A stretch of DNA of 64,000 bases, from the NCBI GenBank assembly GCA_965263205.1, contig CBDHHF010000026.1, positions 155,486-219,485 of the forward strand, written 5' to 3'. The number at the start of each line of letters is the position of its first letter. The stretch's first letter is position 1. The notes below the pieces were generated by a model, which was given only the letters and a program-made list of their open reading frames with translations, searched no databases and was not told the origin of the DNA. This stretch comes from Rhodothermales bacterium (lineage in GTDB: Bacteria > Bacteroidota > Rhodothermia > Rhodothermales > JAHQVL01). The position numbers and the translations under genes are program-made. This document shows, in pieces, positions 1 to 64,000 of the stretch.

Positions 1-109
1 GCCGGCTTTGCTGACACCCACGGGATTTTGGAAGGCGACACGATTGCCTGGCGAAGGGGGTAGGCGTGCCGGATTTATTTCATCAGTCACATAAGCAAGC
101 TTATGTTCG

Positions 110-562
110 TGTCGAGTGCCGAATGCCGATTGGGTTTTAGCAAACAGCCTTCTCATACCGTCATTCCCAGCTTGACCGGGGATCCACAGGTATTACACAG
201 AGCATTTTCTTAGGCTCGATGGTGTCAATCATTCGGGTGGATGCCCTGACTTGGAATGCCGAATGCCGATTGACGAGTGCCGATTGATTTTTTAGGGAAA
301 GGCCTCAGCGTCTTTCCTAGCTTGACTGGGAATCCACAGGTATTACACAGAGCTTTCTTAGGCTCGAAGGTGTCAATCATTCGGGTGGATGCCCTGACTT
401 GGAATGCCGAATGCCGATTGTCGAGTGCCGATTGATTTTTAGGGAAAGGCCTCAGCGTCATTCCCAGCTTGACTGGGAGTCCACAGGTATTACACAGAGC
501 ATTTTCTTAGGCTCGATGGTGTCAATCATTCGGGTGGATGCCCAATCGAGTTGGGAATGACG
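110..562. repeat. Tandem array of three ~148-bp units built on a REP-like palindrome (CGTCATTCCCAGCTTGACTGGGAATCC ... GGATGCCCAATCGAGTTGGGAATGACG)
   Basis: Units start at 159, 309 and 456 with near-identical sequence; the last unit closes with an inverted copy ending at 562. Confidence 0.85.
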
Positions 563-620
563 TATAACAGTAAACGAAAGCACGGAATCCCGAAAACAGA
601 GCCTCCGAAAGCACGAATGG

Positions 621-953
621 CTACAGCCCAAACGACTCGCCGCAGGCGCAATTGCGGATGGCCTGGGGGTTCATGAAATGAAATCCTTTCCCCTCCAATC
701 CATCAGAGAAATCGAGCTCTGAGCCCATCAGATAGGCATAACTCCGCTTATCGAGAACGACCCGCACGTCGCCGATTTGCTGCACATCATCTTGCTCCAT
801 TTGTGTGGTATCCCATCCCAAATCGTACGTCAGCCCAGAACAGCCACCCGGCACTACGGCAATACGTAGCATGGTTTCATTGAGATCAACTGCCTCTTTA
901 GAAGCTGATTCCATAATTTTACTGAGCGCGCGATCGGTAATCTGCAATTCCAT
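621..953 (-). CDS. sufA: HesB/IscA/SufA A-type Fe-S carrier
   Basis: GGCSG and CACGESF motifs; divergent from sufB. Confidence 0.9.
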   Translation of the reverse strand: MELQITDRALSKIMESASKEAVDLNETMLRIAVVPGGCSGLTYDLGWDTTQMEQDDVQQIGDVRVVLDKRSYAYLMGSELDFSDGLEGKGFHFMNPQAIRNCACGESFGL

Positions 954-1137
954 TGTTTACCGGAGCCTTGTTATGGGTATAGAAAACGGAGTCATACTTT
1001 CTGTGGGATGTACCTTCGCTATGTTACACAGTTCCTGACACCCCTGTTCATCCCCCTGCCAGTGGATCGTGATCTTTTCGTTAATCTTATTATAGACTAA
1101 ATCCAAATAAGGGAACGAAACGTATTTCGGCGGGTTG

Positions 1138-1180
1138 TTGACAAAAGTTTACACCACCAGTTTGTAAACAGTTGTTTACA
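1138..1180 (+). promoter_or_regulatory. Putative suf promoter/operator: TTGACA plus palindrome TGTAAACA-GT-TGTTTACA
   Basis: TTGACA at 1138-1143; perfect 8-bp inverted repeat 1163-1180; extra half-site GTTTACA 1147-1153; lies in the sufA/sufB divergent gap. Confidence 0.45.
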
Positions 1181-1262
1181 CTGCAAAATTGAGCTATGTG
1201 AAGGCATCCGTGCCGCCACAGCTTTCCACCCGGAACGCCAACAACTGGAACGCAAAAAAGCC

Positions 1263-2723
1263 ATGAGCCAGAGCGATACCGACTTCTTGCATGAAGTAGC
1301 TGACAGTGAATACAAGTACGGATTTGTAACCGATATAGAAGCGGATACGGCTCCCAAGGGATTAAACGAAGATATTGTACGATTAATCTCTTCTAAAAAG
1401 GGAGAACCGCAGTGGATGCTTGACTGGCGTCTGCGCGCTTTTCGCCATTGGGAAACGCTGAAAGAAAAGGACAAGTATCCCCAGTGGGCGCATCTGGAAT
1501 ACCCGGAAGTAGACTTCCAGGATATCAGCTACTACTCTGCCCCGAACAACAAACCAAAATACAGCAGCCTCGACGAAGTTGAGCCTGAGTTGCTCGAAAC
1601 ATTCGAAAAGCTGGGCATTTCGCTTGAAGAGCAGAAGCGTTTGACAGGCGTGGCTGTTGACGTTGTGGTAGATAGCGTGTCTGTTGCCACCACGTTTAAA
1701 GCGCAACTTGCAGAGCTCGGTATCATTTTCTGCTCTTTCGGTGAAGCCATCGAAAACCATCCCGAACTGGTCAAAAAGTACATCGGCTCTGTTGTGCCGC
1801 ACACCGATAATTTCTATGCAGCGTTGAACTCTGCGGTCTTTTCAGATGGCTCGTTCTGCTACATTCCGAAAGGTGTCCGCTGCCCCATGGAGCTGTCAAC
1901 GTACTTCCGCATCAACGAAGCCGGCACAGGTCAGTTTGAGCGCACCTTGATCATTGCTGATGAAGACAGCTATGTGAGCTACCTTGAAGGCTGCACAGCC
2001 CCGATGCGCGATGAAAACCAGATGCACGCTGCAGTGGTCGAGATTGTCGCCCACAAAGGTGCTGAAGTAAAATACTCCACCATTCAGAACTGGTACCCGG
2101 GCAACGAAGAAGGCGTTGGCGGGATCTACAACTTTGTAACCAAGCGCGGCATTTGCCAGGGCGATCACGCCAAGATTTCCTGGACCCAGCTTGAAACGGG
2201 TAGCTCGATTACCTGGAAATACCCGAGCGTTATCCTGAAAGGTGACCATTCAGTTGGCGAGTTCTATTCTGTAGCCTTCACCAAAGGCAAGCAGCAGGCA
2301 GACACCGGCACAAAAATGATCCACCTCGGCAAAAACACGTCGAGCACAATTATCTCAAAAGGGATCTCTGCCGGCCGCAGCCAGAACAGCTACCGTGGCC
2401 TGGTGAAAGTGAATCCGAAAGCGGAGAACGCCAGAAACTTCTCGCAGTGCGACTCTATGCTGCTCGGCGACAAGTGTGGTGCGCACACCTTCCCCTACCT
2501 CGAAATTGAAAATCAATCTGCACAGGTTGAGCACGAAGCAACCACGTCGAAAGTTGGCGAAGACCAGATTTTCTACTGCAACCAGCGTGGCATCGGCGAA
2601 GAAGAAGCCATCAAGCTGATTGTAAATGGCTTCTGTAAAGACATCCTGGCCAAGCTGCCTATGGAATTTGCAGTAGAGGCCCAGAAGCTACTCGCCATCG
2701 AATTAGAAGGCAGCGTAGGCTAG
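1263..2723 (+). CDS. sufB: Fe-S cluster assembly protein SufB
   Basis: YKYGF start, [24 protein letters not shown] motifs. Confidence 0.97.
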
Positions 2724-2854
2724 CTATAGCAGGGCGTCCTGCACCCAACACCCCGAAACTGGCAGATTGCTGCGAAGAATGACACGGCATTTATCCAAGC
2801 TGCATCTTTCCAAACTGCATCTGCATCTTACCAAAGAAGTGAACCCCTAACATC

Positions 2855-3613
2855 ATGCTAGAGATCAAAAATCTCCGCGTTTCGATAGAAGACGAGAACA
2901 AAGAAATTCTTAAAGGCCTGAACCTCACGGTCAATGCCGGCGAAGTGCACGCCATCATGGGCCCAAATGGCTCCGGTAAAAGTACCCTGGCCTCTGTCCT
3001 GGCTGGTCGCGATGGCTATGAAGTGACTGAAGGCTCTGTGACTTTCCAGGATGATGATTTGCTAGAACTGGAAGCTGACGAACGCGCCCTCGAAGGACTC
3101 TTCCTCGCATTTCAGTACCCTGTTGAACTGCCCGGCGTCAGCATGTCCAACTTCCTCAAGCAGGCCATCAACGCACAGCGCGAACACCGTGGCGAAGAGC
3201 CCATCACGGCGATGGAATTCCTGAAACTGCTCAAGGAAAAGGCAGAAATGGTACATCTCGACCCTAACCTGAAAAAGCGTTCAGTCAACGAAGGCTTCTC
3301 GGGCGGCGAGAAAAAACGTAATGAAATTTTTCAGATGGCGATCCTCGAACCGAAGCTTGCCATCATGGACGAAACCGACTCAGGTCTCGATATTGATGCC
3401 CTGCGTATCGTTTCAGACGGCGTAAACCAGCTCCGCTCTGATGACCGCGCATTTGTAGTTATCACGCACTACCAGCGCCTTCTCGAATACATCGTGCCCG
3501 ATTTTGTGCACGTACTCGTTGACGGCCGAATCGTTAAATCGGGTGGCAAAGAGCTTGCCCTTGAGCTCGAAGAAAAAGGCTACGACTGGATCAAGGAAGA
3601 AGTCGTTGCTTAA
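2855..3613 (+). CDS. sufC: Fe-S cluster assembly ATPase SufC
   Basis: [31 protein letters not shown]. Confidence 0.97.
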
Positions 3614-3647
3614 TCGCTTGAACAACCCTAATCCCCAAATTGAATCC

Positions 3648-4976
3648 ATGAGTGTGATATCAGAACAAAAACTTCGCATGGAAGACCGGTTTCAGGCCAT
3701 GTTCGAGCAGCATAACGGACACGCGTTGAATGGTAGCAATGCTACCCTTTCAAACATCCGCCAGCAAGCCATAGAGGACTTCGCCAACGTGGGCCTTCCC
3801 CACCGTAAAACGGAAGCGTGGAAGTACACACCGATTGAAAAGGCCATCAATAAAGCGGTACAGATTCAGCTCCAGCCGGCGAAAAGTGAGTTGGGCGTTG
3901 CAGATCTCGCCCCGTATCAGATTCCAGCGCTCGACGTGTACCGCGTGGTTTTTGTAAATGGCCACATACAGCCAGCACTCGGTGACATCGCCGGCCTGCC
4001 TGAAACGGTTACACTAACGGACCTTTATTCAGCGTCCACTCAGCATGCATCGCTGCTTAACAAGCATTTTGCCCAGCATGCAGATTCAGCGTCAGAAGCA
4101 TTTGTCGCGCTTAACACGGCGTTTGCCAGAGATGGCCTGTTTCTTCACGTACCCGAGCGCGCTGTAGTCGACAAACCGATCCACGTGATTCATTTGTTCG
4201 ACGCCCCCAATGACCAGATGCTGCAGCCGCGCATGCTGTTTGTAGCAGAAGCCGGCAGCCAGGTAAAAGTGATCGAGAGCTACGCTTCGCTCGATTCTGC
4301 CGGCAGCACCTTTGTAAACGGCGTTACGGAATGGGTAGTTGAAACGCGTGCCCACGTCGATCACTACCAGTTGCAGGAATTTGGTACAGCGAGCACCGTT
4401 GTGTCAAACATCCACGCGCGTCAAGACAGTAACAGTTTCTTCAGCACACACACCACGTCACTCAGCGGCAAAATAATCAGAAACAACTTGACCATTGTGC
4501 CTGATGCTGAAGACTGTGAAAGCCACTTGTTTGGCTTTGTGCTGGGTAAAAACGACATGCATGTAGACAACCACACGCTGGTTGATCACCGCAAACCCAA
4601 TTGCTTCAGCAACGAACTCTACAAAAACATCCTTGATGATACCTCAACGGGTGTGTTCAACGGGAAGGTTTTTGTACGCCCAGATGCGCAGAAAATCAAT
4701 GCGTATCAGTCCAACAAAAGCATTACGCTCACGAAGAAGGCTAAAATGTATTCGAAGCCTGAACTTGAGATTTATGCAGATGACGTGCGCTGTAGTCATG
4801 GCGCCACCACCGGGCAGTTAGATGCTGATGCATTGTTTTATCTCAAAGCACGTGGTATTAGCGAAACCCAGGCGCGTTCACTCTTGCTCATGGCATTTGC
4901 CCGTGATGTAATTGACAACATCAAAATTGAGCCGCTGCGCGCGTTTGTTGACGAGAAAATTGCTGCGCGTCTGTAG
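3648..4976 (+). CDS. sufD: Fe-S cluster assembly protein SufD
   Basis: EAWKYT, KPELEIYADDVRCSHGAT; start placed at MSVISEQ. Confidence 0.95.
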   Translation: MSVISEQKLRMEDRFQAMFEQHNGHALNGSNATLSNIRQQAIEDFANVGLPHRKTEAWKYTPIEKAINKAVQIQLQPAKSELGVADLAPYQIPALDVYRVVFVNGHIQPALGDIAGLPETVTLTDLYSASTQHASLLNKHFAQHADSASEAFVALNTAFARDGLFLHVPERAVVDKPIHVIHLFDAPNDQMLQPRMLFVAEAGSQVKVIESYASLDSAGSTFVNGVTEWVVETRAHVDHYQLQEFGTASTVVSNIHARQDSNSFFSTHTTSLSGKIIRNNLTIVPDAEDCESHLFGFVLGKNDMHVDNHTLVDHRKPNCFSNELYKNILDDTSTGVFNGKVFVRPDAQKINAYQSNKSITLTKKAKMYSKPELEIYADDVRCSHGATTGQLDADALFYLKARGISETQARSLLLMAFARDVIDNIKIEPLRAFVDEKIAARL

Positions 4977-5044
4977 GACTGCTCGAGTGTCGAGCCGGCT
5001 ACTCCTTCCGATGCAACACTAAAGCTGTAACCAATCAACCTGCT

Positions 5045-6316
5045 ATGGCTGGTACTACCTTACATAGTACTCCTGCTGCTACTGACCATGCGGTCAAAGC
5101 GTTCGATATAGATAGGGTTCGGGCAGACTTTCCGGCATTGCACCAGGACGTGCATGGCCGGCCGCTCGTCTACCTGGACAATGGCGCAACTGCACAGAAG
5201 CCGCAGGTAGTTATCGACCGCATCCAGGCGTATTACGCCAACGAAAACAGCAACATCCACCGTGGTGTGCATTTTCTGAGCCAGCAAGCTACCGATGCAT
5301 ACGAGCAGGCGCGGGCTAAAATGCAGTGTTTCATCAATGCAGCACACGCCCACGAAGTACTCTACACGCGGGGGACGACGGAAGCAATCAACCTGATTGC
5401 TTCAACGTACGGCAGAAAGCACGTACAGGCCGGCGACGAGATTCTGATCTCGACCATGGAGCACCACTCCAACATTGTCCCCTGGCAGATGCTGTGCGAG
5501 GAGCAGGGTGCTACCCTGAAGGTAATCCCGATCAACGCGCGTGGCGAAATCGAATACGCGGCGTACCTCGACATGCTGACTGACCGCACCAAAATTGTAG
5601 CTGTGTGTCATGTCTCGAATACGCTGGGCACCATCAATCCGATTGCAAAGATGGCTGCTGCTGCGCACGCCAACGGCAGCGTAATTGTAGTAGATGGCGC
5701 CCAGGCTGCGCCCCATATGGCGATTGACGTCCAGGCGCTGGATGCCGATTTCTATGCGTTATCGAGCCACAAAATGTTTGGCCCTACGGGTGTTGGCATT
5801 TTGTATGGCAAAGAGGCGTTGCTCGACGCGATGCCCCCATACCAGGGCGGTGGTGACATGATCGACAATGTGTCATTCGAAAAGACAACGTACAACGCCC
5901 TCCCCCATAAGTTTGAAGCCGGCACCCCCAACATTGTAGGCGGTATCGCGCTGGGTACAGCGGTAGACTATGTCCAGCAGATTGGCTTTGACGCGCTGCA
6001 TGCTTATGAGACATCATTGCTGACCTATGCTACTGAAGCCTTGTTGTCCATTGATGATTTGCGCATCATCGGAACTGCCGAAGAAAAAGCCGGCGTGCTA
6101 TCCTTCCTCATTGGCGATATTCATCCCTACGATACCGGCACCATTCTCGACCAATTGGGCATTGCTGTCCGCACGGGACATCATTGTACACAACCCTTAA
6201 TGGACCATCTAGAGATCCCGGGTACAGCGCGGGCTTCCCTGGCGCTGTATAACAATGAAGCAGATATCGACCAACTCGTTGCCGGCTTGCATCGTGTAAA
6301 AAAGATGCTAGGCTAA
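5045..6316 (+). CDS. sufS: Cysteine desulfurase SufS
   Basis: YLDNGATAQKP, SSHKMFGPTG, RTGHHC. Confidence 0.96.
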   Translation: MAGTTLHSTPAATDHAVKAFDIDRVRADFPALHQDVHGRPLVYLDNGATAQKPQVVIDRIQAYYANENSNIHRGVHFLSQQATDAYEQARAKMQCFINAAHAHEVLYTRGTTEAINLIASTYGRKHVQAGDEILISTMEHHSNIVPWQMLCEEQGATLKVIPINARGEIEYAAYLDMLTDRTKIVAVCHVSNTLGTINPIAKMAAAAHANGSVIVVDGAQAAPHMAIDVQALDADFYALSSHKMFGPTGVGILYGKEALLDAMPPYQGGGDMIDNVSFEKTTYNALPHKFEAGTPNIVGGIALGTAVDYVQQIGFDALHAYETSLLTYATEALLSIDDLRIIGTAEEKAGVLSFLIGDIHPYDTGTILDQLGIAVRTGHHCTQPLMDHLEIPGTARASLALYNNEADIDQLVAGLHRVKKMLG

Positions 6317-6318
6317 CC

Positions 6319-6786
6319 ATGTCGGAGGTAACTATGGCAGATATTGCAGTAAAGGAAAACGAAATCATCGAAGAGTTTGGCTTCTTCGACGACTGGATGG
6401 GACGCTATGAGCACCTGATCGACATCGGCAGGGCCCTGCCCCCACTCGACCCATCGTTCGAAACAGACGAGTACAAAATTAAAGGCTGTCAGTCGCAGGT
6501 CTGGCTTCATGCCCGGCACGACGATAAGCAGGTATTTTTTGATGCAAACAGCGATGCAGCCATTACCAAAGGCCTTGTTGCACTGCTGGTACGCGTACTC
6601 TCCGGTCAGCCGGCGAGAGCAATTGTCAATGCCGACCTCGCATTTCTTGATCAACTAGAAATGAAAGAGCATCTGTCTCCTACCCGTAAAAACGGACTCG
6701 ATGCCATGATCAAGCAAATGAAAATGTATGCCATGGCGTTTGCCAAACTCGATGCTGGCAGCAAAACGCAAGAGACCTCTGCTTAA
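6319..6786 (+). CDS. sufE: SufE sulfur acceptor
   Basis: IKGCQSQVW, SDAAITKG, LSPTRKNG. Confidence 0.93.
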   Translation: MSEVTMADIAVKENEIIEEFGFFDDWMGRYEHLIDIGRALPPLDPSFETDEYKIKGCQSQVWLHARHDDKQVFFDANSDAAITKGLVALLVRVLSGQPARAIVNADLAFLDQLEMKEHLSPTRKNGLDAMIKQMKMYAMAFAKLDAGSKTQETSA

Positions 6787-6834
6787 CAGCAGAAGCAATA
6801 CGCATAAATCACGCGCTCGAAAAACTAAACGACT

Positions 6835-7155
6835 ATGGAAACGCCCGTAGAAAACGATCTGGAGCAACGCATCATCGGTGCGCTCAAGCAGGTATTTGAC
6901 CCGGAACTTCCGGTCAATATTTACGATCTGGGACTGATTTATGACATCAACATTTATCCGGACCAGACGGTGCACATCAGTATGACGCTTACCGCTCCCG
7001 GCTGTCCCGTTGCTGACACATTACCGCGGGAAGTTGAAGAATCGGTGCGTGATGTAGAAGGCGTGACCGATGCCCGCGTCGAATTGACCTTTGATCCCCC
7101 CTACACCATGGACATGATGACCGAAGAAGCCAAGTTTGAGCTCGGCTTCCTCTAG
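6835..7155 (+). CDS. DUF59 / SufT-like Fe-S assembly protein
   Basis: DPELPVNIYDLGLIY, MTLTAPGCP. Confidence 0.9.
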   Translation: METPVENDLEQRIIGALKQVFDPELPVNIYDLGLIYDINIYPDQTVHISMTLTAPGCPVADTLPREVEESVRDVEGVTDARVELTFDPPYTMDMMTEEAKFELGFL

Positions 7156-7166
7156 GTAACCGCACC

Positions 7167-8696
7167 ATGTATACGCATACCATCGCCATAGCAAAATGCC
7201 TGATGACGGAAGGCCGGATCGCTGACGTTGATCAGATGATCAGTCCGCTCGTTGCTGCAGTTTCAGGAGACAAGAAGCGTACGTCTGAAGCGCTCTTCCT
7301 GAAGTGTTTGCTTGCGCAGGCCCGTTTATTTGGCGGCGCATCGCCGGCGGCGGTATTGGAATTGTTTGCTGACGAAGCAGATCTGCAAACTACGGACACC
7401 ACCAAAGCCTTTGAATCTGCCATTGCTTCACTTTCGATTGGCATGGCGCTCGTGATGCCCGACGAAGCGACGCAGGATTTGCCGCGTGCACTACATCTCT
7501 TCAGAAACGCTGAAGACGTCCTGCTAGAGATCAATCGAAGCGATTACCTGCACTGGGCTTATTTGGGTGAAGCAACTGCCCTTCTGTTTCTGGGTGAACA
7601 GACAGAAGCGGAGGCGCGCATTGACCGGGCAGCCGCCTGTTTAGAAGCTGTTACAGATACCATTGCTACAAAGTGGCTGCAGTGCCTGAACGATCGCTCT
7701 CCCGACAGCTTGCCGGCAATTCATGCATGCCTTGCCTCCCTGGAAAGCATGCACGCAGCACACCGTCCAGTACCCGATGATCAACACGTATTCATTAGTG
7801 GTGTGATGCAGGACCTCATGCTCGATTGCCGGCTAGCGGCAGAGGGCACGGCTCCAATCTTAATTCAAGGTGAGCCGGGTGCCGGCAAAGAAACAACAGC
7901 CCGCCTGATCCACGCACTACAGGCCAAGCCTGGTGATGTATTTCTCCACATCGACTGCGCAAGTCCTGCCGATTCATGGGAAGCGGTAGATGCGTGTTTG
8001 TGTGCCCCGCAACCGGATCCTGCGGTAAATACAACGCTGTTTCTTAACCACATCGAGCGCCTGTCATTGCAGCAGCAGAAAACGCTGATCAACTACTTCC
8101 GGTGCATGGATGAACGCACATCTGACGGCACCAGTACCGTACGTATCATCAGTGCTTCTTCTACGAAGCTCGAAAGTCTTGTACAGTCTGGAGATTTTGA
8201 CGCAGCGCTTTTCCTGAGGCTCAAAATTTGCATGATAGAAATTCCTCCGCTTCGTATGCGAAAGCAGGATATCCCTGTGCTGGCACTGCACTTTAGCAAA
8301 ACACTTAAGCCGGCTGGTGTGTCGCGCGTGGCGATTACGGAAAAAGCATTAACGGCTTTGCTGACCTACGACTGGCCCGGCAACATCCGCCAGTTAAAAA
8401 ACGAGATCGAACGGATTCTCGTTCACATAAGCATCGACCCCTTGCCCACGATTGATGTACGTAGTCTTTCCAAAGCCATCAAACATAAAAAGAACCAGCG
8501 CTGGCTTACAAAGGACATGGGCAACGAAGCGGAATATCCGCTCGAAGAAATATTACACGATACCGAGCGAACCATTATCGAGCGCGTGCTCGAGAAATAC
8601 CAGGGACAGGTTTCGTCTGCTGCCCGTGCGCTTGGTCTGACCCGACAGGGACTCTACAAAAAACTGAAACGATTAGGCATCAATCTGACCAAATAG
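7167..8696 (+). CDS. NtrC/Fis-type AAA+ transcriptional regulator, degenerate
   Basis: Walker A GEPGAGKET, WPGNIRQL and C-terminal Fis HTH; no GAFTGA loop; Walker B reads LFLNHI. Confidence 0.8.
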   Translation: MYTHTIAIAKCLMTEGRIADVDQMISPLVAAVSGDKKRTSEALFLKCLLAQARLFGGASPAAVLELFADEADLQTTDTTKAFESAIASLSIGMALVMPDEATQDLPRALHLFRNAEDVLLEINRSDYLHWAYLGEATALLFLGEQTEAEARIDRAAACLEAVTDTIATKWLQCLNDRSPDSLPAIHACLASLESMHAAHRPVPDDQHVFISGVMQDLMLDCRLAAEGTAPILIQGEPGAGKETTARLIHALQAKPGDVFLHIDCASPADSWEAVDACLCAPQPDPAVNTTLFLNHIERLSLQQQKTLINYFRCMDERTSDGTSTVRIISASSTKLESLVQSGDFDAALFLRLKICMIEIPPLRMRKQDIPVLALHFSKTLKPAGVSRVAITEKALTALLTYDWPGNIRQLKNEIERILVHISIDPLPTIDVRSLSKAIKHKKNQRWLTKDMGNEAEYPLEEILHDTERTIIERVLEKYQGQVSSAARALGLTRQGLYKKLKRLGINLTK

Positions 8697-8700
8697 CATC

Positions 8701-9135
8701 ATGTTAGACGCGCTTTCTCCACAAGAAGAAGGCATGCCAAACGAAAGCATGCCCATCGACCGCAGCATCCGCCTGACCCATGCGGCCCTGATGACGCATG
8801 ACTTGCAAAAAGCCATCGGGTTCTATACCGATGTGTTGGGCCTGAGCTTACGTGTAGAAGAAGAAGATCCTATTCGGCTGGGTCATCAGCGCGCCATGCT
8901 TGTGGATGGCAGCGGACATGATGTGATCGAGCTGATCGAATACGCTGAATTGCAGCACGTTTCAATTCCTGGTCACGGTGCAATCAACCATGTAGGCTTC
9001 GCGCTTGCATCGCGAAACTGGCACTCACTGCGATCACGTCTCGATACCATGGGATATCCCTATCAGGAAATCGACGGCCGACTCTTCCTGCGCGATGCTG
9101 ACGAAGTGGTGTTAGAAATTGAAGTCGGCCACTAA
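8701..9135 (+). CDS. VOC/glyoxalase family protein
   Basis: LTHAAL..DLQKAIGFYTDVLGL, NHVGF, DADEVVLEI. Confidence 0.85.
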   Translation: MLDALSPQEEGMPNESMPIDRSIRLTHAALMTHDLQKAIGFYTDVLGLSLRVEEEDPIRLGHQRAMLVDGSGHDVIELIEYAELQHVSIPGHGAINHVGFALASRNWHSLRSRLDTMGYPYQEIDGRLFLRDADEVVLEIEVGH

Positions 9136-9159
9136 TGGCAAACCAATCATTGGTTTGCG

Positions 9160-9316
9160 GTTGAAAGTTGCAAGTTACAGGTTGAAAGTTTGGGGCCTCA
9201 TACCCTTAAAGCTTCCTTAACGTAACGAACGAACAGCCCCTCTCAAATCATCATGTAATGGCATTTGCAACATTGAATCAAAAAAACCTTCAACTTTCAA
9301 CCTGTAACTTGTAACC
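9160..9316. repeat. Heptamer tandem repeats (GTTRMAR-like) arranged as an inverted pair
   Basis: gttgaaa/gttgcaa/gttacag at 9160-9191 and the reverse complement at 9286-9316. Confidence 0.75.
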
Positions 9317-9323
9317 AAACAAG

Positions 9324-10504
9324 CTACCAGCCGCCTGAGGCACCGCCGCCGCCGAACGATCCGCCACCGCCGCTAAAGCTACTGCCCTCGATACCCCACT
9401 GGAATAGCCGCTGCCGAGGCACTAGACGACGCACCGCCTACATTGAAGCTCCATCCGCCAATGGTAACGGGTACGGCTTTAGCCCGTCTCTTTTGCCTTT
9501 TCTATAGCCTCACGCACTTCCTGGAATTGCGGTGATGTTTTAACGGCGCTGCAATAGTCCACATATGAAGCAAGACTTTCGTATTGCTTATGTGCGTAAC
9601 CGGCGCAAACCTGAGCAGTACGTGGTGCTGGCTTCAACAGATCTTGAGCTTGATGCGCCTACGATCGTCCACTACTACAACCTTCGCTTTCAGATCGAAC
9701 TCATATTCCGAGATGCGAAGCAGCATACCGCCATTGCAACCAGAGATACCCAATCCAAACCAACACAGCAATCACCACACCACCCCAAGGTGGTATCAAG
9801 ACTGTACCTCCAGCCAATAAGAAGGGTGTTAAGAACAGCGCCAAAAACCAGCGCATACATCCCGGTGCGAATGATGTCATAAACATCATCATAAAAGCCG
9901 GAAAACCGACAAACATAATCCCAAAGATGAGACGAACAAAAATTGGCGCATCTTCGAGATCATTACCTGAAGAAGCTGCCGGCTCATAGCTTCCCTCAAT
10001 CGTCCCAATGATTGCGCGTATGCCATTTAGCGTCCCCCCATCAAAATCGCTATTTCGGAAAGCCGGTGTTATTTCGTAGTCGATAATACGTTTCGCCAAC
10101 GCATCAGGCAGGTCACCTTCCAAACCATATCCGACCTCAATACGCATTTTCCTGTCATTGTAGGCGATCAACAACAACACACCGTTATTACGGTCAGCAC
10201 GCCCCAATCCCCAATTCCTGGCAACTTCGAGGCTATACGATTCCAGATTTGCGCCATCAAGTGTAGGAATGGTAAGTACAGCAATTTGATTGGTGGTAGA
10301 ATCCTCGTGCAAGGCAAGCAATGTCGTAAGCTCACGCTCGGTATCGGGACGCAATATTTCGGCAAGGTCTACAACACGGCCTGTGAGAGGCGGAATTGTA
10401 GGCTGGGCATAGGCTGACGCTGCAGGTAATGCATTACCCAAAATGAGCAAAACAAGCACTACCTTAACAGCCGGCCAGTGGGTCGCCAGGCGGTTAGTCA
10501 TCAT
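9324..10504 (-). pseudogene. TPM-domain (YgcG-like) membrane protein with Gly-rich tail, interrupted near the 3' end
   Basis: GRVVDLA, NGVLLLIA..DRKMRIEVGYGLEG; the FSGGGGSFGGGGASGGW* tail lies at 9324-9380, beyond an inserted fragment and out of frame. Confidence 0.75.
9565..9729 (+). mobile_element. Internal fragment of a DDE transposase (IS4/IS701-like)
   Basis: VLASTD...YYNLRFQIELIFRDAKQH resembles the Y-x2-R-x2-IE-x2-FR-x2-K signature; no terminal repeats seen. Confidence 0.65.
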
Positions 10505-11156
10505 CCGAAAAGCGTACTTCATTGGATAGTTCGTCAGAATCATCGGGCTGGATCTCTACACCGCGCCGCTCGAGCAGCTCGCCGCAAATTTCGATCGCAT
10601 CAATCAACCCTTTAGCGATTCGTTGCTCTTTGATCCCATTACGAATTTTGAGTACAACTTCGGTCCAGTCTTCAGCAGAGACACGGCGGTTAATGCCCTC
10701 ATCTCCCAAGACTTCGATCCGGTGTTCTAGCAGAGAAATGAAAAGTAAAATGCCAGTGCGATCGCGTGTATTAAAGACCTCTTCTTCCACAAAGGCCCGC
10801 ATGGCACGGTGATGTACGGTACGAGCCAGCAATTCCGGGCCGGCGAGCAGGCGCTTGATAGGTCCAATGTACCCACCTAATAACGCACCAACTGTCCCGG
10901 CAGCCAATACCAGCGTGGCAATACCCAATCCAGAATACAACCAGCCAAAGCCCCATCCATCATAAAATCGGTACGTGATGCCAACCAACAGAATAGCGGT
11001 AATTGCTAGAATAGAAGCACCACGCCAGAGGGTCACATCGTACCGATCGCTACGCTCCACAATGTAGGGTACAATCTCCCCGGAAGTACGCTCCTCCGCC
11101 CCACTCACAGCGTTCTTAATCTGGTCTAATTCAGCCTTGGTAAATAAATCCTTCAT
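10494..11156 (-). CDS. TPM-domain membrane protein, partner of the YgcG-like gene
   Basis: AEERTSGEIV, TRDRTGILLFISLLEHRIEVLGDEGI, DELSN. Confidence 0.88.
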   Translation of the reverse strand: MKDLFTKAELDQIKNAVSGAEERTSGEIVPYIVERSDRYDVTLWRGASILAITAILLVGITYRFYDGWGFGWLYSGLGIATLVLAAGTVGALLGGYIGPIKRLLAGPELLARTVHHRAMRAFVEEEVFNTRDRTGILLFISLLEHRIEVLGDEGINRRVSAEDWTEVVLKIRNGIKEQRIAKGLIDAIEICGELLERRGVEIQPDDSDELSNEVRFSDDD

Positions 11157-11267
11157 TGCTATAGGATAAAAGGGGTTTTACATAACCAGAACATCCAATA
11201 GTAGGCATTTAGAACGAACACAACAGCCCATTTCCCCCAAAACCACTCAAATTCACAAATAAACTAT

Positions 11268-11355
11268 GGTTACAGGTTACAGGTTACAGGTTACAGGTGT
11301 TAGTCTTATGAGCAAAACGTGATCCCAAGAAACTTGTAACCTGCAACTTGTAACC
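11268..11355. repeat. Heptamer repeats (GGTTACA x4) with an inverted counterpart
   Basis: ggttaca x4 at 11268-11297; aacttgt/aacctgc/aacttgt at 11330-11355. Confidence 0.8.
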
Positions 11356-11401
11356 AAAAAAGGAACCCCTGCCGGCGTTGACGGCAGGGGTTCCTTTTTT
11401 T
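11356..11401 (-). terminator. Rho-independent terminator (bidirectional geometry)
   Basis: AAAAAAGGAACCCCTGCCG-loop-CGGCAGGGGTTCCTTTTTT just downstream of 11424..13346. Confidence 0.85.
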
Positions 11402-11423
11402 CTTGCACTTCAGGAGGATACTG

Positions 11424-13346
11424 CTACTTAATCCGCTCAAGCGTTGCTTCGCGTTCGATTTTCACGGAGACGCCGCGGTTGGTTTTGTATGCGTTGGTCT
11501 TGTTTAGTGTCAGGGGCTGCGCTTGAGTTACAAACCCTTCGATCGCCAGCTGATTTTTGCCATACACATGGTTCTGCGTGCCGTATGTTTTACCGCGTGG
11601 TGCCTGGTACACGGAATGATTACCGTAGTCGTCATAATCGTAGTAATCGTCATTGTACGAGCCACCGTAGTACGGATCATAATTATCATCGTAGTGATGG
11701 TAGCTGATCGCGTCATAACCGTAGTCTAGCAGTTGCTGGTCGTCGGGCAGTACAGAGATTGGCGCGTGGCCGTTGTAACCGTAGGGATCGAACAGCTTGC
11801 TGTAGCGGCGAGAATCAACGCGCTTGCGTTTGAAATTCAGCCGGCCAACATCCATACCGTGTGAACGATCGTAGTAATCCTGTACGTAGCCGTCGTACGA
11901 CTGTGTAGCAATCATTTCAAAGCCGGCATACGGATCACCTACGATAAACACATCGCGGTCGTACACAACCTCACCACTCCGGTAGATGGTTGCCTGGATA
12001 TGCTCGAGATCCCGCGGGAAGCGGCGCACTTTACCCAGGTAATAGCCATCTTCAAACACCTCGATTTCGTCAATGTAGATGTCTACAACTGCTTTCCTGT
12101 GGTCAGCATAGCGAACTTCGTGGTGATAGTTGGTGCGGATGTCCACTTTGGCTCTGTGGTACTTTCCACGCCATCCAGTCTCTACATAAACCACCTGGCA
12201 ATACCGGTACGATGGACGCCATGCCCGGCGATAGCGATTCTGCCATGGCCACACCACGTTCACCTGGATATTAGGTCTGTGATGGTACACCGGATTCACA
12301 TAGACACGGTTACTCTTGTATCGCCAATGGTTGTTTTTGTATACGTTGTGTTTGCGCGTGTCTCGCCAGCCATAGTTTCTTGATGGCAATACGCGGGTAG
12401 CATCACGCCGTGTTGAAACCCGGCTATTGTCTACACGGACTGTGCCCCGGCCAGCATTACTCCGATTATTGCCAGCTGAACCGCGTCCTAAAGACTCACG
12501 GCGGACGTCCGTTGTGGCACGATTTCGCGTATCGCTGCTTCTGCCAGAAGAGGCTGAGCGGCTACCGCTGCTGGAGCGACCGCTGCTAGAACGACCTGCG
12601 TTCTGCTGCTGACTGCTCGTACCACTGCCGCTGCGCGTCCGCGTTGAACTGGAACTCCGGCTGCTTTCGCTTGAACGTGAACGCGTGGCCTGCTCCTGCG
12701 AGCTGTTGCCTGAACGGGTACGTGTAGCACTCGAACTACGGCTACCACTGCTGGAGCGCGACCGTGAGGCCTGCTGTTCGTTGCTGTTTCCGGAGCGGGA
12801 CCGCGTAGCGCTACTGCTACGGCTGCTATTGGAAGCACGCGAACGAGAAGCCTGCTGATCACTGGAATTGCCAGAACGACTGCGCGTTGCACTGGAGCTA
12901 CGGCTGCCACTGCTGGCTGACGAGCGATTCGCCTGCTGACGCGTACCGCTATTTGAGCGCGTACGGGTACTGCTGTTCCCCGAGCTCCGTGTAGCCTGAC
13001 TTGATCGCTGCCGGCTCGATGTTGAGCCAGCACTCTTACCAGCATCACTGCGGCTCGCCTGCGAACGCGTTGATTGTGTAGAGCGCGTTGCCTGTGTTGA
13101 ACGCGTTGATTGTGTTGAACGTTGGCGGCTCGACGAGCTGCGTGCGTTACTTTTTGTAGTAGATTTTTTTGCAGTAGATTTTTTTGCAGTTGCAGGTTTA
13201 CGCTTTTCTGCGCTTTCTGATTTCTGCGTGCGTCCATTGGTGCTGCCGCGCGACTGCGCGTTTGCTGTGGACGTTTGAACCAGCAGCCCAAATATTAAGA
13301 GCAGGGCCGGCATGGCTCTAAGGGTCGTGTGTAACATGGTAGTCAT
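11424..13346 (-). CDS. Secreted hypothetical protein with long Ser/Arg-rich repeat region and Tyr/Asp-rich C-terminus
   Basis: Signal peptide ending ANA-Q; 27-aa repeats; 640-aa ORF followed by a terminator. Confidence 0.75.
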   Translation of the reverse strand: MTTMLHTTLRAMPALLLIFGLLVQTSTANAQSRGSTNGRTQKSESAEKRKPATAKKSTAKKSTTKSNARSSSSRQRSTQSTRSTQATRSTQSTRSQASRSDAGKSAGSTSSRQRSSQATRSSGNSSTRTRSNSGTRQQANRSSASSGSRSSSATRSRSGNSSDQQASRSRASNSSRSSSATRSRSGNSNEQQASRSRSSSGSRSSSATRTRSGNSSQEQATRSRSSESSRSSSSTRTRSGSGTSSQQQNAGRSSSGRSSSGSRSASSGRSSDTRNRATTDVRRESLGRGSAGNNRSNAGRGTVRVDNSRVSTRRDATRVLPSRNYGWRDTRKHNVYKNNHWRYKSNRVYVNPVYHHRPNIQVNVVWPWQNRYRRAWRPSYRYCQVVYVETGWRGKYHRAKVDIRTNYHHEVRYADHRKAVVDIYIDEIEVFEDGYYLGKVRRFPRDLEHIQATIYRSGEVVYDRDVFIVGDPYAGFEMIATQSYDGYVQDYYDRSHGMDVGRLNFKRKRVDSRRYSKLFDPYGYNGHAPISVLPDDQQLLDYGYDAISYHHYDDNYDPYYGGSYNDDYYDYDDYGNHSVYQAPRGKTYGTQNHVYGKNQLAIEGFVTQAQPLTLNKTNAYKTNRGVSVKIEREATLERIK

Positions 13347-13706
13347 TTCATTTTCCTCATACTATTCATGAGTCAGCTTAATTCTCAGCCGCGCATGCTT
13401 TCCCTATTTGCTATACAACGACGTGCCAAGTCTACAAAACGTCCTAATTTGCTCATTCAGGGCTTTTTCGCCTATTTTCGTGTATTCGAAGTAACCTATA
13501 TAGATGACTATCCATGTCCAGTAATGGATACAACACGCAGGGCATAACCTGCTGCTTTACGCAACCCTGCGGGTCATTCAAGGGTATACGGTTATATAAG
13601 AATTGCCTCAATGATTAATGCCGGGCGTTTACCCCAAAGTCGCGGCTTTACGTGGTGCAATTTTGGGCAATTGCCTTAACGATATCAGAATTTAACACCC
13701 GCTTCC

Positions 13707-15518
13707 ATGCGTTTTCTATCTACGCTTATTGCAACAACACTGGGCGCACTTGTTGCCTTCGGCATCATGTTTTTCCTGGGTTTCATGTTTCTGTTCGCTG
13801 TAGCAGCTAGCTCCGACCAGGCGCCACGCGTACGCACAGGCTCTGTCCTCACCATTCCGTTATCGGGTAGCTTGCCAGAAATTACGTCTGACGATCCGTT
13901 TGCTACATCGTTTGGTGGCGCACCAGCCTACGATCTTTCTCAGTTCAAAAATGCTCTCGCAAAAGCTGCCGTCGATCAGCGCATTGACGGTGTTTGGCTC
14001 CAGATGCGAGGGATGTCGGGTAGTTGGGCAGCTTTACAAGAGATGCACGCGGCGCTCGAAGCATTTAAAGACTCGAGCGACAAGTTTATCGTGGCATCCA
14101 GCGAGGATCACGCCGTTAGCGAAAAAGCTTATTTCCTTGCTACAACAGCAGACGAGATTTATGCTTCTGCCCAGGCACCTTTTGAGTTCAATGGCTTTTT
14201 CCTTGCAGCGGAGTTTTATAAAAATGCGTTTGATAAGCTAGATATCCAGGCGCAACCCATTCGCGCCGGTAAATACAAAAGCGCCATCGAACCCTTTATC
14301 CGGACTAATCTTTCAGATGAAAACCGTGAACAGCTCGGCGCCCTGCTTGACGATACGTACGATGTATTCCTGAACGCAATTTCCAAAAGCAGAAGCCTGC
14401 AGGAAGAAGCCGTATTGGAAACGATGGAGGCAGACGCAATCATGCAGGCTACCGATGCCTACCGCGCCGGCCTCATTGATGACCTGATGTTCTACGACGA
14501 AGTAGAAGCCGCCATCAAAACCAAACTGGAACTGGAAGAGGACGATGACTTGCGAACCGTGAGTATGAAGTCGTACGTCCGGGTTCCTGATAAAGAAGCA
14601 GGTCTTGAAGGGGGAGGCGACGACGATATTGCTGTCGTGTATGCCGTAGGCACAATCATGCCGGGCAAGAGCGGGTACAGCACTAATCCGCTGATGGGAG
14701 GTGACATCCTTGGCTCAGCGACATTTAATGAAGCAATGCGTACGGCAGTGGATAGCGACAAGGTAAAAGCCATTGTTGTCCGTATCGATTCGCCGGGGGG
14801 CTCTGCTGCTGCATCGGATGCGATGTACCGCGAAATTGCACGCGCTGCAGAAACCAAACCCGTCATCATCTCCATGGGCTCTTATGCAGCATCTGGTGGC
14901 TACTGGATGGCCATGGGTGGCGATATGATCGTGGCAGACCCGCTCACCATTACGGGCTCTATCGGCGTTTTCGGCATGTCGCTCGACTTGAGCAGCATGT
15001 ATGAAAACAAGCTTGGCATCACGTTCGATGTTGTCCGTACGGGGCCATACGCCGACATGTACTCCGGCACCCGTCCGCTCACCCCTACAGAACTGCACCT
15101 GCTCGAGCAATCGGTTGATGAAACGTATGCATCCTTCCTCGAACTCGTAGCCGAGAACAGAGGCATGGACGTAGAAGATGTTGACGCACTCGCACAAGGC
15201 CGTGTGTGGACAGGCGTTGATGCAAAAAACAACGGTCTCGTAGATATGCTGGGCGACCTGGATACGGCCATCGCCGTAGCTGCCGAGCAGGCAGCGTTAG
15301 AGTCGGGTGCCTACGATATCCGCCGGCTGCCTCGCCCCAAAACGATGCTTGAGCAGTTCAACGAAGCCCTCGCCGTTCGGTCACAGCAAGTATGGATGAA
15401 CCTCACCGCTTCGCCTGTAGAGCAATTCCTCGCGCAGGAAACAGAAAACATGCGCCAGATCCTGGAAATGAACGGACACGTCCAGGCGCTGTTGCCCACG
15501 CGCATCACCATCGAGTGA
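13707..15518 (+). CDS. sppA: Signal peptide peptidase SppA (67K type)
   Basis: [34 protein letters not shown]. Confidence 0.95.
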
Positions 15519-15587
15519 GTTGAAGGTTTAAGGTTGCAAGTTAAAGGTTGTTTTTGTCAGAAGACCTTTAACTTGCAACGTTTAACC

Positions 15588-17138
15588 TTAAACCAAAATG
15601 TCACCCGACATTTGCTCTGGGATGGGTTGACCGAGTATGGAAAGGATGGTTGGGGCGATGTCGCCTAGTTTTCCGTCTTTTACCGGGCCGTCAAATCCTT
15701 CTTTGATTACGATATGTGGCACGAGCGCGGTTGTGTGCGCTGTGTGGGGTGAGCCGTCGTCGTTTCTCAGCTTGTCGGCGTTGCCGTGATCCGCAATGAT
15801 ATTGACAGAATAGCCATTTGCGAGCGCAGCCTCGACCACCAGTTTCGAACACGTGTCCACCGTTTCTATCGCCTTTACGGCTGCTTCGAACACACCGGTG
15901 TGCCCCACCATGTCGGGATTGGCAAAATTGAGTACAGCAAAATTGTAGTCGTTCTCCGCCAACGCGTTTGCCACTTTTTGAGCCAGCGCAGGCGCACTCA
16001 TTTCCGGTTGTAAATCGTACGTAGCAACTTTGGGAGATGGCTCAAGGATACGATCTTCACCCTCGAATGGCGTTTCGCGGCCACCACTAAAGAAAAACGT
16101 CACGTGTGGATACTTCTCCGTCTCTGCAGCCCGCAGCTGGGTCCCGCCGAGATCAGCAATAGCCTCACCAAGCGTTTGTTTTAGATTTACTTTGGGAAAA
16201 GCAATTTCTACATCCAAATCAGCAGCATAGGGGGTTAAGGTCACGTAGAAGAGATCGTCAAGCTGTGCTCTTTCGAATCCATCGAAGCCGGCATCGGTGA
16301 AGGCATACGATAACTGCCGGCCACGATCTGCCCGGAAGTTGAAGAAAATAATGGCATCACCAGATTCAATAAGCGCTCCCGTTTTAGAGCGCGCTGCGCC
16401 GGCTGCATGGTTGATGCGGCGAGGCATCACAAACTCATCGGTCACTTCTTCAGCATAACTGGCTTTAATGGCAGCAATTGGATCATCAAATACGAGATCA
16501 GCTGTTGTGGCCGTAAGCAAATCATACGCTAGCCGCGTGCGCTCCCAGCGTTTGTCACGGTCCATGGCATAATACCGGCCACAAATAGACGCGATATGGC
16601 CGATCCCAATCTCAGCCGCCTGTTGCTGGAATTCCTGCAGGTAGGTAAGCCCACCCTGCGGATCCGTATCGCGACCGTCTGTAAAGGCGTGGACACAGAC
16701 CTGTCCGGCCTCAAGTCCCTGCGCTTTAGCAAGACGTAACAGGCCATAAATATGCGTCAGGGAAGCGTGGACTCCCCCATCAGAGAAACATCCTAGCAGG
16801 TGCAGTTTACTGCCATTCTCTTTGGCATGCTGTGCAGCCTGCACAAGCGCCTCTACCTCAAAAAATTCCCCTTCTGCAATCGATTTGTCGATTCGCGTAA
16901 TATCCTGGTACACAACACGGCCGGCACCCAGGTTCATGTGACCTACTTCCGAGTTGCCCATCTGGCCAGCTGGCAACCCTACGGCAAGACCAGAAGCCTC
17001 TAGCGTCGCATGGGGATAAGACTGAAAGAGGCTATCGAGAAACGGTTGATGTGCATGATCGATCGCACTGACTGCTTTGTCTTCTGCAATGCCATAACCA
17101 TCTAAAATGAGCAATAAGTGCTTTTTACTGGAATCCAT
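15588..17138 (-). CDS. gpmI: 2,3-bisphosphoglycerate-independent phosphoglycerate mutase
   Basis: ILDGYG, GQMGNSEVGH, AETEKYPHVTFF, NPDMVGHTG. Confidence 0.97.
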   Translation of the reverse strand: MDSSKKHLLLILDGYGIAEDKAVSAIDHAHQPFLDSLFQSYPHATLEASGLAVGLPAGQMGNSEVGHMNLGAGRVVYQDITRIDKSIAEGEFFEVEALVQAAQHAKENGSKLHLLGCFSDGGVHASLTHIYGLLRLAKAQGLEAGQVCVHAFTDGRDTDPQGGLTYLQEFQQQAAEIGIGHIASICGRYYAMDRDKRWERTRLAYDLLTATTADLVFDDPIAAIKASYAEEVTDEFVMPRRINHAAGAARSKTGALIESGDAIIFFNFRADRGRQLSYAFTDAGFDGFERAQLDDLFYVTLTPYAADLDVEIAFPKVNLKQTLGEAIADLGGTQLRAAETEKYPHVTFFFSGGRETPFEGEDRILEPSPKVATYDLQPEMSAPALAQKVANALAENDYNFAVLNFANPDMVGHTGVFEAAVKAIETVDTCSKLVVEAALANGYSVNIIADHGNADKLRNDDGSPHTAHTTALVPHIVIKEGFDGPVKDGKLGDIAPTILSILGQPIPEQMSGDILV

Positions 17139-17146
17139 AGGTAGTT

Positions 17147-17989
17147 TTAATTGATTCTGAAGTCCGGGACTTTCCGCGTGGTCTTTCCCGTCTTTGTTTC
17201 AAACACATTCATCGAGCCCGAGCGCGGACATGCTATTTGCTCCACGCCGTGGCGGTCTGTCTTGTATGCAGGTTCGTCGAAATAGAAATTACTTGTCTTG
17301 CAATAATATTTGCCGCGCTTCGCATCCAAACCGTCCATAGGCGCCGGCAGTTTCTGCAGCCGCTCGAAATACACACAAGCTTCCGTAACGGGACAGGCAT
17401 CACATTTTGGCGCGCGCGCTATACACGTATAACGGCCATGTAAAATGATAAGGTGGTGCGCCTCTGACCAGTCTTCCTTTGGCATCACTTTTTTCAACTG
17501 GCGCTCAACCTTCAAGGGCGTATCTGCATCTTTTGCAATACCAATCCGATTCGCAACGCGAAACACGTGCGTGTCTACTGGTAAGGCATCGACATCAAAC
17601 GCAACCGAGGCGACAACCTGTGCCGTTTTACGTCCAACACCGGGTAGCTTGACGAGCTCTTTCAGCGTAGACGGAATTTCACCCTCAAAATCTTCCATCA
17701 CCATGCGCCCCAGTCCGGCAAGGTGCTTCGCTTTGTTATTGGGATAAGAGATCGATTTGATATAGGGGTAGATTTCCTCAGGTTCAGCTGCAGCAAGCGC
17801 AGCTGCTGTTGGAAACGCCTCAAAAAGCGCCGGCGTCACCTTGTTGACGCGCTCATCAGTACATTGTGCAGATAATACAACCGCAATAATGAGTTCGTAT
17901 TCTGATCTGTAGTTTAACTCGGTTTCTGGCCGGGGGATGGCTTTGCGCAACGCAGCCAGGGTATATGCGGCCCGTTCACTTCTGGTCAA
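17147..17989 (-). CDS. nth: Endonuclease III with C-terminal extension
   Basis: LSAQCTD, HhH LPGVGRKTA, VDTHV, C-x6-C-x2-C-x5-C. Confidence 0.95.
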   Translation of the reverse strand: MTRSERAAYTLAALRKAIPRPETELNYRSEYELIIAVVLSAQCTDERVNKVTPALFEAFPTAAALAAAEPEEIYPYIKSISYPNNKAKHLAGLGRMVMEDFEGEIPSTLKELVKLPGVGRKTAQVVASVAFDVDALPVDTHVFRVANRIGIAKDADTPLKVERQLKKVMPKEDWSEAHHLIILHGRYTCIARAPKCDACPVTEACVYFERLQKLPAPMDGLDAKRGKYYCKTSNFYFDEPAYKTDRHGVEQIACPRSGSMNVFETKTGKTTRKVPDFRIN

Positions 17990-18194
17990 TGCTTCTGCCT
18001 GTTTAAGTCTCGTGCTTTTGCCTCAACTGACAACAACCGTGCAAACATCCACTCTTCTCGGATTGTTGACATGCTTTGTCATCTAAATGAAGTAGATTTT
18101 GTAATCTGCGCTGAGAAGTTAATAAATCCTGTTGAAACCTAATTCGAATTTGGTTCTTAGAATTTCAACCTTTCGCAAAACTCACAGTACCTCT

Positions 18195-19427
18195 ATGCTG
18201 ATCCAAGTCCGACGCATCCTTCTTTCGGTTTGTTGGTTGCTCATGTTCTGGGGGGCCGGACTCTGGAATGCCGGACATACAGCACAAGCACAACCATCCA
18301 TTACGCTCTCTGACGGCGCTTACATTTCGTTGATTACCGTCTACCCTGGCAACCAGGCGCACAATCTATTTGGCCACAGTGCCCTGCGCGTACGCGATGC
18401 GTACCATGGCTTTGATTTGCTGTACAACTATGGCACCTTTCAGTTCGACTATCAATTCTTACCCAAATTCATTTACGGTAAGCTGGATTATATGCTATGG
18501 GCAAGCGATATCCGGCGGGAACTGCCTCGGTACAGAGAAGATGGTCGGACCATCACCGAGCAGGTCATAGCGCTGGATCAGGACCAAAAGCAGGCCGTCT
18601 TTGAGTTTTTACAGATCAACGCGCTAAAAGAAAACAGGGTGTATCAATACGACTTCCTGTTTGACAACTGTTCGACCCGCATCCGAGATTTGTTTGAGCA
18701 CATTCTGGGTGACGCGCTCACCTTTCAAGAAGCAGCCGGCGAGCGACAAAGCTTCAGGCATTTGTTGGACCCTTATATTCAGTCGCGCTCGTTACTGGAT
18801 GCCGGCATAGACCTTGCCCTTGCGGTCCCTACCGATCGGATAGCCACAAGTCGAGAAGAGATGTTTCTCCCCATCAACATGATGGAAGCGTTTGACCATG
18901 CCACAACAGTCATCGACGGCGAAACGGTGCCGTTTGTGAGCAAGACGGTTGATATATTCAGGAAAGAAGCAGCGCCGGCAAGCAGCAGGCCCATCGGCGT
19001 ATATGTCATCACCTGGCTGATTTTCATCATGGCGCTTTGGGTATCCAACGGTAAATCTTCAACAGCCGTCTGGGCGCGTAAATGGTTCGACCGAATGCTG
19101 TACGGGTTCACCGGATTTGCCGGCTTGCTGGCGCTATTCCTCTGGCTCATTGCGATCCATCAGGTGACCAACTACAATTGGAATCTGCTGTGGGCCTGGC
19201 CAACGCATTTATTGGCCTTATGGGCTTTTGCCAAATCGCCAGCATGGCTAAAACCCTACATGCGCGTTACTGCGGTTGTCATGTTCATCACCATCCTGGG
19301 CTGGTTCTTCTGGCCCCAGGAAATGCACAAAGCCTACATCCCGGTATTGATGGCAATCGCGGTACGGAGCGTGTGGTGGGGCTGGAAGAAGACGGAGGAT
19401 ACGATGGAGACTGCGGCGACGGTGTAG
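18195..19427 (+). CDS. DUF4105/Lnb-like membrane protein
   Basis: FGHSALR, YNYGTF, YDFLFDNCSTR, C-terminal TM helices. Confidence 0.8.
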   Translation: MLIQVRRILLSVCWLLMFWGAGLWNAGHTAQAQPSITLSDGAYISLITVYPGNQAHNLFGHSALRVRDAYHGFDLLYNYGTFQFDYQFLPKFIYGKLDYMLWASDIRRELPRYREDGRTITEQVIALDQDQKQAVFEFLQINALKENRVYQYDFLFDNCSTRIRDLFEHILGDALTFQEAAGERQSFRHLLDPYIQSRSLLDAGIDLALAVPTDRIATSREEMFLPINMMEAFDHATTVIDGETVPFVSKTVDIFRKEAAPASSRPIGVYVITWLIFIMALWVSNGKSSTAVWARKWFDRMLYGFTGFAGLLALFLWLIAIHQVTNYNWNLLWAWPTHLLALWAFAKSPAWLKPYMRVTAVVMFITILGWFFWPQEMHKAYIPVLMAIAVRSVWWGWKKTEDTMETAATV

Positions 19428-19673
19428 AAGAGGATGGAATGCCGAGTGTCGAATGATTGGCGGCTGCATCAATCATGTTATCCTGCGCCTTGCGGAGGGG
19501 CTGGGGCTGAGGGATTGTTGAATGTAGATTTTTGAATGTGGATTTTTGATCTGCTTAATCCATCATCCTGCGGCTCGCGGAGGATCTCTTCACGGGGGGA
19601 CCTGCGCAAAACACTGAGCTATCCCTTCCTCAACGCAATCCCGAAAACCCGAGATAACGAATACACGTCTTAA

Positions 19674-21630
19674 CTATTCGTTGTCGAGCTTGAACTCGAA
19701 GAAGAGCGTATACCAGGACTTCACAGGCAAGCCACCAACGCGACCCGGCTCAAAACGCGCACCACGTATCACGCGCATCACTTCAGCATCCAAATCATGG
19801 CGCAGTCCTTTGAGGATTTGCGGGTTGATCATGCGTCCGGTTTCGTCTACAATCATCCGCACGGAAACGCGGCCTTCGATGCCGGCTTCCACAGCTTTTG
19901 GTGGATAACGGAGGCGTGACTGCAGCACTTCCCGTCCGCCCACAAGTACCGGTGCATCTTCGGTATAATTGTAGATGCCGTTGTCGTCAACCATGCCTTC
20001 AGGCAACTGGTTTTCCTCTTTTGCCAGGGCGCTAAGCGTTTCGTTGATTTCTTTTACCTTCTGGGAGGCATACACGTCATCAGGCTTGGCGATGAGGGCC
20101 GAGGTAAAGCTATCGAGTGCGCCAGCGTAGTCTTCTTTCTCAAGCAGCACTTCGCCACGGGTTTTATGGCTCAGATAATCTTCCTCTTTCTTCTGAATCT
20201 GATCGATCAGCGTATCAACTTCGAAGATGGCGTTGCGCGCGATCTGGCTGGTCTCGTTGAACTTAAGTGCTTCCTGGAAAGCCTCTTTGGCTTCTTCGAG
20301 CCGGCCGGCGTCTTTAAGCCGGAAACCCGAACTCATGTAATCCTTATAGCTGGATTCGCGCTGCGCCTGTGCGATACGCCTGTCAATCAATTCGATCCTT
20401 GACAGGGCATAATCATCGTCAGGCTTATAGATCAATGCTTCTTCAAATCTACCTTTGGCTTGCACGAGACTGTTGTTATCAAGCGCAGAATCACCCGCCA
20501 TTTTAAACTGAAGATACTGGCGCTGGGCACGTTCTTGCTCGGCATTCGCCTCGGCTAGCGTGGGTGCCGGCGGTTGCGCTACGCGAACCGGCGCTACCAT
20601 GCGCTGTGTCGCCTCACGAAGCCTTGCATTGGCAAGCGAATCATCAGGACGCACATCAATCACTTTCAGGTACTCTTCACGCGCTTGACGATACAGCAGG
20701 CGGGCTTCAACCGAGTCACCGACCATGTTCAGCGCATCCGCAGCATTCATCACGGAGTCACCACGTGAAATGAACGCCAACGATTCCCGGGCATCTAGCT
20801 CAAGGCGAACCGGTTCGTTGAGATACGCATCTACGTCTTGAATGCGCTGGCGTAGTTCCCGCTTGTCGCCATCACCAATCGTCAAGGCGAGGCTATAGTT
20901 TTCTTTTGCCCGTACAAAGAGTGACCGGGCGTTGTCCCAGTTGTCTGCGGCAAACTCCGTTTCCCCTAGCGTATACAACGAATCGCCTTTCAGGACGGCC
21001 ATTGCATATCCTGTTGTGCTTACGTCAAAATTGTTTGGCTCAACATTTTGCCAGCGTGTGTACATCAAATATGCCAACATGAACGTCGAGCCTACGAGTA
21101 GGCCCAAAATGGCACGCCGTATACCGTTTCCTGAACTTGCCGTTCTCCGCGGAGCGCTGTACTTGCGCTCATGCTCCCATTTTTCCTCTTTCACTGCTGG
21201 CGCAGCCCGGTCGTACACCGCAGGACTGCTTTCCTGGGCTGGCGTCGAGGGCACGGCAACGGGTGTAAACCCTGAGAACGTAGACTCAAACTGATTTCCG
21301 GCGCCGGTATCAAAAATACCGTGTCGATCAGCGAGCGGATCTTCAATAAACTCAGCTGCTATTCCCCCACTGTCGCCCGAACTCTCGCTATCGAGTTGCA
21401 GCTGCTCCATCTGTATCGGCTGGCGCGCCACGGGCATGGCGAGAGGATCATCCGCCATGTCGGCAGCAAAATGTACAGGTTCCTCTGGAATAGGATCAGG
21501 AGGTGGTGTATTTACCCGAGGTGCGGCAACATGCGAGCGCGGGTGAAACGCATCCTGGGCCGGCTCTTCAGGCGGCGGCACGTGTGCCCCCGGCAGGTCA
21601 AAGCCATCCACAAGCATCGCACGAAACGCT
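19674..21630 (-). CDS. C-terminal part of kinase-like fusion: Pro-rich linker, TM, TPR repeats, TonB C-terminal domain
   Basis: TM AILGLLVGSTFMLAYLM; TPR-like repeats; YPPKAVEAGIEGRVSVRMIVDETG and FEPGRVGGLPVK. Confidence 0.85.
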
Positions 21631-22464
21631 TCAATCGACTGGGGGCCGGCGCGTGATGTTCATATCGAGCGCCGCTTTGAGCGCGTTGCGCGTCCCGATC
21701 GAAAGATCAAACGATTGATCGATTTGTGCCGGGACCAGGTCTTCACGAAGCCGCGAAGGGACATCGGGAAGTCGCTGACCTGACAGCATCGTATAAAGTG
21801 TGGCACCACAGCCATACACATCTGACCACGGGCCATGTTTGCCACGGGGCGTGTATTGTTCGGGTGGTGAAAAGCCCGGCTGCTGGAAAGAAACGAGGTT
21901 TTGCGTTTTCTGCGCGAGCAACAGATGCGTCGTTTTGAACGACAGGAGCATGGGCCGGCCCGACTTGGTCAGGTAGATTTTCTCTGGAGAAATGGCACCA
22001 TGCACAAGCCCCTGGGTGTGTCCAGCACGGACACCATCCATGAGCGGCATTAATATCGTAACGGCTGTACGCGGAGACACTTTGCCGCCCTGTTGTTCGA
22101 GGACGTAAGCAAGCGATGCGCCAGCATGGTAGTCGAGGATTCTGTAAACCGTACCGTTTTCGCGGAAGAATTCGCGTTCTTTCACCACGTTAGGATGATC
22201 AATACGGGCACACAATGCGGCTTCCTTGGCAATTTTCTCAAGGCCGTATTGATACATTTCGTCCGCTTCCGGCGCAGTAGGCATCAATCCGACGCCTTTA
22301 GCGTCCCGTTTTGCGATGCCGGCCGGCAGATATTCACGGACAATGACCTGCTCTTCGTTCTCCAGGTCCCAGGCCAGATAGGTCGCTTCGAAAGGACCCA
22401 GGTCTCCCAGGACATTTCTAATAGCAAACCGCTCTTTTAGCACTGTGAGACGTGGCAGCTCCAT
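21631..22464 (-). CDS. Ser/Thr kinase-like (pseudokinase) domain; frameshifted into the downstream ORF at a C5 run near 21643
   Basis: HPNVV, GFSPPEQY, WSDVYGCGATLY retained; catalytic motifs altered; removing one C gives RRPQSIEAFRAMLVD, continuous with 19674..21617. Confidence 0.8.
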   Translation of the reverse strand: MELPRLTVLKERFAIRNVLGDLGPFEATYLAWDLENEEQVIVREYLPAGIAKRDAKGVGLMPTAPEADEMYQYGLEKIAKEAALCARIDHPNVVKEREFFRENGTVYRILDYHAGASLAYVLEQQGGKVSPRTAVTILMPLMDGVRAGHTQGLVHGAISPEKIYLTKSGRPMLLSFKTTHLLLAQKTQNLVSFQQPGFSPPEQYTPRGKHGPWSDVYGCGATLYTMLSGQRLPDVPSRLREDLVPAQIDQSFDLSIGTRNALKAALDMNITRRPPVD

Positions 22465-22795
22465 TGCTCTTCGTGAACTCCGTTAACCTGTGGTGTATTA
22501 GCGATAAACCGCGTTTTCGAGATCGATAGGGTATTTGGGAAGAATCGCTAAGGATACAAATTGCTTATCGAACAATTTGTTCTCAGAAAAGACAGCACGA
22601 TACAAAAAAAGCTACTGAAATCCTGTACAAAAAACCCAATAAAAATGAAAAAACCTTGAAGCGCGGTGGGGTTCCTATAGTTGTATTGTATTGAATGGGG
22701 GCTTCAAACGTTGTGAACAAACAAGTGCACGGTGTACATAACCAGGTACGTTACGCCATTTTGTCTCCAAAGATTTTCGGGCTCCTCCGGGCTGC

Positions 22796-23722
22796 TTACC
22801 CCCTGCGCTCCGCTACGGGGTCGCCGCCGCCCTCCCTGACTCCGTCCTGAACTCGGGCACAACGGAAACCAAGGTCGTTGTACCGGTCGCCAGGGGTGTT
22901 GACGATGCGGCACGCTGCACGCACGTAACGCGCGTCGTCGAGCCAGCTACCACCACGCCTAACCCGGTCGGGGCCCTCTTCTGGCCCCGTTGGATCGAAC
23001 GCGGCCTCACTGCCAAGATCCTCTAACCACCAATCTGCGCACCATTCCCACACATTTCCCAACATATCATATAACCCCCACGGATTAGCCTTCTTTTGGG
23101 CTACCGGGTGCGTTCCCGCTTTACTGTGATCATATTGTTTCTCTGACCAACCTGAAGAATCGGATCCATTGTCCAGGTCAAAATCCACACCGCTGTTCCC
23201 CCCGTACCACGCGATATCATCAAGCACTGGTGCATTGTTTGCTCCTTTGAGGTCAAGGTCGCCGGCATAAGTAGCCGCCACGGTACCAGCCCGGCAAGCG
23301 TACTCCCATTGCGCTTCCGTAGGAAGCACCAAACCGAGCCCGGGTATTTCGCCATTCAAGGTGTTGATAAATGCACTGCTATCCTCCCAGCTCACATTCT
23401 CCACTGGGCGATCCGGGCTCTTGAATCTGCTCGGATTATTCCCCATTACGGCTTCCCACAAGCGCTGCGTAACCGGCGTGTCGAACAGCCAGAAACCACG
23501 CGTAAGTGTAACCTGGTGTTGCGTTTCTCGACCATACCGTCCTGCCTCACTTTCCGGAGATCCCATCATGAACTGCCCCGGTGGAATCCATCGCATACGC
23601 TGCTCAACCTCACGGAAACGGAACACAACCCATATTCCGTATTCATCCTGCCCCCAACCAGAGGCCCAATCAGGTGGACATCCTGTGACCAAGGGGTGGC
23701 TTATTTTTTCTTCAAGTATCAT
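22796..23722 (-). CDS. DGR target 1: FGE-sulfatase/C-type lectin-fold protein with C-terminal VR
   Basis: FMMGSP, LPTEAQWEYACRAG, NPWGLYDMLGNVWEWC, RGGSW...GFRC; start MILEEK; no signal peptide. Confidence 0.93.
   Translation of the reverse strand: MILEEKISHPLVTGCPPDWASGWGQDEYGIWVVFRFREVEQRMRWIPPGQFMMGSPESEAGRYGRETQHQVTLTRGFWLFDTPVTQRLWEAVMGNNPSRFKSPDRPVENVSWEDSSAFINTLNGEIPGLGLVLPTEAQWEYACRAGTVAATYAGDLDLKGANNAPVLDDIAWYGGNSGVDFDLDNGSDSSGWSEKQYDHSKAGTHPVAQKKANPWGLYDMLGNVWEWCADWWLEDLGSEAAFDPTGPEEGPDRVRRGGSWLDDARYVRAACRIVNTPGDRYNDLGFRCARVQDGVREGGGDPVAERRG
22852..22976 (-). repeat. DGR variable region VR1
   Basis: 125-nt ungapped match to TR with 14 mismatches, all at TR adenines (T on + strand). 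Confidence 0.95.
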
Positions 23723-23735
23723 CGCGTTGCGAAAA

Positions 23736-23785
23736 AGGCTGTTCCGGTGAGTTTTCTCTCGATGGATACTCACACACCGGAAGCC
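23736..23785 (-). other. Stem-loop in the spacer downstream of TR (candidate DGR RNA structure)
   Basis: Minus strand GGCTTCCGGTG-TG-TGAGT ... ACTCACCGGAACAGCC can pair. Confidence 0.55.
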
Positions 23786-23858
23786 GATTGCTGTTTGCCG
23801 CACAAAGCGGACAGGATAAAGACCGGTTCAGGAAAGAAGCATCCACTCCATGCATGAG

Positions 23859-23983
23859 CTCGGGCACAACGGAAACCAAGGTTGTTGTTCCGGTTGCCAG
23901 GGGTGTTGTTGTTGCGGTACGCTGCACGCACGTTACGCGCGTTGTTGTTCCAGCTACCACCACGCCTAACCCGGTTGGTGCCC
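23859..23983 (-). ncRNA. DGR template repeat (TR)
   Basis: Would read [41 protein letters not shown]; 12 AAC codons; 22 nt downstream of the RT stop; three copies elsewhere differ at its adenines. Confidence 0.95.
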
Positions 23984-24004
23984 ATACGGTCCATACCCTT
24001 TTTG

Positions 24005-25018
24005 TTAAACCTCTTCTGTAAAACAAAAGTTTTGCGCGTGAACGCCCTGCCTGAAGGATACTGCATCAGCATGCGCCGTGACAGAAAAGGCTGCCGCGTA
24101 GCCGAGCTGCAACTTAGACGCGTCAATCCAGCCTTGCTGAAAGGCATTTTCCCATTTTTTCCAGGCTTTTTTATACCGCTTTTTTCTGCGCCGGCTCAAA
24201 TGAATGGCGCCGGGCAAAACCCGGAAACCGCAAAAGGGCAAGCCGTATCGGCTACGCTGTATACGCGGGTAATTTTTGATCTCCAGGGCGAGGTTTTGAA
24301 AGAGAAAGCCGCTTGCCTTATCGAGCGTATCTCTGGCCGCTTGCTTATCCTTACACCACCATACGACGTCGTCCATGTAGCGCACAAATCCTGAAACTTT
24401 GCACGTTTCCAGCAAGAACCTGTCTAGGCCCGTCAGATAGTAGTTTGCAAAGTTTTGAGACGTTAATGCCCCGATAGGCAGTCCACAACCGGGTTGAACA
24501 TGATAACTATCGATGATTCGGTTGCAAAGGCGAAGCATGCCCCGATTCTTCAGCTTCCTTGCCAGCAGCATTTTGAGAATTTCATGGTCGATACTGTCAA
24601 AATAGCGCGAAATGTCTATTTGCACGTACCAGGGAAAACGCTGTAGATGATGCTGCGCCCGCTTGACTGCGCGCACAGCGCCTTTGTTTTTCCTGCACGC
24701 ATAACTATCGAAAATTGCAGCGCGCTCCAGTATGGGGCCGATGTGATATATAAGCGCATGATGCAGCACACGCTCGCGAAATGACGGTGCACTAATTTCC
24801 CGCGGCTTCGGATCATAAACCCGAAAAGTATTGAACGCTCCCAGATCTAACGTCTCATGTAAGATATCGTGGGAAAGCCTGTGTAGCTCCTGCTCCAGAT
24901 TCGCCTCAAACTGCTTTACTTCCAGGCGATCACGTTTACCGCGCGCTGCACGCCAGAACGCATAGTTTAGCGTGTTGTAATCGGCCACTTCTGCCAGGCT
25001 GACGGCGCTCCTTTTCAT
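24005..25018 (-). CDS. DGR reverse transcriptase
   Basis: [40 protein letters not shown] (DGR-type GxxxSQ), RYMDD; 337 aa with no maturase or endonuclease domain. Confidence 0.95.
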
Positions 25019-25509
25019 GTTGGCACACCATCCCTTACGGGCACACCATCCGTTACTGGCTGCAATTTCTCTTGTTCTGCCTCTATCAGCTTCAGAAACG
25101 GATCTCCGTACTTTTCCACCCTCGTAGATCCGATGCCCTTGATTTTACCAAGCTGGGCTTTGCTTTTCACCTGCTGCCTCACCATCTCAGCCAGTTGTTC
25201 GTTGGTAAACAGCGCATACGCCGGCACGCCCTCCTTTTCTGCCATGTCTTTGCGCAATGCTCTCAACACCGCGTACATCTTAAAATCCTGCTCACTCAAA
25301 ACTTCTTTATAATCAATCTTACCCTTTCGAACAGGCGCCTTTTCGCTCATTTCCGTCCAGGTGACACAAAAAGTCCACGCGCTATCCAGCCCGGCATCTA
25401 CAAAGCGTTTCTCCACAGAAACAATGCGATGGCCGCTCAGAAAGCTATTCAGTTCATGTTCAAGGCTTGGGTCGCCGTGAATGGGGATGGTAAAAATGCG
25501 AATTTTCAT
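25015..25509 (-). CDS. HRDC-domain DGR accessory protein
   Basis: LRALRKDMAEKEGVPAYALFTNEQLAEM...IKGIGSTRVEKYG; GGAGG RBS before MKIRIF; 4-nt overlap with RT. Confidence 0.88.
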   Translation of the reverse strand: MKIRIFTIPIHGDPSLEHELNSFLSGHRIVSVEKRFVDAGLDSAWTFCVTWTEMSEKAPVRKGKIDYKEVLSEQDFKMYAVLRALRKDMAEKEGVPAYALFTNEQLAEMVRQQVKSKAQLGKIKGIGSTRVEKYGDPFLKLIEAEQEKLQPVTDGVPVRDGVPT

Positions 25510-25581
25510 GGCTTCCTCCCTCGGCGGCTTGCTCCCCTGCGCTCCGCTACGGGGCCGCCGCCTTCCCGACTCCGTCCTGAA

Positions 25582-25710
25582 CTCGGGCACAACGGAAACC
25601 AAGGTGGATGTACCGGTTGCCAGGGGTGTAGGCGCTCGCGGTACGCTGCACGCACGTCAGTACGCGCGTCGTTGAACCAGCTACCACCACGCCTAACCCG
25701 GTCGGTGCCC
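25582..25710 (-). repeat. DGR variable region VR2 (C-terminal FGE domain of the large target)
   Basis: Matches TR with about 11 substitutions at TR adenines plus 1-nt and 3-nt insertions. Confidence 0.9.
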
Positions 25711-26632
25711 TCTTCTGGCCCAGTCGGATCGACAACCATGTTGTCGCCTAGATCTTCCGTCCACCTATCTGCGCACCATTCCCATACATTACCCAGCATG
25801 TCGTACAGACCCCACGGATTCGGCTGCTTTGCGGCTACCGGGTGCGTTCCTGCTCTACTGTGATCGTATTGTTTCTGTCGACCAATCTGAAGAGTCGTAT
25901 CCATCTTCTAGTTCAAAATCTACACCGCTATTTCCCCCGTACCACGCGATATCATCAAGCACTGGTGCATTGTTTGCTCCTTTCAAATCAAGTTCGCCGG
26001 CATAAGTGGCCTCTTGTGTGCCCGCCCGGCAAGCGTATTCCCATTGTGCTTCGGTTGGCAGCACCAAACCAAGTCCAGGCATTTCGCCATTCAACCTCTC
26101 GATAAACGCAGTTGCTGTCATCCCAGTTCACCTGCTCCACCGGGCGATGCGGACTTTTGAATCTGCTCGGATTATTCCCCATTACGGCTTCCCACAAGCG
26201 CTGCGTAACCGGCGTGTCGAACAACCAGAAACCACGCGTAAGTGTAACCTGGTGTTGCGTTTCTCGACCATACCGTCCTGCCTCACTTTCCGGAGATCCC
26301 ATCATGAACTGGCCCGGCGGAATCCAGCGCATACGCTGCTCAACTTCACGAATACGAAACGAGGACCAGAGTCCGAATCGATCCCGCCCCACAGCATCAG
26401 CCCAATCGGGTTTCGTCATAGAGGAAAGCGTCAGCATGCCCTGGTCAGATTGCAATTGGATGCGCCGGCCCTGCGGCACGGCAAGCGAAATAGGCTGTTC
26501 GGGTTGGATCGTGTATTTGGTGCCGTGTTATTTCAAAGCGGGCCGGTTCGCCGGCTGCGGGAGCTTCGATCGGCTCCGCATCCGCTCCGCCGTCTCCGCC
26601 CGCAGGCTTCCTGTAGCTCATGCTTTCCTGAA

Positions 26633-26760
26633 CTCGGGCACAACGGAAACCAAGGAGGCTGCTCCGGTAGCCAGGGGTGTTGAAGTGGCTGCGGTACGCT
26701 GCACGCACGAAACGCGCGCCGTTGATCCAGCTACCACCACGCCCAACCCGGTTGGTGCCC
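26633..26760 (-). repeat. DGR variable region VR3 (internal FGE domain)
   Basis: Matches TR with about 14-15 substitutions at TR adenines and one extra NNC codon in an AAC run. Confidence 0.9.
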
Positions 26761-29154
26761 TCTTCTGGCCCAGTCGGATCGACAACCATGTTGTCGCCTA
26801 GATCTTGCGCCCACCAATCTGCGCACCATTCATCGACGTTGCCCAACATGTCGTACAGTCCCCACGGATTGGCCTTCTTTTGGGCTACCGGGTGCGTTTG
26901 GCTATCGCTGTTGGGACCATACCAAGCAATATCGTTTAGCACGTTCAACTCCTTCTCATATTCCAAATCACCGGCCCAAGTGGCCCATGTGGTTCCTGCA
27001 CGGCAGGCGTACTCCCATTGCGCTTCAGTGGGAAGTTGACTAAATTCGAGGCCCGGCATTTCGGCTATTCAACTTTTCTATAAATGCATTGGCATCCTCC
27101 CAGCTCACCTGCTCCACGGGCCTGTCAGCGCCTTTAAAGTTACTCGGATTTTCGCCCATCACGGCTTGCCAGAGTGCCTGGGTAACTGGCGTATCAAAAA
27201 GCCAATATCCCCGTGTCAGGACAACCTCGTGCTGCCTGCTCATCGCTCCCATCTGCCGATTTCCGTTTCAGGTGAGCCCATAGTAAACTGGCCCGGCTCG
27301 ATGTAGCGCAATCGCTGCTTTACATTTCCATATTCTAACGTAGCAGCGACACCATACTCGTCCTGCTCAAACGAGGCTGCCCAGGCGGGGCGGGTCATGT
27401 GCTCTCTGAATTGCCGGCCTGTTGCGGCATCTATCGCAACAGTAACGAGGTACCCTTCGGATGCACTCATTTCTTCTCCAACGGCATGCAGAAACGGCCT
27501 TGTCGAGCGTAGTAAAGCTACAGGAGATGCTGTATTTAATGCTGTTGTGGGAAGCTGTTGCGCTAGTTCCTTGATCGTAAACGTATCACCCGTCTGGTAA
27601 ATGGACCAGACGCGTTCGGGGCCGGCGTCGCCGTCTCGCCGCGGGTCGTAGCCGGCGGCGGTTTCAACCATGATGTCAGTCTTGTAAACCAGCGCATCTG
27701 TCTGCTGCAATTCTTGGCTCAATTCAGGCGTATTTCTCCATAACCCTGCGTTGAAATGTGCGTCCGCGTCTTGAAGCGTTTGAACCAGGCATACATCGCC
27801 GCTACATAACTCGGATCTACCTGGGCTTCCGAGCTACGCAACGTTTGCGCGATCTTGCGCAGGTCTTCAATTGCAGCACGCCTTTCATCCTCCGGAAACT
27901 GCTTCAGATCCTCTGCAGGCAGATTGAGCAGCTCTTCATACCAGATTTCTTTGGGGAGTGATTTATGCCATTGCTGAATGGCTTCATAGATTTTCCACCT
28001 GAGCGCGTCATCTTCTTGACCAAATCGCTCGCGCAACTCCTGCAGGGCATCCGGAGATATGGTGAGCGCTACGGATGATCCACTGGCGATATCGGGGTGC
28101 GACCAGACATCCGATTCTGTGCCTGCATCCGCCTCGCCCGGAGGCAACAGCCTTCGAATGGTACGCAGCAGGCCCGGTTCTACCCGGCTGGCATAAGAAA
28201 CCAGGCTCAACAGGCGTTCCGCACGTTTGGTAAGCTCGTCTCCGCTCCTGCTGTTCTCCGCAGTTGCTGATCGCTCCCAGTGCGCCATTTTGCAGGCAAC
28301 ACGTAATGGAACCGGCCACCGGCTTACCGGGGCGGGGACCATAGCCACCAACCTTCCGCCGGCTGCTTCCATGTTCTGCGCCAGATGGTACCACGCACGC
28401 ATGAGGGGTTTGTATCCTGTCAGACCGCCGCAATCTCCCAACACGAGTGTCGTTTCCGAGATGGTGATTTTCTTGCTGCGTCGTCGCCCCTTCCCCATGG
28501 GCATCGGATTGATCAACCCGTCGAAAACCCGGAACTCGTGCACGTTGTTTTTGCCCAGCCAGTGTTTAAGCCGGCGAATCACTTTGTCCTGGTCCTGCCA
28601 GAAAGGCGTTAATCGACGGCTACGGTCAACGATTACGTTGAGCCGGCGTGGCCAGCGTTTCCGATTCCGGAACGGAAGCGTGCGGGGCATACGGCCGCGA
28701 CACATATCACGAACCAGTACATCCACGTCCAGATTTCGACTCTGGGCGTCCTGAACGAGCAGCCGCGCGACCCGACGTTGCAAACGCGGCCAGGTAGCCA
28801 GCACCGGAGTTTCAGGCGTGAGCATTTCTCCAACAGGCGTGCGCTCCGTGAGCTCTGACATGGTGTAGGCTATCACTGGTTGCGGCGGCGGCTCTCGCTC
28901 ATCTTCCTCTCTAGACGGCTCGAATGCCTCAGCAAAGAAAAACGGCAGCGGCGCCCAGTCTAAACGCGACACCTGTGGTTCGAATGGTTCTGGCTCCTTC
29001 TCCACCTCAGTACGTTCCTCGCTCATGTGCTGCTCTTCAGCACTTTTCCCTTTAGGGCGTGCAACAACGTAATAGCCGGCGAGGTCGGCCAGTAAATCTT
29101 CTCGTTCGCCGGTTGCCAGCATTCGAACCAGGTCTGCGCGTCCACAAAGCGGCA

Positions 29155-30108
29155 TCAGGCCTCCGGGTGTTTCTTGAGCATGAATTGCTGGATACGCTCG
29201 AGCAAGTCAAGCTGCGTGTCTTTGGTTTTCGCCTGCTCGGTCACCGCCCGTACCAGATCCAGATACTCAGCCAGACCGGGCGCAGCCAGATCCATACGCC
29301 GCCAATACTCGCGATCTTTGCGAACCTGTCTGGCGGCTTCGTCGAGCACGTTTTTATCCACGTCTGGAAAGTGTTTTTCACCGCGACGCACCAGGAATTG
29401 CTCCAACGCTTCGCCTTCCTCCAGTTTCAGATGCAACACGAGACAGCGGCGTAAAAAGGCATCCGGCAGGGCCCGCTCTTCGTTGGTCGTGATTACAACA
29501 AGCAGGGGTTTGTCGCTTCTTTCGACGGCCTCATTAATGCCGGCTGGTTGAAAACGGCCGCTGCCAAAAGCTTCGAGTAAGCCATTGGGAAGGTCGACAT
29601 CAGCTTTGTCTATCTCATCAATGAGCAACACACACCCATTCTGCGGCTCGCCGCCATCCTGTTGCAACGGCGGTTCTACCCCAACCATTTCTGCCTGTTT
29701 TAGCGCCGAGTTCCAGTCAAATGCCCACCAGATTGGACCCGGGTGAATAAAATTCTTTTCAGCGAGTAAGGCACGTACCTCTTTTTCGTCTTCCTTTTTC
29801 AGTACGGCGGCGATTTGTGCTTCACCCAAACGGGTGACGGCATCCAACCGGTAGAGCAGATCAACAGCTTCGCTTCGGGCATCGATTGTGCAGGGAATGA
29901 GACCCCACCCCAGCGCCTTTGCCGCGGCCCGCGCCAGCTGCGTTTTCCCCGTCCCGGGCTCTCCACGTACCAACAAAGGCCGTCGAGCCGCAATGGCTGC
30001 GTTGACCGCGTCGATGGAATCCTGGTCGAAGACGTGCACCTGCTCAGGCGCATTGCCAACAACAGGCAGGTCGATGGTTGCGCCATTTTCGATGTTAAGG
30101 TAGATCAT
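29155..30108 (-). CDS. MoxR-family AAA+ ATPase
   Basis: RPLLVRGEPGTGKT, LLIDEIDKAD, ITTNEERALPDAFLRRC. Confidence 0.93.
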   Translation of the reverse strand: MIYLNIENGATIDLPVVGNAPEQVHVFDQDSIDAVNAAIAARRPLLVRGEPGTGKTQLARAAAKALGWGLIPCTIDARSEAVDLLYRLDAVTRLGEAQIAAVLKKEDEKEVRALLAEKNFIHPGPIWWAFDWNSALKQAEMVGVEPPLQQDGGEPQNGCVLLIDEIDKADVDLPNGLLEAFGSGRFQPAGINEAVERSDKPLLVVITTNEERALPDAFLRRCLVLHLKLEEGEALEQFLVRRGEKHFPDVDKNVLDEAARQVRKDREYWRRMDLAAPGLAEYLDLVRAVTEQAKTKDTQLDLLERIQQFMLKKHPEA

Positions 30109-31379
30109 TTTTTAGCCTCCTCTTTCCTGGCTGCCAGTATCGCTCTCAATGGCCTGGCCAGCCTGCGTTCGTCCGGTAGTAGATTCGGATCGTCTTGCAA
30201 AACGACAAATGTAATCTGGGGGTAAACGCTCCTAAGCGTGTCAATTTGCTCCATTTGTTCGCCAATAACCTGCTGATCAAGAATTAAATAGTGACGGTGT
30301 GAATCTTCCCCCCCAAGCTCCTCTGCGATCCATGCCAGTGCATCGTTTATGAGCTGGCGCGAGACGATGATATTTTTGCTTCTATCTTCTGAATCTACAT
30401 ATTTCTCGATCAGGAATTGATCAAAGGCAGCCACCATACCCTGTTTAGGATCGCTGAACCCCATTTCAGGTGGCTCGTCGAGCAAGGAGCGACCCACGGG
30501 CCAGCTGCTACCGTCTAACGGCTCGCGATACAGGGCAGGACGCTTGCCCACCGCCGCCATAACAATCTCTGCAACCGTTTTGGTTTTTACTGGAAGCTGC
30601 ACAAAGGTGCTATTCATCAGCTCAGCATGCACAGAATCAACAGTATCCTGATCGTAGAGTATTGGTAACATAACATTGAGTACCTGCTGCAAATTGCCCA
30701 GGCTATGTTCATCGTCGGCAGCAATAGCCTTGAATACTTTAAACGCGATTTTCTCAAAAACACCAATCTCCGTTTGCCAGAGCCGGTCGACAATTTTTTC
30801 AACGCGCTGGGTCGGATCGGCGACGTTCAATTCCGCCCCAAAGGCTGCGGCGAGATTCTCAGCAGAAGCAAGCAAGTCGATGACCTCAGCCAGGGCACTA
30901 CCGTCGTTAGAGATTTTCCCCATCTGGCTATTCTGCCACTGCTGCAAAGCCCCTTCAACATCTTCTACAAGCTTGACCCATATAGCATCACGTTCTCCAG
31001 GTCTTTGATCCCTTAACGGGCGTGTAGGATTGTTGACTGACATGAACCTTGCGAGTTCAGACTGCTTAAAACGGCATGTTGACACGATCACTGGCAAAAT
31101 TACAACGCCGCGATCCTTGCTAGCATCCAGAAGTGCAGGCAATTCATATCGATAGATATAATCGGAAGCAAGGAAGCCAGGACTAACCAATAAGATAGCC
31201 ACACAACAGTCATTCAAAGCAGCTAAAATCTCTTCATGCCACTCCTGGCCGGCCTGTATCCGCGTGTCATCCCAGACATCAATATCTTCCGTCCGAATAA
31301 CAGGCTTTAGATGCGTCTGTAATTCACCTAAATACCTTTTGTCGTTATGACTGTAACTAATGAATACTTTTTTCGCCAT
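30105..31379 (-). CDS. TIR-domain protein with uncharacterised C-terminal region (third component of the MoxR-vWA system)
   Basis: VFISYSHND, WDDTRIQAGQEW..EI, LLVSPGFLASDYIYRYEL; 4-nt overlap with the MoxR gene. Confidence 0.88.
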   Translation of the reverse strand: MAKKVFISYSHNDKRYLGELQTHLKPVIRTEDIDVWDDTRIQAGQEWHEEILAALNDCCVAILLVSPGFLASDYIYRYELPALLDASKDRGVVILPVIVSTCRFKQSELARFMSVNNPTRPLRDQRPGERDAIWVKLVEDVEGALQQWQNSQMGKISNDGSALAEVIDLLASAENLAAAFGAELNVADPTQRVEKIVDRLWQTEIGVFEKIAFKVFKAIAADDEHSLGNLQQVLNVMLPILYDQDTVDSVHAELMNSTFVQLPVKTKTVAEIVMAAVGKRPALYREPLDGSSWPVGRSLLDEPPEMGFSDPKQGMVAAFDQFLIEKYVDSEDRSKNIIVSRQLINDALAWIAEELGGEDSHRHYLILDQQVIGEQMEQIDTLRSVYPQITFVVLQDDPNLLPDERRLARPLRAILAARKEEAKK

Positions 31380-32018
31380 GAGCGTAGCGGATATAATAGA
31401 ACAGATTTCTCTTCCCTCTGGAAGGTATGATTTTAAAATACCTTAGGTTTCTAGACAAAAATCAGTCACAATAACAAGAAGGGGAATTCAGAGCATGCCA
31501 GTCGTTTTATTTCTTGTGTGGGGGCAACACGCGTTCTTTCAATTCAAGTCGCCAAGAATATTGTACAGAGGTAGCATGGATAGGCTCGCATATGAATTAC
31601 AGAATTCATCCCTACTATTAAACCTTTATTAACGATATCTAAGCTAAATAAATAGCCAAAACAGTATGCTCATGCAATCAGATGATTTATCCAATCATAC
31701 AAATTGATGACATGAAATTTTTTCTCCTACAAGACAATAATTTCCTTTATGCAAGTAGTCTACTTCCGAGCCATTATCACTGACTTGTGTAAGCCATTAC
31801 AAAGTAGTCGTATCCATTACGCTTCCTTACCCTAAGCTACCGGATATTATCCCCTCTTTAACCAACTCTTCGCCGCATTCGGGGCTGTCTATATATAGCT
31901 TTTAATAGACAGATTACCCTTGATACTGACGAAGATCCAACCTGACTTGTCATCGCCGTAGTTTTTTCCTTTAATCATTCTCATCACTACAACGCTATAA
32001 CTAGAACACGCAGTATAA

Positions 32019-33056
32019 ATGGACATATTTATTTCGCACGCTAGCGAAGACAAGGATGATTTTGTGAGGCCGCTCGCTAATGAACTTAGAAGGAGAGGGG
32101 TTCAGGTGTGGTATGATGAGTATTCATTGACGATAGGTGATCGACTCCGCCATTCGATAGTAAAAGGATTACAAACATCGAGATTTGGTGTCGTCATTTT
32201 TAGCAAGCATTTCTTCAGGAAGAAGTGGCCACAGCTAGAACTAGACGGCTTAGTCACACTGGAAGAGGATCGAAGAAAAGTAATATTACCAGTATGGCAC
32301 GGCGTATCCTTTGACGAAGTGGCAGCATTCTCGCCAATATTAGCAGATAGAATTGCAATTAGCTCAGAACTTGGTATCCAAACCGTTGCAGATAAAATAG
32401 AACAAGTATTACGAAATGAAGAGTCCCACAATCATGATTTAAATCAGTCTTCCTCAGTTACCCCAAAAGATCATGCCCCAACGTCTACAAATCGGAAGGC
32501 AGTACTGCTCTGGGGACTGGTTATAGCCTCAATGGTCACAGGATTGTTATTCCTGCAAAGTTTTAACAAAAGAGGCCCAAAAGAATCTGATTTAAGCTGG
32601 TCTTTGATTTCAGACGGGGAAATAATGGGCCGAGTAACGCAGTATGGTGGAGGTGGTAAAAACTTCAGCGGTATTGCATACCGTTATGATGAAGTGGAAT
32701 TCCAGGTTACCAATACGAGCAAAAAAGACTTACAGTTGAGCGCTTTGGCTTTTTGGGCTACTGCGAATGACAGTGTGATTGCCAGTGGAAATACTCGTAT
32801 AGAAAGAGAAATTTCGAAGATCCAGCCAGGTCAATCAGAGTTATTCCTGGAATCTATTCCTATTCACAGAGTAGATGAACACCCAGAATTCAATCGCTTT
32901 CTACTTGACTACAGATTAGAAGCGGGTGACTCCCACATAGCTGATTTTGGCGCAATTGCGTTATACTTGTTGTATGTAAATGAAGTGGGCAAGCGGGACT
33001 CTATTCAATTAAGTAATCGTCTCTTGAATAATATAGAGATTCCTCTAGAATTTTGA
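32019..33056 (+). CDS. TIR domain - transmembrane helix - extracytoplasmic domain protein
   Basis: DIFISHASEDKDDFVRPLA, WYDEY, KKWPQLELDGL; TM AVLLWGLVIASMVTGLLFL. Confidence 0.87.
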   Translation: MDIFISHASEDKDDFVRPLANELRRRGVQVWYDEYSLTIGDRLRHSIVKGLQTSRFGVVIFSKHFFRKKWPQLELDGLVTLEEDRRKVILPVWHGVSFDEVAAFSPILADRIAISSELGIQTVADKIEQVLRNEESHNHDLNQSSSVTPKDHAPTSTNRKAVLLWGLVIASMVTGLLFLQSFNKRGPKESDLSWSLISDGEIMGRVTQYGGGGKNFSGIAYRYDEVEFQVTNTSKKDLQLSALAFWATANDSVIASGNTRIEREISKIQPGQSELFLESIPIHRVDEHPEFNRFLLDYRLEAGDSHIADFGAIALYLLYVNEVGKRDSIQLSNRLLNNIEIPLEF

Positions 33057-33197
33057 TGTATGCATGAGTATCTACCAACCAGCACACTTGATGCAATCAT
33101 GTTTGCAAATGTTGGTTAGAAAGTGCCGTGTTTTCCAGCACCCAATCGAGCACCCACAAAATTTCTGTGACACCTAACCCCCCCCCCCTAAAAACAC

Positions 33198-33223
33198 CAA
33201 AAGCCCGCCTTTTCAGGCGAGCT
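33198..33223 (-). terminator. Probable terminator after the tRNA pair
   Basis: AAGCCCGCCT-TTTC-AGGCGAGCTT hairpin with T-run on the minus strand. Confidence 0.55.
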
Positions 33224-33299
33224 TGGTACCGCGTACGGGATTTGAACCCGTGTTACCGGCGTGAAAGGCCAGCGTCCTAGACCCCTAGACGAACGCGGC
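33224..33299 (-). tRNA. tRNA-Glu (TTC)
   Basis: GCCGCGT acceptor stem, anticodon loop CTTTCAC, GGTTCAAATCC, encoded CCA. Confidence 0.95.
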
Positions 33300-33306
33300 A
33301 TTGTAG

Positions 33307-33381
33307 GGTGATCGAGGGGATTTGAACCCCCGACCTCCAGGGCCACAACCTGGCGCTCTAACCAACTGAGCTACGACCACC
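33307..33381 (-). tRNA. tRNA-His (GTG)
   Basis: G-1, AGCTCAGTTGGTTAGAGC D-arm, TTGTGGC anticodon loop, GGTTCAAATCC. Confidence 0.95.
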
Positions 33382-33645
33382 ATGTACAAGCCCTGTTACA
33401 AGGCCGTTCCCAACTGAGTTGCAGAATATAGGAAAAACAGAATAGCGTTCAAATGAACTTTCTATGCATGATTTCCAGCTTCTGCGGTCAAATAACAGTA
33501 GAGAACTCACACTTGCTTCGGTGTCATAAAAACACCGTAACGAGTGCCTCTCTTTTTTCAGAGGAGACGTAAACTACCATTGTACTATTCGGTTCCAAAT
33601 TCCTGTACAAGTTTCGCCTCCCCTTTACCCGGCGTGCTCAGACAA

Positions 33646-34110
33646 TTAACACGCCTTTAGTACATTCACCATCTCAATGGCTGCAATTGCGGCTTCCGCC
33701 CCTTTGTTGCCGGCTTTGGTCCCCGCGCGTTCAATAGCTTGCTCAATGGTCTCCGTGGTGATGACGCCAAACATGACCGGCACACCCGTATCCAGTGAAG
33801 CAGCCATAATCCCTGAAGCAGCCTGGCCGGCTACAAAATCATAGTGCGTAGTCGCGCCACGAATCACGGCACCCAGGCAAATCACAGCGTCATATTTTCC
33901 GCTTTCTGCCATTTTTTTCACTACAAGCGGTGCCTCAAACGCGCCCGGGCACCAGGCAACCGTTACGGCATCCATGTTCGCGCCATGCCGCTTGAGTGCA
34001 TCGAGCGCACCCTCCAACAGCTTCTGGGTGATAAACTCGTTGAAGCGGCTTACTACAATTGCAAACCGGGCATCACCGGGTTGCAGGTTGCCGTCGATAT
34101 ATTCTGCCAT
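33646..34110 (-). CDS. ribH: 6,7-dimethyl-8-ribityllumazine synthase
   Basis: [29 protein letters not shown]. Confidence 0.97.
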
Positions 34111-34169
34111 GCCTGTATCTTGAATTGATTAACGTTTCTATATATTAGCGCCGGCACATCCTCAAAGAA

Positions 34170-34997
34170 TCAGGCAGCGCGGCGACGCTGAAAGGCGCGG
34201 TATTGCTGATCGGTAAACCCGATCGTACCAAAATTCTTGTCATCTTTTGACCGCATCCCGTGGAAATCTGACCCACCGGTGGTCAAAAGCGATAATCGAT
34301 GAGCAACATCGATATAGAAGGTGCGCAGCATTTCGTCGTGCGAAGGATGCACCACTTCTACCCCATCAAGGCCCAGCGCTTGTAAGCGCTCCAGATCCCG
34401 ATCGCTCACCCAATGGCCGGGATGCGCAAGCACAGCAATACCGCCGGCCGCATGCAACACATCGATTGCCTCTTTAGCATCGGGTAATGCCTTAGGCACG
34501 TCCGCCGGCCCGCCATTGCGCAGATACTTCAAAAAGGCCTGCTCCGATGTATCAACATACCGCTTGGATACCAGGAGTTGCGCAACGTGCGGCCGACCTA
34601 TTGCCGGCCCTTCAGCCACAGCACGCACCTCCTCAAAATCTAAGGCCACCCCGAGGTCATTCAACTTGCGTACCATCTCCCGAGCGCGGGCGGTACGTGC
34701 TTCCTGATAATGTACGAGGAACGCGTTTAATTCCGGGTTATTGATATCGAAATCATAACCCAGCAAGTGAAGCTCACGTCCCAGAAACCGGATACTCAGC
34801 TCGACACCGGGCATAATGGTCAGGCCGGCTTGTTCAGCCGCTGCCATGGCCGGCGCAATACCATCGATGGTATCGTGATCCGTGATTGCCAGTAACTCCA
34901 GCCCACGTGCCGCCGCTTTCTCCACCAACGCCTCCGGCGACAACACGCCATCAGAGCACGTTGTGTGGGTATGCATATCGACAACAACTTCCGCCAT
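34170..34997 (-). CDS. PHP-domain phosphoesterase
   Basis: DMHTHTTCSDG, AITDHDT, LAHP, GGSDFHG. Confidence 0.92.
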   Translation of the reverse strand: MAEVVVDMHTHTTCSDGVLSPEALVEKAAARGLELLAITDHDTIDGIAPAMAAAEQAGLTIMPGVELSIRFLGRELHLLGYDFDINNPELNAFLVHYQEARTARAREMVRKLNDLGVALDFEEVRAVAEGPAIGRPHVAQLLVSKRYVDTSEQAFLKYLRNGGPADVPKALPDAKEAIDVLHAAGGIAVLAHPGHWVSDRDLERLQALGLDGVEVVHPSHDEMLRTFYIDVAHRLSLLTTGGSDFHGMRSKDDKNFGTIGFTDQQYRAFQRRRAA

Positions 34998-35162
34998 AAG
35001 GTATCCTCGCTCATTAAATTTTCGGCTGCATAAAACTATCTTAGCCCTATTTAGTTTTGCACTTATTATTCTACTGCGCGTAACACGAGGGTATGCTCAT
35101 GCGTATTTTTTTCGATGTTTACACGCACCACTGTATAACCCTCCGTGTAACCTCCCTTTAAA

Positions 35163-35717
35163 ATGGACCACATGTGGAGCCCATGGCGCTCCGTACATAT
35201 AGAAAAAAATGCCAGGTCCAAGACAACGTCGCCTGACCCAGCGTCTGTCTTCACCCGGCTTCATACGCAACATAACGACGAAGAGAACCTCATACTATGG
35301 CGCGGCGCTGAGGTATTTGTCATTATGAATCTGTATCCATACAACAATGGACACTTGATGGTAGTACCTTACCGTGAAGTAGCGGCATACGAGCAGTTGT
35401 CAACCTCAGCAATGATGGAAATGGCGCTGGTTGTAAAACTGTGTATTCAAGCCCTGAAATATGCCTTTGCCCCCGATGCATTCAACGTTGGAATGAATTT
35501 GGGTAAAGCTGCTGGTGCAGGCATTCCACGCCATTTGCATATGCATATTGTCCCCAGATGGCACGGAGACACGAACTTTATGCCTACGCTTGCTGAAACA
35601 AAGGTAATCCCAGAAGCACTCAGAGACTCCTACAAAAAAATAAAAACGGCGTGGGAGCGCCTTGATTTATCCGAACTCGACGTGCTTAGCAAAAATCAGG
35701 ACGGAAGAATTTCTTAA
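35163..35717 (+). CDS. HIT family hydrolase
   Basis: NLYPYNNGH, HLHMHIVPRW. Confidence 0.92.
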   Translation: MDHMWSPWRSVHIEKNARSKTTSPDPASVFTRLHTQHNDEENLILWRGAEVFVIMNLYPYNNGHLMVVPYREVAAYEQLSTSAMMEMALVVKLCIQALKYAFAPDAFNVGMNLGKAAGAGIPRHLHMHIVPRWHGDTNFMPTLAETKVIPEALRDSYKKIKTAWERLDLSELDVLSKNQDGRIS

Positions 35718-35813
35718 TTTGAAAGGCTACACCTTATCTTTGCTATTTGCAGACCCGCGTATACACTGTATTGTAACCAACCCGTACTGCTAACGCCACC
35801 TGGCAGCAATAAA

Positions 35814-36959
35814 ATGTCTGAACCGCGCATCGTTTCGAATCAAGATGAGATGCCTGCTTTGCCCAAGCGCAATGACAGGGCGGTTCGTGATATCAAGCTG
35901 AGCTTCCAAAATATTCTCTGGCCGCTCATGCTCAGTCTGGTTGTACTCACGCTGGTAGGCTACTTTACGTTTGAGCCGGCTGTCTTCAAAGAAACCCTTA
36001 ACGGTCTAAATATCTGGTTCTTAAGTGCAGCCATCGTCACTATCGTATTGCGCGTGGTGTTTGGTGCCTGGCGGTTTAGCTTCATTTCCAGAGGCCAGTT
36101 AGGATTTGTCAAAGGATTGCGGGGGCAGCTCGCGTGGGACTTTTTCTCCAACGTCACACCAGCAGCCCTCGGCGGCGGTCCTTTTGCCGCCATCTATGTG
36201 GCTAAAGATTCAAAAATGCAGCTTGGTGAAACGACTGCACTGGTCCTGTTTACCATTCTACTGGACCAGCTCTGGTCTGCCCTCATGATCCCGTTCATTT
36301 TAATATCTGCGGCATACATCGCGGTTATTCCGCCGGAGCTGGGTTCACTGGGTAGCGTTGCCGTCGTCGGCTATTTCCTTATTATGTTGAGCTGGGTTTG
36401 TGTATTTGGCTATGCAACCCTGTTCCGGCCCGAACTTGTGGAGCGGTTCAGCGACCGCATTTTCAGCATTGGGATTCTGAAACGCTTTCGCAAACGTGTT
36501 GCGTCTGAGATGACCAAAATGAGTGAAAGCGCCGCCATGCTGCGCTCGCAGCCGCCGTCGTTTTTCTCCACCGCGTTTCTGCTCACAGCCGCCACATGGA
36601 TTCCCCGCTATTTGCTCCCCGTCTTTATTGTTCTGAGCGTATTTGAAGACCTCGAGGCATTCCTGTTCTTCTTGCGGGGCATCACCATGACGGTCAGTTC
36701 GTTCATCGTCCCAACACCAGGAGGCGCCGGCGGCATCGAAGGACTCTACGTGCTATTCCTGGGGCCACTCATGCCTAAAGCGCTTGTTGCGCCCACCTTG
36801 TTTATGTGGCGATTCTTCGGGTATTACATCTTTGTGACGCTTGGCGCATTCCTGTTTTATTCAGGTAAAAAACGCGGCGAAGACAAAAGCGAGGCGCCAG
36901 TAGCCGATGCTGATGCAATCGCGCTGCCTTCTACCGAACCAGAACCTGAGTTTCGCTGA
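35814..36959 (+). CDS. Lysylphosphatidylglycerol synthase TM / flippase-like (UPF0104) protein
   Basis: Multiple TMs, NVTPAALGG, PTPGGAGGIE, WRFFGYY. Confidence 0.82.
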   Translation: MSEPRIVSNQDEMPALPKRNDRAVRDIKLSFQNILWPLMLSLVVLTLVGYFTFEPAVFKETLNGLNIWFLSAAIVTIVLRVVFGAWRFSFISRGQLGFVKGLRGQLAWDFFSNVTPAALGGGPFAAIYVAKDSKMQLGETTALVLFTILLDQLWSALMIPFILISAAYIAVIPPELGSLGSVAVVGYFLIMLSWVCVFGYATLFRPELVERFSDRIFSIGILKRFRKRVASEMTKMSESAAMLRSQPPSFFSTAFLLTAATWIPRYLLPVFIVLSVFEDLEAFLFFLRGITMTVSSFIVPTPGGAGGIEGLYVLFLGPLMPKALVAPTLFMWRFFGYYIFVTLGAFLFYSGKKRGEDKSEAPVADADAIALPSTEPEPEFR

Positions 36960-36986
36960 TAGCGAAGAATAATATCCCAAGGACAC

Positions 36987-38036
36987 GTGTTACTCTCCCC
37001 CCCTGCCGTAGCGCGCAGCAATGCTGCTGCTTATGATTTTCGCGCACTGAGCAATGCAACCGTATTCGGCACCGCGAGTGATCGGTATGCCGGCTGGATT
37101 GGCCAGATCTATCCTGAATCGTATACGGAGGAAGTGTCCTCACGCAACCGCAAACTAGGTGGACAAACCTACCAGGAGCGTACACTACCAATCAGCTCCG
37201 TTGCCGACTATTTTCAGCATTTTGAAGTCCTGGAAATCGACTTCACGTACTACCGGCCGTTGCGTGACCCGGATTTGAGCCCATCGAGCAATGCTTTTGT
37301 ACTGGAGCAGTACGCTGCTGCTGCACCGGAACATGCACAGTTCCTACTCAAGGCACCACAGCAATATTTTACGCGTATCCTGCGACGTTCGCGCGACGGT
37401 GAAACGGTGTACCTTGAAAACGAGGATTTCCTGAACGCCAACGCGTACATCAAACAATTTCTTGAACCGGCACAGGAAACGCTGGGTAACCGGCTCAAAG
37501 GGATTATTTTTGAACAATCGTACCAGCGGGTGGCTGATAGCCCTTCGGATGTGCAGAACATTGCGGAGCTCGATAGCTTCTTCAAAGATCTCCCCAACAA
37601 CGTGCAAGGGCATCTCGAAATCAGATCACCTCATTTACTAACGCCGGCCTACTTTGCCTGGTTGGAAAGTGCCGGCCTGGGCTTTGTGTTCAGTCACTGG
37701 ACATGGCTCCCGGCCTTACGCGACCAGTGGCAACGATGCAATCAGCGATTTTCTGCTGAAGATCGATCGGTCATTGTGCGTCTACTTACGCCTTTGCGCC
37801 TTTCTTACGCAAAAGCGTACGCCCAGGCTCATCCATTCGACAAACCTGTTGACGCGATTGTCAACAGCCAGGGCGGCAACAACATGATTCTTGATACCAC
37901 AGCGCTTGCGTTCCAGGCCTACCGTCAGGAAGCCCAACTGCATATTATTGCCAATAACAGGGCCTGGGGTAATTCACCAGCACTAGCACAGGCCATTGCG
38001 TATCGGATTATTGATCACGCGGAGAAGCAGGGATAG
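36987..38036 (+). CDS. DUF72 family protein
   Basis: FGTASDRYAGWIGQIYP, YFQHFEVLEIDFTYY, IIANN. Confidence 0.8.
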   Translation: MLLSPPAVARSNAAAYDFRALSNATVFGTASDRYAGWIGQIYPESYTEEVSSRNRKLGGQTYQERTLPISSVADYFQHFEVLEIDFTYYRPLRDPDLSPSSNAFVLEQYAAAAPEHAQFLLKAPQQYFTRILRRSRDGETVYLENEDFLNANAYIKQFLEPAQETLGNRLKGIIFEQSYQRVADSPSDVQNIAELDSFFKDLPNNVQGHLEIRSPHLLTPAYFAWLESAGLGFVFSHWTWLPALRDQWQRCNQRFSAEDRSVIVRLLTPLRLSYAKAYAQAHPFDKPVDAIVNSQGGNNMILDTTALAFQAYRQEAQLHIIANNRAWGNSPALAQAIAYRIIDHAEKQG

Positions 38037-38823
38037 CAGCTACCGAGCGGTTGTCAAAACGGGCTGACTCTCGGTCGTAGTGCTTGAAATATGCTTCCTG
38101 GAACGGTGCAGTCAACTGGATTGCAGCATACGCAGCAAGTCCTTTCAGCACGCTTTCCATTTCTAGATACGAGAGCTGCGCCAAATCGGCTGGCGTACTG
38201 ACACCCTGCAGGGGCCGGCCCACTTGCAACAACGCACCCGATACGGGGACAATTTCCAGTACCTCACCTTCCCATATCTTTGCATCGCTGGATACTTCGA
38301 CAAGCTTTAACCGCCCCATCACCTCAAAATAGGCTACGCCGTCCCAGGCATCAGCACCAATGCCATAGTCCTCAATAGTCAACTCCAGCCGATAATCTGC
38401 AGCTTCAGCCTCCTCAACCGGCTCAAAACGCATCAAGGATGCGCTGCGAAGGTGCGTCGCGTCTACGATACCTGCAGACATATCAAAATCAATGAGCACG
38501 CTGTCGATCAAAACGTGGACTTCGCTGGCAGGCTTGGGCGGGTTGACGCTTACGTCAGATTTGTGAACCACTAGAGGGGGTATTTCAGGACTCCCACGTT
38601 CTTCTCTCGTGGCAATTGGGAGATCTTGCCCTACCCGATCAAAGATAGTCATATCGAAATCGGCAAACGGTGCTGTCGGCATATCTGCTGCAACTGCAAC
38701 ACGTTTGTTCTCAAGAGAATGTTGAGCAAGGTTGTGCGATTGAGCACAACTGCTACACAACAGCAAGAGCAGCAAGCTGCCTGTGAGTACGCTGGAGTTC
38801 ATGATTCTGCCTATAATATCCAC
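38008..38823 (-). CDS. Hypothetical lipoprotein
   Basis: Hydrophobic leader ending CSSC; 271-aa ORF. Confidence 0.65.
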   Translation of the reverse strand: MDIIGRIMNSSVLTGSLLLLLLCSSCAQSHNLAQHSLENKRVAVAADMPTAPFADFDMTIFDRVGQDLPIATREERGSPEIPPLVVHKSDVSVNPPKPASEVHVLIDSVLIDFDMSAGIVDATHLRSASLMRFEPVEEAEAADYRLELTIEDYGIGADAWDGVAYFEVMGRLKLVEVSSDAKIWEGEVLEIVPVSGALLQVGRPLQGVSTPADLAQLSYLEMESVLKGLAAYAAIQLTAPFQEAYFKHYDRESARFDNRSVAAIPASPRDQ

Positions 38824-39027
38824 GGATACGCTAAAAGCGGCAATTTTCGGTCCACGACGCGAATTATTAGCATACAGCCTAAAATGCGATGTTGCAACCC
38901 GCAGGTTGTCTTAGCCTGCATACAATAGCCGACCAGAATCTGGAGCAATGACAGGTTGAAGATTACAGGTTCTTGGCCTTTTACTCACATCGTTTAGGGC
39001 GTGTAGACAATTAGTAATAGCGTTCAG

Positions 39028-39645
39028 CTATCTGGCTCCAAGGTGCAAGCGGAGTTGTGGCTGGAGTTTTCTTGCCCAGTGGGTATACATTAAAGGTGCT
39101 GGATGTAAGCCATCAGCCGCCCAGGCATGGGGGTCAGCTTTGTTTTCACGCGTCAGCACAGTTACATCAGCATACATGCAGCCACGACGATAGGCAATGC
39201 TACAATTGATCTTGTTGTAGGCGTCGATTTCATCAGCAATGTCTTTCGAAGAACGCGTTGCATCTTGCTGTGCAAAAGGCGTGACGCCCCAGTCTGGTAT
39301 CGAGAGGACTAATACGCGTTCGGGTTGATCGCCGGCGCAGGCAATAGCACGCGTCAGCAACACATCAAATTCTTCTTGATACTGCTCTATGGCCAGGCCC
39401 TGGTACTGATTGTTAACACCGATGAGCAATGAGACCAGATCGTAGGTAGGTCGCGCTGCATCCTTATCCAGCGCGTGCAGCAAATCGCGAGTGGTCCAGC
39501 CCGTCTCGGCTATAATTTCTGGTGGATTAAATGGGATTCCGTCTGAGGCCAGTAGATCTACGAGTTGGGCCGGCCATCCTTCTTCTCGGGTGACACCTTC
39601 GCCAATTGTATACGAGTCGCCAAGCGCCAGAAAATTATTGTGCAT
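39028..39645 (-). CDS. SGNH/GDSL hydrolase
   Basis: GDSYT, GVNN, DGLHP. Confidence 0.92.
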   Translation of the reverse strand: MHNNFLALGDSYTIGEGVTREEGWPAQLVDLLASDGIPFNPPEIIAETGWTTRDLLHALDKDAARPTYDLVSLLIGVNNQYQGLAIEQYQEEFDVLLTRAIACAGDQPERVLVLSIPDWGVTPFAQQDATRSSKDIADEIDAYNKINCSIAYRRGCMYADVTVLTRENKADPHAWAADGLHPAPLMYTHWARKLQPQLRLHLGAR

Positions 39646-40442
39646 ATGAGATAAACAAAAAAAGCCTATTGCATCTTGCCGGTCAACTTACGGGTCAACC
39701 AGGACAAGGTGCAATAGGCCTGATAAAACGTGGGTCCGTCTTATTCTCCCAGGGCACAATAAGGCGTGTGTTGCATCATCAACCTTGTGCCGTTTATCAG
39801 TTTGTCACAGCTTGTAATCTGTGAACAAGATTCGCGTCGAAGCGAATTCTTTTTGCTACCCGTGAAAGGGTAGTCTCAAATTTTGGTCGTGCCCAACGGA
39901 TCTGGTCTTTGGTCTGGAGGGACCCATCCTTGATTCGTCCATTGAAGCGTACGGTGTGGGGAGCAAATTCATGCGATGTACGGAACGGCTGCTGCATGAG
40001 TTTGACTGAGTTTGTTTTTAGTTACGTCTGGATTAATGACAAGGACCATGCCCAACTTGTATTTCACTGCATAAATAAAACACATTTTTGTGACACCGAA
40101 GGGAAAGATGCCCTTTTTAGCGACAAAAAGGCTATTTAAGCAATTGATTACAAGAACTTCATAAAATCAGCCGGCCATTCTCCCCTACAGTTGCGTCAGT
40201 GAAAACAAGCAGTTTTAGTAATCAAAACGATCCTAAATCGTAATCTCTCAAGGCTGATCTCAGCTTGAGACTTCCAGCGCAAAGGTGGTTGCTATCCCTT
40301 GAGAGATCCTTCGCAGGGCTCAGCATGACGGGATTCAAGCAGATCAGCAATCCCAATTCAACAATCCACAATCAGCAATCAAAAAGAAAAGGGACACACC
40401 GTAGTGCATCCCTTTTCGATTTACTTAGTCGTGAAACTAAAC

Positions 40443-42101
40443 CTATTTCTCCCAGGGTTTTTCCTCGAAGTATTTGTCGGTCAATTTCTTCACGAGACCT
40501 GAGAGCAGCAGTAGCGCAATCACGTTCGGAATGGTTACGAGCGACAGGGCTACATCTCCTAAGTCCCAGATCGTAGTAACAGCAATGATAGCGCCCAGGA
40601 AGTGCATCAGTACGTATACCATTTTGTATGGTAGAATTGCTTTTGCACCCCAGATGTAGTTTGCACACCGATCGCCGTAGTAGCTCCAGGAAATGGCTGT
40701 TGACAGGGCAAACATCAATACACAAATCAGTACGATGTACCTGCCAAGCCAACCAAGTCCCAACGGCTCCAGGCCTTTCTCGAAACCGAGCGAGGTTAAC
40801 GGCGAGCTACTTCGTGCTGCTTGTGTATAGAGCACCGTATACTCTTGCCCGTTTGCGCCCTCAGCCCTTGCCTGCGAAGGATAGATGGTACCTGCAAACG
40901 GCTGCGTCTGCTCTGCGTCTGTAAACACCTGGCCTACGGGAATGTCGAAGTATGCCAATTGAGGCAGTGTGGCATCGCTCTCGTCTCCGCCATCAAACCG
41001 CAACGCTTCGGGGGATGTGGTTGATTCATACCCATTGTTCACATTGCCAACCACGTAGGAGATATTCCCATCACCTAAATCGAGCGTGGTATCAAATTTA
41101 TCTTTCCAAACGCCGGTACTTACAACCACGATACCTGTCAGCGTACAAATGATGATCGTATCGATGAATGGCTCGAGTAGGGCTACAACCCCTTCGGAGA
41201 CTGGTTCGTCGGTTTTGGCTGCCGAGTGGGCAATCGGTGCAGAACCCTGGCCGGCTTCGTTCGAGAACAAGCCACGTTGCACACCACGTTGCATCGTCAT
41301 AATGAAAACGCCAACGCCCGTACCCGCGACACCAGACGTTGGATTGAACGCTTCAGAGAAGATGGTACCCAGCGCGCTAAGTGCAGCGCCCATATCAGAT
41401 CCGATGATCAGCAATGCACCAATCACGTAGATGGCTGCCATCACCGGGGCTAGAATACTGGTAACGCGACCAATACGCTTGATACCGCCAATAATTACGA
41501 CCCCAACCAGAGCGGCTGTGATGATCCCTGTAATCCAGGTCTCGATACCAAAGTTAGCATACATCTGTGTAGCTACCGTGTTTGCCTGGATCGCATTACC
41601 TGTCATAAATGAGGTAATAATAAGCATGAAGGCGAAGAACACAGCCACGGGCTTCCATTTTTTACCAAGGCCGTGTTCGATGTAATACATTGGCCCACCA
41701 GCAACAGAGCCGGCGCGGTTTCCGGAACCGAGGTCTTGCCGGAAATGCTGGGCAAGTGTCACCTCGCTGTATTTAGTTGCCATACCGAGTAATGCCGTGA
41801 CCCACATCCAGAACAGCGCACCCGGCCCCCCCCAGTGAATGGCGATGGCTACACCGGCGATATTACCAATCCCTACCGTTGCAGAGAGCGCCGTAGTTAG
41901 CGCCTGGAAATGGGAAACGTCGCCGGGCTTGTCGTCATCGTCATATTTTCCTCTGGTCACCGCTATACCATGTGCCAGCCGGCGAAACTGTATAAAACCT
42001 AGCCTCAACGTCAACCAAACACCTGTGCCCAACAGTAAGAAGACGAGCGGGTAGGCCAGGATGCCGTTCATAAAACTTATAAAATGCTCAAGGATCTCCA
42101 T
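40443..42101 (-). CDS. Sodium:alanine/glycine symporter (AGCS)
   Basis: ATVGIGNIAGV, GGPGALFWMW, RGLFSNEAGQGS. Confidence 0.95.
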   Translation of the reverse strand: MEILEHFISFMNGILAYPLVFLLLGTGVWLTLRLGFIQFRRLAHGIAVTRGKYDDDDKPGDVSHFQALTTALSATVGIGNIAGVAIAIHWGGPGALFWMWVTALLGMATKYSEVTLAQHFRQDLGSGNRAGSVAGGPMYYIEHGLGKKWKPVAVFFAFMLIITSFMTGNAIQANTVATQMYANFGIETWITGIITAALVGVVIIGGIKRIGRVTSILAPVMAAIYVIGALLIIGSDMGAALSALGTIFSEAFNPTSGVAGTGVGVFIMTMQRGVQRGLFSNEAGQGSAPIAHSAAKTDEPVSEGVVALLEPFIDTIIICTLTGIVVVSTGVWKDKFDTTLDLGDGNISYVVGNVNNGYESTTSPEALRFDGGDESDATLPQLAYFDIPVGQVFTDAEQTQPFAGTIYPSQARAEGANGQEYTVLYTQAARSSSPLTSLGFEKGLEPLGLGWLGRYIVLICVLMFALSTAISWSYYGDRCANYIWGAKAILPYKMVYVLMHFLGAIIAVTTIWDLGDVALSLVTIPNVIALLLLSGLVKKLTDKYFEEKPWEK

Positions 42102-42442
42102 ATAGCTACTTGCAAGATTGTGGGAATTACAGAAACACCAATTGAAACACTACAAGATGCGAGCAACGGAATATCCTGCGCCTGCGCTCGATGAGGTGCG
42201 TTTAAAGATGACCTTCGGGGCCGCCTAACAATTGGATAAGCTTAAAGAGGGTTGCGGTGGTTTAAGCTTTCGACCCGAAATATAGGGGATAGAATCTAAA
42301 ACTGCAGAATGTTGGGAAATGAAGCGCAGGAGAAAACCGCCGACCTGTTAAATCAGCCGGCCCTGTTGGAAAAGGACAACAGCCTGAGGCGCTATAATGC
42401 GCTGTGCAATTTGCCTAAAATGAGATGGTTGCTATCGATGGG

Positions 42443-43126
42443 TTAGAGAGCCTGGGCCTGGACTTCAACGATCTGTTGATTCATCAACGCCAGCGTACGG
42501 GCAGGATACTTTTTGACCAAGCGATAATCGTGGGTTGCCATGAGAACGGTCATGCCCTGTCGGTTCAGACTTAAGAGCAGTTTGTGGATTTCATCCGCCA
42601 CGCGAGGGTCAAGGTTACCCGTGGGCTCGTCTGCCAGAAGGATCCAGGGTTCGTTTACAATGGACCGTGCAACGGATACACGCTGCTGTTCACCACCCGA
42701 TATTTCATGCGGGAAGCGCCGGCTTTTGTGCGAAAGCCCAACGCGTGCAAGCACCTGCATGGCGCGATTTTTCACAACGTTGCCTTTTTTACCTGTGACG
42801 TGTAAGGCAAATGCAACGTTTTCAAAAACGGTCCGGTCTGGCAGTAACTGAAAATCCTGGTACACAACACCCAGCGAGCGTCGCAGATACGGAATGTCTT
42901 TGGGGCGAATCATATCGGACCGATAGTCACCAATCCGGCAGATGCCGCGATCGGGGATCAGGTCCATGTACAACATGCGCAACAATGTACTCTTGCCACT
43001 CCCTGTTTGCCCGATCAGGTATACCATTTCACCCTGATCAATTCGCAAGGACAAGTTCTCAAGCACCGTTCGATTTGTGCCGTTTGGCAATGGGTAGGAG
43101 ATGGAAACGTCTTTTAATTCAATCAA
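42443..43126 (-). CDS. ftsE: Cell division ATP-binding protein FtsE
   Basis: GQTGSGKST, LRRSLGVVYQDFQLL, SGGEQQR, LADEPTGNLD. Confidence 0.85.
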   Translation of the reverse strand: MIELKDVSISYPLPNGTNRTVLENLSLRIDQGEMVYLIGQTGSGKSTLLRMLYMDLIPDRGICRIGDYRSDMIRPKDIPYLRRSLGVVYQDFQLLPDRTVFENVAFALHVTGKKGNVVKNRAMQVLARVGLSHKSRRFPHEISGGEQQRVSVARSIVNEPWILLADEPTGNLDPRVADEIHKLLLSLNRQGMTVLMATHDYRLVKKYPARTLALMNQQIVEVQAQAL

Positions 43127-43298
43127 TGTGCTATATCAGATTTGTCAGACCAGGTACACAGTTCATGTACTACTGGTACGCATTCATTATGGGTGCATGT
43201 ATTCGATTAATAAAAACTAAGTTTCAATGATGCACCACTTTTTTGCAGCCACCAGGTGTGGTCGCGCTGCTATTTTATGTCATATATCCGTCGAAAAA

Positions 43299-44102
43299 TC
43301 AAGCCGGCCGGCGTACGACCCAGTGTATGCGCTCAGATTCTTCGCTGGCAACATCCGATGAAAAACCATCAAAGGCATGGACAATTTCCAACCCTGAGCG
43401 CTTTACCAGCGTTTTGATTTGCTGCATCGTATACGCCCGTTGTACGTGTTTTTCAAAGAATGTGCGGCCACGCGTTTTGATCTCGAAGGTTGTTGTGTGC
43501 AGCCTGGAGTCTCGATCATAATGGCTGCCCCGAACATACGAAAATCCATCCATTTCCCCCTCATCTCTGAAAAATTCTTCGTTATTGATGGAATTTGCAG
43601 GGGTACTCTGGTCAAAAAAGAAGATTCCGCCGGGTTTGAGTGCTTTGTACGTACAGGCCAATAGCGAAGCTATTTTCTCTTCTTCAATGAGATAGTTTAG
43701 CCCATCATACAGCAAAATGATGACGTCGTGCGGGTTTTCGACGGTGTAGTTGCTAAAATCTTCTACACCAAATGTTATGCGCGCCCCTACTTCTTTCACC
43801 TTCTCGCGCGCCACGTCAATCATTTCAGCACAGATATCGGTCGCGGTGTACTCGTAATCGGCGAGCGGTTGCAAGTGCATGGCAAAGGTACCGGTACCAC
43901 ACCCCAGCTCGCGTACAGAAACCGGATTCGGATGGAGATGCCACAGCAAACCATCTGTAAACTCTGCCCACATACTGTAATCTACGTGCGACATGATGAA
44001 GTCATATCCGTTCGCAATTACGCTGTACGGGACAGCGTCTTCCAGATTATCTACATCGAGCGTTTCCATCGTTTCAAGGGGTAAATATGTGGAGTGGACC
44101 AA
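43299..44102 (-). CDS. Class I SAM-dependent methyltransferase
   Basis: ELGCGTG, DGLNY, LKPGG. Confidence 0.88.
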   Translation of the reverse strand: MVHSTYLPLETMETLDVDNLEDAVPYSVIANGYDFIMSHVDYSMWAEFTDGLLWHLHPNPVSVRELGCGTGTFAMHLQPLADYEYTATDICAEMIDVAREKVKEVGARITFGVEDFSNYTVENPHDVIILLYDGLNYLIEEEKIASLLACTYKALKPGGIFFFDQSTPANSINNEEFFRDEGEMDGFSYVRGSHYDRDSRLHTTTFEIKTRGRTFFEKHVQRAYTMQQIKTLVKRSGLEIVHAFDGFSSDVASEESERIHWVVRRPA

Positions 44103-44168
44103 TGTACTGAAGACTATCAGAATTCATGCCAGCAATCGTGGCAGCATTAGAAAAATATTGCATCCAAC

Positions 44169-45191
44169 TTAGTCTGGCACACGGACGGCATTGCGCTGGC
44201 GTACAATATCGAGTGCCAGGTAAATGGCGCTCCGCATGCTTGCCGGAGATGCTTTCCCCTGGCCGGCAATATTGAAAGCGGTTCCGTGATCAGGCGAAGT
44301 TCTTACAATAGGTAAACCTGCGGTGTAATTTACGCCATGTCCAAATGCGATGGTTTTGAACGGGATCAATCCTTGATCGTGGTACATCGCCAGGATTGCG
44401 TCGTAATTTCGGAATCCACCGACAGCAAAAAAGCCATCAGCAGGAAAAGGTCCAAACACAAGGTGCCCCTGCTCGCAGCTGGTTTCGATAGCCGGCATAA
44501 TGGTATCCTGCTCTTCCCGCCCCAGTAACCCTCCATCGCCAGCATGCGGGTTCAACCCCAGGATGGCAATACGCGGGCGATCAACCGCAAAATCATTGAT
44601 GAGGCTGTTCGAAAGGATATTGACCCGTTCCAGAATCGCGTCTTTAGTGATCTTTTTGGGTACATCCCAGATGGGCACATGCTCCGTAACCAGGCCGACA
44701 CGCAATTCCTCGGAAACCATCATCATGGTATGAGACTTCGATTTTGTGCGGCGTGCGATAAAACCGGAGTGCCCTTTATTTTGATAGCCGGCCATAGAAA
44801 TGGCTTCTTTGGAAATCGGGGCGGTAACCATGGCATCCACCCGCTTTTCCATGCACAGGTCCACGGCCTCTTCGACGGCTTTCATCGACAATGCACCAGC
44901 CGCCTCGGTGATTTCACCAAACGTAACATCAGGTGACGTACCGTTGGCGATGTCAAGCACCGTAACTACCTGCTCGTCCGGTGCTGTATCTGCAAGTTCT
45001 TGCACAACGCGAAGATTCAGGTCGCGCAATTGCAGCTTCTCCATATGGCTATGGAGCACTTTTGCATCACCGATAATAACAGGATCCACATATTTCAGCA
45101 GCCGGCTGTCCTGTAAGCTTTTCAGCGTCACTTCTGGCCCGATGCCATTGGGATCCCCGAGCGATATCGCTATACGAGGTTTCGTTTTCAT
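44169..45191 (-). CDS. pdxA: 4-hydroxythreonine-4-phosphate dehydrogenase
   Basis: GDPNGIGPE, LNPHAGD, MYHDQG, RTSPDHGT. Confidence 0.96.
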   Translation of the reverse strand: MKTKPRIAISLGDPNGIGPEVTLKSLQDSRLLKYVDPVIIGDAKVLHSHMEKLQLRDLNLRVVQELADTAPDEQVVTVLDIANGTSPDVTFGEITEAAGALSMKAVEEAVDLCMEKRVDAMVTAPISKEAISMAGYQNKGHSGFIARRTKSKSHTMMMVSEELRVGLVTEHVPIWDVPKKITKDAILERVNILSNSLINDFAVDRPRIAILGLNPHAGDGGLLGREEQDTIMPAIETSCEQGHLVFGPFPADGFFAVGGFRNYDAILAMYHDQGLIPFKTIAFGHGVNYTAGLPIVRTSPDHGTAFNIAGQGKASPASMRSAIYLALDIVRQRNAVRVPD

Positions 45192-45224
45192 AAGAACAAT
45201 GTATATATAAAGCCTGGTTAGGCG

Positions 45225-46727
45225 TTATTTCTTTTTACGCGGGCTGGCATATTCTCGTAGAAACGCTACGAGAAGCCGCACACCAAACCCCGTCCCTCCC
45301 ACGGGACGATACGGTTTGGGTTCATGTAAAAAAGCCGGTCCGGCAATATCTACATGAATCCAGGGATAGTCTACAAAATGTTCAAGGAATTTGCCCGCTG
45401 TAATCGAGCTGGCCTCTCTTCCGCCTACATTTTTGATGTCAGCAACGCTGCTTTTTAGTTGCTCAGCATAGGCAGCAAACATAGGTAACCGGTGCACAAG
45501 GTCACCACTTTCGCGGCCGGCGGCTTCAATTGCGTCGATTCGTGCGGCATCCCCTTCGATTTCATTGGTCATCACCGCAGCCGCCGTGCGCCCGAGCGCA
45601 ACAACGGCCCCACCTGTTAGTGTGGCCAGATCAAACACAAGTTCAGGTTTGTAGGTTTGGGCGTACGAAAGTGCATCAGCCAGTAGCATACGACCTTCAG
45701 CATCTGTGTTGAGCACTTCAACCGTTTTACCGGAATGCATGTGGATCACATCGCCCGGTACGTACGCTTTTACACCCGGTCGGTTGTCTGTTGCGGGCAC
45801 CATACCAATAACGTGTAATGGCAACGCGAGCCGTGCAATGGCCTCCATCGCCCCGATAACAGCCGCCGCACCACCCATATCCGACTTCATGTAATCCATG
45901 GAGCCTTTGGTCGACTTGAGCGATAACCCGCCCGTATCGTACACAACGCCTTTGCCAACCAGAATAATCGGTTTCTCGTTGACGGGGTTTTCAGGCTGCC
46001 AGGTTAAGATGCTGAAGGTGGGTGGCTCCACGCTTCCCAGGTTTACCGCAAGGATTCCCCCCATTTTTTCTTCTTCGATCAGCGCCTTATCCCAAACATC
46101 CGCTTCATAGCCATGCTTTTTGGCAGACTTCTCGATCGCCTTACCGAGCAGGGTTGCGGTCTGATCATTGGGGGAGGTGTTCACCAGGTCACGAGCGGTA
46201 TTAACAGACTCGGCGATAATACGTCCACGTTCAGCGCCGGCGCGGCTGGATTTCTCGCTGTCCTGTGCATGCAGAACCAATCGTTGGGCGCCCGGATGCT
46301 GGTGCTTCTCCTCGGTTTTGTATGTATTAAATTGGTACGAACCGAGTACAAAGCCCTCAACCAGCGCCTGCGTGGCGGGGTCGGCGTCCATGTCACCAGC
46401 CGGCAGCATACAGGCCACAGTCTCTACGTTGAGCTTACGAGCCAGTTGTGCACCAGCAGCGGCTGCGCATCGTAACGTTTCTGGCGATACTTTTTCCCAG
46501 GTACCTAATCCCAATAGCACAATGCGTTTTGCACGCGAGGTATCGGGGTATAAAACAACTTCTTGCGTCGCCTTCCCTCCAAAGTCAGCTGATGCACGTT
46601 GGACAACATCACCAAAAGCATCCGCTAATCGCTTGCGCTCAGCCTCGATATGCGTTTCGCTTACCGGGATGAGGAGCAATTCGACATCCAGATCAGCAAT
46701 TGGAATCGTAGTTACGGATACTTTCAT
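45225..46727 (-). CDS. pepA: Leucyl aminopeptidase (M17)
   Basis: GKGVVYDTGG, MKSDMGG, NTDAEGR. Confidence 0.95.
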   Translation of the reverse strand: MKVSVTTIPIADLDVELLLIPVSETHIEAERKRLADAFGDVVQRASADFGGKATQEVVLYPDTSRAKRIVLLGLGTWEKVSPETLRCAAAAGAQLARKLNVETVACMLPAGDMDADPATQALVEGFVLGSYQFNTYKTEEKHQHPGAQRLVLHAQDSEKSSRAGAERGRIIAESVNTARDLVNTSPNDQTATLLGKAIEKSAKKHGYEADVWDKALIEEEKMGGILAVNLGSVEPPTFSILTWQPENPVNEKPIILVGKGVVYDTGGLSLKSTKGSMDYMKSDMGGAAAVIGAMEAIARLALPLHVIGMVPATDNRPGVKAYVPGDVIHMHSGKTVEVLNTDAEGRMLLADALSYAQTYKPELVFDLATLTGGAVVALGRTAAAVMTNEIEGDAARIDAIEAAGRESGDLVHRLPMFAAYAEQLKSSVADIKNVGGREASSITAGKFLEHFVDYPWIHVDIAGPAFLHEPKPYRPVGGTGFGVRLLVAFLREYASPRKKK

Positions 46728-46845
46728 AAGCCACGTTGTTCATCGTCAATGGCTGCTGCATGCCGGCAGCAACTTCTGGTATGCTGTATGGTGTTTGTTG
46801 CGGCGAAAGCTTATTGAGGCAGATCTACAACACGTTTAAAAACGC

Positions 46846-47889
46846 CTAGCGACGCAGAAAATCTTCCGGGGTTAAAGTATCTTCTTGTTCAGCACCATCT
46901 GTATCAATGTTGATGAACTCGGGCGCAGCCGCAATGACTTCTTCAATCGTTCGTTCGAGCGGTTTTCGGAGAAAAGCACCCGAGGCATTTCGGTGTCCCC
47001 CACCACCAAATGACTGTGCCCAGCCGTTTACATGGGTGTCTGCTGATGATCTGAAACTCACTTTGGTACCTTTAGCCGTTTCAAGAAACAGCAGGCCGGC
47101 TTTTACACTACCGATTGAAAGTACGTAATTCACAAAACCGTCCGTTTCATCGGAATCAGCCTGGAGCTCACGCAGCATACGCTGTGAAATCACCATATAC
47201 CCAACCTGCCCATCGTATTTGAGCGTTATTGTGGCAAGCGCCCTCGAAAGCAAACGTAGGCTGGCAAGCGAGCGCGTGTCGTAGATGGCTGTGTGAATAG
47301 GTGTTGGCTGCAGGCCCCCACGCTCTAGGATATCGGCAACCTTACGGTGTAGTGCCGGCGTAACAGCACTGAACTTGAACGAACCGGTGTCGGTAACGAT
47401 GGCGGCGTACAGCGCGGAAGCGATGGCTTCATCAATCAGGTCAAGATGCGCAGCGGCTTCGATCAATTCGAAGACGAGTTCTCCTGTTGACGATGCTTTG
47501 TCGTTTACATACGACGCATCAAACCACGTTTCGGGGTTGGTATGGTGGTCGATCAAATAACGGGTGCCGGCGGCATCTCTTACCAGTGAGCCCACTTCAC
47601 CCAATCGATTCTGCGCATTGGCGTCCATCACAACCACGGCATCAGCTTCGCTAAATCGCTGCCGTTGATCGAGCGAGCCGTCGAATACTTCGATTCGCCC
47701 AACCTGCGGCAACCACCCCATGTTGTCGGGAATAGGATCACTGTTGATCATGTGAACTTCTTTTCCCAACTTGTCCAGCAATAACCCCATCGCGAGTTGT
47801 GATCCGATGGCGTCTCCATCCGGTCTGACGTGGGTAACCAGACAGTAGCGCTGGTTTGACAAAAAGCTCGATAAAAATGAATCCGACAT
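46846..47889 (-). CDS. nrnA: DHH/DHHA1 phosphoesterase (NrnA-like)
   Basis: HVRPDGDA, IDHH, TDTGSF, GGGHRNASG. Confidence 0.88.
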   Translation of the reverse strand: MSDSFLSSFLSNQRYCLVTHVRPDGDAIGSQLAMGLLLDKLGKEVHMINSDPIPDNMGWLPQVGRIEVFDGSLDQRQRFSEADAVVVMDANAQNRLGEVGSLVRDAAGTRYLIDHHTNPETWFDASYVNDKASSTGELVFELIEAAAHLDLIDEAIASALYAAIVTDTGSFKFSAVTPALHRKVADILERGGLQPTPIHTAIYDTRSLASLRLLSRALATITLKYDGQVGYMVISQRMLRELQADSDETDGFVNYVLSIGSVKAGLLFLETAKGTKVSFRSSADTHVNGWAQSFGGGGHRNASGAFLRKPLERTIEEVIAAAPEFINIDTDGAEQEDTLTPEDFLRR

Positions 47890-47963
47890 TCGGTTAGGCT
47901 GCTTAATTTTTAGCCCCTTCCTAACGCCGGCATCCCCCAAATGTTCGTTAAATCGCTGATCTC

Positions 47964-48326
47964 ATGTTTATTAAGAAGCTTCAAGACTGCCCCGCCATCA
48001 TAGCGGGGGATGCGACCATTTTGAAAGAAATTCTGCATCCGGATAAAACGGACCTCGCAATCCGCTACAGTCTCGCGCACGCCGTGGTCCCGGTTGGACA
48101 AACATCCCTCAGGCATAAGCTTGCCACTTCGGAAGTTTACTACATACTCTCGGGAAACGGCATGATGCACATCGACGAACATTCCCGTCCTGTATCTGCA
48201 AACGACACCGTTTACATACCACCGGGTGGTGTACAATGGATCGAGAACAGCGGGCGTGAACCGCTGGTATTTCTTTGTATGGTTGATCCTCCATGGCGCG
48301 CTGAAGATGAAGAAGTTTTGCCCTAG
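47964..48326 (+). CDS. Cupin domain protein
   Basis: H..ATSEVYYILSG.G, VYIPPG. Confidence 0.85.
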   Translation: MFIKKLQDCPAIIAGDATILKEILHPDKTDLAIRYSLAHAVVPVGQTSLRHKLATSEVYYILSGNGMMHIDEHSRPVSANDTVYIPPGGVQWIENSGREPLVFLCMVDPPWRAEDEEVLP

Positions 48327-48405
48327 TATTTCGACAAGAAAAAAACGCAGCACGTCTTGGACATGCTGCGTTAATATCTACGCATGAAGGAATGCGGGTG
48401 GGGAC

Positions 48406-48864
48406 TTACATAGATTGTTTGATTTTCTTGCCGATGTTTTTCAGCGAGTCCCCCATCTTATCCACAACCGACTCGTCCTTCTCGACAGTTTCAGGCGCTT
48501 CATCAAATTGGCTGAGGAGTTTATCGAGCTTGGCGTTTACACCCACCATTTCATCTTCTACCAGCTTTTTCAGCATGCTAACCCGTGATTCTTCCTCATG
48601 GGTTGCGAGTTTACGTGCTTTTTCGACTTCAGTATTTTTCCGCCGGCTTTCAAAGAAAGCACTCGTTTGTGTTTTCCACACAAAAAAGAGATAAAGAAAA
48701 CTGAGTACCCCGATTACCATCAACATGGATAGGCCGATGGGAATGTCAATCGTGGTAAACAACAAGTTTAAAGGAACCGGGGTCGTAAACACTGTCCAGT
48801 TGATGGCCGCAATAAGCACGACCAATAACAGGATCGACAAGAAAATTAAGGTTCTGGCTTTCAT
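48406..48864 (-). CDS. LapA-like small membrane protein
   Basis: Two N-terminal TMs, NW...PVPLNLLF, coiled C-terminus. Confidence 0.7.
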   Translation of the reverse strand: MKARTLIFLSILLLVVLIAAINWTVFTTPVPLNLLFTTIDIPIGLSMLMVIGVLSFLYLFFVWKTQTSAFFESRRKNTEVEKARKLATHEEESRVSMLKKLVEDEMVGVNAKLDKLLSQFDEAPETVEKDESVVDKMGDSLKNIGKKIKQSM

Positions 48865-49140
48865 GGTTTGTGTTAAACGTTCTACAGAATGAAACGCTAT
48901 CACCTTCGAGACGTGAAGCCCGCTGGCGATAGGCATTGCAACCAGGCGTTTCATAGCAGGGCAAGAACGCTAACATAGTACGCAGGTGCTGAACCAAGCT
49001 CAAGCGCTTAAAGCAATTTTTTTGCTGATTCTAGGGGAGAATGGGTTGAAGGTTTAAAGTGGTTGGTTGTGAGGAATTGTATCCGGGCACTACATGAGTA
49101 GCAAAAAACTAGTCTGGATGATACCACCTACCTCTCAACA

Positions 49141-49387
49141 CGTCATCCTGCGCCACGCGAAGAATCGCTATCCAAATGCCTCTGTGCTTCCTCCTCGTCA
49201 TTCCGAGCACCGCGAAGAATCTCTATCCAAATGCCGCTGTGCTTCATCCACGTCATTCTGAGCACCGCGAAGAATCGCTATCCAAATGCCGCTGCGCTTC
49301 ATCCTCGTCATTCCGAGCACCGCGAAGAATCGCTATCCAAATGCCTCTGTGCTTCCTCCTCGTCATTCCGAGCACCGCGAAGAATCT
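49141..49387 (+). repeat. Tandem array of 55-bp units containing REP-like GTCATTCCGAGCACCGCGAAGAATC
   Basis: Units start at 49141, 49196, 49251, 49306 and 49361 (last one partial). Confidence 0.9.
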
Positions 49388-49509
49388 GGGAGGGCAACGA
49401 GCAATGTCTAAACTCAGGTTACCCAACAAACGATCTAGTTTTAGGATATGCCCCAAAATACGAACAAGAGGCCAGGGTATTCCCAGCCTCTTGTTCGTTG
49501 CACATCTTG

Positions 49510-49971
49510 TCAGCCTACTGCCCAATACACTTCCTTACCTTGCTGAATAGCGAGATCGCATATAAACACTGCACCAGCTATGTCTCCCTGTAGTCTCTTA
49601 AAAAACAACAAGGTATCAAGCCCTCTTGCACGAGCGTTTTCTTTTTCAATTAAAGAGATGGCTGTATCAGTTTCATTTTCAAATAATCTTGTTGCCAACT
49701 CATAATACTTAAACAAGGCACGCTTCAATTCATCCGGCTTTCTCTTCTCAAGGTGCGCTTCAAAAACACGACCTTCAGGTTTCAATAGTCGTCTTTCCTC
49801 AGAACTAAGCTTGTTGAATAATAATTCCCCCAAAGAATTCGAGCCCGCGACCGCACTAGTAGTTTCACTTAATGCAAAGCCATAAACTTGCATCCCACTC
49901 AAATCTATTTGTGCCGTGGGACTTCCTGGATCCAAATAAACATGAAGCATAGTACTCATAGTGTTACCCAT
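49510..49971 (-). CDS. Hypothetical protein, candidate immunity protein
   Basis: 153 aa, AT-rich, overlaps the stop of the upstream toxin-like gene. Confidence 0.6.
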   Translation of the reverse strand: MGNTMSTMLHVYLDPGSPTAQIDLSGMQVYGFALSETTSAVAGSNSLGELLFNKLSSEERRLLKPEGRVFEAHLEKRKPDELKRALFKYYELATRLFENETDTAISLIEKENARARGLDTLLFFKRLQGDIAGAVFICDLAIQQGKEVYWAVG

Positions 49972-51358
49972 TTACGACTTCACAGTCAATGCTAAAAGGT
50001 AGGCTCCAAGGTGCATTATCAACCCAAGAATCAGGTATTTCGATATTAAAATCCCGCCAACCGATCAAGCTCAGATCAGAAATTAGATTACCGAATAGAA
50101 TATATTTGTTAAAGGGTAATTCTCTGACAGTTAGGTGAACGATAGCTACCCCGAGGTCATCTGCTAACGAACGAAGCGAATTTGCAGAATTCAGTTGCAT
50201 ATTGGAGCCTGAATATTGCGACACAACGTAGTAAAGTGGCGGTCCAAGTACATTAGTGTCTTCGGGATGTATGTAGTAAACCTCGTTTAACTCCCTTATA
50301 TGCGCTGACGACTGATCAGTCTTAAATGGCGTAGCCAATTCGGAAAATTTAGCTTCCATTATGGCATTAATCCAACTTATGCCATTGTACTCATTTGTTG
50401 TGTAGCCGTCTAATTGTGATCCCGCCACGTCAGTCCCCTGACGAGCATCCATGCCCATTACATCGCGAATTAATCGCTCGTAAGCCTTACTCATTGCATT
50501 CGACTCATTCTTCACACCACACCCTTCAAAAACAGACTCTAGGTGTGCTTTACTCACAACATCACCAATATCCTCCTCATCCCCGTCATAGTCGCCGCCG
50601 GCACCGCCTGTGCCACCACCGCCGGTGACAAAGTCATCATCCAGGATATCACCATCTTCGCTCCAGCAATCGAGATAAACGTCGGTATTCCAGGTGAAGT
50701 CATTGTCGCCTACGCTCACGCCGTAGGTGATAATGTCTAGCACAATACAATACACCGTTTCAGCGCGTTTGCCGGCTGCTGCTACCGTATGCGTCTCATA
50801 CCTGAAGCCAAGATCTACAGCGTCCTCCGCTGGCCGGTACAGGCGCGCGTGTTTAGGACGGTATCTGACGCTGTAACGGGCTACCATAATCGAAGCTGTA
50901 AAATCTTCTTCCAGGTACTGACGCACCAAACCTGCTACATCTGCAAGCACAGCGTCATCACCGGCGACAAACTCTACAATTTCGCCACGACCTACCGCCC
51001 CGTTACTGTCCATAGAAATAATAAGCGTCCGTATAATCGCACGCGTGCTGTCGAAGCTTACGCGCGCGTCATCACCCAATGTCGCATAAACGGCGCTTTT
51101 GCCCGACGCAGAAACGACAACTGCTGCTGTACTCCAATCAGGAAAAAAGCGATTGAGCAGTGCAACCGGATCTGGATCATCTCCTGATTTTGCAGGTGCG
51201 GCGGGTTCGGCAATAGTAGCCTGATGCCAGGTCTGTGCCCGGGTGATGAGCGTTTTGTCTCCCGGGGCATCCGTAAGGGTGTCGCAGCCGCTTCCAATGC
51301 CAAAGGCTAGCAGCACACTACATACAAGTGCCAGGTGTTTTCCTACGATGTGATTCAT
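49964..51358 (-). CDS. Lipoprotein with Gly/Asp linker and C-terminal PD-(D/E)xK-like domain (candidate polymorphic toxin)
   Basis: Lipobox-like GSGC; GGGGTGGAGG linker; QLDG...IMEAKF motif. Confidence 0.6.
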   Translation of the reverse strand: MNHIVGKHLALVCSVLLAFGIGSGCDTLTDAPGDKTLITRAQTWHQATIAEPAAPAKSGDDPDPVALLNRFFPDWSTAAVVVSASGKSAVYATLGDDARVSFDSTRAIIRTLIISMDSNGAVGRGEIVEFVAGDDAVLADVAGLVRQYLEEDFTASIMVARYSVRYRPKHARLYRPAEDAVDLGFRYETHTVAAAGKRAETVYCIVLDIITYGVSVGDNDFTWNTDVYLDCWSEDGDILDDDFVTGGGGTGGAGGDYDGDEEDIGDVVSKAHLESVFEGCGVKNESNAMSKAYERLIRDVMGMDARQGTDVAGSQLDGYTTNEYNGISWINAIMEAKFSELATPFKTDQSSAHIRELNEVYYIHPEDTNVLGPPLYYVVSQYSGSNMQLNSANSLRSLADDLGVAIVHLTVRELPFNKYILFGNLISDLSLIGWRDFNIEIPDSWVDNAPWSLPFSIDCEVVNG

Positions 51359-51541
51359 GTCTTCTACCTTGTTGCGTGATACATTAGTTTCCGCACTAGG
51401 TAGGACTCTCAAGACATGAAGGCAAGCGGATATAAACCTTTAAAATTCAAAAGTTTACAGATACAAAAACTTCATTAAAAGGTTACAATTTGCTTTGTGT
51501 AAACACAGCAATTCCTAACGGTTTAGCACACGGTATCCAGA

Positions 51542-52027
51542 TCATTCCTCGTCTCGATCTCCCATTTCAAAAGGCAATAGATCGTTTCGTGAATACTCGA
51601 AAATCAGGGCAGTCTCAACGTGGGCAATGTCGTCGCGACTCGAAATATCTTTCATGACCAACATGCGCAGGTGGTCGCTATCTTTCACGACGATATGCAG
51701 CATAAAATCGTTTGCGCCGGCTACGTGATATACTTCACGGACTTCCGGCAGTGAAAGCATATGCCGGGTAAATGATGCAACCACCGAGGCGCCATGTTTG
51801 CTCAATTTCACGGCAACCATCGCCTGCAGGGTGCTGCCCAGTTTCTTCAAATCTACGGCTGCGTGATACCCCAAAAAGATGCCGGCTTCCTCGAGCCGGC
51901 GTACCCGCTCGAAGCAGGTGGATGGCGCAAGCCCAACCTGCGCCGCCAACTCCTTGTTTGACATCCGAGCATTCTTCTGTAACAACTCGATTATTTGCTC
52001 ATCTGTTCGGTCCAATGGTCGTTTCAC
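51542..52027 (-). CDS. Lrp/AsnC family regulator
   Basis: LDRTD..I...LQKNARMSNKELA..VGLAPSTC..RVRRLE; divergent from hppD. Confidence 0.93.
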   Translation of the reverse strand: MKRPLDRTDEQIIELLQKNARMSNKELAAQVGLAPSTCFERVRRLEEAGIFLGYHAAVDLKKLGSTLQAMVAVKLSKHGASVVASFTRHMLSLPEVREVYHVAGANDFMLHIVVKDSDHLRMLVMKDISSRDDIAHVETALIFEYSRNDLLPFEMGDRDEE

Positions 52028-52242
52028 AGGTACCCCCCGAATTGTTTTCGGCTACGTTGACAAACCTAAAATTCTATCGTATAAATATATCGCCTTTCTA
52101 TATTCTTTAATATAGACGCATAGCAGAATTTTATTCGAAAACACGCCTGGAATCACAGACTTGATTCGAAAGAATATCCTCCGATACTGATTTTAGGAAC
52201 GCGTGTAGCTTAAGACAACAGAACCAAACCCTTTTGTACATC

Positions 52243-53379
52243 ATGATGGATACACAAGTCGCAGCTGCTGAAAAAGCATCGCAGCCGTCAGGCTTTTTGC
52301 CGTTAAATGGTACTGACTACATCGAATTCTATGTTGGCAATGCCAAGCAGTCAGCGCATTACTATCAGCATGCATTTGGGTTTGAACTGATAGCCTATCG
52401 CGGTCCTGAGACTGGCCACAGAGAAGCGGCCAGCTACTTGCTGCAACAAGGGAAGATTCGGTTTGTGCTTACCACAGCACTGGCCCCTTCTTCCTTTATT
52501 GCAGAACACGTCAACCATCATGGCGATGGCGTGCGCGATATCGCGTTCTGGGTAGATGATGCAGCAGCATCGTACAACGAGGCCATCAGCCGTGGCGCGA
52601 TGAGTGTCAGGGAGCCAGAAATCCTCAAAGATGAGCACGGCCAGGTTGTAACTGCTGCCATCGCTACCTACGGCGACACCATTCATTCCTTTGTAGAGCG
52701 CAAAGATTACACGGGTATTTTTATGCCTGGCTTTGTGCCCAAACAGAATCCCATCTGGCGTCCTTCTCCAACGGGCCTCAAATACGTTGATCACTGTGTG
52801 GGCAACGTTGCCCTCGGCGAAATGGATCAATTTGTCGATTTTTACGCCAACGTATTGGGCTTCACCAACATCCTTTCCTTCGACGACAACGATATCTCTA
52901 CGGAATACACGGCGTTGATGTCAAAAGTAATGGCAAATGGGAACGAGCGGATTAAATTCCCAATCAACGAGCCGGCTGCCGGCTTGAAGAAAAGCCAGGT
53001 CGACGAATACCTCGAATTTTACCGTGGCCCTGGCGTGCAGCATATCGCGATGGCTACCGACGATATCCTTACAACCGTTTCTACGCTGAAAAGCCGGGGC
53101 ATTGAGTTTATCCACGTGCCTACAACTTATTACCAGGAGTTAGAAGCACGTGTAGGCAAAATTGATGAGCCGATAGACAAACTCGCTGAACTCGGTATTC
53201 TGGTAGATCGCGACGATGAAGGCTACCTCCTGCAGCTCTTCACCAAACCGGTAGAAGATCGTCCAACCGTGTTCTACGAAATTATCCAGCGCAAAGGCGC
53301 GCGTTCATTTGGTAAAGGCAACTTCAAAGCATTGTTTGAAGCCATCGAGCGCGAGCAAGCGTTGCGTGGCAACTTGTAA
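52243..53379 (+). CDS. hppD: 4-hydroxyphenylpyruvate dioxygenase
   Basis: HGDGVRDIA, DHCVGN, GVQHIA, FGKGNFKALFE. Confidence 0.97.
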   Translation: MMDTQVAAAEKASQPSGFLPLNGTDYIEFYVGNAKQSAHYYQHAFGFELIAYRGPETGHREAASYLLQQGKIRFVLTTALAPSSFIAEHVNHHGDGVRDIAFWVDDAAASYNEAISRGAMSVREPEILKDEHGQVVTAAIATYGDTIHSFVERKDYTGIFMPGFVPKQNPIWRPSPTGLKYVDHCVGNVALGEMDQFVDFYANVLGFTNILSFDDNDISTEYTALMSKVMANGNERIKFPINEPAAGLKKSQVDEYLEFYRGPGVQHIAMATDDILTTVSTLKSRGIEFIHVPTTYYQELEARVGKIDEPIDKLAELGILVDRDDEGYLLQLFTKPVEDRPTVFYEIIQRKGARSFGKGNFKALFEAIEREQALRGNL

Positions 53380-53456
53380 AGGCAAATCAATTGGATTGAT
53401 TTGCTGTTGAAGGTTGCAAGTTGAAGGTTTAAAGTATTGGACGCTGGTTTTGATTT

Positions 53457-54407
53457 CTAGCAGACTAGCTTTTTGAACTGGGCAATGTCTACGTTGCCGC
53501 CACAGAGTACAACAGCTGCTGGCCCCTGGGTCGGTGGCTGTTTTTGGTAGGATGCTATACCAACGCCGGCTGCACCTTCTACCACGAGTCCCTGCTCCTC
53601 AAACGCCCACCGCATGCCAGATTGAATTTCCGCTTCGGAAACGCGTACCCATCGATCCACCAGGTCGCGGCATAACGGAAATGTAATAGCGCCGGCTTCC
53701 ACGCCGCCTGCTGTCCCATCAGAAAGCGTTGGCTTCACGGTGCCGGCTACAATTCCGCCGGCCTCGATACATTCATGCATCACGGGAGAATTGACTGGTA
53801 AACAGCCCACAACCTCAATCGCTGGCTGCGTGGCTTTCAAATAGGCAGCAATACCACCTATCAATCCTCCACCACCAACGGGTACATATACACTTGCAAG
53901 AGCGGGTAACTGGTCCAGCAGTTCGATGCCGATGGTCCCCTGCCCCGCTACCACATCCCAATCATTGTATGGCGACACAAATGGTTGCCCTGATGTTACA
54001 GCCAGGTCCCTTGCATACGTCTCTGAAGCAGCAGAATCCTGGCCATGAAACACCAGCTCCACATTGTAACGCTCAAGTAACGCCACCTTCTTGGGTGCAG
54101 CCGTTTCTGGTAATACGATTTTGCCCGGCGCGTTTAAAAGATCGAGGCCAAAAGCTACAGCGAGGCCATGGTTGCCTGTTGACGCCGTAATCACGCCCTT
54201 CGACCGTGCTTCTGGAGACAACGACAATAACTTATTGATCGCGCCGCGCAATTTGAATGAACGCGTTTTTTGCAAACATTCCAGCTTCAGGTACAAGGGC
54301 TCGTCAACACCACGCGCAGGCTCCAAGTGGGTCTTGCGGATGTGAGGGCGTATACGCTGCTCCGCTGCGGCAATTCTTTCCTTCAAATGGGCTAATTCTT
54401 CCGACAC
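53457..54407 (-). CDS. Threonine/serine dehydratase (PLP-dependent)
   Basis: SFKLRGA, ASTGNHG, VGGGGLI, CGGN. Confidence 0.9.
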   Translation of the reverse strand: MSEELAHLKERIAAAEQRIRPHIRKTHLEPARGVDEPLYLKLECLQKTRSFKLRGAINKLLSLSPEARSKGVITASTGNHGLAVAFGLDLLNAPGKIVLPETAAPKKVALLERYNVELVFHGQDSAASETYARDLAVTSGQPFVSPYNDWDVVAGQGTIGIELLDQLPALASVYVPVGGGGLIGGIAAYLKATQPAIEVVGCLPVNSPVMHECIEAGGIVAGTVKPTLSDGTAGGVEAGAITFPLCRDLVDRWVRVSEAEIQSGMRWAFEEQGLVVEGAAGVGIASYQKQPPTQGPAAVVLCGGNVDIAQFKKLVC

Positions 54408-54501
54408 GGTCTACATACCAGGGGATCAATGAATAGATTATCCGGAAGATAGGATTTTCCGGGAAAGAATAAGTGACTCCAACCTGTTTACCTTCTCCTA
54501 T

Positions 54502-55335
54502 TCAGCGAAGCATTGCGCCGGCCTGTTCGACGGCGTCAGCAATGAAGGCATTCACATGCGTTTGTTGTGTAGCAGCAGGTCCAAAATTATCGAGTGTGAG
54601 TACAGCGCCAACCCAGTCTTCGGCATGCCAGTGTCCCGCTTTCAGGGCTGGCATTGCGTGATCCAAAGGATAAGGCCAGGGTGTGACGTACACGTACGGC
54701 ATTGCGTAGTGCGCATCACCGGGCATAAATCCGACACCGATGCTGCGGCCCTCTTCAGGATCTTTATCAGGATCCCATACCCACAAGCTTGCGATGTCAA
54801 AATGATGGGGCCAGCAACGCACCGCGCCAGCCTTATGCGTTGCCGCAAATGCCTCCAGGGTTGGCGTGGCATTTGTGTACCATGAAGCCAATAACGCCAA
54901 AGCCTCCCGATCCGAAGCATCGAACACCGCCCCCTCGCCAACTGGATGTGTCGGCAACGTGTGATCTGGCCTTACCAACGCCAATTCGTTCGAAACAGCG
55001 GTCACTTTTGCCACCCAATCATATCCTTCCTCAAGTGTATGCCCTGTGAGCGCAAAAACGTGTCGAATCACGTTGGCCTCATTAAGCAATACCAACGAAA
55101 GATCTGCCAATCTGAGTCCGACGCGAAATCCCCCATGCTCCCTTGCAGCCTGACTCACGAGCATGTACCCCGATGGATCTGCATAACCAGATAAGCTTAC
55201 ATGGCGCCAATCGGGTTCGGGCGTGATGAAGCTATACCCTATGGAAGCAGCGATCTGCGCTGCCCAATGCAACTGCAATCGCGCGTTAGTTATTCGTTCA
55301 GGGGCGCTGGGGTGTAGCGGAATCCAGGAGGCCAT
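54502..55335 (-). CDS. Hypothetical protein (DUF5996-like)
   Basis: LQLHWAAQ, WPHHFDIA, PGD..Y..PYVYVTPWP. Confidence 0.7.
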   Translation of the reverse strand: MASWIPLHPSAPERITNARLQLHWAAQIAASIGYSFITPEPDWRHVSLSGYADPSGYMLVSQAAREHGGFRVGLRLADLSLVLLNEANVIRHVFALTGHTLEEGYDWVAKVTAVSNELALVRPDHTLPTHPVGEGAVFDASDREALALLASWYTNATPTLEAFAATHKAGAVRCWPHHFDIASLWVWDPDKDPEEGRSIGVGFMPGDAHYAMPYVYVTPWPYPLDHAMPALKAGHWHAEDWVGAVLTLDNFGPAATQQTHVNAFIADAVEQAGAMLR

Positions 55336-55497
55336 CGGCTTGTACTTTTTTGCGGCGTTACTTGCTGATGGGTATGCAGCCGGCAACATGTGTTACGTGG
55401 CCTCGGATCCCTCGGCAAATTTTCAGGTTAGACCGTATCAAATTAACCCTCGGTTCAACCCTGCCCTGGCAAGGTTGGCTTCAGTACCTGCAAATAT

Positions 55498-55731
55498 ATG
55501 AGAAGACCCACGGAACTGCTCGTCCCCTTTCTCCTGACCCTGGGCCCTGTTTGGCTGCTCCTCTTTGCCAAGTCGGATCTTGTCGGGTTCAAGCTCGCCG
55601 GCTTCATCGGCGCCATTGCCTTCAGTGCCGGCTTGATTCTTATGCTGTCGATGGTGTATACCCTCAAACGCAAAATCGAGACGCTGGAATCAGAAATCGA
55701 ATCGCTTACGCATCAGTCTGAGATCGAATAA
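55498..55731 (+). CDS. Small membrane protein
   Basis: Two hydrophobic helices plus a short coiled coil; upstream of ghrA. Confidence 0.55.
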   Translation: MRRPTELLVPFLLTLGPVWLLLFAKSDLVGFKLAGFIGAIAFSAGLILMLSMVYTLKRKIETLESEIESLTHQSEIE

Positions 55732-55754
55732 GCATCACTTCTGCCCCTCCAGAT

Positions 55755-56687
55755 ATGTCGCTGCTTTTCCTCTGCCCAACCAAAGACCCGGCGCCCTGGC
55801 TTGCCGGCATTCACGCGGTTGATCCCGCCATTGATGTCCAGGTCTGGCCTGATGTCCCGCGTCCCGAAGCTGTACGGTTCGCGCTCCTCTGGCAGCACCC
55901 GCACGATGTACTTGCAACCTTGCCAAACCTCAAGGCCCTTGCTTCCCTTGGCGCCGGCATCGACCACATTCTCAACGACCCTACCCTCCCGCAACACCTT
56001 CCTGTTGCCCGCATTGTGGATCCAAACCTTGTGGCTTCCATGACGCAGTACGTAGCAACCGCTGCTTTGCGCTTTTTTCGGGAATTTGAGACATATGGCA
56101 AACAGCAACGTGCGACCATCTGGCATCCGCAGCCACCGCGAGACATTGACGACTATCCTGTAGGGATCATGGGCATGGGTGTCCTGGGAAGCGATGCAGC
56201 GGCAAAACTAGCAACGCTGGGGTTCACCGTTTATGGCTGGAGCCGGCGCCGCAGCGAACACACTGCGTTGACCGGAGCATTTGCCGGGAAAGATGAACTG
56301 CCGGCCTTCCTCGCAACGTCGCGCATTCTCGTTTGCCTGTTGCCTTTGACGGATGCAACACGAGGCATCCTAAACGATACGTTGTTCACCCAATTACAAC
56401 CCGATGCCTATATCATCAACGTAGCTCGAGGCGCGCATTTAGTGGATGAGGACTTGCTTACCGCGCTCAACGCCGGCACCTTGCAAGGCGTTTGCCTGGA
56501 CGTATTCAATGAAGAGCCGCTTCCTGCACAACACCCCTTCTGGCAACACCCAAACATCACAATAACGCCGCACATCGCGAGCATCACCAATCCGAAAACT
56601 GCTGCGGTGCAGGTTGTAGAGAATTACCACCGGGCCCGTAAAGGCGAAGCCCTGCTCCATGCTGTTGATCTTAAGCGGCAGTATTAG
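55755..56687 (+). CDS. ghrA: Glyoxylate/hydroxypyruvate reductase A
   Basis: GAGIDH, GMGVLG, INVARG, LDVF..EPL, TPHIA. Confidence 0.88.
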   Translation: MSLLFLCPTKDPAPWLAGIHAVDPAIDVQVWPDVPRPEAVRFALLWQHPHDVLATLPNLKALASLGAGIDHILNDPTLPQHLPVARIVDPNLVASMTQYVATAALRFFREFETYGKQQRATIWHPQPPRDIDDYPVGIMGMGVLGSDAAAKLATLGFTVYGWSRRRSEHTALTGAFAGKDELPAFLATSRILVCLLPLTDATRGILNDTLFTQLQPDAYIINVARGAHLVDEDLLTALNAGTLQGVCLDVFNEEPLPAQHPFWQHPNITITPHIASITNPKTAAVQVVENYHRARKGEALLHAVDLKRQY

Positions 56688-56852
56688 CCGGGATTTCCAA
56701 GGTACGTCTCGCAGCAGGCTTTAAGCGAAGGCTGGCATAAGTCTTCCAGAGATCCTTCGCAAGGCTCAGGATGACACGGGTGAGGAATCGCGCCATTCTC
56801 CCCCCCCAAACAATCAGCATTCAACAATCAGCATTCAACAATCAGCAATCTC

Positions 56853-58082
56853 TCAGGCCTTCACGCCGCCCTTTGTCCCTGAGCCATGCATAGCAAGCAA
56901 GTTTACGTCGTAGGAACGGACGCGCTTGCTTTTTTTCTGGTTCTGCGACCGGGCAATTTCGATGAGTCGATGGGTTAACTCGTCGAACGGTATACCAGAT
57001 GGTTGCCAGAGGTAGAATGAAAACGAGCCGGGAATGGTATTGATTTCATTAAAATATACTTGACCGGTAGCGTCATCAATCATAAAATCAATTCTCGCAA
57101 GCCCGGCACACTCAAACAGCTGAAAAATACGGACGGCCAGATCACGAATTTCTTTTGTTTGCTCTTCAGAGATCGGCGCTGGAATCATACGATCCAACGA
57201 AGCCATACCACTCGAGCCGCCTTGCGTTGTACCTTTTGCGCCGGCAACTTTTGCCCCATCCCCGCGACTCCCCCGCATATATTTCTCCTGGTATGTCAGC
57301 AGTTCCTCGCCGGTAAGCGGCTGCTCGAGCACGCTTGCGACGGCCTCTTCAGGATCACCCAGAACGGAGCAATTGATCTCGCGCAGGTTCTGAACTGCCC
57401 GTTCTATGATAACCTTTTCGTCGAAGCGCAGCGCCTCTTCGATCGCAGCATCCAACTGTTCGCGATTTGAGGCTTTCGAGATTCCAATCGAGGAGCCAAG
57501 CCGCGCCGGCTTTACTACTACTGGATAGCCGAGCTTCGCCTCACATCTATCCAGCCAGGTTTCTTCGTTGTTCGCCCATGCGCCATCGCGTACGGTAAGA
57601 AAATCTACAACGGGTATATCCTGATCGCGGCATACCATTTTGGACAAGACTTTGTCCATACCCAGCGCAGAGCCAAGCACACTACTGCCGGTATATGCAA
57701 CATCATACATTTCACAAATACCCTGCATTGCTCCGTTCTCGCCCTCCCCGCCATGTAATGCAAGAAACAGCACATCCAGATTAATCCGCTGTAACTGTTG
57801 GCCAAACCAGCCTTTGGGCACATTCGCCACAAGTTCGACATTGCCGCTTTCACCAGCCTGCAGATGTACTTGCTGCGCAATTAGCAGCAGTGTATCGAGG
57901 TCTTTGTATACATCAATATTGAACAAATTGGGACCGGTATAGGAGTTACCGTCTTTCGCCAGGTATACAGGAATTGGCCGATAACGCGTGGTGTCTAGCG
58001 CAGCGGCTACTTGCATCGCTGTGATGATTGATACTTCATGTTCGGGCGATACGCCTCCGAAGACTATACCAATGTTCAGCAT
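56853..58082 (-). CDS. ddl: D-alanine--D-alanine ligase family protein
   Basis: FGGVSPEHEVS, HGGEGENG, GSSIG, NEINTIPG. Confidence 0.9.
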   Translation of the reverse strand: MLNIGIVFGGVSPEHEVSIITAMQVAAALDTTRYRPIPVYLAKDGNSYTGPNLFNIDVYKDLDTLLLIAQQVHLQAGESGNVELVANVPKGWFGQQLQRINLDVLFLALHGGEGENGAMQGICEMYDVAYTGSSVLGSALGMDKVLSKMVCRDQDIPVVDFLTVRDGAWANNEETWLDRCEAKLGYPVVVKPARLGSSIGISKASNREQLDAAIEEALRFDEKVIIERAVQNLREINCSVLGDPEEAVASVLEQPLTGEELLTYQEKYMRGSRGDGAKVAGAKGTTQGGSSGMASLDRMIPAPISEEQTKEIRDLAVRIFQLFECAGLARIDFMIDDATGQVYFNEINTIPGSFSFYLWQPSGIPFDELTHRLIEIARSQNQKKSKRVRSYDVNLLAMHGSGTKGGVKA

Positions 58083-58160
58083 GATTACTCTACGATTTGC
58101 TATGGTTATGCTTGACCCAAGTCTATTGGGCCGGATTCTGCGTAGCTATGTTGCCTGTTG

Positions 58161-59453
58161 CTACATCTGATCGAAGTGTCCCTTGTTATACACCGCCCAT
58201 GCTTTCCCCACCATTTCATCACCAACAAAGGGTGTGTTGCTGCTTTTGGAACGAATCTGATGCTCTTCAAACGTCCATGTTGTTGACGCATCAAAAATCG
58301 TCAGGTTTGCTTTTTCCCCCACGGCAATACGTGGCATCGGGATATTGAGAATGCGCCGTGGTTCAACAGTCCATTTCTTGACGGCTTCCTGCAAAGAAAT
58401 TACACCCGGCGCCACCAATTCTCTGCAGGTAAGTCCCCATGCCGTCTCAAGACCGAGGATGCCAAACGGCGCAGCAATGTACTCTACTTCTTTTTCAAAA
58501 GAAGCATGGGGCGCATGGTCCGTGCATAATGCATCAATCGTACCATCTTTCAATCCTTCTTTCACCGCAATGACGGAAGCTTCATCAGCTAACGGAGGAT
58601 GCATTTTTGTATTGGTGGAGAAATGCATACGCTCGACGGCTTCGTCGGTAAGTGTAAAATGATGGGTACAAACTTCCGCTGTGATCGGAATTCCTTTGGC
58701 TTTGGCTTCGCGGACCAGTTGCACGGCGCCGGCCGTGGAGATATGCGCCACATGCACATGCCCCCCGGTATATTGCGCAAGGAGAATGTCGCGTGCAATC
58801 ATCACTTCTTCCGAAAGCGAGGGAATCCCGGTCATGCCCAATCGCATCGATACGTCGCCTTCAAACATATGGCCGCCCGGGTTGAGCGTTCGTTCTTCCA
58901 TATGGTTGATAATGGGCAACCCGAGCATGGAGCTGTACTCCAACGCACGGCGCATCAGGCCGGCATCTTGCACCGGCGATCCATCATCGCTAAATGCCAC
59001 CGCCCCGCCTTCTGCCAGATCAGCCATTTCCGTTAACTCCTTGCCGGCGCGATCTTTCGACACGCAGGCAATCGGATACACATCAACCATTGTGTCTGCC
59101 GCGCGGTCGATAATAAACTCAACCACATCCCGCGTATGAATTGCTGGATTCGTATTCGGCATACAAGCCACCGCAGTGAACCCGCCAAAAGCAGCCGCAG
59201 AGCAACCAGTTTGAATGGTCTCTTTGTACTCGTAACCAGGTTCGCGCAAATGGACGTGCATATCCATCCATCCAGGAGAAAGCATCCGACCCGTACAATC
59301 AAACACCTCTACGCCTGCTTCGCCGGCTTCTATTTCCTCGTCGATTTGCTGGATTTCTCCGTCACGAATAAGCACATCAGCACGGCGTGTGGACCCGTTC
59401 TCAGGATCCATAATTGTGCCCCCTTTGAGCAGTAAATTTGGTGTTTTAGGCAT
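58161..59453 (-). CDS. pyrC: Dihydroorotase
   Basis: DMHVHLREPG, MPNT, TDHAPH. Confidence 0.95.
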   Translation of the reverse strand: MPKTPNLLLKGGTIMDPENGSTRRADVLIRDGEIQQIDEEIEAGEAGVEVFDCTGRMLSPGWMDMHVHLREPGYEYKETIQTGCSAAAFGGFTAVACMPNTNPAIHTRDVVEFIIDRAADTMVDVYPIACVSKDRAGKELTEMADLAEGGAVAFSDDGSPVQDAGLMRRALEYSSMLGLPIINHMEERTLNPGGHMFEGDVSMRLGMTGIPSLSEEVMIARDILLAQYTGGHVHVAHISTAGAVQLVREAKAKGIPITAEVCTHHFTLTDEAVERMHFSTNTKMHPPLADEASVIAVKEGLKDGTIDALCTDHAPHASFEKEVEYIAAPFGILGLETAWGLTCRELVAPGVISLQEAVKKWTVEPRRILNIPMPRIAVGEKANLTIFDASTTWTFEEHQIRSKSSNTPFVGDEMVGKAWAVYNKGHFDQM

Positions 59454-59491
59454 GAACTGTACGATTGGAGTTTACAATAAAAGAAATAGGA

Positions 59492-61804
59492 TTAATCGAT
59501 CTCGGGAAGTCCGACAACCGGATCGTTGAGCGCTTCCCGGATAAACCGGGTCATCATCGTGTGCAGGTGTAGCCGGGTTTTGCCGCCGTAGATGCCATGG
59601 TTACGGCCAGGATACATCATGAACTCAAACTGCTTGTTTTCTGCCTGCAATTCGTTGGCCATTTGCGCTGCATTTTGAAAGTGCACGTTGTCGTCAAAAT
59701 CGCCATGCACAATCAGCAGTCGCTGATGATCACCAAGATTTGCGGCATAGTTCAACGGTGCACCAACCTCATAGCCTTCAGGATTGTTTTGCGGCGTAGA
59801 CATATACCGCTCGGTATAAATGGTGTCGTAGAGCCCCCAGTCGGTGACGGGGGCAATAGAAGCGCCAAACTTGAAGGTCTGCGCGCCTTCGCCGGCCATC
59901 ATCGACATCAACGTCATGTACCCCCCGTAGCTCCATCCCCAAATCCCAATGCGATCAGCGTCGACGTAAGGCAAGCTACCGAGGTATTGCGCCGCTGCTA
60001 CCTGATCAGCAGCTTCCAGTTGGCCAAGCTTTTTGTAGGTGCCGCTTTCAAACGCTTTGCCCCGTGCACCTGTGCCCCGGTTGTCTACGCTTGCCACAAT
60101 CATGTTGAGTTCGTTCGCTAACATGGTATGCCACAAAAAGCGACTTCCGCCCCAGGAATCCGTCACGGTTTGTGACCCCGGACCACCATAAACGTACATT
60201 AGCACGGGATATGAAGCAGCAGGATCGAAGTCGCGCGGTTTGATGAGGTAGGCGTTTAGTTCGCTGCCATCTGCACCCGGTACGCTGGTGAATTCAGGGG
60301 CTTTCAGCGCATATGACTGCAAGGTATCAATTAGCCGCTCGTTGCTTTCCAGCGTTCGAACCACCTCGCCATTGATGCGATGCAACGTCACGACTGGCGG
60401 CGTTGCAGTATTGGAATAACTATCGATGTAATACCGCGCGTCGTTCGATAAATCGATGCGGTGTGTGCCGGCGCCCTTCGTAATACGCTGAGGGGCCTGC
60501 TTGCTTCGCCGGCCCTGGTAGTATGTGGCATACAGATGTCGTTCAAGTGGCCCGTCTATCGTGCCTGTAAAGTAGATCCGACCTTTGCCTTCATCAATGC
60601 CAGCTACCGAGGCCACTTCCCAATCGCCCGACGTTACCTGCCGCACAAGCTCGCCCGCATTTTTGTACAAGTAGATGTGGCGGTACCCATCGGTTTCGCT
60701 CATCCACGTGAAGTGCTTGTTGTCGGCGAGGTACGTAATTTTGCCGCTATTTACATCAATCCAGGTTGGCTCTTGCTCTTCGAGGACAACCGCTGCTGTA
60801 GCTGTCTGCGGATTGCCATACATCAAATCAAGCTGGTTCTGATCGCGATTTAGCCGAATCATCCACACATAGTGTTGCCCATCGATGGCCGGCGTCCAGC
60901 CCATTTGTGGGATGTACTCGTGCGTGTCACCACCGGCAAACCAGGTATCCGTTTCGAAATAACGAATATCACCAGTAGCGACGGTGATCAGACCGATTTT
61001 CACTTCGCTGTTCGCTTCGCCGGCTTTGGGGTAGCGGAAGCGTTCGTCTTCTGGATATTGCTTGAGCAGATCCGTCATAAAGAAGTCGCGGGTGGCCGAC
61101 TCATCAAACTTAAAAAACGCGATGTAATCACCGTCCGGACTCCATGCCCATCCATCGCGCAACCGAAACTCCTCCTCATACACCCAATCCGAGGTACCAT
61201 TGATAATTTTGCCATCTGCCCCATCGTCTGTCAGTTGCGTCTCAGTCATGGTGCGCAAATCGACCGAAAACAGGTTTCGGTCGCGCACAAACGCCACATG
61301 GTTGCCATCCGGGCTTAACTTGGCAAACATCTGAAAGCCTTTATCCCTGCTACTAATGGGAATGAGGCTGTAGTCGTTCAAGTCGTACACATAATAGTAG
61401 CCTTTGGTATTGGCCCGCCATACACGCTCAGAATCAGTATATAGCAGCATTTTTCCACCGTCGGCACTATAGGTATAGCCATCAATGGCAATGAGCCGGT
61501 CAACGTCCTCAGCCTGCAGCCGATCGCCATCGATGAGCACCGTGCGTTGCTCGTCTTCCAGATTGAAGCTCATCAGATGGGTAGCACCCGTATCAGCATC
61601 GCGTTCGATAAACCGGATAACAGGCCCTTCATCAGCCCAACGCCCGCCCCGAAAGCCACGCGAAGCAAATTTGCCCGAGCTATGGATGTCTTCGAGCGTA
61701 AGTTTGGGAACCGCTGCGTTTTGCGCAACTGCAGTCTGCGGTGCAGCCGGCAGAACCAATAGCGCCATCAGGAGGGGAAGAAAATACAGGCGTCTATAAA
61801 CCAT
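59492..61804 (-). CDS. S9B dipeptidyl-peptidase IV family
   Basis: DWVYEEE, GWSYGG, DDNVH, NHGI; signal peptide. Confidence 0.93.
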   Translation of the reverse strand: MVYRRLYFLPLLMALLVLPAAPQTAVAQNAAVPKLTLEDIHSSGKFASRGFRGGRWADEGPVIRFIERDADTGATHLMSFNLEDEQRTVLIDGDRLQAEDVDRLIAIDGYTYSADGGKMLLYTDSERVWRANTKGYYYVYDLNDYSLIPISSRDKGFQMFAKLSPDGNHVAFVRDRNLFSVDLRTMTETQLTDDGADGKIINGTSDWVYEEEFRLRDGWAWSPDGDYIAFFKFDESATRDFFMTDLLKQYPEDERFRYPKAGEANSEVKIGLITVATGDIRYFETDTWFAGGDTHEYIPQMGWTPAIDGQHYVWMIRLNRDQNQLDLMYGNPQTATAAVVLEEQEPTWIDVNSGKITYLADNKHFTWMSETDGYRHIYLYKNAGELVRQVTSGDWEVASVAGIDEGKGRIYFTGTIDGPLERHLYATYYQGRRSKQAPQRITKGAGTHRIDLSNDARYYIDSYSNTATPPVVTLHRINGEVVRTLESNERLIDTLQSYALKAPEFTSVPGADGSELNAYLIKPRDFDPAASYPVLMYVYGGPGSQTVTDSWGGSRFLWHTMLANELNMIVASVDNRGTGARGKAFESGTYKKLGQLEAADQVAAAQYLGSLPYVDADRIGIWGWSYGGYMTLMSMMAGEGAQTFKFGASIAPVTDWGLYDTIYTERYMSTPQNNPEGYEVGAPLNYAANLGDHQRLLIVHGDFDDNVHFQNAAQMANELQAENKQFEFMMYPGRNHGIYGGKTRLHLHTMMTRFIREALNDPVVGLPEID

Positions 61805-62147
61805 TTGAATTCTGGTATCTGTAAAGGGAATCAAGCCCCATGACGATACTGCATCAAGGGCTTAAATACAACTGCTATTGCGTCCATTTTGCCGGCATCT
61901 TTCATGCAGGAACACCTTGCGACACCACGCATAAGGGCGAATGCACAAGTCAAAGTTGGAGGTTACGCACCGAACCATTTTAATGGCTCGAGGCAACACA
62001 CCTTTAACCTGCAACTTGCAACCTTCAACGGCAAAAAACCATCCTACAGGATGTATTTTTTGCCCCTGGCTTCGCGCATTCTACTACTCATCATTTCAAC
62101 AGTTGCTCACCAGATTGGCGACAATCATTCATACTCCACAGCATAAC

Positions 62148-63266
62148 ATGGTGCTCCCACAGCCGGGATATACCACCTTTGCTGAAATCGATACCCAGCG
62201 GCTGAAACGCAACATCACACGGCTTCGAAAACAAGCTGGTGAGATCGCCTTAATGGCCGTAATCAAGGCCGACGCGTATGGGCATGGCATGACCGCCATG
62301 GCACCGCACATGTTGTCGGCCGGTATCAAGCACTTCATGGTGGCCACGCTCGATGAGGCCATCAAGCTGCGCACCGTTGCACCAAATGCCACCATCCTTG
62401 TTGCCTCCCCGCCGCACCCTGAAAATCTACCCATTTACGCGGCACTCAAGCTGGATGCCTCGGTAACTTCAGCAGCGATTGCGGAGCAACTACTTGCTGC
62501 GCCACAAAATCATGAACCCGTGTCCGTCCATATAAAAATCAACACGGGCATGAATCGTTTAGGGCTTGCACAGGCGGTTGCACCAGAAACGATAGCCCGG
62601 TTGCTCGCTTCTCCTGCCGTTCGGGTGGCCGGCTTGTGGTCACACCTAGCCACCGCAGGCGACCCCGACAAACAGTTTGCACGACAACAAATTGAAGCGG
62701 CCTACGCCATCCTGGACAACTTCCCGGATTTCGATGGCTACTTTCACGTCGGCAATAGCGGCACACTCCTGAACTTGCGGGATGAGATTGGCCGCCATCA
62801 CAAAGAACTGGTACGGCTGGGTGGCGCTTTTCTGGGCATTCCTGCATCGCGTAAACTTGCAAAAGCGTTTAATCTTGAACCCGTCATGGCGCTCAAGTCG
62901 CGCGTGATCCACGTAAACAATCTTGTGGCCGGCGACGCCGTATCGTACGGCAGAACATGGACTGCTCCAGCCACAACGCGTATTGCTGTGATCGGCGCCG
63001 GCTACGCAGACGGCTACCCTTCAGCACTATCCGATAAAGGCACCGTCAAAATAGGCAACGCAATCTACCCCATCGTGGGCAGGGTTTGTATGGACATGTT
63101 TATGGTAGAGCTTGGCAAAGACAACACCGCTGTCCAACCCGGTGACGAGGTACTGCTCTTTGGTGAAGATCATGCAACCATGTACGAACTTGCGAAGGTA
63201 GCCGGCCTTGTGCACTATGAAATCTGCTGCCGCATTCCTTTGCGCGTGCCCAGAACATATCTGTAA
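62148..63266 (+). CDS. alr: Alanine racemase
   Basis: AVIKADAYGHG, NTGMNRLG, GYADG, GRVCMD; start placed at MVLPQ. Confidence 0.95.
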   Translation: MVLPQPGYTTFAEIDTQRLKRNITRLRKQAGEIALMAVIKADAYGHGMTAMAPHMLSAGIKHFMVATLDEAIKLRTVAPNATILVASPPHPENLPIYAALKLDASVTSAAIAEQLLAAPQNHEPVSVHIKINTGMNRLGLAQAVAPETIARLLASPAVRVAGLWSHLATAGDPDKQFARQQIEAAYAILDNFPDFDGYFHVGNSGTLLNLRDEIGRHHKELVRLGGAFLGIPASRKLAKAFNLEPVMALKSRVIHVNNLVAGDAVSYGRTWTAPATTRIAVIGAGYADGYPSALSDKGTVKIGNAIYPIVGRVCMDMFMVELGKDNTAVQPGDEVLLFGEDHATMYELAKVAGLVHYEICCRIPLRVPRTYL

Positions 63267-63669
63267 TTGATTAAATCTAGCTTAAGTGCAAACACACCAA
63301 TCCTGTCGGATGGCTGTGTTTGCTGTTGTACGTTGCAGGTTACAGGTTTAATGTTATGGGCCTTTATAAGTTTGCTTAAAATTGAAGGGGTTACTACCAC
63401 ATGGAGTAACCAATTACGAATCGTATTTATTGCATGCCACAAAATCATACAAACGCATGCCTGAACAAGCTCTTGGCACCCATAAAGGGTGATTTTGACC
63501 ATTTTTAGGGCGATCAAAAATTACTCATCCGGATCCATAGGTATATCTGTGCGTTTTTCGTAGATTCTTTGGCATAAGATGGGTGCTGCCCTACGCTATA
63601 GGGCGAACAAACCTGATCCCCGGAGGGACTGTCTTATTCCAACTGTTTAGAAACAACCATTAGCCAAGC

Positions 63670-64000
63670 ATGATCACTGCTGACCCCTCTGATATAAATA
63701 TCCTCGTCGTCGACGACGAAGAAGACGTAGTAGAAGTTGTAAGTCATTTCCTGGAGCAGGAAGGATATACGGTACAGAAGGCTTTTGACGGAGAAGAAGC
63801 CTTAACCAAAGCCACCGCTGAAATTGACCTGATTATACTGGACATTATGTTGCCCGGCCTGGATGGATATGAAGTGTGTAAAACACTCCGTTCCCGGGCT
63901 GAAACAGAAACGATCCCCATCATCTTCCTCAGCGCCAAAATTGAGGAAGAAGACCAGGTTAAAGGCCTCATGTTGGGTGGCGATGACTATCTCACCAAGC
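63670..64000 (+). CDS. Response regulator, truncated by the window end
   Basis: ILVVDDE, DLIILDIMLPGLDG, IIFLSAK, DDYLTK. Confidence 0.9.
   Translation, partial: MITADPSDINILVVDDEEDVVEVVSHFLEQEGYTVQKAFDGEEALTKATAEIDLIILDIMLPGLDGYEVCKTLRSRAETETIPIIFLSAKIEEEDQVKGLMLGGDDYLTK

Follow-up and report, generated by a model that had tools for sequence, protein, structure and literature searches.

[quoted passage not shown] Reverse transcriptases (RTs) of the DGR type are marked by the motif [I/L]GxxxSQ and by a catalytic YxDD. DGR targets have a C-type-lectin (FGE-sulfatase) or Ig fold that ends in the VR, the accessory gene is Avd, HRDC, MSL or CH1, and a GC-rich hairpin or cruciform can follow the VR.

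HRDC-type DGRs correspond to 'architecture C', the Treponema denticola type, in Wu et al. 2018 (NAR; PMC5758913), with HRDC instead of Avd in 14/372 DGRs; the portions of that survey used here also count at least two targets in about 15% of DGRs and mention a single lectin target that has three VRs. According to the relevant sections of Doré et al. 2024 (PNAS; PMC10907252), clade 5A loci, typified by Thiohalocapsa PB-PSB1 DGR 8, have a second, short lectin-only target, with TIR or trypsin-like effectors in neighboring genes; tandem VR-bearing lectin domains are given in those sections for clade 5B (DGR 4/5), not explicitly for clade 5A. VRs are reported by the same authors to be unequal in activity. 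VMAP/MoxR-vWA ternary conflict systems with FGS (FGE-sulfatase) domains and DGRs were described by Kaur, Burroughs, Iyer and Aravind 2020 (eLife; PMC7159879), in passages that define a trio composed of a MoxR-type AAA+ ATPase, a vWA-type protein to which an FGS domain diversified by a DGR is fused, and a third component whose N-terminal effector head varies.

We analyzed a locus within a 64,000-nucleotide stretch of a contig from a Rhodothermales bacterium (the window). It contains adenine-only TR/VR pairs, a DGR-type RT, an HRDC accessory gene, and VRs at the ends of FGE-sulfatase/C-type-lectin-fold domains, which bears out the original prediction of a DGR, made from the nucleotide sequence. 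The locus is a DGR of the already described MoxR ATPase/TIR-linked class, not a novel system. It resembles that of BPP-1 in its adenine-specific pattern, in the placement of VR at the 3′ end of a lectin-fold gene, and in the different 3′ flanks of VR and TR. Unlike BPP-1, it is chromosomal, has HRDC in the place of Avd, a TR located 3′ of the RT gene and three VRs, and its targets are cytoplasmic multidomain proteins rather than a tail-fiber protein. Architecture C (PMC5758913) likewise has HRDC instead of Avd, and DGRs with several targets or VRs are part of the same survey; the order found here, long target, HRDC, RT, TR and short target, is unlike that architecture, and a MoxR/TIR link is absent from its description in the portions of the survey mentioned above. 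We consider it probable that the locus is a chromosomal DGR embedded in a known MoxR/vWA 'ternary' conflict-type cassette, with three VRs distributed over two genes. What appears to be new is that VR2 and VR3 share one large gene, whose frame is broken in the assembly.

Template repeat, variable repeats and reverse transcriptase

All features of the DGR and its cassette are on the minus strand. The TR (23859-23983, 125 nt) is non-coding, starts 21 nt 3′ of the RT stop codon, and comprises 31 A, 38 C, 37 G and 19 T. Read in the VR1 frame against the VR1 translation, it contains the twelve AAC codons that had been predicted, and the accompanying estimate (15 amino acids per AAC codon, no stop, about 10^14 variants) is arithmetically correct. 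VR1 (22852-22976, 125 nt) has no indel relative to TR and forms the 3′ end of the lectin domain of a short target, VR2 (25582-25710, 129 nt) is at the end of lectin domain 2 of a long target, and VR3 (26633-26760, 128 nt) is at the end of lectin domain 1 of the same target. In the whole genome (6.5 Mb, 39 contigs), these four are the only copies of the repeat (E values of 2.5e-67 to 6e-40).

The original prediction had named formal alignment as a test of its claim that mismatches are restricted to TR adenines. Such alignment placed all substitutions on TR adenines in VR1 (14/14; Fisher p = 2e-10), VR2 (11/11) and VR3 (13/13), i.e., 38/38 when the three VRs are pooled, and none on the 94 other positions of any VR (Fisher p of 5e-8 or lower per VR). 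The near-perfect identity noted at non-adenine positions is thus 94/94 in each VR. The predicted number of mismatches was exact for VR1 and agreed with the count for VR2 (about 11), in which four inserted bases (+3 and +1) had been missed; as the +1 insertion causes a frameshift inside VR2, the peptide proposed for this repeat, WFNDARTDV..YTPGNRYIH, had been spliced across two frames. The adenine-only character of VR3 was upheld, its count was not: there are 13 mismatches rather than 14-15, besides an unnoticed 3-base insertion that adds one codon in an AAC run. The adenine-only pattern is likewise present in relatives, and no VR indel was found in seven TR/VR pairs from five of them. In another sequencing run (X1), a contig spanning 22849-23114 contains VR1 unchanged.

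The sequences directly upstream of the VRs gave a different picture. Over the 60-150 nt 5′ of VR, target 1 (T1) is 68-77% identical to T2 and T3, and T2 and T3 are 85-95% identical to each other. As the VRs match TR at 94/94 non-adenine positions while the adjoining upstream DNA has diverged far more, the data support homogenization of the VRs by TR after divergence of the paralogues. One could alternatively suppose that there was no retrohoming and that gene conversion or a recent duplication of paralogues produced the repeats, the adenine pattern being a coincidence. The paralogues are indeed mosaic, T1 and T2 being nearly identical in a stretch of ~200 nt close to the 5′ end, and 57/60 nt directly 5′ of VR being common to T2 and T3, which shows that recombination among them occurs. 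Nevertheless, a distribution that puts 38/38 substitutions on 31 adenines and leaves the 94 other positions untouched, the adjacency of a non-coding TR to an intact DGR-type RT gene, and the recurrence of the pattern in relatives bring this explanation close to refutation, and we give it practically no credence.

At their 3′ edge, all three VRs read TTCAGGA after GTGCCCGAG, whereas TR reads CTCATGC, and this GCTC versus GTTC/GGTC difference recurs in the relatives L014, L019, L025 and L005. The differing edge is a putative boundary element of the IMH/IMH* kind. The 3′ flanks of VR1 and VR2 have in common CCCCGTAGCGGAGCGCAGGGG, which is able to pair; in DNA folding, the VR1 and VR2 hairpins were no better than shuffled sequences (z scores of -0.6 and -1.4), and the VR3 flank gave a different, stronger fold (z of -2.6). 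An Rfam scan of 21000-33500 (E of 0.1 or lower) detected no RNA family at TR and returned two tRNAs only.

The RT gene (24005..25018) is intact and codes for a 337-aa protein that matches Pfam RVT_1 (1.2e-13) and contains LPIGALTSQ and YMDD. Directly 5′ of it, with a 4-nt overlap, is the gene of a 164-aa HRDC-domain accessory protein (25015..25509; Pfam HRDC, 5.1e-17), and an HRDC gene is kept directly 5′ of the RT gene in 21/22 genome loci compared. When metagenomes were scanned with the RT, the top relative, on a contig of 1.6 kb, was 74% identical and the others 57% or lower; the protein cluster of the RT itself has one other member, a 156-aa fragment.

In the mechanism that we propose, the RT and its HRDC partner would copy the TR transcript into cDNA with misreading of adenines. 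This cDNA would then take the place of the homologous 125-nt VR that forms the 3′ end of each of three C-type-lectin-fold (FGE-sulfatase) domains; the short lectin-only protein has one such domain, and a single protein of ~1200 aa has the other two in tandem. The DGR may be active at present.

Two probable target genes, one with tandem lectin domains

The short target (22796..23803) is an intact gene for a lectin-only protein of 335 aa when read from a GTG codon, with an FGE-sulfatase domain (PF03781; 3.4e-46) at residues 69-317; its conserved portion begins near an ATG at 23722. In relatives, the same short target comes after TR.

The original prediction rightly derived three VRs from one TR, but it distributed them over three target genes where we count two. 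The 478-aa open reading frame (ORF) at 27719..29155, which matches no Pfam family, together with the pieces denoted 'T3' (carrying VR3) and 'T2' (carrying VR2), is best described as one gene (25547..29155; ~1200 codons) coding for a vWA-like N-domain, a linker, lectin domain 1, a linker and lectin domain 2. We regard these pieces as one target because homologues run collinearly across all of them and relatives keep a single frame. Thus, tblastn with seven full-length homologues gave collinear matches from 29158 to about 25510, with frame switches at the break points, and an intact frame of 1182-1205 aa is present in four relatives (L005, L010, L014 and L025). The VR2 and VR3 domains match the lectin domains of homologues.

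According to a competing description, there are separate genes for 'T3' and 'T2', each of which has a VR to itself, and for the protein of the 478-aa ORF. This would agree with the stops between the pieces in the assembly (among them a TAA at ~26530, in frame with lectin domain 2 and shortly past the start of the linker between domains 1 and 2, and the stop at 27719), with the presence of the 478-aa ORF as such in a public protein collection, where it is the sole member of its protein cluster, and with the share of DGRs, about 15%, that have several target genes in the part of the Wu et al. survey cited above (PMC5758913). However, the 478-aa ORF has 1616 homologues; of the 149 that were listed, 98 measure at least 800 aa and align with it through their N termini, and 34 of the 149 span 1100-1300 aa. 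A C-terminal FGE-sulfatase domain was found in 29/30 of the long homologues tested, nine of them with two matched stretches. P0002, the closest among the homologues listed, aligns without gaps through the ORF, lectin domain 1 and the linker into lectin domain 2, and the two bases at 27757 by which the ORF is divided from 'T3' are missing from an X1 contig. Taken with the single frames of the four relatives, these observations make separate genes unlikely. The orthologous locus itself was not available for a check of the frames, since the N-domain protein was not found in the 40 related genomes searched, of which 2 belong to its genus, 5 to its family and 33 to its order, and RT homologues, present in 5/40, are only 36-40% identical.

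The N-domain was modeled with AF2 (pLDDT of 85.4), which predicted a vWA-like alpha/beta core at residues ~165-296 followed by a helical part. VIA-align of the model returned vWA chains in the top three rows, with Z scores of 9.2, 9.2 and 8.6 over 116-121 residues (top alignment: Z of 9.2, rmsd of 3.0, 116 residues), and other Rossmann-like folds at 7-8. A Foldseek search of the PDB with the same model gave no match at an E value of 1e-3 or better, its top rows having TM scores below 0.2, and neither the vWA nor the VMAP model of Pfam matched the N-domain. A MIDAS-like motif is present in degenerate form: relative to the canonical motif, D177 (61/61), S179 (51/61) and D241 (61/61) are found, with Arg or His at the place of the second Ser. 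On this model, the N-domain of the long target would be a divergent variant of the vWA fold whose metal-site motif is degenerate, and these loci would then fall into line with canonical MoxR-vWA pairs. As a small point, a vWA-like reading of the 'domain-less' N-terminal extension would go beyond the papers cited here.

Frame breaks in the long target

In the assembly, seven frame changes interrupt the long target, near 27757, 27240, 27055, 26543, 26112, 25880 and 25630, the last of which is inside VR2. All seven consist of extra bases, +1 and +2 mixed, at unrelated sequences. Programmed frameshifting or an alternative genetic code was discarded, given the mixed sizes of the breaks, the unrelated sequences at which they occur and the other genes, which read normally in table 11.

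Contigs of run X1 lack the extra bases at 5/7 sites (25879, 26109, 27066, 27236+27246 and 27757), and this is why we infer that local assembly error is likelier than decay; these contigs are ~2x deep, with little or no cover at about 26543 and in parts of VR2 and VR3. Runs X2-X4 contributed small shares only, mostly pieces 90-95% alike that come from related elements. The opposing interpretation takes the insertions as real: in this strain the long target would be a true pseudogene, the short target with VR1 alone would still function, and VR2 and VR3 would be relics that encode nothing, although they may go on taking up cDNA. Several observations speak for it. All seven breaks fall in one gene, which random error would not predict, and no split domain was detected in 40 other ORFs scanned; one break is located inside VR2, and the indels of VR2 and VR3 have no equivalent in the VRs of relatives. 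The shallow X1 contigs may moreover stem from a related strain, as their pieces over 27202-27800 differ by 4-8% from the window, and degenerate DGR loci are described for Thiohalocapsa in the sections of Doré et al. considered here (PMC10907252).

On the other hand, one of the X1 contigs that lack extra bases is otherwise identical to the window across 232 nt. The breaks are extra bases only, no nonsense codon occurs within the correct-frame segments, and each segment is highly similar to homologues (45-64% to P0002), a picture unlike that of long decay. Consensus building also fails exactly in repeats such as these, with three paralogous lectin domains and four TR/VR copies. On balance, the pseudogene is the less probable of the two accounts.

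A particular form of this idea, which we hold to be quite improbable, is that the extra bases are real and that a large gene for a two-lectin sensor was inactivated when several small insertions arose in a burst, one of them inside VR2, along with changes of codon length in VR2 and VR3. If so, cDNA synthesis or integration by this DGR could make length changes besides A-substitutions, through slippage on AAC runs, and cells could shut down a hypervariable sensor that harms them without losing the activity of the retroelement or of the short target. If assembly error is the cause, as we favor, a second small point beyond the cited papers is a practical warning: DGR targets that are both repeated and hypervariable may be assembled wrongly and so enter annotation as a series of short genes, as exemplified here by a 478-aa 'hypothetical' protein plus fragments.

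The MoxR/TIR cassette

Upstream of the long target are the genes of a MoxR-like AAA+ ATPase (29155..30108; 317 aa; Pfam AAA_5, 5.3e-10; bpMoxR at 0.0025, under its curated cut-off) and of a TIR-headed protein (30105..31379; 424 aa; Pfam TIR_2 at residues 5-114, 2.4e-14; PADLOC ThsB-like, 3.8e-24). No NCBIfam model reached its cut-off with any of eight proteins, no VMAP model of Pfam matched the TIR-headed protein, and PADLOC reported nothing for the N-domain or target 1 and generic TIR, kinase and RT matches for the others. A Ser/Thr kinase at 21631-22464 was rejected as a part of the cassette, homologues being present in 0/22 related loci.

The cassette runs from the effector-headed protein through the MoxR-like ATPase, long target, HRDC, RT and TR to the short target. 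From MoxR onwards, it is found in 12/14 relatives with at least 5 kb of upstream sequence, the MoxR-like homologues in these 12 being 36-59% identical and in the same position. This is the gene order of clade 5A, as far as the consulted sections of Doré et al. describe it (PMC10907252), and from gene organization alone the locus would be a member of that clade; it differs in its long target, where two lectin domains in tandem both carry a VR, as in four of the 12 relatives. Compared with the ternary systems, in the passages of Kaur et al. cited above (PMC7159879), the window has corresponding parts in the AAA_5 ATPase, the vWA-like N-domain of the target and the TIR-headed third protein; it departs from them in that Pfam finds no vWA or VMAP domain and that the MIDAS-like motif is degenerate.

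Among nine genes upstream of MoxR, the heads were Trypsin_2 in three, TIR_2 in one and Metallophos+PNP_UDP_1 in one, with none recognized in four. A C-terminal module of ~260 aa in the TIR-headed protein is common to genes 5′ of MoxR in relatives, with matches to 3/9 of the encoded proteins (L005, 1.8e-35; L016, 2.3e-8; L010, 1.6e-7). Trypsin- and phosphoesterase-headed homologues have this module in common with it, the heads being interchangeable; in the ternary systems, the effector head of the third protein is likewise variable (PMC7159879). The TIR-headed protein is a probable effector component. By analogy with the described systems, the hypervariable lectin domains, thought to bind ligands, would act as sensors, and TIR as the effector. 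The locus would represent one more clean, complete DGR wired into a MoxR/TIR conflict-type cassette, with an intact RT, an HRDC gene, a TR and three VRs devoid of non-adenine changes. The same cassette also occurs in MAGs labeled as many different phyla.

Template and variable repeats

The reverse transcriptase (RT) gene (24005-25018, minus strand) codes for a 337-aa protein that matches RVT_1 (1.2e-13) and whose translation contains LPIGALTSQ and YMDD. Motifs of the LPIGALTSQ type and YMDD mark the RTs of diversity-generating retroelements (DGRs). Upstream of it, with a 4-nt overlap, lies the gene of a 164-aa HRDC-domain protein (25015-25509, minus strand; HRDC 5.1e-17). The template repeat (TR; 23859-23983, minus strand), a sequence of 125 nt with 31 A, 38 C, 37 G and 19 T, starts 21 nt beyond the RT stop codon. 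After it comes a short lectin target, target 1 (22796-23803, minus strand; FGE-sulfatase/C-type-lectin-fold, 3.4e-46), which carries variable repeat VR1 at its 3′ end.

VR1 (22852-22976), VR2 (25582-25710) and VR3 (26633-26760), all on the minus strand, were aligned locally and globally with the TR. All 14, 11 and 13 substitutions, respectively, fell at TR adenines (Fisher tests of A versus non-A columns over the VRs, p 5e-8 to 2e-10). The original prediction of adenine-only substitutions was thus confirmed; it was to be set against non-A mismatches as frequent as those at A after computational alignment, and in each VR 0 of 94 non-A columns was changed. The predicted number of AAC codons in the TR, 12, was found again in the VR1 frame. 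For VR3, the placement at adenines held, but the count of 14 to 15 mismatches had to be lowered to 13. The alignments also brought out overlooked indels, with none in VR1, +3 (CTG) and +1 in VR2, and +3 in an AAC run of VR3. As the single extra base shifts the frame within VR2, the peptide quoted for VR2 as one reading joins two frames. The intact RT, the HRDC gene, the TR and the adenine-only differences in three VRs support the DGR reading of the locus.

When the 6.5-Mb genome was searched in full with the TR as the query, only these four copies were returned. Beyond the common 3′ segment ...GTGCCCGAG, the three VRs have TTCAGGA and the TR has CTCATGC, and relatives show a like 3′ boundary contrast, with GCTC in the TR versus GTTC or GGTC in the VR. 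Going by the sequence, it appears to be of the type of VR/TR boundary difference that makes retrohoming directional. A GC-rich segment able to pair is present 3′ of VR1 and VR2, with folding not above that of shuffled sequence.

Target 1 and each other lectin paralogue are identical at 41 of the 60 nt upstream of the VR, and target 1 is 75-77% identical to each of the other two over the 150 nt upstream. The downstream flank of VR3 is about 50-59% identical to those of the other VRs. The three lectin domains are diverged paralogues. Because all 94 non-A columns match the TR in all three VRs while the flanks have diverged, the VRs must have been overwritten from the TR at a time when the paralogues had already diverged, and it is as such overwriting that the recent retrohoming proposed from near-perfect non-A identity is upheld.

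Mosaic stretches were observed between 23440-23590 and 26170-26330, and between 25711-25770 and 26761-26820. Near the 5′ end, target 1 and the VR2-bearing lectin domain are almost identical for a stretch of about 200 nt, and the VR2- and VR3-bearing domains have 57 of 60 nt in common just upstream of the VRs. These mosaics point to gene conversion among the lectin targets besides retrohoming, so that ordinary recombination is also at work in the targets; it cannot yield the adenine-only pattern.

The long target and its reading frame

Upstream of the HRDC gene, the DNA as assembled contains a run of short ORFs with changing frames, and a 478-aa ORF (27719-29155, minus strand; hereafter N-domain) that belongs to no Pfam or NCBIfam family. 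The latter has 1616 homologues at E 1e-3 or better. Among the 149 non-self homologues listed, 98 have at least 800 aa and 34 have 1100-1300 aa, and in the listed matches the ORF aligns to the first ~470 residues of the long homologues. We checked 30 of the top 42 matches with Pfam, leaving out the query itself and eleven proteins of <690 aa, and found a C-terminal FGE-sulfatase domain in 29 of them. Nine of the 30 showed two matched stretches, and eight of these nine are 1105-1213 aa long. In tblastn searches against positions 25300-29300, seven homologues aligned collinearly from 29158 down to about 25510, across the 478-aa ORF and the VR3- and VR2-bearing lectin domains (domains 1 and 2), with frame changes near 27757, 27240, 27055, 26543, 26112, 25880 and 25630. 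The match to P0002, the homologue that is closest (45% identical in the N-domain), is gapless from lectin domain 1 via the linker into lectin domain 2.

Four related loci found with the RT (L005, 1194 aa; L010, 1182 aa; L014, 1200 aa; L025, 1205 aa) have one open frame for the N-domain together with two lectin domains, and in eight others the N-domain is joined to one lectin domain. In five of these eight, the one-lectin form is one uninterrupted frame of 894-998 aa; the frames of L018, L021 and L023 are shorter or ambiguous. The length here, 3.6 kb between 29155 and 25547, agrees with the two-lectin form. Given the collinear homologues and the intact frames in four relatives, the three separate targets of the original prediction are replaced by a short target and one two-lectin long target. 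Its two lectin domains would thus belong to one gene with the 478-aa ORF, frame-broken in the assembly. This ORF is recorded as a stand-alone protein in a public protein collection, on one 290,939-nt contig, and therefore the public annotation probably holds the same frame break, masking the long DGR target.

Extra bases in the window (2, 2, 1, 1, 1, 1 and 1) account for all seven breaks. At five of the seven break sites, contigs of sequencing run X1, whose coded organism and sample label are those of the best-matching run, are without precisely these bases: at 27757 (2), 27246 and 27236 (1 each), 27066, 26109 and 25879. Across VR1, target 1, the TR and the 3′ end of the RT, X1 shows 100% identity to the window, and its contig across 25954-26186 is identical apart from the extra base. 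We therefore regard a local assembly error, or at least an intact allele in the same sample, as the likely explanation. That the long target is a true pseudogene with real frameshifts seems rather unlikely, as its correct-frame segments were found to contain no nonsense codons. Yet such decay would agree with the concentration of breaks in a single gene and with the lack of indels in the VRs of seven TR/VR pairs from five relatives. Furthermore, the depth of X1 is low, about 2x, its pieces over 27202-27800 differ by 4-8% from the window and may be those of a related strain, and the breaks at about 26543 and inside VR2 have no contig evidence.

No split domain was found among 40 other window ORFs scanned, with Pfam families matched by 24 of 30 ORFs in one scan and 9 of 10 in another; thus, the assembly is not generally error-rich. 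The suf iron-sulfur cluster operon (SufB, SufC, SufD, SufS, SufE; 1263-6786, plus strand), complete and with full-length Pfam matches, served as a control against general frame-shifting. Assembly errors would be confined to a repeat-rich, possibly heterogeneous stretch. In L023 (8082-8911 and 10885-11819) and L026 (10001-10991), from MAGs with the labels Planctomycetaceae and Pseudodesulfovibrio, lectin targets or the RT also match as two overlapping, frame-shift-like pieces; DGR genes may often be broken, or DGR repeats often misassembled.

The N-domain and the conserved cassette

The N-domain was modeled with AlphaFold2 from 61 sequences (mean pLDDT 85.4, pTM 0.79). Foldseek gave no match to the model at E 1e-3 or better, its weak rows including NorD vWA domains of NorQ-NorD complexes. 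The top three of 48,161 chains compared using VIA-align were vWA domains, those of TEM8, CMG2 and ANTXR2 (Z 9.2, 9.2 and 8.6; rmsd 3.0-3.8 over 116-121 residues; model residues 165-296), and the best 50 rows include at least 12 more vWA/I-domains beside Rossmann-like folds of other kinds (Z 7-8). Residues 303-442, which are helical, are like STAND/MalT arms (Z 8.1-8.4). In the alignment, D177 and, within 'LGDLG', D241 are present in 61/61 sequences, S179 in 51/61, and R or H at 181 in 60/61; we take the D177/S179/D241 pattern to resemble a degenerate metal-site (MIDAS) motif. As VIA-align ranks vWA domains first and the residues are MIDAS-like, we lean slightly toward a cryptic vWA-like domain, which fits the MoxR neighbor.

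That neighbor, an AAA_5 (MoxR-like) ATPase of 317 aa (29155-30108, minus strand), lies upstream of the long target, as does a protein of 424 aa that carries a TIR domain at its N-terminus (30105-31379, minus strand). Among the RT-relative loci whose upstream flank is at least 5 kb long, 12 of 14 have the order MoxR-like ATPase, N-domain-lectin target, HRDC, RT, TR and short lectin target, L009 and L020 being the exceptions. Related loci come from MAGs labelled Deferribacteres, Phycisphaerae, Acidobacteriota, Chromatiaceae, Magnetospira, Burkholderiales, Desulfosarcina, Pseudodesulfovibrio and others. In nine relatives, the gene upstream of the ATPase has a Trypsin_2 head (three), TIR_2 (one), Metallophos plus PNP_UDP_1 (one) or none recognised (four), and three of these nine proteins are homologous to the C-terminal ~260 aa of the TIR protein (L005, 1.8e-35; L016, 2.3e-8; L010, 1.6e-7). 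Swappable heads on a common C-terminal module look like the pattern of an effector-bearing third component.

Proposed mechanism and surroundings

Set beside three papers, the DGR locus is of an already described kind. Doré et al. 2024 (PMC10907252) describe DGR 'clade 5A', clade 5B targets with several VR-bearing tandem CLec domains, and unequally active VRs within one locus. In the MoxR-vWA-VMAP ternary systems described by Kaur et al. 2020 (PMC7159879), DGR-diversified FGS domains are fused to the vWA component. In Wu et al. [quoted passage not shown] Close relatives or the vWA-like fold may already be in the supplements of these papers.

Established DGR biology, applied to the intact RT, HRDC gene, TR, adenine-only VR differences, TR overwriting and conserved cassette observed here, suggests that the TR RNA would be reverse-transcribed with misincorporation opposite adenines, and that the cDNA would replace each VR. 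The 12 AAC codons could give up to about 1e14 peptide variants per VR, the predicted figure being retained as an upper bound. Its context and the papers cited suggest that the hypervariable lectin domains may bind unpredictable ligands, and that the MoxR-like ATPase may couple the vWA-like sensor to the TIR effector.

Immediately 3′ of target 1 lies a 277-aa Ser/Thr protein kinase gene (21631-22464, minus strand) resembling the PD-T4-6 and mad6 defence kinases (7e-23); with a counterpart in 0 of 22 related loci, it is probably not part of the cassette. A second TIR-domain protein, divergently oriented (345 aa; 32019-33056, plus strand), strongly matches the candidate defence family PDC-S66 of PADLOC (3e-58) and ThsB-like TIR models (1.2e-35), and may be a defence gene in its own right next to the DGR cassette. 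Two adjacent tRNA genes (33227-33380, minus strand; 68 and 60 bits) lie just past the TIR genes, and the GC content is 0.45-0.46 across 30-34 kb versus about 0.52 elsewhere, so the DGR/TIR block may belong to an island that was inserted beside tRNAs. Contigs in X2 and X3, from another run of the same sample and from a seagrass metagenome, contain TR/RT-end sequences 90-97% alike over 23742-24233 that differ in and around the TR. Closely related DGRs appear to co-occur in these habitats.

Follow-up and report, generated by a model that had tools for sequence, protein, structure and literature searches.

Introduction

The organisation considered in this study has already been described in those sections of Doré et al. 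2024 (PNAS; PMC10907252) that deal with it, together with single targets that carry tandem lectin domains bearing variable repeats (VRs). That account and the relevant passages of PMC11661182 include single targets that have two or three VRs and, in MoxR systems, lectin domains in tandem that bear VRs. The two-VR design itself is not new and is already in print. The survey of Wu et al. 2018 (PMC5758913), in its sections on repeat position and length, places internal VRs chiefly in Ig-type targets and records length differences between template repeat (TR) and VR by AAC runs in 25 of 372 DGRs, 11 being frame-shifting.

The locus described here lies in a stretch of 64,000 nucleotides from a Rhodothermales bacterium (the 64-kb window), all of its features being on the minus strand. 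It is read here as the long target gene of an HRDC-type DGR inside a MoxR-associated conflict or defence operon, an explanation that we hold at slightly better than even chance when taken as a whole, including the view that the breaks in the gene are artefacts of assembly or unfixed variants.

Organisation of the locus

The first gene of the operon encodes a TIR-domain protein of 424 residues (30105..31379; Pfam TIR_2, 2.4e-14, residues 5-114), which is likely to be the effector and whose C-terminal 300 residues have no Pfam match. It is followed by a MoxR-like AAA+ ATPase of 317 residues (29155..30108; Pfam AAA_5, 5.3e-10), which scores 0.0025 and 17.4 bits against the bpMoxR model, under the 27-bit cut-off of that model, and is 48-52% identical to the ATPases found just upstream of the long targets in three related loci (L023, L013 and L044). 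The last letter of the stop codon of the ATPase frame is the first letter of the ATG of the long target (29155). The N-terminal part of this target, here called p478, is an open frame of 478 residues (27719..29155) that is fused to the downstream part in relatives.

Beyond the long target lies an HRDC-domain accessory gene (25015..25509; 164 residues from the ATG; Pfam HRDC, 5.1e-17), which shares 48% identity with its counterpart in L023 and is directly upstream of the reverse transcriptase (RT). The DGR RT is intact (24005..25018; 337 residues; Pfam RVT_1, 1.2e-13) and 47% identical to that of the L023 cassette, and its matches to the NCBIfam group-II-like RT models are all below cut-off. 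In the general scan of the window ORFs no Avd was noticed. The TR occupies 23855..23983, and downstream of it is a short FGE-only target that is also intact (22796..23803; 308 residues from ATG 23722; Pfam FGE-sulfatase, 3.4e-46).

Tandem domains and their variable repeats

Two FGE/C-type-lectin domains stand in tandem in the long target, each with a VR at its end, and the initial annotation had read this arrangement correctly. As assembled, the gene is in pieces. The spacer and the start of domain A (piece A1, 27243..27758) are 74% identical to residues 466-636 of a related protein, P0001; the middle of the domain (A2, 27043..27267; Pfam FGE-sulfatase, 5.3e-07) corresponds to residues 637-697 of the L023 target; and its C-terminal half, together with the internal repeat VR_A and the first half of the linker, makes up piece A3 (26448..27068; Pfam FGE-sulfatase, 2.1e-31, profile positions 111-255). 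The frame of A3 reads ...GFRCARVQESMSYRKPAGGDGGADAEP... and, as had been noted earlier, stays open beyond the VR into a linker, for 60 codons up to a TGA at 26447-26445. The interdomain linker has about 72 codons (26411..26627) and contains the fifth of the breaks discussed below as well as this TGA, which is followed after 7 nt by an ATG at 26437. The second half of the linker and the start of domain B (B1, 25991..26527) read ...TIQPEQPISLAVPQGRRIQLQSDQGMLTL... and continue into the second FGE-sulfatase domain, 71% identical here to residues 874-1008 of the related protein P0003. The middle of domain B (B2, 25858..26127) was placed by homolog alignment and Pfam, its C-terminal part up to a break within VR_B (B3, 25509..25907) by Pfam FGE-sulfatase (3.1e-19), and its end (...GFRCARVQDGVGKAAAP, then a stop; B4, 25550..25747) by reading frame. 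The longest frame across the broken region has 207 codons, and with eight insertions cutting the gene the window copy does not hold at least two VRs within one uninterrupted gene.

VR_A (26629..26760), VR_B (25578..25710) and VR1 of the short target (22848-22976) are copies of the one TR that differ from it only at its adenines. When they are aligned to the TR, 14, 11 and 13 of the 30 A sites differ, respectively, and there are no mismatches at the 91 non-A sites in any of the three, apart from one boundary C>T at which the TR homology stops in all three alike. The chance of such placement is 2e-10 for VR_A and 4e-8 for VR_B; for the set of three VRs it runs from 1e-9 to 4e-8. Three letters are inserted at the AAC run in VR_A and four letters in VR_B, the latter comprising a single letter at the AAC run (break 8) and a 3-letter in-frame insertion. 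Each VR covers the C-terminal end of an FGE domain, corresponding to the final ~40 residues of a PF03781 match. The 22-nt end shared by the VRs and TR has four exact copies in the window (none expected), and in a whole-genome search these were the only ones; remote targets of this DGR are ruled out by the same count. The folds of the 3' flanks, compared with shuffled sequences, gave z -2.5 for VR_B (the only significant value), -1.9 for VR_A and -0.5 for VR1. In L023 each of the three VRs, the internal one included, has a 6-bp hairpin behind it.

The long target in related genomes

The initial annotation had proposed a protein of about 1200 residues with two VRs, one of them internal. This architecture is found in the single frames of homologs, and the window copy itself is not intact. 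In each of L023 (1191 aa), L031 (1130, 5' open), L044 (1348) and L013 (1185), one open frame, 1130-1348 residues long across the four, matches all eight window pieces in order; L030 is colinear in part only. Further single-frame homologs are P0002 (1184 aa), P0003 (1189) and P0044 of Thiorhodococcus drewsii (1204). Of 80 long homologs found with p478, every one has PF03781 and 46 have two FGE ends, these two-domain members spanning Planctomycetota, Proteobacteria and others. It is thus supported by sequence comparison that the ancestral form was probably a single protein of ~1200 residues with two VR-bearing domains and one VR internal.

The gene order of L023 (MoxR, the 1191-aa target, HRDC, RT, TR, short FGE gene) is that of the window, and in its 1193-codon stop-to-stop open frame residues 19-471 are colinear with p478. 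The VRs of its intact 1191-aa frame (3230-3452 and 4337-4559) both match its TR, the internal one with 13 A-site mismatches and none elsewhere except one boundary C>T. Because the frame is intact and both VRs are matched to the TR, L023 is a better experimental object than the window copy. The putative internal VRs of L013, L031 and L044 are variable in the same codons as their terminal counterparts; in searches of these genomes only the three VR-like copies came up, and the RT loci elsewhere in the L031 genome do not match the L031 VRs.

Among 61 related genomes p478 was found only in the source genome itself and in none of the other 60, and a metagenome scan with p478 gave one distant locus (L092, 29% identity). 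The tandem FGE genes of a genus relative (G001) were considered and rejected, as they are separate TIR-FGE genes and not orthologs.

The N-terminal part

There is no Pfam or NCBIfam match to p478. Its AlphaFold model (pLDDT 84.4) gave nothing in Foldseek at E <= 0.001; in VIA-align residues 167-295 compare with vWA domains at Z 9.8 (rmsd 2.9 A over 116 residues), a score to be read beside Z 7.5 for the NorD vWA and values of up to Z 8 for unrelated Rossmann-like folds. By its predicted fold, the N-terminal extension "without predicted domains" in such targets may be a cryptic vWA-like domain, and if this is so these loci would be tied more closely to MoxR-vWA systems.

Origin of the breaks

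Whereas the initial annotation had joined the two domains by one shift, frameshift-aware alignment to the homologs shows the gene cut at seven junctions between 27760 and 25635 by a total of eight insertions. Break 1 adds two letters (27759..27760) between p478 and the spacer, as seen against P0001, a 75% identical protein that runs on without interruption at this point. The others add one letter each: breaks 2 and 3 (~27248 and ~27235), break 4 (~27060), break 5 in the linker (~26528), which is the shift seen earlier, break 6 (~26110-26119), break 7 (~25878-25879) and break 8 inside VR_B at the AAC run (~25635-25637). A frame "restored by one shift" may conceal many additional breaks.

We consider it somewhat probable that the breaks are an artefact of assembly or unfixed variants; most insertions are, we think, consensus errors or unfixed variants of a gene that is intact or nearly intact in the population. 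The insertion in VR_B may instead be real and have arisen through slippage of the RT at the AAC run. The other reading that deserves serious weight, possible though on the doubtful side, keeps the same ancestry and architecture and takes the insertions as real, so that the long two-headed target would be a decaying pseudogene and the DGR would serve VR1 of the short target. Dead VRs need cis elements only and the DGR may keep rewriting them, and the restriction of VR changes to A sites would persist under such continued retrohoming into a dead gene.

The spectrum of changes argues against decay. All eight events (9 letters) are insertions with no deletion, no nonsense change is seen over about 1,200 codons and no piece contains an in-frame stop, whereas bacterial gene decay is expected to lean towards deletions; moreover, two of the insertions (breaks 2 and 3) lie only about 13 nt apart. 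The distribution of the breaks points the other way, as they are limited to 3.6 kb of otherwise clean surroundings of about 60 kb, and their confinement to one gene is also compatible with the decay of that single gene. The 41 other ORFs scanned in the window all look whole (35 with Pfam matches), and no domain split across neighbouring frames was seen among them; this counts in favour of the artefact reading as well as of decay. The short target and p478 are both intact, and the system could operate with the short target alone. Decay would also suit the presence of p478 in only one of the 61 related genomes, as in a patchy, dispensable island gene, the other FGE-bearing frames of the source genome that contain stops or give partial matches, and the degenerate DGR loci of Thiohalocapsa in the part of PMC10907252 that treats them.

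Contigs from a public run (X1) bear on the same question. The letter at 25879 is absent from both of the two contigs that cover it (4.4 of a depth of 4.4), one of which is otherwise identical to the window, and the letter at 27236 is absent from a contig that has 16 other differing letters and 4 gaps; both absences speak against real, fixed insertions. A contig over 25954-26186, spanning break 6, is identical to the window except for one gap somewhere along its length, and three contigs with at most one other differing letter, which span no break except the linker edge, have no gap. The depth of X1 contigs is only about 2, so that single differences may be errors. X1 contains only 0.40 of the words of the window stretch, its contigs over 26872-27800 differ by 5-9% from the window and have gaps, and from these differences it may represent another strain.

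Relatives of the gene gave the following picture. The tail of P0001 changes register relative to the window frames near 26530-26536, as would be expected if its contig is without the extra letter at ~26528. P0001 is the closest relative (75%), no near-identical intact copy having been found, and is itself also out of frame within VR_A. A search for short proteins across an intact B2/B3 junction gave four hits with 59-78% identity, none of them identical, and a search for near relatives with piece B1 gave the short target of the locus and unrelated short FGE proteins, the domain B of the P0001 contig being absent. The FGE loci on contigs C39 and C14 of the source genome are paralogs too diverged for indel counts.

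A different explanation of the linker is that there are two genes by design, with domain A ending in a 60-residue tail at TGA 26447-26445 and domain B starting at ATG 26437, much as the short target starts at ATG 23722. The arrangement of TGA, 7 nt and ATG does exist, the first residues after ATG 26437 line up with the beginning of the short target, and separate short FGE-only targets occur in many relatives. However, the frame of domain B has homology to the linkers of P0002 and P0003, which are in frame; the match to P0003 sets in at the second residue of the window frame, 29 codons upstream of that ATG, and this homology reaches the stop at 26528-26530. All four full-length relatives read through the linker, which agrees with the single polypeptide originally proposed. 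The tail of domain A beyond ~26528 resembles only the out-of-frame tail of P0001 and has no homolog in the correct frame, and domain B would remain cut three more times. Two genes by design is accordingly highly improbable. Programmed frameshifting is ruled out, since the eight shifts are without a common motif and the homologs read straight through.

Proposed function

Returning to a long target that is intact in its relatives, the protein of about 1,200 residues would begin with a vWA-like part and a spacer, continue with FGE/C-type-lectin domain A and its VR and, after a linker of about 70 residues, end with FGE/C-type-lectin domain B and the second VR. From established DGR biology, the RT would copy TR RNA with adenine errors and the cDNA would replace each VR. 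Since there is one TR and replacement would proceed VR by VR, the two predicted binding pockets of one sensor would be diversified independently from a single template, and the two-VR protein could be a bispecific receptor. Gene neighbourhood and the literature suggest that the TIR protein might receive the signal of ligand binding by way of the vWA-like part and then the MoxR-like ATPase.

It is also conceivable, though unlikely, that slippage of the RT at the AAC run of the TR acts as a stochastic switch in tandem-VR sensors. A frameshift in the internal VR would then remove the distal head, and in the last VR it would affect no more than the tail. The hint for this is that the length has changed three times independently at one site of the TR, namely by +3 in VR_A, by +1 in VR_B and with the frame change of P0001 after ...VRAAYR. 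If it were true, a population would contain sensors with two heads, sensors with one head and silent ones, in addition to the effects of adenine mutagenesis.

Comparison with known systems

Several described cassettes share parts of this organisation. In the sections of PMC10907252 on Thiohalocapsa PB-PSB1, DGR 4 and DGR 5 have, as here, a single target with tandem VR-bearing C-type-lectin domains; the target belongs to a MoxR-type ATPase system and has TIR or peptidase effectors close by. By description rather than by sequence their targets have three tandem lectin domains and the one studied here has two; on the same account those targets begin with a recognisable N-terminal vWA, whereas here there is no Pfam match and the part is vWA-like by predicted fold only.

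The HRDC-type cassettes (Architecture C, represented by the Treponema DGR), as far as PMC5758913 details them, resemble the window in having an HRDC gene beside the RT and TR, in A-to-N mutagenesis and in TR/VR length differences adjoining AAC runs. In the window, by contrast, a single TR is the template for three VRs, of which two lie within one ancestral gene, while VRs in the portion of that survey on their position lie mostly at the gene end.

The loci of clade 5A (Thiohalocapsa DGR 8 and Thiorhodococcus drewsii), in the passages of PMC10907252 devoted to them, have a MoxR-like ATPase directly upstream of a long target, an N-terminal extension of that target without a predicted domain, an additional short lectin-only target and adjoining TIR genes, all as here; the upstream ATPase, the adjacent TIR gene and the short second target of this layout were each found in the window. 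The same passages give DGR 8 and T. drewsii an HTH gene in place of the TIR gene of the window locus. The likeness extends to the protein itself: in T. drewsii AZ1 the 1204-aa P0044, which has two FGE ends, is homologous to p478 and shares 33% identity with it. With its relatives, the locus adds to those already described another well-documented family of sensors whose two heads are hypermutated independently.

Organization of the locus

All relevant genes of the DGR/MoxR locus lie on the minus strand of the window. A TIR-domain gene (30105-31379) comes first, followed by a MoxR-like AAA+ ATPase gene (29155-30108), p478, a 478-aa open frame that matches no family (27719-29155), a run of many short frames with FGE-sulfatase-like sequence, about 2.2 kb in all (27758-25550), an HRDC gene (25015-25509), an intact reverse transcriptase (RT) gene (24005-25018), the template repeat (TR; 23855-23983) and an intact short FGE gene (22796-23803). 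Directly downstream of this short DGR target lies a 277-aa protein-kinase-like ORF (21631-22464, minus strand; Pkinase 3.9e-17), followed by an ORF for a 647-aa TPR/TonB_C protein (19674-21617, minus strand). A second TIR-domain protein of 345 aa (32019-33056, plus strand; TIR_2 2.8e-20) is divergent from the operon and resembles the C-terminal TIR part of an NCBIfam anti-phage retron RT model (9e-23, below its cut-off). The genome as a whole has 14 FGE-sulfatase matches, several of which end long frames of 636-990 aa (contigs C39/L107, C14/L108 and C34/L109). Four matches appear partial or stop-bearing (C14:4004-4609, C39:16246-16872, C39:8760-9128 and C34:27517-27921), and one on C39 may change frame close to its C-terminus.

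Variable repeats and their template

Each variable repeat (VR) was aligned to the TR across 121 positions, comprising 30 TR adenines and 91 others. Mismatches fall on 13 of the 30 adenines in VR1 of the short target, 11 in VR_B (25578-25710) and 14 in VR_A (26629-26760), with none at the 91 remaining positions of any repeat except a single C>T at the end of homology; chance placement on adenines has P = 1e-9 to 4e-8. VR1, VR_A and VR_B are real DGR variable repeats. The window contains four copies of the 22-nt end common to the TR and VRs, against an expectation of none, and a whole-genome search found no copy outside the window in the 6.5-Mb genome.

Relative to the TR, VR_A is three letters longer with the frame kept and VR_B four letters longer, through a 3-letter in-frame insertion and one frame-shifting letter; the AAC run of the TR is the site of both the VR_A +3 and the VR_B +1. 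Wu et al. 2018 (PMC5758913) give TR/VR length differences for 25 of 372 DGRs, shifting the frame in 11, and 74% of these differences adjoin AAC. At the same AAC-run site as in VR_A and VR_B the gene call of P0001 (916 aa), the closest relative of the long target, goes out of frame, just past ...VRAAYR in its own internal VR. In the homologous locus L023 an identical GC-rich hairpin (6 bp, 3-nt loop) lies 3' of all three VRs (3420-3510, 4510-4600 and 7286-7376), that of the internal VR sitting within the coding linker; in the window a short GC-rich motif recurs by eye in the three VR flanks, with folds not clearly better than shuffles.

Two FGE domains in one polypeptide in homologs

When species genomes were scanned for matches to the C-terminal half of domain A, the first of the tandem FGE domains, 80 loci were recovered. 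Among 122 FGE-bearing open frames, taken from these loci, 10 loci of another search and an 11-kb window excerpt, 13 have at least two complete FGE ends. All eight window pieces, p478 included, are colinear with one frame of 1130-1348 aa in L023 (Isosphaeraceae MAG), L031 (Methylococcaceae MAG), L044 and L013 (Pirellulales MAG), and colinearity in L030 extends to the limit of its contig. A protein-database search limited to longer proteins found 80 matches to p478, all with PF03781; one of them, from Thiorhodococcus drewsii AZ1, is 1204 aa long. By our own count, two FGE ends are present in 46 of the 80, one in 31 and none in three.

L023 shares the gene order of the window (MoxR-like ATPase, 1191-aa target, HRDC, RT, TR, short FGE gene). 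Its three VRs differ from its TR at 13, 16 and 14 A sites and nowhere else except a boundary letter, so that a VR lying inside an uninterrupted frame is real in the long-target family. In L031 and L044 the codons that vary in the internal copies are those that also vary in the terminal ones; a TR was not found in these two assemblies. The design proposed in the initial annotation, one polypeptide of about 1200 aa with two VRs, is thus borne out by the single open frames of L023, L031, L044 and L013, but the window copy is cut by eight insertions.

Interruptions in the window copy

The two frames quoted in the initial annotation are present on the minus strand exactly as written, but the single shift proposed to join them is too few. 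Frameshift-aware alignment to homologs recovers that shift, in the linker, together with seven further events. Three approaches, namely tblastn using the short target as query, alignment of the three paralogous domains as DNA, and frameshift-aware protein-to-DNA alignment to the closest homologs, agree on eight insertions at seven junctions of the minus strand, placed to about ten letters: +2 at ~27759-27760 (the p478/spacer boundary) and +1 at ~27248, ~27235, ~27060, ~26528 (linker), ~26110-26119, ~25878 and ~25637 (within VR_B). These total nine letters; none of the eight is a deletion, and the pieces contain no in-frame stops. Read through all breaks, the long target has about 466 + 407 + 325 = 1198 codons.

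On balance, we lean towards the breaks being an artefact or unfixed variants. It is possible, though we consider it the less probable reading, that they are real and the long target is a pseudogene. In favour of decay, the breaks occur only in the long target, 35 of the 41 other window ORFs scanned having Pfam matches and no domain split across neighbouring frames being seen among the 41; the p478 family is patchy, found in one of 61 genomes among relatives, namely this genome alone; and degenerate DGR loci are described by Doré et al. 2024 (PMC10907252). Against decay, every one of the eight events is an insertion, with only ~13 nt between two of them, and nonsense changes are absent. Contigs from a public sequencing run, X1, which holds 0.40 of the stretch's words, also speak against it: both contigs at 25879 lack the letter, as does a more divergent contig at 27236. 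Five X1 pieces match the window with no more than one other letter changed. Two of these, 25727-25925 and 25954-26186, each span a break and show exactly one gap apiece, with a position listed only for the former (25879); the three spanning no break, or the linker edge only, have no gap. The depth of these X1 contigs is about 2. Since X1 contigs at 26872-27800 differ by 5-9% from the window, another strain may be involved, and since the comparison allowed 85% likeness, some rows come from paralogs; one example is a gap at 25635, seen in a contig where 26360 is joined to 25578, the arrangement expected of the VR1-gene/TR region. Whether the breaks are artefact or decay, the VR_B insertion may well be real slippage.

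That domains A and B are two separate genes is very improbable: TGA at 26447-26445, 7 nt and then ATG at 26437 (minus strand) could pass for a gene boundary, but the likeness of the domain B frame to P0003 begins 29 codons upstream of that ATG, directly after the stop at 26528-26530, and in P0002 and P0003 the linker is read straight through. The domain A frame tracks P0003 as far as residue 863, and the domain B frame, from its second residue, is 71% identical to residues 874-1008. P0001 shares 75% identity and runs uninterrupted across the p478/spacer junction. After it quits the FGE frame within its own VR_A, its tail matches first the third frame of the window and later the domain A frame, with a register change near 26530-26536, as would be expected if its contig lacked the window's extra letter at ~26528.

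Possible function

In DGRs, TR RNA is copied with errors at adenines and the cDNA replaces each VR. The locus has one TR, intact RT and HRDC genes and three VRs with adenine-only changes, and following established DGR biology the RT would copy the TR in this error-prone manner, the cDNA overwriting each VR. The long protein could then be a sensor whose two pockets are diversified independently of each other and whose N-terminal part couples it to the MoxR-like ATPase and then the TIR protein.

For p478, an AlphaFold model built from 46 sequences has pLDDT 84.4 (over 90 at 296 of its 478 residues) and gave no Foldseek match at E <= 0.001. Residues 167-295 of the model align with vWA domains (Z 9.8, rmsd 2.9 A, 116 residues), and alignment to the vWA domain of the MoxR partner NorD gives Z 7.5. 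Because unrelated Rossmann-like folds reach Z 8, support for a predicted vWA-like core is moderate. The modelled helical C-terminal half (302-461) has a weak likeness to the STAND ATPase helical region (Z 8.2).

Relationship to known systems

Doré et al. 2024 (PMC10907252) describe DGR targets bearing several VRs, including, in MoxR/VMAP systems, a single target that combines a vWA domain with three VR-bearing lectin domains in tandem. In their clade 5A, of which T. drewsii is a named member, a MoxR-like ATPase sits immediately upstream of a long target that has an N-terminal extension lacking any predicted domain; a short lectin-only target is also present, with TIR genes in the vicinity. This layout fits the window locus. 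In a 2024 survey (PMC11661182), 87% of the VRs lay at the end of the gene, and two VRs were counted in four targets and three VRs in three. As multi-VR targets and the clade 5A layout are in print, the locus belongs to a known kind, to which our analysis makes modest additions: how large the two-domain family is, an intact example verified against its TR, a putative vWA-like fold and recurrent length changes at the AAC run.
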